Source of the DNA: Mustelus asterias
Taxonomy: Eukaryota
DNA: 35,000 nt
Direction of reading: 5' to 3'
Assembly (NCBI RefSeq): GCF_964213995.1
Contig: NW_027590847.1
Span: forward strand, 124,001-159,000
Position numbers and translations under genes: made by a program. Positions 1 through 35,000 of the stretch are shown here, one piece after another; position 1 is the stretch's first letter; each line of letters begins with the position of its first letter. The notes under the pieces are model-generated. The model saw nothing but the letters and a program-made list of their open reading frames with translations. It was not told where the DNA came from and searched no databases.

Positions 1-893
1 TTCTCCTTCTGTCGTATCATTTGAGGACAGTAACTAAGTGACAGAATTTCCATGACTCAGATCTGAAATGTATATTAAAATCTGAACTAATCAGATTGGA
101 GTGCTTTTAAACTCTCCAACATGATTTGGGAAAGAGATTAAATGTGTATATTTCACAATTATCTGCCCGAAATCCCCCCTCCCCACCCCCATACAACCAG
201 CTGCTGCCTTACACATTGTCGCTGGCCGCTCTGTAAAAGGGTAAATTGACGCAAGAAAACTCTCGTTCCAATCCGCACTCTTATTAATCTGCTATAATGT
301 GCTCGGATCCTCGCACCTCACTTTCATGTGTCCCCTGTCGTGTTTTTAGTCCTGTGGATGGATACGTGGTTTTCAGTGAGCAGAAACATCCCAAGCTGGG
401 TTATATTCAGTAGGCTTAATAGGAATATCGCTCTATTGTTAGGGACAGGAGTGGGATTAAAGTCGCTGGTCCGGTTATTATAAAGTTGCGAATTATGTCA
501 AAAAACATTTGACAGTCATTGAAAGTGAGAATGAACATTGATGGCACCTTGCTCTCAGGGATTGTTTAAATGGTTCTGTGTCAAGCTTGTGAAATGCACA
601 TGTTATATAACTGATCCCTTAGCTAGCACAATACTCCGATCAAATAGACCCTTTGATCAAACCGACCACAAAACGAAGAGTGAAGATGGGGAATAATTCA
701 CATATCCAAGGAAATATTAGCAAAAGGCCAAGTGCGAGTTAACTAACAATAAATGCATGTTTAGCATAGTTGCAAGTTAAAACCAACTGCGGCTCAGCTT
801 TTCATGTTGAGCGTTGTGTTTTGTTTTGTTATTCTGTTTATGATCCGGTGACACTCACTGTTGAGACTGAATTGTTTCTGTTTATCAGTGTGA

Positions 894-912
894 GCGCGCC
901 CTCTGCGGACCA
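894..912 (-). promoter_or_regulatory. CTCF-like binding motif downstream of the V1 RSS
   Basis: Minus strand reads TGGTCCGCAGAGGGCGCGC, a close match to the CTCF core consensus (TGGCCASYAGRKGGCRS); it lies about 22 nt beyond the RSS nonamer. Confidence 0.6.
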
Positions 913-934
913 CTAACTAGAACTCCCAGTCTGG

Positions 935-974
935 GGTTTTTGTACAGGTTTCGCCATGTCTCTGAACCAGTGTG
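935..974 (-). other. Recombination signal sequence (23-type, 24-nt spacer) of V1
   Basis: Directly after ...YFCAME codons: heptamer CACACTG (974-968), spacer GTTCAGAGACATGGCGAAACCTGT (24 nt), perfect nonamer ACAAAAACC (943-935). Confidence 0.9.
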
Positions 975-1278
975 GGCTCCATGGCACAGAAATACACGGC
1001 GGTGTCAGACAGAAGAGTGCTGGTGATAATTAAAGGAACAGTGTTGTTTTCTTTCTGTAAAGCAGCCGAGAACCTATCTGGGATATCCGGAGACTTATCG
1101 GTATCGCCCGAACTATATATCTTCATCAAATACCTTGGAGCTTGCCCGGGATACTGGATGTACCAGAACAGGGTTCGAAGAGCAGCTGTTGAGTATTTAC
1201 AGCCCAGTGTTATGTTCTGTCCTTCCAGAATCGATAATTCAGATCGATCTTGAAACACTGAATCTTCAGCATTTGCCC
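975..1278 (-). CDS. TCR alpha/delta-type variable segment V1, V exon (apparently intact)
   Basis: Acceptor ttttgttacag| at 1280-1279. Translation GANAEDSVFQDRSELSILEGQNITLGCKYSTAALRTLFWYIQYPGQAPRYLMKIYSSGDTDKSPDIPDRFSAALQKENNTVPLIITSTLLSDTAVYFCAME has the V-set hallmarks: first Cys, WYxQ, DTAVYFC. The LFWYIQYPG..P motif and RSS type fit TRAV/TRDV; alpha versus delta cannot be decided. Confidence 0.92.
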
Positions 1279-1362
1279 CTGTAACAAAACACAGAAGTTA
1301 TTCAAAATCTGGGAGCGAACATAGTCCATGGGACAGACGCTGATCATTTAAACATTGGCTCA

Positions 1363-1440
1363 AAGAAAATGCTGGAAATTTTCAGCAGATCTGACATGTG
1401 TGAGAGGGAGAACAGAGGTAACGTTTCGTGTCAGGATGAC
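1363..1440 (+). mobile_element. Short dispersed-repeat fragment inside the V1 leader intron
   Basis: aagaaaatgctggaaattttcagcagatctg...aacagaggtaacgtttc resembles 9848-9930 (aaaacagggaaatgctggaattaaactcagcaggttcggcagcatctgtg...aacagagttaacatttc) and 9500-9545 in this window. Confidence 0.6.
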
Positions 1441-1465
1441 ATTTTGTCAGAGTTTATTGACTCAC

Positions 1466-1511
1466 CGGGCCGCAAGATCATTATTATCAGCAGCCAAAAT
1501 GAGGAGCACAT
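1466..1511 (-). CDS. Leader exon of V1
   Basis: ATG at 1511 in CACCATG context; 46 nt encoding MCSSFWLLIIMILRP+G; phase-1 donor G|gtgagt at 1465, in frame with the V exon. Confidence 0.88.
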
Positions 1512-1597
1512 GGTGTCTGGTTTAGGATGCGGCAGAAATGAGACAATATTTGAAATGTGTTGACGTTTCTGTTCTGATATTAAATTGGAAATTCATA

Positions 1598-1660
1598 TCA
1601 GCGGAAACTTCACTTACTCAGAAACTGAGGGGCGTTTCCAAGCGACAGGATTGGCTGCTC
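1598..1660 (-). promoter_or_regulatory. V1 promoter block (GC-box-like element plus CCAAT box)
   Basis: gaaactgaggggcgtttc...gattgg, with CCAAT on the sense strand at 1650-1654, about 139 nt upstream of the ATG; the same block recurs upstream of V2. A TGACGT CRE half-site lies at 1561-1566. Confidence 0.55.
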
Positions 1661-2385
1661 TCTCTGAACTGATGGTCGTCGGGCACCTATCAATGTTCGC
1701 TCTGGACTAATCAACTCTGAGTTTCTCTTTCTCCCTGTATTTCTCAGGTTCTCCGGCTCTCCCTTCGTTTGGGACCTGTTTATCCCGCTGTGTCATTCCG
1801 CCACTACCTCCCTTGCCATACTTCTGACTGTCTCTGTCTTCACATTTACTCCACGTTCTTCTCTTTCTGCCCTTTTCCCTGAATTTCCGAGTTTAGACAA
1901 TACGATTTCTCCCAGTCTCCCATTTCAACGAGTCCAACAAATTGCTCATTATATTATATAAAGATACTCTGAGATTAGATACTATTTATATTAGATAAGG
2001 TATAATAAAATATAATAACTTAACGAGTAACATTATGATGGAAAGATTTAAATGAAAATAACGAAAGCACATCGGAAATGGGTGTGAATCCAGGGTCATA
2101 TTTACATCTTATGTTGGTATTTTAGAGGAGGCACTTCTCGGAATATTGATGGGTTGATTTTGTTTAAAATTAGCTTTTTAACCACTATTAATTGAATAAA
2201 GCGAATCGCCAGCAATTAAATAAAGTTGGGATTATCCCTCATGTATACGTTCAACTGCATATAATTACATTGTAATAGTAAAAGGATGAACAAGAGTAAT
2301 GTAATATAATCATGCAGCAACAACCTTCTGTAATTTGAGAATTCGATGATTTTCCAGGGAATGACCTCAGATCGCCGCCAGATGG

Positions 2386-2502
2386 CCCCCCGACTGCCCC
2401 CCCCCGACTGCCCGCCCCCCGACTGCCCCCCCCCCGACTGCCCGCCCCCCGACTGCCCGCCCCCCGACTGCCCGCCCCCCGACTGCCCGCCCCCCGACTG
2501 CC
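2386..2502. repeat. C-rich 15-bp tandem repeat (CCCCCCGACTGCCCG), about 8 copies
   Basis: Eight CGACTG cores at roughly 15-nt spacing; related units occur at 12740-12830. Confidence 0.85.
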
Positions 2503-2845
2503 GAAAACCGGTCAGGAAAATCTGGAGACTTTTCCCCCTGTCCCTTGCCGTATTTCTTCAGTAAATATCTCGGAGCTTCCCCGGGATGTTGAATGTACCA
2601 GAAGAGAGTCTCGCCAGTGTATTCTGTTGTGTAGTTGCAGTTCAATATTACCGTCTGTCCTTCCTGGACCGTGAATTCGGGCAGGTCCTGGGAAACTGAA
2701 TCTTGGCCATTGGTTCCTGTAACAACATATAGAATGTGTGAGAAATCTGAGTGAATATAACCCATGAAACACACACTGAGGATCTGAGCTCAGACTCACC
2801 GGGCAGCATGACCATTATTATCAGTAAAGCACACAGGGAACACAT
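2498..2845 (-). pseudogene. TCR alpha/delta-type V segment V2, 3'-truncated (no second Cys, no RSS)
   Basis: Leader exon 2845-2800 (MCSLCALLIIMVMLP+G|gtgagt), 83-nt intron, V exon from 2716: GTNGQDSVSQDLPEFTVQEGQTVILNCNYTTEYTGETLFWYIQHPGEAPRYLLKKYGKGQGEKSPDFPDRFSA. It then runs straight into the 15-mer repeat; no YxC or RSS is visible downstream. Confidence 0.85.
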
Positions 2846-2924
2846 GGTTCCTGATTGGACAGTAAACAGCCACACTGTTTAAACGATGTTGCTGCTTCTA
2901 GTTTATATCACAGAGTCAACTCAG

Positions 2925-2990
2925 ATCAGAGGCAACTGCAATTATTGGGAAACTGGGGGGCGTTTCTCAGTGCTGCGATTGGTTAGTCTG
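2925..2990 (-). promoter_or_regulatory. V2 promoter block
   Basis: ggaaactggggggcgtttc...gattgg, with CCAAT on the sense strand at 2978-2982, about 133 nt upstream of the ATG; homologous to the V1 promoter block. Confidence 0.55.
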
Positions 2991-3654
2991 CCTGAGATGA
3001 TGTTAGCTTTGGATCAATCACTGTTAGTTGACGACGAAGTGCGGCTGGCTTTCTCCAATCAAATTGTAGCCCAGGCTGAGTGCGTCTTTCTCACCCTCTT
3101 GCTCTCTGTCACATTCTCAGTCATTCTGTCTCTTTCTCGGTTTAACTCTCTTTCCTTCCAACCGGAGATCAGCTCTTTATATGACACCAGAGCCTGTCTT
3201 CATATTGCAATAGACCATGTTTCCGTTGCCATCAGGATAGTATTAATTACGATATCTATCGGTGCGTCTGTCAGAATTCAATCATTTTAGTCAGAGTAAA
3301 TTAACGACAATAGTGAAAGAGTATACTTAATCTTATTAACGTTTATAAGTACAAACCCAGAGGCCTCAGATGTCTGTGGTTTTATTTGATCGGATTAACT
3401 CGCTCATGTTAAATGTTATTTATTTTTATACCAGTTTGTGACGACTTCTCAAGAACCTTAATCTTATTACCACGCGCTTGACCTGTTTACGCTGAACTTT
3501 TCGTTCTGACGGGTAGATTTCCTCGGGTTGCGATTGTAAATAGAACTGTACACGGATTGAACATTACTGAGGATTTGGATGGAGATCCCGTGAGGGAAGC
3601 AAACGCTGCAACGCAGGAATCTTCAGGCTAAGAAATAAAGATAAAGGGATGGAA

Positions 3655-3962
3655 AGTTTTCTCAGTGCAGCATCTGGCCTTTAGTTCCTGACAGCAGATC
3701 ACCACATAACGGTCGAAGGTGAAAGCCACTGTCAGCCAGACTGAACCATCCCGAGTTGCAGACACCAGCACAGTGCTGACAGCTCATCCGGGGGCGGTAG
3801 ATAGGACACTGTACCTGAAATAAACGCCACCGATCCGGTTGAGGATAACAGTGGTAACCATGACAAGGAAATCAGTCACCGCTATCGCCACCAGGTAGTA
3901 AGTGATGCACTGGGAGAGTCCGCACCGTCCACGGGATAGGATGATGATCGCCACCAAGTTGG
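3655..3962 (-). pseudogene. GPR139/GPR142-like class A GPCR, remnant of a coding exon (TM1-TM3)
   Basis: Acceptor tctcttccag| at 3964-3963. Translation ANLVAIIILSRGRCGLSQCITYYLVAIAVTDFLVMVTTVILNRIGGVYFRYSVLSTAPG*AVSTVLVSATRDGSVWLTVAFTFDRY VVICCQELKARCCTEKT includes a DRY motif. An in-frame TGA (3786-3784) sits where the TM3 Cys is expected, and similarity is lost after CTEKT. Confidence 0.8.
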
Positions 3963-4319
3963 CTGGAAGAGAATAAAAGGAGAAAGACGTTACCGAGTGG
4001 ACTGCAAATAAAAAGCTATTCCCGATCCAACCAGTGACTGAAACCCGACTGAAACCCACCTGATCTGCCTATTCACCACCTCCAGATTTCAATTATTCCA
4101 AAGGCATTGCTACTTGTTCTCCAGCCACTGCTGGATTAAACATGAGTGAATTCATAGAACATATCAATCAGTCCCTGTCACAAACACCACTCTCTGACAA
4201 CTGATTCAATTCCTGTGTCTAACCATCCTCTGAGGCTTGTAACTCTTTACAATGTTGATGTCCTGTTTTGACGGTGGACTAAAATTGCAGATGCCCACAT
4301 TCCCATATTGACCATAAGT

Positions 4320-4625
4320 GGCACGGTGGCACAGTGGGTTAGCACTGCTACCTCACAGCGTCAGGGACCTGGGTTCGGTTCCAGGCTCGAGTCCCTGTCT
4401 GTGCGGAGTTTGCACGTTCTCCCCGTGTCTGTGTGGGTTTCCTCCGCGTGCTCTGGTTTCCTCCCACATTCCGAAATACGTGCTGGTTCGGTGCACTGGC
4501 CTTGCCAGATTCATCCGCTGTGTACCGGAACAGGCGCCAGGGTGTGGTGGCTGGGGGACTCTCACAGCTACTTCATTGCAGTGTTAATGTAAGTCTAAAT
4601 GTAACTAATAAATAAACTTTAACTT
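4320..4625 (+). mobile_element. tRNA-derived SINE (HE1-like head, tail ending ...ttcattgcagtgttaatgtaag...aataaacttt)
   Basis: Pol III A-box-like TGGCACAGTGG and B-box-like GGTTCGGTTCC; near-identical to 32457-32752. Confidence 0.8.
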
Positions 4626-4681
4626 AGAACAAAGTAAGCATAAATTACATTTAAAATATGAGCATACATGTTTTATAAGGC

Positions 4682-5003
4682 GGCACGGTAGCACAGTGGT
4701 TAGCACTGCTGCTTCACAGCTCCAGGGACTTGGGTTCGATTCCCGGCTTGGGTCACTGTCTGGAGTTTGCACATTCTCCTCGTGTCTGCATGGGTTTCCT
4801 CCCACAGTCCAAAGATGTGCGGCTTAGGTTGATAGGCTATGCTGAAAAATTGCCCTTAGTGTCCTGGGATGCGTAGGTTAGAGGGATTAGTGGGTAAATA
4901 TGTAAGGATGTGGGGATAGGGCCTGGGTGGGATTGTGGTCAGTGCAGACTCGATGGGCCGAATGGCCTCTTTCTGTGCTGTAGAGTTTCTAAGATTTCTA
5001 AGA
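4682..5003 (+). mobile_element. HE1-like SINE with CR1-type 3' tail
   Basis: A box TAGCACAGTGG, B box GGTTCGATTCC, tail gatgggccgaatggcctctttctgtgctgtag followed by (tttctaaga)2; homologous to 29964-30306. Confidence 0.85.
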
Positions 5004-5184
5004 TAAGCATAGTTATTTATTTAATTCTCTTATTGCATCCACATATTTGTAAAGTATTTGTTTCATTCCCTTATTATCCTTGTTTCAAGAATCATTTAAC
5101 TCTTTGTTTGTCGTGTCTTATGTATTCTGTCAAAAACATTGTAAATTGGTTAATAATTTTCCCCTTCAGCCGTATTTCAGATAA

Positions 5185-5555
5185 GCACTGGAGTTGGGAC
5201 GTCTTGTTGAAGTTGGACAAGACATTGGTAAGGTCACACTTGGAATTCTGTGTACAGTTCTGGTCACCCTATTATAGAAAGGATATTATTAAATTAGAAG
5301 GGCTGCAGAAAAGATTTACGAGGATGCGACCGGGACTTGATTGTTTGAGTTATAAGGAGAGGCTGGATAGACTGGGACTTTTTTCTCTGGAGCGTAGGAG
5401 GCTGAGGGGTGATGTTATAGAGGTCTATAAAATAATGAGGGGCACAGATCAGCTCGATAGTCAATATATTTTCCCAAAGATAAGGAAGTCTAAAAGCAGA
5501 GGGCATAGGTTTAAGGTGAGAGGGGAGAGATACAAAAGTTCCAGAGGGGCAATTT
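5185..5555 (+). mobile_element. CR1-type LINE fragment (C-terminal ORF2)
   Basis: Translation LLKLDKTLVRSHLEFCVQFWSPYYRKDIIKLEGLQKRFTRM...LFSLERRRLRGDVIEVYKIMRG is typical of the CR1 ORF2 C-terminus; it ends abruptly at the hairpin. Confidence 0.9.
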
Positions 5556-5560
5556 ATAAT

Positions 5561-5654
5561 TACTGGAGGATCTTGTTGCAGGATTACGGTGCTGTATTTT
5601 TCTTATTCCTAAGAAAAATACAGCAGTGTATTCCTGCAACAAGATCCTCCAGTA
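5561..5654. repeat. Inverted repeat/hairpin: 45-bp arms, 4-nt loop, 3 mismatches
   Basis: Left arm 5561-5605 and right arm 5610-5654 are reverse complements at 42 of 45 positions; loop TTCC. Confidence 0.95.
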
Positions 5655-5700
5655 GTCTGAGAATTCACTGATCTCCCAAGCAGAGGCCATTTACCTCAGA

Positions 5701-5719
5701 TCACCACCAGAGGGAGCGC
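5701..5719 (+). promoter_or_regulatory. CTCF-like motif
   Basis: TCACCACCAGAGGGAGCGC matches the CTCF core except at one position. Confidence 0.4.
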
Positions 5720-5789
5720 CCTCACCGTGTTTGTGTGATCACGGTATCAGGAGTGGGTTCCATTACACATTGATACAGGGAAACATAAA

Positions 5790-8305
5790 CCAGGAGAACT
5801 GGGTTAATTGTTAGATTACACAGTGATATGTTACAGAGCAGTAATCCAGGGGAACTGGATTAATTGTTAGATTACACAGTGATATGTTACAGAGCAGTAA
5901 TCCAGGGGAACTGGATTAATTGTTAGATTACACAGTGATATGTCACAGAGCAGTAATCCAGGGGAACTGGATTAATTGTTAGATTACACAGTGATATGTC
6001 ACAGAGCAGTAATCCAGGGGAACTGGATTAATTGTTAGATTACACAGTGATATGTTACAGAGCAGTAATCCAGGGGAACTGGATTAATTGTTGGATTACA
6101 CAGTGATATGTTACAGAGCAGTAATCCAGGGGAACTGGATTAATTGTTGGATTACACAGTGATATGTTACAGAGCAGTAATCCAGGGGAACTGGATTAAT
6201 TGTTGGATTACACAGTGATATGTTACAGAGCAGTAATCCAGGGGAACTGGATTAATTGTTAGATTACACAGTGATATGTTACAGAGCAGTAATCCAGGGG
6301 AACTGGATTAATTGTTAGATTACACAGTGATATGTCACAGAGCAGTAATCCAGGAGAACTGGATTAATTGTTAGATTACACAGTGATATGTTACAGAGCA
6401 GTAATCCAGGGGAACTGGATTAATTGTTAGATTACACAGTGATATGTTACAGAGCAGTAATCCAGGGGAACTGGATTAATTGTTAGATTACACAGTGATA
6501 TGTTACAGAGCAGTAATCCAGGGGAACTGGATTAATTGTGAGATTACACAGTGATATGTTACAGAGCAGTAATCCAGGGGAACTGGATTAATTGTTAGAT
6601 TACACAGTGATATGTTACAGAGCAGTAATCCAGGGGAACTGGATTAATTGTTAGATTACACAGTGATATGTTACAGAGCAGTAATCCAGGGGAACTGGAT
6701 TAATTGTTAGATTACACAGTGATATGTCACAGAGCACTAATCCAGGGGAACTGGATTAATTGTTGGATTACACAGTGATATGTCACAGAGCAGTAATCCA
6801 GGGGAACTGGATTAATTGTTAGATTACACAGTGATATTTTACAGAGCAGTAATCCAGGGGAACTGGATTAATTGTTAGATTACACAGTGATATTTTACAG
6901 AGCAGTAATCCAGGGGAACTGGGTTAATTGTTAGATTACACAGTGATATGTTACAGAGCAGTAATCCAGGGGAACTGGATTAATTGTTAGATTACACAGT
7001 GATATGTTACAGAGCAGTAATCCAGGGGAACTGGATTAATTGTTAGATTACACAGTGATATGTTACAGAGCAGTAATCCAGGGGAACTGGATTAATTGTT
7101 AGATTACACAGTGATATGTTACAGAGCAGTAATCCAGGGGAACTGGATTAATTGTTAGATTACACAGTGATATGTTACAGAGCAGTAATCCAGGGGAACT
7201 GGATTAATTATTAGATTACACAGTGATATGTCACAGAGCAGTAATCCAGGGGAACTGGAGTAATTGTTGGATTACACAGTGATATGTCACAGAGCAGTAA
7301 TCCAGGGGAACTGGATTAATTGTTAGATTACACAGTGATATTTTACAGAGCAGTAATCCAGGGGAACTGGATTAATTGTTAGATTACACAGTGATATTTT
7401 ACAGAGCAGTAATCCAGGGGAACTGGGTTAATTGTTAGATTACACAGTGATATGTTACAGAGCAGTAATCCAGGGGAACTGGATTAATTGTTAGATTACA
7501 CAGTGATATGTTACAGAGCAGTAATCCAGGGGAACTGGATTAATTGTTAGATTACACAGTGATATGTTACAGAGCAGTAATCCAGGGGAACTGGATTAAT
7601 TGTTAGATTACACAGTGATATGTTACAGAGCAGTAATCCAGGGGAACTGGATTAATTGTTAGATTACACAGTGATATGTTACAGAGCAGTAATCCAGGGG
7701 AACTGGATTAATTATTAGATTACACAGTGATATGTCACAGAGCAGTAATCCAGGGGAACTGGAGTAATTGTTGGATTACACAGTGATATGTTACAGAGCA
7801 GTAATCCAGGGGAACTGGAGTAATTGTTGGATTACACAGTGATATGTCACAGAGCAGTAATCCAGGGGAACTGGATTAATTGTTAGATTACACAGTGATA
7901 TGTTACAGAGCAGTAATCCAGGGGAACTGGAGTAATTGTTGGATTACACAGTGATATGTTACAGAGCAGTAATCCAGGGGAACTGGATTAATTGTTAGAT
8001 TACACAGTGATATGTCACAGAGCAGTAATCCAGGGGAACTGGATTAATTGTTGGATTACACAGTGATATGTTACAGAGCAGTAATCCAGGGGAACTGGAT
8101 TAATTGTTGGATTACACAGTGATATGTCACAGAGCAGTAATCCAGGGGAACTGGATTAATTGTTAGATTACACAGTGATATGTCACAGAGCAGTAATCCA
8201 GGGGAACTGGATTAATTGTTAGATTACACAGTGATATGTTACAGAGCAGTAATCCAGGGGAACTGGAGTAATTGTTAGATTACACAGTGATATGTCACAG
8301 AGCAG
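5790..8305. repeat. 56-bp minisatellite, about 45 copies, each containing CACAGTG
   Basis: Unit CCAGGGGAACTGGATTAATTGTTAGATTACACAGTGATATGTTACAGAGCAGTAAT; span 2516 nt = 44 x 56 + 52; only point variants seen. Confidence 0.97.
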
Positions 8306-9150
8306 AAATGGATGTTAAGTTTGCTGATGACACAACGATAGATTGGAAAATAAATGGTGATGAGGATGTAAGGGGACGATGAAGGGACATAAGTAGTTCA
8401 GTGAATTGGCAAAGCTTCGCCAAATTGTGTTTAATGTGGGCGGATGTGAAAATGTACATTTTGGCCTGATGAATATAAAATACACTTAATAACTAAATGG
8501 TGCGAGATCACAACATTCTGAGGGACAGAGGGATTGGGCCGTCCTTGGGCATGAATCAAAAGGGGCTAATATACAGGTACAGCAATTAATTAGAAATGTC
8601 ATGAAATGTTACCATTTATGACGAGGGAATGAATTATTAAATAGGAAGGGTCAGAAATTCCTCAGATATAGGAGCAGAATTAGGCCATTCGGCCCATCGA
8701 GTCCGTTCCGTCATTCGATCATGGCTGATATGCTCCTCATCCCCATTTTCCTGCCTTCTCCCCATAACCCTTCAACCCCATTACCAATTAAAAATCTGTC
8801 TAACCCCTCCTTAAATTTACTCACTGTCCCAGCCTCCTCCGCTCTTTGGGGTAGCGAATTTCACAGATTCACAACCCTTTGGGAGAAGTAGTTTCTCCTC
8901 AACTCTGTTTTAAATTTGCTGCCCCTTATCCTAAGACTGTGACCTCTCGTCCTAGAATGTCCCAGAAGAGGAAGCATCCTCTCCACGTCTACTTTATCCG
9001 TACCTTTTATCATCTTGTCAGTGATCTCTCATTCTTCTAAATTCACGCATGTTTCCATTGTGCAAGGCACTGGAGAGACCACATCTGGAGTATTGTGTAC
9101 AATACTTGATTCCTTATCTATAGAAAGATGGTAATGTGTTAGAAAACTGC
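8306..9150 (+). mobile_element. Degenerate CR1 LINE reverse-transcriptase fragment, interrupted by a second element
   Basis: aagtttgctgatgacaca (KFADDT) at about 8317; similarity resumes after about 9050 with aaggcactggagagaccacatctggagtattgtgtacaa (KALERPHLEYCVQ); many stops and frameshifts. Confidence 0.75.
8660..9045 (-). mobile_element. CR1 LINE 3' end in antisense, nested in the older copy
   Basis: ataggagcagaattaggccattcggcccatcgag...atcatggctgat is the reverse complement of the CR1/HE1 3' tail seen elsewhere in the window; it is followed by antisense ORF2-end sequence. Confidence 0.75.
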
Positions 9151-9289
9151 CCCAGGCTCCTGTGAATTCCTCCAACTGGTATTTAATGTAGACTTGAATT
9201 GATTTATTTTAAAACGGTTTATTTTAAACATATTGAGACTGGCCTGAAAGTGGTAGACTGGGGACTATCACACAGATGCTCTCAATCTG

Positions 9290-9645
9290 ATGGTGTGGTG
9301 GTATTGTCACTGGACTGGGAGCCCAGAGTCCGAGGGTAATGCACTGGGCAGCCAGCTTCCAATCACACCACAGCAAATAGTGAAATCTCAATTCAATAAA
9401 AATCTCTCATTAAAGGCCTGGTGATGACCATGAAACCATTGCCGTTAAAACCCATTTGGTTCCCCGATGCCCTTCAGAGAAGGAATTTATCCGACTCCAG
9501 AATAAGACCAGAGGATGCTGGAAAATCTCAGCAGGTCTGGTAGGACCTGTAAGTCTTTCATGTGAATCCAGGTCCACACGATGTGGTTGACTCTGGAATG
9601 GCCCAGCAAGCAAGCTGCTCAGTTCAAGGGCAGTTAGGGATAGAC
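9290..9645 (+). mobile_element. Degenerate dispersed SINE-like repeat with a short internal insertion
   Basis: tggtgtggtggtattgtcactggact...gatgaccatgaaaccattg...aaaacccatttggttc...gtggttgactct...cagttcaagggcagttaggga resembles, from memory, a common shark dispersed repeat; family not established here. Confidence 0.5.
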
Positions 9646-9847
9646 CACAAGCAAGGAACTGGGAACAATCTGCACTAAATATTGGCCAGTTATTTTCAGT
9701 CTGGAAATGTAAAGCTGCCGTTTCGCTCTCAGTCAGGAACAGATCCCAGTTTTACACCAATCTCTGATTTAACAGCACATTGGAGAGCTGGTGCAGACAC
9801 GATGGGCCAAATGGCCTCCTGCACCAACACTATTCTGTGAAATCTTA

Positions 9848-9975
9848 GAAAAACAGGGAAATGCTGGAATTAAACTCAGCAGGTTCGGCAGCATCTGTGC
9901 AGAGAGAGAGAGAAACAGAGTTAACATTTCAGCTCTGTGACCTTTCCTGTGAACTGGGGAAAGTTCGAAATGTAA
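9848..9975 (+). mobile_element. Dispersed repeat fragment (aaatgctggaa..ctcagcagg type)
   Basis: Shared with 1363-1440 and 9500-9545. Confidence 0.55.
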
Positions 9976-11329
9976 CAGGTTTGGAGAAAGGGGCGGGTGG
10001 GACAGGGACTAAAGGAAGGTCTGTGAGAGGGTGGAAGACAGGAGAGATTGAATGAGAGAAAAGTGAACCCCCCCCACCCGAGCCAAAGGGAATGGAGATG
10101 GAGCGAGAGAAGGAACAGAGAAACAGAAGCTGTGTCTGGAGCAGGGGGGCTGCCGACTGAAAGAAAGAAAAATGAAACAAGCAAAGAAAAAGAAGCAGAA
10201 CGGGCTGAGAGTTCACTCTCTGAAACTGTTGGACTGAATCTTGAGTCCAGAAGGCTGTAAAGTGTGGAGGGGGTGGGTGAGTGGGGGGGGGATGTTCTCC
10301 TGGACCTGCTCCAGACCCTGGTTAAAACAGTAACCAGTAGATCCAGGATGGGGGGGGGGGGGGGTCACTCTGGCTGATCTGCTGTGGTCTTGTCTGTGCC
10401 CAGCTCAATCTGATCTGTGCAACTCAAACACACTGGAGAGTGTTTGATAGGAAATGAAGATTGTGAATCTAACTCAGTGTGTGAACTCCCTCAGAGGCTC
10501 CCACACTGCATTCCAACAAACTGAGCTGGATTGGACTGAATGGGAAGTCATGGGAATGGAGCCCTCACTGACTTCATGCATCAAGTACATTTCTGGATGG
10601 AAATTAGCTGCATAGACTCCAGCCTGGTTGTTGGTGTGAAACAGGAGCTGATGTCTATCTGTGTGTGTGTGAGTCCCTGCGTGCAGCTCCCAGAGAGTTT
10701 AAAATCCTGCATCTGTCTCTCTGCAGAGCTGCTGGTTAAAGACACACTTACAGCATTTATCAGACAGAAACTTAACTCTCATTCTCTCCCTCCCCTCCCC
10801 CAGCCAGTGCTTCTGTTTAAAAAACAGTTTAAACGCTTTATGTTGCAGCTCTGATCTCTGGTGAATCATTAACCACACACACACATTCAGACACCCGGAC
10901 AGACAGATTGTAAATCAGAAGTGGCAGTTGTAAATGCAGCAACAAAGAACTTTGCAAGATATTGTTTCAGTTCAGGCAACTTAAGGAAAAGTGAATTTTG
11001 CAAGAATCAGCAAAGGGTGCAAACCTGTAGCCGATGGAGTCCTGGATGAACAAGTTGTACAATCCACATTCAGACCTGGCCTCTCTCTCTCTCTGGCAGT
11101 GCAGGGCTGCGAGTTAATTGAAACCCATCTTCTCTCAGCTCCCAGTGCTGGTGATGTGAAGCTGGGAGTGGGGGGGGAGGGAGAGCCTTGGGATAAACCA
11201 TTTGCCTGGTGCTCACTAACCCCCACACACACAAACACCCCCCACACACTCAGAGACAGGTTGGTGTTGGACTGGCCCATACCTGGAGGAGGTGTGTTCA
11301 GGTGAGGTGTAGGAGATGTGGTTGGATAA

Positions 11330-11395
11330 GGATTGATTGGGGAGGTGTGGGACTCAGTGAGGTTATAAAAAGGCTGGCGATGCATTGTCCAGTCT
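11330..11395 (+). promoter_or_regulatory. Pol II core promoter: inverted CCAAT, TATA box, Inr
   Basis: ATTGG at 11336-11340, TATAAAA at 11364-11370, and CCAGTCT (YYANWYY) at 11389-11395 with the A 27 nt from the start of the TATA box; donors GTAAGT (11414) and GTAAGC (11425) follow. Confidence 0.6.
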
Positions 11396-11544
11396 CTCTC
11401 TACACGTGGGTTGGTAAGTATCAGGTAAGCTGTGTCTTTGTGAGTGAGTGAGTCAGTGTGTGCTTGCATGGAGTTCCAGCTCTGATATTTTAACCCCCCC
11501 TTTCCCAGCACAAAACCCCTGGCCAAGGATCTGTCTCCCCCACC

Positions 11545-11696
11545 ATGGGAGAGGGGATGGAAGGAGTTGGAGAGATCACCGAGGGAAAACATGGGCGATG
11601 GTGAGTATGAACCTCTTGACTTTCTGTCTACACCTTTCCCGCCTCAGCACTGCTTTTCTCTCTGTTTGCAGCCTCCTCTCAATCTCCCTCTCCAGC
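11545..11696 (+). CDS. Candidate 5' coding exons of an unidentified gene, running into an assembly gap
   Basis: Acceptor taacccccccctttcccag| (11508), Kozak CACCATGG (ATG 11545) giving MGEGMEGVGEITEGKHGR, donor |gtgagt (11601), acceptor tctctctgtttgcag| (11671), continuing CLLSISLSS. An alternative ATG at 11591 gives MGDASSQSPSP. Confidence 0.4.
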
Positions 11697-12091
11697 NNNN
11701 NNNNNNNNNNNNNNNNNNNNNNNNNNNNNNNNNNNNNNNNNNNNNNNNNNNNNNNNNNNNNNNNNNNNNNNNNNNNNNNNNNNNNNNNNNNNNNNNNNNN
11801 NNNNNNNNNNNNNNNNNNNNNNNNNNNNNNNNNNNNNNNNNNNNNNNNNNNNNNNNNNNNNNNNNNNNNNNNNNNNNNNNTGCCTCNNNNNNNNNNNNNN
11901 NNNNNNNNNNNNNNNNNNNNNNNNNNNNNNNNNNNNNNNNNNNNNNNNNNNNNNNNNNNNNNNNNNNNNNNNNNNNNNNNNNNNNNNNNNNNNNNNNNNN
12001 NNNNNNNNNNNNNNNNNNNNNNNNNNNNNNNNNNNNNNNNNNNNNNNNNNNNNNNNNNNNNNNNNNNNNNNNNNNNNNNNNNNNNNNNNNN
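11697..12091. other. Assembly gap (N), with a 6-nt island at 11881-11886
   Basis: Runs of n. Confidence 0.99.
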
Positions 12092-12904
12092 CCCCCCCTC
12101 CTGGGCTTTGCCCCCCCCTCCTGGGCTTTGCCCCCCCCTCCTGGGCTTTGCCCCCCCCCTCCTGGGCTTTGCCCCCCCCCTCCTGGGCTTTGCCCCCCCC
12201 CTCCTGGGCTTTGCCCCCCCCCTCCTGGGCTTTGCCCCCCCCCTCCTGGGCTTTGCCCCCCCCCTCCTGGGCTTTGCCCCCCCCCTCCTGGGCTTTGCCC
12301 CCCCCCTCCTGGGCTTTGCCCCCCCCCCTCCTGGGCTTTGCCCCCCCCCTCCTGGGCTTTGCCCCCCCCCTCCTGGGCTTTGCCCCCCCCCTCCTGGGCT
12401 TTGCCCCCCCCTCCTGGGCTTTGCCCCCCCCCCTCCTGGGCTTTGCCCCCCCCCCTCCTGGGCTTTGCCCCCCCCCTCCTGGGCTTTGCCCCCCCCCCCC
12501 TCCTGGGCTTTGCCCCCCCCCCTCCTGGGCTTTGCCCCCCCCTCCTGGGCTTTGCCCCCCCCTCCTGGGCTTTGCCCCCCCCTCCTGGGCTTTGCCCCCC
12601 CCTCCTGGGCTTTGCCCCCCCCTCCTGGGCTTTGCCCCCCCCTCCTGGGCTTTGCCCCCCCCTCCTGGGCTTTGCCCCCCTGGGCATTGCCCCCCCCGCT
12701 TGCCCGCCCCCCGCTTGCCCGCCCCCCGCTTGCCCGCCCCCCGACTTCCCGCCCCCCGACTTCCCGCCCCCCGACTTCCCGCCCCCCGACTTCCCGCCCC
12801 CCGACATCCCGCCCCCCGACTGCCCGCCCCCCCTCCTGGGCTTTGCACCCCTGGGCATTGCCCCCCCCGCTTGCCCCCCCCCGCTTGCCCGCCCCCCGCT
12901 TGCC
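12092..12904. repeat. C-rich tandem repeats: ~20-21-bp CTCCTGGGCTTTG(C)n and 15-bp CCCGCTTGCCCGCCC / CCCGACTTCCCGCCC
   Basis: Direct inspection; homopolymer lengths vary; flanked by gaps on both sides. Confidence 0.85.
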
Positions 12905-13601
12905 NNNNNNNNNNNNNNNNNNNNNNNNNNNNNNNNNNNNNNNNNNNNNNNNNNNNNNNNNNNNNNNNNNNNNNNNNNNNNNNNNNNNNNNNNNNNNNNN
13001 NNNNNNNNNNNNNNNNNNNNNNNNNNNNNNNNNNNNNNNNNNNNNNNNNNNNNNNNNNNNNNNNNNNNNNNNNNNNNNNNNNNNNNNNNNNNNNNNNNNN
13101 NNNNNNNNNNNNNNNNNNNNNNNNNNNNNNNNNNNNNNNNNNNNNNNNNNNNNNNNNNNNNNNNNNNNNNNNNNNNNNNNNNNNNNNNNNNNNNNNNNNN
13201 NNNNNNNNNNNNNNNNNNNNNNNNNNNNNNNNNNNNNNNNNNNNNNNNNNNNNNNNNNNNNNNNNNNNNNNNNNNNNNNNNNNNNNNNNNNNNNNNNNNN
13301 NNNNNNNNNNNNNNNNNNNNNNNNNNNNNNNNNNNNNNNNNNNNNNNNNNNNNNNNNNNNNNNNNNNNNNNNNNNNNNNNNNNNNNNNNNNNNNNNNNNN
13401 NNNNNNNNNNNNNNNNNNNNNNNNNNNNNNNNNNNNNNNNNNNNNNNNNNNNNNNNNNNNNNNNNNNNNNNNNNNNNNNNNNNNNNNNNNNNNNNNNNNN
13501 NNNNNNNNNNNNNNNNNNNNNNNNNNNNNNNNNNNNNNNNNNNNNNNNNNNNNNNNNNNNNNNNNNNNNNNNNNNNNNNNNNNNNNNNNNNNNNNNNNNN
13601 N
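12905..13601. other. Assembly gap (N)
   Basis: Run of n. Confidence 0.99.
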
Positions 13602-13767
13602 CCCCCCCCCCCCGCTTGTTCCCCCCCCCGAGCTGTCCCCCCCTCTCAGACCCGCCCTGACCAATTCCTCTGAGACCCTCCAGTCCCACCAGGATTTCAC
13701 CCCCCCTCCCCCCAAATCCCAGCCCTATCCATAGGGGCCCCTCCCCAGCTCCTGAACTCCTGTCCCC

Positions 13768-14070
13768 AAACCCCACCCCCACCGACAGACCCAAACCCCA
13801 CCCCCACCGCCAGACCCAAACCCCACCCCCACCGACAGACCCAAACCCCACCCCCACCGACAGACCCAAACCCCACCCCCACCGACAGACCCGAACCCCA
13901 CCCCCACCGACAGACCCAGCCCCCACCGACAGACCCGAACCCCACACCCACCGACAGACCCGAACCCCACCCCCACCGACAGACCCGAACCCCACCCCCA
14001 CCGACAGACCCGAACCCCACCCCCACCGACAGACCCGAACCCCACACCCACCGACAGACCCAACCCCCAC
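13768..14070. repeat. 25-bp minisatellite CCCCACCCCCACCGACAGACCC(A/G)AA, about 12 copies
   Basis: Direct inspection; G-runs on the minus strand give G-quadruplex potential. Confidence 0.9.
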
Positions 14071-15049
14071 TGAGCCTAATCCCCCCCGACTCCTGAACCC
14101 ACTCCCAATCCTAAACCTGCCGCACTCAATCTCTCACCCCCAAATTCCCCTCTCCCCTCCAGGTTCCCCACCCCCCAAAACCCCCTTTAAATCCCCACTG
14201 CCCAAACCCACTCTCAGTCCCTCCACTTAAACCCCTCTGAACCTCCCCTCTGCCCAATCTCTCTCTGCCCCTCCTCCCGATCCTCTCTGCCCCTCCCCCT
14301 GATCCTCTCTGCCCAATCTTCTCCAATCCCAATTCCCCCCCCCCCCCCCCCCCCCCCACTCCAGCCAAATCTGTTGTCCCTCCTCACAATCCCTCTAAAT
14401 CTCCCGATCCTTCCCTCTGAGCCCCGTACCCCGCTCCCCCACTGCCCAAACCATCTTCAAAGCCCCCCGGCTGAATATCCCTCTAAGTTCCCCTCTTTCC
14501 CCCCACCCCTCTCAACCTGGCAAATTCCCACTCCCTCCCTGTGAACAGCCTCTGGACTGACAGATCCCCCCCCTTCTAATTAGTAACCCCCCCCCCCCCC
14601 CCCCACCACACATCTATCCCCGTCCACCACCCCCCTGTAAACAGCTCCTGGTGGAGTTGGATGTGGAAACTCTGCCCATTTTAAACATTAACGTTCAAAC
14701 GACTAATTCCCCTGACACTGAGCAGCCTGTGTTATAACATCCCGCACCCCCATCCTGTACAACAGACCCCCTGTCTGATTCCCCCCCCCCCCTCAATTGC
14801 CCCCTTTCTCTGATAACCCCTGACTCTGGTCAGCCTGTGTTATAATATTCCCCCCTCTTGTACAACAGCCTCCCCCACCAGCCCCTTCCCTCTCTGTCTA
14901 ATAGCCCCTGGCTCTGAACAAGCCCCTGTATTACACACTCCCCCCTTTCAGCAGTGCTGAATCCCTCTGAATTGCCCCCGATTCCCTCCCTCTGCGTTCC
15001 TGGGCCTTTGCTGCTTGTGAACAGCAAACCCGTGATCTGGCCCGTCCCC

Positions 15050-15810
15050 CACGAGAGAGCAGAGAGGGAGATAAGAGGCAGAGAAGCAGAGAGATATAGA
15101 GATGGAGTTAGAGAGAATGCTACTGTAATTCAGACAGAATGATTCACAGAGAGAGGGAAGCAGAGATCAGATACAGAGAGAGATAAGAGGCAGAGAGATA
15201 TAGAGATGGAGATAGGATGCGACTGTAATTCAGACATTGATTCACAGAGAAGGGAGGGAGCAGAGATAAGAGACAGAGATATAGAGATGGAGTTAGTGAG
15301 GAATCTGCTGTGATTCAGACAATGATTCACAGAGAGAGGGAAGCAGAGAACAGATAGAGATATAGAGACAGAGGATGCTACTTTAATTCAAACAGACTGA
15401 GTCAGGGGGAGGCAGAGATAGAGAGAGGGGGAAGCAGAGAGAGATAGAGAGAGTCAAGCAGATAGCTAGAGAGATAAGACAGAGAAGCAGAGTTAAAGTT
15501 CAAATTTTATTCGTCACAAGTAGGCTTACATTAACACTGCAATGAAGTTACTGTGAAAAGATGGAGATAGAGAGAATGCTGCTGTACTTCAGACAGAATG
15601 AGTCAGAGAGGGAGCAGAGATAGATAGAGCGAGAGAGAGATGGAGAGGAGGCTGCTGTGATTGAGATAAAATGATCCACAGAGAGGGAGAGAGAGATGTG
15701 CAGAGAGGCTGAGATACAAAGTGAGATGTCGAGATAAATAGAAAGTGGGGCTTTGGCAAGACAGTGACAAAGTTTCAGAGAGAGAGTGAAAGATAGAGAG
15801 AATGAGAGAA
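15050..15810. repeat. Degenerate GA-rich ~100-bp tandem repeat with an embedded antisense SINE tail (about 15495-15558)
   Basis: Recurring gagatatagagatggag...ctgtaattcagacagaatgattcacagagagaggg; the insert gtcacaagtaggcttacattaacactgcaatgaagttactgtga is the reverse complement of the SINE tail. Confidence 0.7.
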
Positions 15811-16054
15811 AAGGGAGAAAGATGCTGCCATTTTGAGAGGCTGAGGTATAAAGGATGGGGAGAGACAGGGATTGGAAAGATGTGGAGAAACAGTTCTGAG
15901 GATGGGGGAGTTGCACAGACAGAGCTTCAGGGAGAGGGATTGAAATCTGGGATTACATTGGAGCAGGGATCACTGGGAATACCCCCTCCCCCTGACACAC
16001 AGACCACTAACCCTCCGTGTAAAAGCCCCACCAGTCTATCTGTGAATAAAAATG

Positions 16055-16175
16055 AACGACCAAGACACGGGGACTTTTATTAATATTTTTCTCTCTGGTT
16101 ATAGCTCTTGTCCGAGGATTCCTCACGGCAAAACTATTCGCTCTCTGCATCGCCAAAGTTTCCAAAGGAATTCTC
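16055..16175 (-). other. Diverged copy of the exon-like module, with AATAAA (possible terminal exon)
   Basis: Long pyrimidine tract plus AAG| acceptor (16177-16176); GGAATCCTCGGACAAGAG matches GGAATCCTTGGACAAGGG of the 102-nt modules; AATAAA on the minus strand at 16081-16076. Confidence 0.35.
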
Positions 16176-16959
16176 CTTGGAAGAGAGAAAGAGAAAATAA
16201 AGTGAAATTTGATTAAACACAAAACAAAAGCTGATTATAAACAATAAAAGGCACAGCAAGATCCCAGGACTTGCTGAAATTCACAATCTCACTGGGGGAG
16301 GTGGGGGAAACATTCATTTTCACCTCCTCATTATTAAACCCTGACAAAATGGGAACACGTTTCAAATGCAATGAACTTCCAACTGCCTCCTGACTGTCCC
16401 GATATTGAATTTATTAAACACATCAAAGCATTCTGGGGGCTTTACTCCAGAGACAGGCCAGTGAAAAAACACAGGAGGCCCCAATGAAGTTCCCACTTCT
16501 ATCAGTCACCTCTCTCCCCTCACTCTGTTTCTCCCTCTCCGTCTCTTACACACTTCCCCCCAGATCTCTATCTGTCCAATACCCCGTCTCTGCTCCTGTC
16601 TCTGGATAACCTGTCCTGATCTCTGCTCTGTTTCTCTATCTCGAGGCGAATCTGGATTGAAATGCTCTCTCTAAGTTTCTGTCTGACCGTTTAAAATAAA
16701 ACTCACAATCAAAAGGGAAATGAGAAGGGGGCGGGAGCTGGAAAATCCACAATCCCACCCTGAAGCGGCTGCTTCACATTTTATTGAACCATTGAATTCA
16801 GCCACTTAAACCCTGTTGGGGAATTAAGCGAATGCAAAAGTGCTGCTGAGATTTAGGCCGTGAAGTGAGGCCTAGTCACAGAGGCATTATTCCTCCGGTA
16901 GAAAGAACAAACCCCCCTCTCTCCCACCCCCCAGTTAAACAGAACAATCTTCTCCATCC

Positions 16960-18320
16960 ACACCCACAAATCCCAGCGCCCTGTCTAAAAACACAAGCAG
17001 GACTCTGGGATTGAGAACAAGCCTTTCCCCCAGGCTCAGGAATTTGAATTTCAGCTCCCTCTCCCTCCCGAGTGCTTCACATTGAGAGAGAGAGAGAGAG
17101 ACTGGGAATGCTGCAATCAGGATCCCACAGGGAGTCCCACACTGCAGGAGGACACCCCCCCCACCCCCAGAGCCTCTGTCTCTATCCCCCTACCCCCCCT
17201 CCACTGAGCCCCCCCACACTCCCCACCCATTCTCTGTTCCTCTCTCTCTACCCCACCCTCCTTCCTCTCCATCTTTTCATGTTTAAAGTGTGGGGCGCTG
17301 TCACAGTGCAGGGAATATGGGGCGGGGAGGAGGGCACAGCAAGATCCCACACACAGTCTGAGCAGGGCTAGATACAAAGTGATTTTTAAGTGAGGATTGG
17401 GCTAAAGTGAGTGGGCAATGAGGGAACCACACTTCTCCCTCTCTCTCCCTCGCTCCCCCCCTCCATCTCTTCCCCCACCCCAAATAAAAATAATGACAAG
17501 TCACTCCAGGATTGGGGCTGTTTGTACATTCAATATGAACAGGGAACCTTCCACTTCGAGCACAGTCACACCTCTCTCTCCCATTCCCTCTGTCTCTCGC
17601 TGTTTCTTTCTCTCTGCCTGTTTCTCTGCCTCTATCTCTGAACCTGTCCAGCCCCCTCTGTGTCTCTTTTGCTTTCCCCCCAGATCTATATATATCCAAA
17701 CCCCATCTCTGCGCCGGTCTCTCCTACTCTGGATAATCTGTCCTGATCTCTGCTCTGTTTCCCCGTCTGGGGATGAATGGGGATTAAAATGCTCTCTCTG
17801 ATAAGTTTCTGTCTGACCGTTTCAAATAATGACGTGTTGTGGGCCACGTTTGCTATTTCTCAGTGATTTCCATGGGGAAATGGGGAGGGAAGCTCCTCCT
17901 GCAAAGCCAGATCTCTCTCTCACTGCAATGTGGCAGCAGCCAGATTCCAATATCTTTATATTGGGAAAAAATCTTTTCAAACACAACAGCACAGATTCAG
18001 CCTCAGTCACACAGCCGCTGGTTACAAATCCCACCTTCTGGGAGGGTGTGAGTGAGGGTCTTTTCCCCCAGAGACTGGGGAGCTGGGCTGTGAGTGCAGA
18101 GCAGAGGACCCCCCCCCCCCTAACCCAGCCCCCCTCCAGTGTGTCTCCTCTCCCTGCCCCTCTGCCTTTGATCTCCCTCTGTTACCCTCCCTTTCTCTCT
18201 CCCTCCCTGATAACTCACAATCAAAGGAGAAAGATGGGAGAGAGAGAGATACAGCAGGAAAACCCACAATCACATCCCCAATCCGATGGATTTAAGCGGC
18301 TGCTGCTGGTTTTATTCGGC
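16960..18320. repeat. Segmental duplication A, copy 1 (copy 2 about 20360-22340; partial copies 19700-20070 and 23935-24310)
   Basis: Long near-identical colinear sequence, e.g. cccagcgccctgtctaaaaacacaagcaggactctggg and tttcaaataatgacgtgttgtgggccacg in both copies. Confidence 0.9.
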
Positions 18321-18434
18321 TGCCTTTCTCTCTCTCTCTGTCTTTCTCTCCTTCCCCCCCTCCCTGTCTTTCTCTGTCTCTGTCTGTCTTTCCCTCCCTC
18401 CCTGTCTCTCTCTCTCTCTCTGTCTTTCCCTCCC

Positions 18435-19260
18435 TGAAATTAAATCAAAAAAATTCACATTGGTGTTTTCCTTCACATTTTATTGAAAGATGAAATATAG
18501 ACAGGAATGTCTGGGGAGAGAGAGAGGGGAGGGGTGCAGAGATTGGGAAGAACGCTGGAGAGACAGAGACAGGGAAATTATGAACCCTCCATCCAAATAG
18601 AAATTCCTGGGAAAAGAGAGAGGAGAATCTGGAGTCACAGAGCACAGAAACAGGCCCTTCGGCCCACCAGGTCTATGCTGGCCGTCAAATCCCAATCTAT
18701 ACTCCCCCCATTCCCCAGCACTTGCTGCACAGCCTACGATGCCTCGGTGATTTAAGTGCTTTAATTTACCCGACCCCCGTTTCCACTTTCTTTCCTTTGA
18801 ACCCACTTTGCGGTCCGTGAGCGAGATTTTGTTTAATAAAGTGTGGTCGCTGTTGCAGTGCGAGCAAAGGCCACAGGCCCTGTGTGTGCACAGCAAGATC
18901 CCACAACAACAGCAGCAGCAGCAACAATGTGAACCTGAATCAGATGGGACACAGTCCTCCCCAACACACACCCAACACTCTCGCCTGCTGTGAGCCCCCT
19001 TCCCCACTCACTACCCTGTGTGTGTGTGTGTCTGTGTGTGTGTGTGCGTGCGCCTGTGTGTGTATCTGTCTGTGTGTGTCTCATCCCAAATTTTCAGAAA
19101 GGGTTGAAGTCCCTCTTAAAACGAAGCCAAACCCTTTTTAAAACACAATCTCTGTAGTGCTCTGGAAGATCCCAGAAGGTGCAGTTCGCTGTGTTGTGTG
19201 TTTTAATTTGGGAAATGTTTATACAGAGGGAGAGTGAGGCAGAGAGGGGCTGAGGCTGTA
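18435..19260. repeat. Segmental duplication B, copy 1 (copy 2 about 24315-25100; partial 26620-26760)
   Basis: Colinear shared sequence aattcacattggtgttttc...gcacagaaacaggcccttcggcccacc...aatgtgaacctgaatcagatggg; includes an antisense LINE-tail fragment. Confidence 0.9.
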
Positions 19261-19267
19261 GGGCCAC

Positions 19268-19342
19268 ACAGTGGCACAGTGGTTGGCGCTGCTGCCTCAC
19301 AGCTCCAGGGACCCGGGTTCAATTCCCGGCTCGGGTCACTGT
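19268..19342 (+). mobile_element. 5' (tRNA-like) fragment of an HE1-like SINE
   Basis: gtggcacagtggttggcgctgctgcctcacagctccagggacccgggttcaattcccggctcgggtcactgt. Confidence 0.8.
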
Positions 19343-19570
19343 GATCCTGTGTCTCTTCCCCCACCCCCTCACTGCACCCCCCACAAACCTCACCTCTTGC
19401 TTTCTTTTCCTGTTTTCCCCCTCACTCTCCCCCTCTCTCTCTCCCACTCCCTCCATCTTTCTCTCTCACTCCCTGTCTGCCTTTCTCTCTCTCCGTCCAT
19501 CTTTCTCTCTCTCTCTCCCACTCCCTCCATCTTTCTCTGTCTTTCTCTCTCTCTCCCTCACACTGTTTCT

Positions 19571-19700
19571 NNNNNNNNNNNNNNNNNNNNNNNNNNNNNN
19601 NNNNNNNNNNNNNNNNNNNNNNNNNNNNNNNNNNNNNNNNNNNNNNNNNNNNNNNNNNNNNNNNNNNNNNNNNNNNNNNNNNNNNNNNNNNNNNNNNNNN
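19571..19700. other. Assembly gap (N)
   Basis: Run of n. Confidence 0.99.
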
Positions 19701-21460
19701 CTCTCAGAGACTGGGAATGCTGCAATCAGGATCTCACAGAGAGTCCCACACTGCAGGAGGACACCCCCCACCCCCAGAGCCTCTGTCTCTATCCCGCTAC
19801 ACCCCCCTCCACTGAGCCCCCCCACACTCCCCACCCCTTCTCTGTTCCTCTCTCTACCCCACCCTCCTTCCCCTCCATCTTTTTATGTTTAAAATGTGGG
19901 GCGCTGTCACGGTGCGGGAAATATGAGGAGGGGAGACAGAGCATGAGGGCACAGCAAGATCCCACACACACATTCTGAGCAGGGCCAGATAGATACAAAG
20001 TGATTTTTAAATGAGGATTGGGGTAAAGTGAGTGGGAAATGAGGGAACCACACTTCTCCCTCTCTCTCCCTCCACACGAGAGACCCCCAGATCCTGTGTC
20101 TCTTCCCCCACCCCCTCACTGCACCCCCCACAAACCTCACCTCTTGCTGCCCTTTCCTGCTCTCCCTCACTCTCCCCTCTCTGTCTCTCTCTCCCTTTCT
20201 CTCTCTCCCCCCCTCTCTGTCTCTTTCTCTCTGTCTCTCTGTAATATGGTTATGAAGCTGCATATATAAGGTTAAAGATGTGGTGTTTGAGAAATGTAAA
20301 TATTGAAAAGAAATGCTGAGAAAACCAAAACGAACCATCCAGCGTTGTGTCTTTAGAAAGCCACACCCACAGATCCCAGCGCCCTGTCTAAAAACACAAG
20401 CAGGACTCTGGGATTGAGAACAAGCCTTTCCCCCAGGCTCAGGAATTTGAATTTCAGCTCCCTCTCCCTCCCGAGTGCTTCACAGTGAGAGAGAGAGAGA
20501 CTGGGAATGCTGCAATCAGGATCCCACAGGGAGTCCCACACTGCAGGAGGACACCCCCCCCCCCACCCCCAGAGCCTCTGTCTCTATCCCCCTACCCCCC
20601 TCCACTGAGCCCCCCCACACTCCCCACCCATTCTCTGTTCCTCTCTCTCTACCCCACCCGCCTTCCCCTCCATCTTTTCATGTTTAAAGCATGGGGCTCT
20701 GTCATAGTGTGAGGAATATGGGGCAGGGGGACAGAGCATGAGTGCACAGCAAGATCCCACACACAGCTTGAACAGGGCCAGATACAAAGTGATTTTGAAG
20801 TGAGGATTGGGGTGAAGTGAGTGGGAAATGAGGGAACCACACGTCTCCCTCTCTCTCCCCTCCATCTCTCCCCCACCCCAAATGAAAATAATAAGTCACT
20901 CCAGCATTGGTGCTGTTAGTACATTCGATCTGAACAGGGAACCTTCCACTTCGAGCAGAGTCCCACCTCTCTCTGATTCCCTCTTTCTCTCGCTGTTTCT
21001 CTCTCCCTCTATCTCTGAACCTGTCCAGCCCCCTCTGTGTCTCTTTTGCTTTCCCCCCAGATCTATATATATCCAAACCCCATCTCTGCCCCGGTCTCTC
21101 CTACTCTGGATAATCTGTCCTGATCTCTGCTCTGTTTCTCCGTCTGGGGATGAATGGGGATTAAAATGCTCTCTCTGATAAGTTTCTGTCTGACCGTTTC
21201 AAATAATGACGTGTTGTGGGCCACGTTTGCTATTTCTCAGTGATTTCCATGGGGAAATGGGGAGGGAAGCTCCTCCTGCAAAGCCAGATCTCTCTCTCAC
21301 TGCAATGTGGCAGCAGCCAGATTCCAATATCTTTACAACACATCAAATATGAGGAAAATATATTTTCAAACACAACAGCACAGATTCAGCCTCAGTTACA
21401 CAGTCGCTGTTTCTAAATCCCACCTTCTGGGAGGCTGTGAGTGAGGGTCTTTATCTCAGA

Positions 21461-21598
21461 GTAAAGTATAAAGTAAAGTTTATTTCTTAGTCACAAGTAA
21501 GGCTTACATTAACACTGCAATGAAGTTACTGTGAAATTCTCCTAGTCGCCACACTCTGGTGCCTGTTAATGCACCAGAGTGGGTTAATGCACCGAACC
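21461..21598 (-). mobile_element. 5'-truncated SINE (3' tail), antisense
   Basis: aaagtaaagtttatttcttagtcacaagtaaggcttacattaacactgcaatgaag is the reverse complement of the tail at 32690-32750; absent from the paralogous site at about 18070. Confidence 0.8.
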
Positions 21599-21855
21599 AG
21601 AGACTGGGGAGCTGGGTGGGCTGTGAGTGCACAGCGGAGGCTCCCCCCCCCCCCCCCAGCTAACCCACTCCCCTCCAATCTCTCTCCTCTCCCTGCCCCT
21701 CTGCCTTTGCCCTCTCTCTCTCTCTCTCTCTGTTACCATCCCTTTCTCTCTCTCTCTCTCTCTCTCCCTCCCTGATAACTCACAATCACGGGAGAAAGAT
21801 TGAAGAGAAAGAGATATAGCAGGAAAACCCACAATCACATCCCAAATCCAATGAA

Positions 21856-22306
21856 AGGGTTGACCAGGATGTTGCCTGGTATGGAGGGTATTGGCTGTGA
21901 GGATTGATTGAATAAACTGGGATTGTTCTCCCTGGAAAGACGGAGGCTGAGGGACGACCAGCTGGAAGTTTATAAAATTATGAGGGGTGTGGCGAGGATA
22001 AACAGTTGGGAGCTTTTTCCCAGGACAGAAATGATAATTACAAGGGGAACAAGTTCAAGATAAGGGGGGAAAGGTTGAGTGGAGATGTGCGGGGAAGGTT
22101 TTTACACAGAGGGTGGTGGGGGCCTGGAATGCGCTGCCAAGTGAGGTGGTTGGGGCAGATACATTAGTGACATTTAAGACTTATCTGGATAGACACATGA
22201 ACAAACGGGGTAGAGAGGGATACAGGCCATTGGTCTCGATAGGTAAACATGATCGGCGCAGGCTTGGAGGGCCAAAGGACCTGTTCCTGTGCTGTGCTGT
22301 TCTTTG
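21856..22306 (+). mobile_element. CR1 LINE 3' fragment with tail
   Basis: accaggatgttgcctggtatggaggg...ttacacagagggtggtgggggcctggaatgcgctgcca...ggagggccaaaggacctgttcctgtgctgtgctgttctttg. Confidence 0.88.
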
Positions 22307-23559
22307 TATTAAAGTGTCTGCTGCAGGTTTTATTCGACCGTCGAGTCCCATCGATTTAAACACAGGCACTGTTTGGAAAAGGAGCAAAATGCAAAAGCCT
22401 TCCTGAGGTTAGGCCTGGGATTGAGGCCTGGTCACAGAGGCTGCATTATACATCCTGGACAAAGAACAGGTTCCCCAGGCCCCGGCCAGTTCACCAGAAC
22501 AATCCCCTCCAGCCCCGAAACCTCCCGGACAGGGCCTGGGAGGAGGGAGGGGGGAAAAGGGAACCTGTGCTTCCCCCACCCCCTGTCCCCTTCCACCCTC
22601 CCCTCACACCGCACGCAGCCCCCATTACAGAATCACAGAATCCTACAGTACAGAAGGAGGCCATTCGGCCCATCAGGTCTACACCAACCACATTCCCATC
22701 CAGGCCCCATCCTCATTCCTCCATGTGACTCTCTCTGTCTCCCTGTCTCTCTCTCTCTTTGTGTGACTTTCTCTCTGTCTCTCCCGATCTCTCTCTCCCT
22801 GTCTAATATTGTTATGAAGTTGCGTATATCAGGTTAAAAATGTGGTGTTTGACAAATGTAAATATTGAAAAGAAATGCTGAGAAAACCAAAACGAACCAT
22901 CCAGCGTTGTGTCTTTAGAAAGCCTGTGTCTCTGTGCTGGGGATTTTAAACTGCAGAAAGCAGGCTGCAGAACACAACTTTACAACATTTGTGTCCAAAG
23001 CAGCAGCCAGAGTCCCAGCAGAGCAAAACAGGCTTTGAACTGGACCAATGATTTTAAAACAAGCTCTCAAACGCACACAACCAATTGCATTCAAATTGGG
23101 GCGTTGGTGACAGCCTCAAGCCACTCAAATTGCAGGAATACTGTGAGGAAATTCTGGGTATTTAAACCCGGGACAGGGGGAAATAACGGGGAGGGAGCGA
23201 CCTTGCTGCCTCTTTAGATTGAAGGGGGGAGAGTCTGATACTGAATCCTGCAGTAATATATACAGCTTCATCACATCACCATCTAAATAGAAGCAGAAAC
23301 CAACTCAGAAAGTATTCCAGACCCAAGCAGCAGAAGGAAGTTCACACTTCCAACAGACGCCTGGTTATTCGAGGGTGACTCTATTCTGTAATGATTTATT
23401 TCATTATTCCTGAGTGAGTCTTGTCCTTGGAACAGCATTCTACTGGGGAGTTCATTCAGTTTGTTCATTGTTTTAATAAGGTTGTCACCCAGTCTAAATT
23501 AAAGACCTGTTTGGTTGTTCCTGATGGAGAGAGTGTCAGATCTTGCTTTAATTTACCAA

Positions 23560-23735
23560 TTTCTCCCACAGTCCAAAGCTGTGCGGGTTGGGTGGATTGG
23601 CCGTGTTAAATTGACCCCAGTGTCAGGGGGATTAGCAGGTTAAAAGTGTGGGGTTACGGGAATAGGGCCTGGGTGGGATTGTGGTCGGTACAGACTAGAT
23701 GGGCCGAATGCCCTCCTTCTGCACTGTAGGGATTG
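23560..23735 (+). mobile_element. 3' half of an HE1-like SINE
   Basis: ctcccacagtccaaag...gggcctgggtgggattgtggtcgg...gatgggccgaatgccctccttctgcactgtaggg. Confidence 0.8.
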
Positions 23736-24314
23736 AATGTCTAAAACCAGTCGCTTCCTCCTGTCTCACACACACTTACTTAAGATTACGAGGCGAGGAG
23801 TATCCCTTTAGGGGGTTACAAAATAGCGCAGAGGGAAACATCACCTCAGAGTGGTAACAATATTTATAATCCCACAATCACACACCCACCCTCCCTTAGT
23901 CAATGAATGAATGATTCAAATGACAATGAAGGTAATTCTGCACAGCAAGATCCCACTGCCAGTCCCACAGTGGAGGAGGACACCCCCAGACTCTGTGTCT
24001 CTTTCCCCCTGCCCCTCCTGAGACCCTCTCACACCTCCCCCACCCCCTCTCTGTTTAGCTCTCCCTCCATTTCTCTATCTCTCTCTCTGCCTCCTCCGCC
24101 TCCCCAACCCTTATCCTTCCCCTCAATCTTTCCTGTTTAAAGTTCTGCTCATGGTCACAGTGCGAGGAATAGGGAGCCAGACCCACCTGTGTGCACAGCA
24201 AGATCCCACACACACACAACCTGGTGAGGGCCAGATTAAATAAATGTTGTGGGTGAGGACTGCAGGAGAGTGTGTGGGAAATGGGATCCACTCCTCTCTC
24301 TCTCTCTCTCTCTT

Positions 24315-25100
24315 CCCAAATTAAATTGACAACAATTCACATTGGTGTTTTCTTAAACATTTTATTGAAAGATGAAATATAGACAGGAATGTCTGGGGAG
24401 AGAGAGAGGGGAGGGGAGGGGTGCTGGGATTGGTAAGAACACTGGAGAGACAGAGAAATTCTATACCCCCCCCCCCCATCCAAATAGAAATTCCTGGGAA
24501 AAGAGAGAGAGAAAAGAATCTGGAGTCACACAGCACAGAAACAGGCCCTTCGGCCCACCAGCTCCATGCTGGCCATCAAATCCCAATCTATCCTCCTCCC
24601 ATTCCCCAGCACTTGCTCAAGAGCCTACGATGCCTCGGTGATTAAAGTGCTTGAATTTACCCGACCCCTTTTCAAGCTTTTTCCTTGAACCCACTTTGCG
24701 GTCCCTGAGCCAGATTTTGTTTGAAAATAAAAAGTGTGGGCGCTGTTGCTGTGCAGGCAAAGGCCACAGGCCCAGTGTGTGCACAGCAAGATCCCACAGT
24801 AGCAGCAGCAATGTGAACCTGAATCAGATGGGACACAGTCCTCCCCCCACCCCTCCCCCACTCTCTTGCCTGCTGTGAGCCCCCTTCCCCACTCACTACC
24901 CTGTGTGTGTCTGTGTGTGTGTGTCTGCATCATCCCAAATCTCCAGAAAGGCCGGAACTCCCTCTTAAAAGTAACCCATTTTAAAACTAAAATCCCTGTG
25001 GTGCACAGCAAGATCCCACAAAGTGCAGTCAGCTGTGTTGAGCATTTTTTAAATTTGGGAATTGTTTATACAGAGTGAGGGAGCCAGAGAGGGGCTGAGA
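24315..25100. repeat. Segmental duplication B, copy 2
   Basis: Colinear with 18435-19260. Confidence 0.88.
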
Positions 25101-25869
25101 CAGTGAAATCCCTCTCTCAGGACCCTCAGAATTAAACTGGAGACCCTGTCCCTCACTGAAACCCCCCCTCCCTCTAACAGCCTGTGTCTCTCCCCCTGCA
25201 TCTAACCCACAACTCCAGCTGTTTCCATCCCTCCCTCTTCCTCTCTCTCCCTGCCTCTCTGTCTCCATCTGTTTCTGCTCGAGAAGAGACAGGGAGAGAG
25301 AGAGACGGGGAGAGACAGAGATAAAGCGAGAGAGACAGATATTTGATAATTAATTGTGTATGGTCGCATGATTGAGTGTGGTTTAATTTGGTGATTTTTT
25401 TTATACAGAGAGGCAGAGAGAGAGGTGAAGACAGTGACATTCTCCCCCTGGCACCCTCGCAAGTTCAAAGACACAAAAGCTGCAGACACTCACACACACA
25501 AACTGGGTTTGGTAAGTTTCCCAATCTCTGCAGCTTCCCATGTGGCCCAGGGTTTGAATTGAAATTTAAAAGCAGCTTGGAGAGACTGCAGGATTTTTGA
25601 GTTGAGTTTCTCCCCCCCCCTCACCCTGTAAATATAAAATAGAAATTCCTGGATTAAAATATTCCCTTGGACAGAGCAGAGGGAATGTGTGAGTGGTGTG
25701 TGTGTGTGTCTGAGACCTAGGCTGGATTTGGGAATATCTGCCTGCTGAAGAGGGTCAGTGAAACCATCCTGGCTGAATATCTCATCGCTAAAGAGTCACA
25801 GAGAGAGATATCTGATCAATAAATGTGTTACTGAACCCACTCTGGATGCTCCCTCTATCTCTGTCTTTC

Positions 25870-26170
25870 TCACTAACTTCATTGCAGTGTTAATGTAAGC
25901 CTTGTGACACTAAGAAATAAACTTTAAATCTTTCAACTTTAAAAACTCTCTCTTTCTGTCTCTCTCAGTAACTGCAGCGTTAATGTAAGCCTTACTTGTG
26001 ACACGAATAAACAAACTTTAAAACTTTAAATATCCTCTGTCTCTTTCTGTCTCTTTATCTATGTCTCTGTGTGTCTCTGTCTCTCTCAGTAACTTCATTG
26101 CAGTGTTAATGTAAGCCTTACTTGTGACACTAATAATCAAACTTTAAAACTTTCAACTTTAAAACCTCTG
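25870..26170 (+). repeat. Three tandem copies of a SINE 3' tail
   Basis: aacttcattgcagtgttaatgtaagcc..ttgtgacac...aaactttaaa repeated at about 25875, 25968 and 26090. Confidence 0.8.
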
Positions 26171-27290
26171 TCTGTGTGTCTCTGTCTCAATTCAGACACT
26201 AGTTCAGTGCCAGGTTGAGAGGGGGTCAGTATTGAGCAGAGTGGGAGGCAGTTTGATACAAAGTTTGCAGAAACTGCAGCGAGTGTTTGTAAACATGTTG
26301 GGGTTGTGGAAAGGTCAGTGTGTAACAAGCTGAGGGAAGGTGTTTCCACTTCACATGTGGCTACTTTTTGACAGAGTTACCTTTGCATCTACAGGGAGCT
26401 CTGAAGCCTCATGGCTTTCTGCCTGCCTCTGTTTGAACAGTTTAATATGTTTCAGCACTGAGACCTCTGGCCCTTGTTGGGAATATCAGTCTCCCAGAAT
26501 ACCAGTATACCTGACTGCCCACCTCCCCGCCCGCCAACCCCAGCCCCCAACCCTGTGTGTGTGTTGTCCCAAGTCTGGAGACTTCCCCACAGTCCCCTGA
26601 AAGGTTTAAACTGCCTCTGAGAAAACACCCCTTTTTAAAACAAAATCCCCAGCAAGATCCCACAAGGTGCAGTCAGCTGTGTTGAGTGTTTTGTAATTTG
26701 GGAAAAGTTTATACAGAGAGAGAGAGAGAGTGAGGCAGAGAGGGGCTGAGACAGTGAAATCAAACCCCCCCGGGACACCCAGAATGAAAATTACACAGCA
26801 CAAAATCCCAGGATTGCCCCTTTCCAGGTTTTACTGAGAGATTGTCCAACTAAATATTAATTCCTGGGAAAAAGAGGGAGAGAGAGAGAATAAAGAGAGG
26901 CAGAGAGAGGAAGGAAATGGAGAGAAAAGCAGAGAGAAATAGACAGAATGGGGGAAAAGCTGTGGAGAGGATGAAATGAAAATCTGAACATCTGTAAACT
27001 GAATTGTAAAGGCCTCTGTGAATTTTATTCAACAATTAGGTTCATTGCTCTGTCTCCGACCCCTGTTATTTTAGATTTAAAGCAAACTTATAGACAGTTT
27101 CATACATAATTTACTCTGCCACCCACCAAAGGGTTAACGTGTTTGCGACTAATTGCAAAGCCGGGATATTTTAACCCCAGGGTTTCAAACTCCAGCCCCC
27201 CACACCCCACAATCAACCAGAACTGGTTCATCCGAGGAAGCGAGATTAAAATTAAACCTGGATCAGGTTAATAAAGAGACGACAACTCAC

Positions 27291-27392
27291 ATGCGGCCTA
27301 TAGAACAGGCTTCAGTCCATCCATCCTCCTCTGGAGAAAAGCCCCTTGTCCAAGGATTCCGAGTCCCGTTGCAGTCTTCAAAATTCAAATCC
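27291..27392 (-). CDS. Candidate 102-nt symmetric (phase 2-2) exon, copy A
   Basis: ttttctcttctccccag| ... |gtgagt; the only open frame gives DLNFEDCNGTRNPWTRGFSPEEDGWTEACSIGR. Confidence 0.5.
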
Positions 27393-28204
27393 CTGGGGAG
27401 AAGAGAAAATAATTAATTAAAATACAAGAAAATGTTTAAATTAAATTGCACGAGAGCCCAGGATTCCCCCTTCTCAGTTACACAATCTCTCAGTAAAATC
27501 TAAATATTAATTCTTGGGGAAAAGGGAGAGAAAATAATTAAAGTACCAGAAAATATTTAAATTAAATAGCACAAGAGCCCAGGATTCCCCTTCTCAGATT
27601 TTACTGAGAGATTGTCTAACTAGATATGAATTCTTGGGGAAAAGAGAGAGAAAATTAATTAAATACAAGAAACCATTTGAATTAAATCTCACCGAAACGC
27701 AGGATTCCCCCTTCTCAGTTACACAATCTCTCAGAAACATCAGAATGGCATGAACAGAGAGAGAGAAATCTACAAACAGAATCTCCTAAAACTGAATTCA
27801 AATATCCAGAACCCCCCAGTCCATCCCTGTCTCCCTCTCAGACTCCAGGAGCTGCTCATCTCCCTCTTTCAGTTTGGGAAGGGGCTGCTGATTCCTTCGG
27901 GACACTTTTTAAAATCGCCCTCCCGGGATTGATTTCTACAACTCCCTCCATCTCCCTTTCACTATCTCCCTCTCTTTTCTCCCTCTGCTCCTGTCTCTCT
28001 TACTCAGTGTAAAGATGGATGTTCCTGTCTGGATCCTTGTCCCTGTCCCCTCTCTTTCTCACTCGTTGTCTCTGTCCATAGCTGTTTCTTTCCCTCTCTC
28101 TCATGTACTCTGCATTGAAATGAGCGATGCCATATTCCTGTCTCCCTGTTTACAATAACACAGTTTTTGTTGATTAAAGGTTTAAAGAGACACAAAGGAA
28201 GATG

Positions 28205-28440
28205 GAGCCAGAGAGAGACATTCTGGAGAGTGATAGACAGATATGGAAGAATGCTCGAGAGAGAGAGAGAGAGAGACATTCTGGAGAGTGATGGACAGAT
28301 ATGGAAGAACGCTCGAGAGAGAGAGAGAGAGAGACATTCTGGAGAGTGATAGACAGATATGGAAGAATGCTCGAGAGGGAGAGAGAGACATTCTGGTGAG
28401 TGATGGACAGATATGGAAGAATGCTCGAGAGGGAGAGATG
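28205..28440. repeat. ~54-58-bp tandem repeat (gagagacattctggagagtgatagacagatatggaagaatgctc), 4 copies
   Basis: Direct inspection. Confidence 0.9.
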
Positions 28441-28884
28441 AATGGAAAGAAACAGGAAGGGAGAGAAAGCTGAAGATAGGGGAAAAATACTGGAGAGAGA
28501 GACAGAGAGAAAAGCAGAGCGAAATAGAATGGGGAAGAAAGTGCAGAGGGGAAGATAAATGTAAAGGCTGAACTTCAGAAAATTGAATTGTAATGTCCTC
28601 TGTGAATCTTATTTAACATTCGGGTAAATCACTCTCTCCCACCCCTGTTATTTTGGATTTGCATCAAACTTTTAGACAGTTTCATATTACAGATATTTAA
28701 TTTACTCTTTGCCACCCAGCAAAGGGTTAACCTGTTTGTGACTAATTGCAAAGCCGGGATATTTTAACCCCAGGGTTTTAAACTCCACCCCACCCCATCC
28801 CACAATCGAACCAGAACTGGTTCGTCCAAGAGAGCGAGATTACAATTAAACCTGGATCAGGGTAATAAAGAGACGACAACTCAC

Positions 28885-28986
28885 TTGAAGCCTATAGAAC
28901 AGGCCTCAGTCCATCCATCCTCCTCTGGAGAAAAGCCCCTTGTCCAAGGATTCTGAGTCACATTGCAGTCTTCAAAATTCAAATTC
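28885..28986 (-). CDS. Candidate 102-nt symmetric exon, copy B
   Basis: Same splice sites; NLNFEDCNVTQNPWTRGFSPEEDGWTEACSIGF. Confidence 0.5.
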
Positions 28987-29562
28987 CTGGGGAGAAGAGA
29001 AAATAATTAATTAAAATACAAGAAAATGTTTAGCACAAGAGCTAAGATTTCACTGAGAGATTGTCCAACTAAATATTAATTCCTTGGGAAGAGATCGAAT
29101 ATAATTAATTTAAATACAAGAAAATGTTTAAATTTAATACACAAGAGCCCAGGATTCCCCTTTCTCAGTTACACAATCTCTCAGTAAAATCTAAATGTTA
29201 ATTCTTGGGTAAAAGAGAGAGAAATATATTAAAATACCAGAAAATGTTTAAATTAAATAGCACAAGAGCCCAAGATTCCCCCTTCTCAGATTTTACTGAC
29301 AGATTGTCCAACAAAATATTATTTCCTGGGAAAAAGAGGGAGAGAGAGAGGGAATAAAAAAGAGAGACAGATAGAGGAAGGAAAGGGATGGAGAGAGAGA
29401 AAGCAGAGAGGAAATAGACAGAATGGGGGAAAAGCTGCAGAGAGGACGAAATGAAATTTTGAACTTCTGAAAACTGAATTGTAAAGGCCTCTGTGAATTT
29501 TATTCAACAATTAGGAACAGCGGTCTGTCTCCCATCCCTGTAATAAAGAGACGATGACTCAC

Positions 29563-29664
29563 ATGCGGCCTATAGAACAGGCCTCAGTCCATCCATCCTC
29601 CTCTGGAGAAAAGCCCCTTGTCCAAGGATTCCGAGTCATGTTGCAGTCTTCAAAATTCAAATTC
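29563..29664 (-). CDS. Candidate 102-nt symmetric exon, copy C
   Basis: Same splice sites; NLNFEDCNMTRNPWTRGFSPEEDGWTEACSIGR. Confidence 0.5.
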
Positions 29665-29963
29665 CTGGGGAGAAGAGAAAATAATTAATTAAAGTACAAG
29701 AAAATGTTTAAATTAAATAGCACAAGAGCCCAGGATTCCCCCTTCTAAGATTTCACTGAGAGATTGTTTAACTAAATATGAATTCCTTGGGAAGAGATAG
29801 AATGTAATTAATTTAAATACAAGAAAATGTTGAAATTAAATAGCACAAGAGACCAGGATTCCCCTTTCTCAGTTACACAATCTCTCAGTAAAATCTAAAT
29901 ATTAATTCTTGGGTAAAAGAGAGAGAAATATATTAAAATACCAGAAAATGTTTAAATTAAATA

Positions 29964-30306
29964 GCACGGTAGCACAGTGGTTAGCACTGCTGCTTCACAG
30001 CTCCAGGGACCTGGGTTCGATTCCCGGCTTGGGTCACTGTCTGTGTGGAGTTTGCACATTCTCCTCGTGCTTGCGTGGGTTTCCTCCGGGTGCTCCGGTT
30101 TCCTCCCACAGTCCAAAGATGTGCGGGTTAGGTTGATTGGCCATGCTAAAACTGCCCCTTAGTGTCCTGGGATGCGTAGATTAGAGGGATTAGCGGGTAA
30201 AATATGTAGGGATATGGGGGTAGGGCCTGGGTGGGATTGTGGTCGGTGCAGACTCGATGGGCCGAATGGCCTCTTTCTGTACTGTAGGGTTTCTATGATT
30301 TCTATG
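29964..30306 (+). mobile_element. Near full-length HE1-like SINE
   Basis: A box TAGCACAGTGG, B box GGTTCGATTCC, CR1-like tail ending (tttctatga)2. Confidence 0.9.
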
Positions 30307-30825
30307 AAGAGCCCAGGATTCCCCGTTCTCAGATTTTACTGAGAGATTGTCCAACAAAATATGACTTCCTGGGAAAAAGAGGGAGAGAGAGGGAATAAAA
30401 AAGAGAGACAGATAGAGGAAGGAAAGGGAGAGAAAGAGAGAGAGAAAGCAGAGAGAAATAGACAGAATGGCGGAAAAGCTGCAGAGAGGACACAATGAAA
30501 GTCTGAACATCTGAAAACTGAATTATAAAGGCCTCTATGAATTTTATTCAACAATTAGGAACAGCGCTCTGTCTCCCATCCCTGTTATCTTGGATTTAAA
30601 ACTAACTTTGAGACAGCTTCATATTACAGACATTTAATTTACTCTCTGCCACCCAGCAAAGGGTTAACCTGTTTCTGACTAACTGCAAAGCCGGGATATT
30701 TTAACCCCAGGGTTTCAAACTCCAGCTGCCCCCCCACACCCCACAATCGAACCAGAACTGGTTCATCCGAGGAAGCGAGATTAAAATTAAACCTGGATCA
30801 GGGGAATAAAGAGACGACAACTCAC

Positions 30826-30927
30826 TTGCGGCCTATAGAACAGGCTTCAGTCCATCCATCCTCCTCTGGAGAAAAGCCCCTTGTCCAAGGATTCCGAGTC
30901 ACATTGCAGTCTTCAAAATTCAAATTC
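30826..30927 (-). CDS. Candidate 102-nt symmetric exon, copy D
   Basis: Same splice sites; NLNFEDCNVTRNPWTRGFSPEEDGWTEACSIGR. Confidence 0.5.
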
Positions 30928-31318
30928 CTGGGGAGAAGAGAAAATAATAAATTAAAATACAAGAATTCTTTAAATTAAATAGCACAAGAGGCCAGGATTC
31001 CCCCTTCTCAGTTACACAATCTCTCAGTAAAATCTAAATATTAATTCTTGGGGAAAGAGAGAGAAAATAATTAAAATACAAGAAAATATTTAAATTACAT
31101 AGCACAGCAAAAAACCCAGGATCTCCCCTCAGTTACACAATCTCTCAGTAACACCCAAACACAACAAGTCAGTTGTAAAGCAGAGACTAAAGAGATTGAG
31201 ACAGTTCCCTCCCTGTGTGTTTCTCTCTCTCTCTCTCTATTCCACTCTCATTCAGATCTCGCTCCCTCTGATATGAAACATTAAATCTGGATCAGGTTAA
31301 TAAACAGACACAACTCAC

Positions 31319-31443
31319 TCGGGATGAAGCCTGAGCAACAGGCCTCAGTCAGCCCTCCCTCTGGAAGAAGCTCCTCTCCCTCGTCCTGGTCACAAATATT
31401 CCCGTCCTTTGGATCCTCGACACATCCCCAGTTTTCAAAATTC
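31319..31443 (-). other. Diverged 125-nt copy (E) of the exon-like module
   Basis: Pyrimidine tract plus weak GAG| acceptor and |gtgagttg donor. The homologous frame NFENWGCVEDPKDGNICDQDEGEELLPEGGLTEACCSGFIP is open but ends in phase 1. Confidence 0.4.
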
Positions 31444-32456
31444 CTCAGGAGAAAAAGAGATAAAAATTGGTTAAAAAGAGAGAGAAAAAGAGACAAGGCC
31501 ATTTTAACAATAAGACACACAACATATCACAGCGAGGAGTCCAGCATTTCCATTCAAGTCCATTCAGCATCATGTCCACACAAGCAAAGCACAGGTAAAA
31601 ACGCAGATTGAGACACACACACACACACTGAATCAGAGTGGGAATGTTTTCAGTGCAGGGGGATTATTGGTGTGGAGACTGAAGGCTCTCAGATTCACAT
31701 TTATCCTGAGTGTGCTGGATGCAAACCCCACCCTGAGTCTCTGACATGTCTGCAATGTCTGTCTCTCTATTGAGATGCTAATTCACCCCCCCTCCCCCTC
31801 TCACCCCAGAGGAGTTTGTGGCAATGTCAGACTGACTATTGATATGTTAATGCAGGGAGGCAATGGATTCTGCAATCTCCTGCCTTTAGTTTCTTTAGTT
31901 TAGTTTCAAACTTTATTTCTTTTCCCCCGTAGGTCGTGTTCGTCCATTTCAAAAGCCCCCTGACCCCCGCACAGCAGCCCCAAAAATCCTTGCAGCCGCT
32001 CCCCACAACCCAGCGAGTGGAGGGGGAATGGGGATGTGTGAGTGAGTGGATTGGGGGGATTGTGTCAGTGTGTGTCTGTCTATCCCCCCCTCTCTGCTCA
32101 CACTTCCTGCCCAGCCTGCTGAAGACAGGGAAAGAATGGGAGTTGAACAAAGCCTCCTCTCTGCCTCCATTTTCAAAGGATTTGCCCCTTTCTCACACCA
32201 GTTTTGTCCATTGAGCTGTCCCTGTCAATTGGAAAAAAGTTTTATTTATCTCGCTGTGAGATATGAAGTCACTAATTACTAAATACAGGCAAAAACATCC
32301 CATTATGAGACACGGAGGTTCAATGGGATTTTAAACTGAAATCCTCGGATGTCAATTCCTTAGGTTAAAAGTTTCTAATTCATTAATTTGAATTAAATTA
32401 AAACCGGCCAGTATATTCTCACCAGCTGCTTTCTGTTAACTCTCCCCCTTATCACC

Positions 32457-32752
32457 GGTGGTTAGCACTGCTGCCTCACAGCGCCAGGGACCCGGGTTTG
32501 ATTCCCGGCTTGGGTCACTGTCTGTGCGGAGTCTGCACGTTCTCCCCGTGTCTGCGTGGGTTTCCTCCGGGTGCTCCGGTTTCCTCCCACAGTCTGAAAG
32601 ACGTGCTGGTTAGGGTGCATTGGCCGTGCTAAATTCTCCCTCAGTGTAACCCGAACAGGCACCGGAGTGTGGTGACTCGGGGATTCTCACAGTAACTTCA
32701 TTGCAGTGTTAATGTAAACCTACTTGTGACACTCGTAAATAAACTGAAACTT
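32457..32752 (+). mobile_element. tRNA-derived SINE (same subfamily as 4320-4625)
   Basis: gtggttagcactgctgcctcacagcgccagggacccgggtttgattccc...ttcattgcagtgttaatgtaaacctacttgtgacac. Confidence 0.88.
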
Positions 32753-32779
32753 AACACTCCTGAACTCTCCCGCCAGCAC

Positions 32780-35000
32780 TCACTCACTGTTGTACACTTA
32801 CTCAGTCTCACACACATTACACACATACTCACTTTTACACACTCCCTCTTGCACACTTGCTCACACACACACTCACTCTCATAAACACTCGCTTTAACAC
32901 ACTCTCATCAACACACACATGAATACTCCCTCACACACACTCACATTCACTCACTTGCACGCACACACACTCTCTGTCTCTCACACACTCTCTCTGTCTC
33001 TCACACACTCTCTCTGTCTCTCACACACTTTCTGTCTCTCTCACACACACTCTCTGTCTCTCTCACACACACTCTCTGTCTCGCTCACACACACTCTGTC
33101 TCGCTCACACACACTCTGTCTCTCACACACTCTGTCTCTCACACACTCTGTCTCTCACACACTCTGTCTCTCACACACTCTGTCTCTCACACACTCTGTC
33201 TCTCACACACTCTCTGTCTCTCACACTCTCTGTCTCTCACACACTCTGTCTCTCACACACACACTCTGTCTCTCACACACACAGTCTGTCTCTCAAACAC
33301 ACAGTCTGTCTCTCACACACACTCTCTGTCTCGCTCACACACTCTCTGTCTCTCTCACACACACTCTCTGTCTCGCTCACACACACTCTCTGTCTCTCTC
33401 ACACACTCTCTGTCTCGCTCACACACTCTCTGTCTCTCTCACACACACTCTCTGTCTCTCACACACACACTCTCTGTCTCTCACACACACTCTGTCTCAC
33501 ACACACTCTGTCTCTCACACACACTCTCTGTCTCTCTCACATACACTCTCTGTCGCTCACACACACTCTCTGTCTCGCTCACACACACTCTCTGTCTCGC
33601 TCACACACACTCTCTGTCTCGCTCACACACACTCTCTGTCTCTCACACACACACTCTCTGTCTCACACACACTCTCTGTCTCACACACACTCTCTGTCTC
33701 ACACACACTCTCTGTCTCACACACACTCTCTGTCTCTCACACACTCTCTGTCTCTCACACACTCTCTGTCTCTCACACACACTCTCTGTCGCTCACACAC
33801 ACTATCTGTCTCGCTCACACACTCTCTGTCTCGCTCACACACTCTCTGTCTCGCTCACACACACTCTGTCTCTCACACACACACTCTGTCTCTCACACAC
33901 ACTCTCTGTCTCTCACACACACTCTCTGTCTCTCACACACACTCTCTGTCTCTCACACACACTCTCTGTCTCTCACACACACTCTCTGTCTCTCACACAC
34001 ACTCTCTGTCTCTCACACACACTCTCTGTCTCTCACACACACTCTCTGTCTCTCACACACACTCTCTGTCTCTCACACACACTCTCTGTCTCGCTCACGC
34101 ACACTCTCTGTCTCTCTCACACACACTCTGTCTCTCACACACACTCTCTGTCTCTCACACACACTCTCTGTCTCGCTCACACTCTCTGTCTCTCACACAC
34201 ACTCTCTGTCTCTCACACACACTCTCTGTCTCGCTCACGCACACTCTGTCTCTCTCACACTCACTCTCTGTCTCTCACGCACACTATCTGTCTCGCTCAC
34301 ACAAACTCTCTGTCTCGCTCACACAAACTCTCTGTCTCGCTCACACACTCTCTGTCTCGCTCACACACTCTGTCTCTCTCACACACACTCTCTGTCTCTC
34401 ACACACACTCTCTGTCTCTCACACACACTCTCTGTCTCTCACACACACTCTCTGTCTCTCACACACACTCTCTGTCTCTCACACACACTCTCTGTCTCTC
34501 ACACACACTCTCTGTCTCTCACACACACTCTCTGTCTCTCACACACACTCTCTGTCTCGCTCACACACACTCTGTCTCGCTCACACACACTCTGTCTCGC
34601 TCACACACTCTCTGTCTCGCTCACACACTCTCTGTCTCGCTCACACACACTCTGTCTCGCTCACACACACTCTGTCTCGCTCACACACACTCTGTCTCGC
34701 TCACACACACTCTGTCTCGCTCACACACACTCTGTCTCGCTCACACACACTCTGTCTCGCTCACACACACTCTGTCTCGCTCACACACACTCTGTCTCGC
34801 TCACACACACTCTGTCTCGCTCACACACACTCTGTCTCGCTCACACACACTCTGTCTCGCTCACACACACTCTGTCTCGCTCACACACACTCTGTCTCGC
34901 TCACACACACTCTGTCTCGCTCACACACACTCTCTGTCTCTCTCACACACACACTCTCTGTCTCTCACACACACACACTCTCTGTCTCTCACACACACTC
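32780..35000. repeat. Compound (TC)n(AC)n satellite, 16-22-bp units such as TCTGTCTCGCTCACACACAC
   Basis: Direct inspection; continues to the window end. Confidence 0.97.

Follow-up and report, generated by a model that had tools for sequence, protein, structure and literature searches.

The window, meaning the whole 35,000-nt stretch of Mustelus asterias DNA analysed here, is the end of contig C815 in a genome of 3.68 Gb, and its own end coincides with the contig end. Inspection of splice sites and reading frame located four exon-like units of 102 nt on its minus strand, designated module D (30826–30927), module C (29563–29664), module B (28885–28986) and module A (27291–27392). Each features an acceptor formed by a pyrimidine tract ending in CCCCAG and a GTGAGT donor, and phase 2-2 is the only open frame, which confirms the initial annotation on these points. 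The copies differ from each other at 4–8 sites, with seven replacement changes (N/D, V/M, V/G, R/Q, K/M and two in R/F) and two silent ones. The consensus peptide that had been proposed describes the unit overall, but module A starts with D rather than N, and the first R is replaced by Q in module B. The deletion reported just past the donor of module C is present in its downstream flank, beginning at +21, but comprises about 220 nt and not 250. A diverged paralogue, E (31319–31443, minus strand), is 125 nt long with phase 2-1, a weak GAG acceptor and a GTGAGT donor, and as previously stated it does not join the others in frame.

The modules are embedded in sub-repeats of about 120 nt that copy the acceptor region (26800–31160, minus strand). 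These occur in two types, distinguished by a 22-nt micro-inversion, and contribute acceptor-like sites at 31046, 30368, 29907, 29785, 29325, 27632, 27512 and 26863, none of which has a donor of its own; each module unit of about 0.9 kb thus holds up to three additional donorless acceptor copies, some of which outscore the module acceptor. The inverted 22-mer was considered as a functional stem (z −2.5) and rejected as a by-product of the micro-inversion, being missing around module D. A dispersed short repeat, which we take to be a SINE as the initial annotation did, lies between modules C and D and antisense to them (29964–30307, plus strand). Directly after the downstream flank of module B comes a segment (27756–28516) that in older units of this family is found beyond an antisense GPR139-like exon; here the two meet near 28516–28586 with no receptor exon between them. 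A 14-nt motif occurs ten times, always on the module strand, within old internal duplications (16254–26663, minus strand), and a diverged acceptor paralogue followed by AATAAA (16076–16175, minus strand) is a candidate terminal exon. The only receptor match in the window is a separate pseudogene fragment at 3655–3976. Two V-set exons are located at 962–1288, with a recombination signal, and at 2502–2729, some 24 kb from the modules.

The modules are repeats far beyond chance, but the initial annotation missed their spread over the genome. A genome-wide census gave 1,297 exact 21-mer matches to the module core, and genome similarity searches returned 1,445–1,640 module candidates. The repeated unit extends well past the modules: a multicopy core (15250–33000) is kept in most copies and was counted with markers near both ends (528 candidates at 32.1–32.4 kb and 487 at 16.0–16.2 kb), and a variable extension (3655–15250), in which copies end at staggered points, gave 329 candidates with a marker at 10.7–11.1 kb. 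About 1,500 module copies ride in about 500 copies of this block, each at least 17–25 kb and roughly 20 kb in length. In nine loci with long flanks, 10–25 kb is common with the window, mostly at 90–99% identity and with internal rearrangements; contig C678 (198 kb) carries three block copies in both orientations, and two are found in the 110 kb examined of contig C405. Among 60 loci, three modules are present in 49, two in seven, one in three and six in one, at a spacing of about 0.9 kb. The upstream end of the block in the window is a GT/GA microsatellite (32960–35000), beyond which other copies continue into further simple repeat or into a satellite with units of about 69 bp, whereas at the far end 19 copies terminate at staggered points. 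Most copies sit on small scaffolds, and large contigs hold three among the first 100 matches listed. The block stretches examined contained no gene ORF, their long ORFs being LINE-type, V, zinc-finger or low-information frames, and no transposase-like ORF; Rfam models found no family over 285 kb, and a tRNA scan of 29 loci found none.

Two samples of modules from the young family were assembled, both seeded by similarity or intact-frame searches. The first contained 155 hits (139 full modules, 13 at locus edges and three without the acceptor half) and the second 175 (170 full, five at edges). All 309 full modules in these similarity- or intact-frame-seeded samples are 102 nt long, bounded by CAG and GT, and free of stops and indels, where about 1.6 stops would be expected (P0 ≈ 0.2). 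Exons of one phase with an open frame are what a repeat protein would be built from, and modules A–D and the 309 all have this form. Purifying selection on the amino acids, also expected of such a protein, was not seen: the 309 paralogous modules carry 28 replacement and 8 silent alleles (ω 0.98–1.31, close to 1). The number of Cys residues is variable, with 78 of the 309 copies gaining a third and two losing one; the N-glycosylation sequon is present in every copy, though few sites are involved. Counted genome-wide, no copies have stops at five sites, compared with 12 that have missense changes at five matched sites, these being copies and not independent events. This count is the best single point for coding, yet few events lie behind it. 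Variable sites among paralogues are fewer in the exon (29 of 102) than in the flank (76 of 177; p = 0.02), with neither rare nor common alleles significant when taken separately, and among positional copies the module bins are as variable as neighbouring bins (5–7 sites per 100). In a less-selected set of 18 young modules, 11 are intact, three have a 2-nt deletion, three are without the acceptor and one carries an interrupting insertion. In 9 of 139 modules the intron has lost about 220 nt.

Older relatives came to light in the 21-mer census, as two modules on the large contig C25 that are 85% identical to the young type; a search with one of these returned an amplified sister family. The resulting set, from C25, the sister family and six further loci, comprised 49 module hits, of which one at an edge was left out and 48 were used, 18 of these being the young modules just described. 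In all 28 sister-type modules codon 7 is TGA and the frame is shifted internally; 25 of them are again 102 nt long, and three are without the AG. The two C25-type modules are 105 nt long with stops in all frames. In-frame stops are therefore found in all 30 of these older modules (28 of 28 and 2 of 2), with the exon-like shape kept, and when the two older types were translated all three frames were closed in both. Exon length across the three lineages is 102, 102 and 105 nt. Old and young copies are 86–89% identical over the exon, compared with 85% over the flank, and a 42-nt core is the same in a young copy as in the C25 copy, which is 85% identical to it. A lone match on contig C5, considered as a processed copy, is an unspliced 175-nt fragment, which rules this out. 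The comparison indicates that the exon-like shape persists over the older lineages and the peptide does not. The initial annotation had named homologous copies that gain stops and frameshifts at the neutral rate, or lose the AG/GT sites, as evidence that would refute its model, and in large part this is what the 30 older modules and the 7 broken copies among the 18 young ones show; a frame kept in homologues is thus not observed.

The older units also show a different setting for the module. In three of five (C72, C154 and C25) an exon of a receptor lies on the opposite strand, 2–5 kb past the single module; it spans 232–299 codons, matches Pfam 7tm_1 and has GPR139 (7VUG) as its nearest solved structure. 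No exon 1 was found upstream of these three receptor exons, and in the other two units no receptor exon was found within 10 kb. The older single-module units are collinear with the window on either side of the receptor exon, and beyond it the match continues through 28516–27756, 26695–26550, 24893–24729 and 18067. The young family has tandem modules, mostly three (1–6), spaced at about 0.9 kb and without the receptor exon, and no receptor remnant was found at the equivalent place in any young block fetched. From this collinearity, the block probably derives from a receptor locus, and the unrooted comparison suggests that the direction of change was loss of the receptor exon.

The upstream ATG and signal-peptide exon that the initial annotation had called for were sought by a splice-site scan over 9.5–33.2 kb using rough matrices, and no start or signal-peptide exon joining in phase 2 was found there; E is out of phase. 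Splicing to the next acceptor leads to a stop after one codon from module A, after 12 from module D and after one from module C, and the exons at 24493 and 18606 shift frame among 28 copies. An in-frame internal ATG is present in the majority subfamily. For a check at the RNA level, 24000–29950 was compared with assembled contigs from four runs, three of them presumed to be RNA and the fourth of unrecorded type; these contigs covered modules A–C, D and E being outside this interval. No module-to-module joint occurs among the 15 joints listed of 93. Continuation from exon into intron is seen in contigs of runs X1 and X3 and in one from X2; one X2 contig lies on most of module B, and its 27 unplaced letters on the acceptor side could represent a junction or a flank that has diverged. 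Coverage by run X19 extends over all 30 bins. Folding of introns (z −0.75) and exons (z +0.99) was no better than that of shuffled sequences, and the search for pre-miRNAs in module introns yielded no convincing or strong hairpin, only sub-threshold simple-repeat hairpins. The alternative named in the initial annotation, splicing of the modules into a long non-coding RNA, is possible.

Searches for a known identity returned little. For the peptide, phmmer against 1.84 billion representatives produced a lone eel tandem-repeat translation that sums 17 weak stretches and was rejected; word-index search, Pfam and the ESM Atlas gave no match, a weak negative because a control V exon found only one protein. 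In metagenomes the core 21-mer matched once, in unrelated sequence, and no viral contig matched it. The modules were also considered as 5′ UTR exons of zinc-finger genes and this was rejected, as there is one C2H2 array in 963 kb and the similarity to 25 zinc-finger loci is solely repeat-derived. No description of this block was seen among the papers listed in literature searches.

The initial annotation placed the array upstream of a TCR V cluster on the same strand. V matches lie next to the block in the window, on C1957 and C558 and at 3 of 20 end loci; there were none in C678 (198 kb), C405 (110 kb), C240, C37, C46, C60, C124 or C178, so that most long block stretches are without one. Since V matches are missing from the C678 and C405 stretches and 24 kb separates the V exons from the modules in the window, the association with TCR genes is incidental and belongs to a subfamily rather than to the module.

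Taken together, the modules are probably non-coding exon-like DNA within a young segmental-duplication block of about 500 copies, their intact appearance likely reflecting mainly recent copying. The absence of stops from 309 modules and from the five sites genome-wide leaves some room for a newly opened frame. A protein is unlikely to be encoded, and the modules are likely at most exons of a non-coding RNA. The growth by exon duplication described initially is supported as tandem duplication of an exon-like unit but not as the growth of a protein, because ω is close to 1, Cys number varies, a start exon is not found, the older relatives all have stops and 7 of 18 young copies are broken. The model of an extracellular, N-glycosylated two-Cys repeat protein tied to the TCR locus, which draws on the symmetric phase and on a sequon that is universal at few sites, is already largely refuted by these same results and by the lack of a signal exon or of TCR association in most long stretches; we give it almost no credence. 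A de novo micropeptide of about 95 residues, made of 34-residue repeats, initiated at the internal ATG and terminated shortly after entry into the next acceptor exon, would explain the 309 open frames and the contrast between stop and missense copies, and the majority subfamily does have the ATG, but neutral ω, variable Cys number, broken young copies, disruption of the frame by upstream ATGs and by E, and older relatives without the frame make it quite improbable. The product in that model would be cytosolic, hence the sequon would be unused.

A functional multicopy long non-coding RNA gene resembling FIRRE or the C19MC host gene, with efficiently spliced modules under selection at the RNA level and perhaps acting on the GPR139-like family or hosting a small RNA, is a stronger version of the reading preferred here. 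It is consistent with the invariant CAG/GT boundaries, the identical 42-nt core, the lower number of variable sites in the exon than in the flank, candidate terminal exons with AATAAA, the uniform strand of the 14-mer and the mapping of contigs from the three runs guessed as RNA. We consider it unlikely, given contigs that run from exon into intron with no joint between modules among the 15 listed of 93, the Rfam and hairpin results, folding at the level of shuffled sequences, tolerated loss of intron sequence and the stronger competing acceptors. A giant non-autonomous transposon, for example of rolling-circle type with captured fragments, could account for many copies in both orientations, one variable end and richness in micro- and minisatellites. 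Elements of the TIR, LTR or Helitron classes have defined termini and a mobilising ORF of their own, whereas the 19 staggered copies show no fixed terminus at the end examined, the other end lies within simple repeats, no transposase-like ORF was found and copies are almost solely on small satellite-rich scaffolds; this origin is very improbable. There is a small chance that a gene at birth is being observed, in which a non-coding exon antisense to the receptor lost the receptor exon, gained the 34-codon frame, was repeated in tandem and then amplified about 500-fold, its present product being a repeat micropeptide or a spliced regulatory RNA.

If the modules are non-coding passengers of a duplicated block, as we prefer, a deletion would have removed the receptor exon. 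Unequal crossing-over may then have multiplied the acceptor first, as the 120-nt sub-repeats, and the module next, and small indels together with stop loss in the young lineage would have opened the 34-codon frame incidentally. Spread of the block may have occurred by DNA duplication among satellite-rich scaffolds, with the staggered ends as its trace. If the block is transcribed, splicing could join the modules in a non-coding RNA, and this RNA may go back to a transcript that ran antisense to the receptor gene.

About 500 copies of 17–25 kb amount to roughly 10 Mb in the unplaced part of the genome, and to our knowledge this is the largest core-duplicon-like family in a vertebrate. Among its neighbours are genes of the TCR V, zinc-finger and receptor families, of which some are duplicated together with it; the block can drive copy-number change in these families and will mislead gene prediction. 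With the protein reading set aside, the finding still offers a large duplicated block whose history can be traced, and if the modules prove to be spliced or translated they would be a well-replicated example of the birth of a long non-coding RNA or of a de novo gene, for which the same genome supplies non-coding outgroups.

Several known systems invite comparison. The older form of the block overlaps an exon of the shark GPR139-like receptor family on the opposite strand, whereas in the young block that exon is absent from this position and the modules lie outside the receptor frame. The C19MC host gene has repeated 123-nt exons with splice sites and no ORF, each flanking a pre-miRNA, at one locus (PMC2691840). 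The modules are likewise repeated ORF-less exon-like units of similar size, but no pre-miRNA or snoRNA was found in their introns and they form short arrays over hundreds of loci. The local repeats RRD of FIRRE occur at a single locus, and their function has been tested (PMC4820808); the modules resemble them as repeated units in a candidate long non-coding transcript, but are genome-wide and known here from sequence. The part consulted of a segmental-duplication survey of 117 species, including three cartilaginous fishes, does not mention the block (PMC13431229). In organisation the block resembles primate core duplicons such as NPIP/Morpheus and NBPF/Olduvai, which are cores common to many duplication blocks with variable flanks, both clustered and dispersed, NBPF having tandem repeat units inside the core (PMC6920530). 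The block shares with them a common core and variable flanks; unlike the primate duplicons it has no protein-coding gene found in its core, and it exists in about 500 copies where they number in the tens.

Two V-set exons lie on the minus strand beside the block, at positions 962-1288 and 2502-2729 of the window. The former is open, with a recombination signal after it; the latter passes into a G-rich minisatellite. Because related V exons adjoin the block in contigs C558 and C1957 and at three further loci, the V genes appear to have been duplicated together with one subfamily of the block. The variable end of the block contains a 56-bp minisatellite (5762-8309) with a palindrome near it (5561-5654). 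Another G-rich minisatellite, 5 kb long, is found in contig C124 (L063-L064, about 1,060,300-1,066,500), where, immediately downstream of a block copy, it takes the place of the beginning of a zinc-finger exon of the C2H2 type. In the window's own contig, C815 (L089-L097), and in C678 (L069-L088), two different non-coding units of about 4 kb recur many times between block copies, within satellite and simple repeats.

Inside the block, a 14-nt motif occurs 10 times between 16254 and 26663, throughout on the minus strand, which is that of the modules, and all 24 of its occurrences in C678 are likewise within the block and co-oriented. A 17-nt form of the motif is found 7,117 times genome-wide, in some cases inside a dispersed repeat, and reaches higher density toward the ends of contig C1. 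Four TATA-like (TGTATAAA) modules on the minus strand (26715, 25407, 25072 and 19225) lie in old internal duplications and are followed downstream by donor-like sites and by acceptor-plus-AATAAA sites; they may represent small transcription units. Between 27400 and 31160, the acceptor sub-repeats are of two types distinguished by a 22-nt micro-inversion, which allows adjacent units to pair in a stem of 28 bp that encloses an acceptor-like site.

The minus strand at 3655-3976 carries a pseudogene fragment of the GPR139-like type, interrupted by an in-frame stop. It is 98% identical to a fragment of this kind in locus L250, at the place where the block copy of that locus ends. A 42-kb tandem duplication in contig C25 (L267-L274, 52.05-52.13 Mb) contains the old form of the module together with an open GPR139-like exon; its far end carries long ORFs of the LTR-element or provirus type. 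The single modules of the sister family (L283-L310) are mostly 102 nt again, though their internal indels differ, and exon length across the three lineages is 102, 102 and 105 nt.
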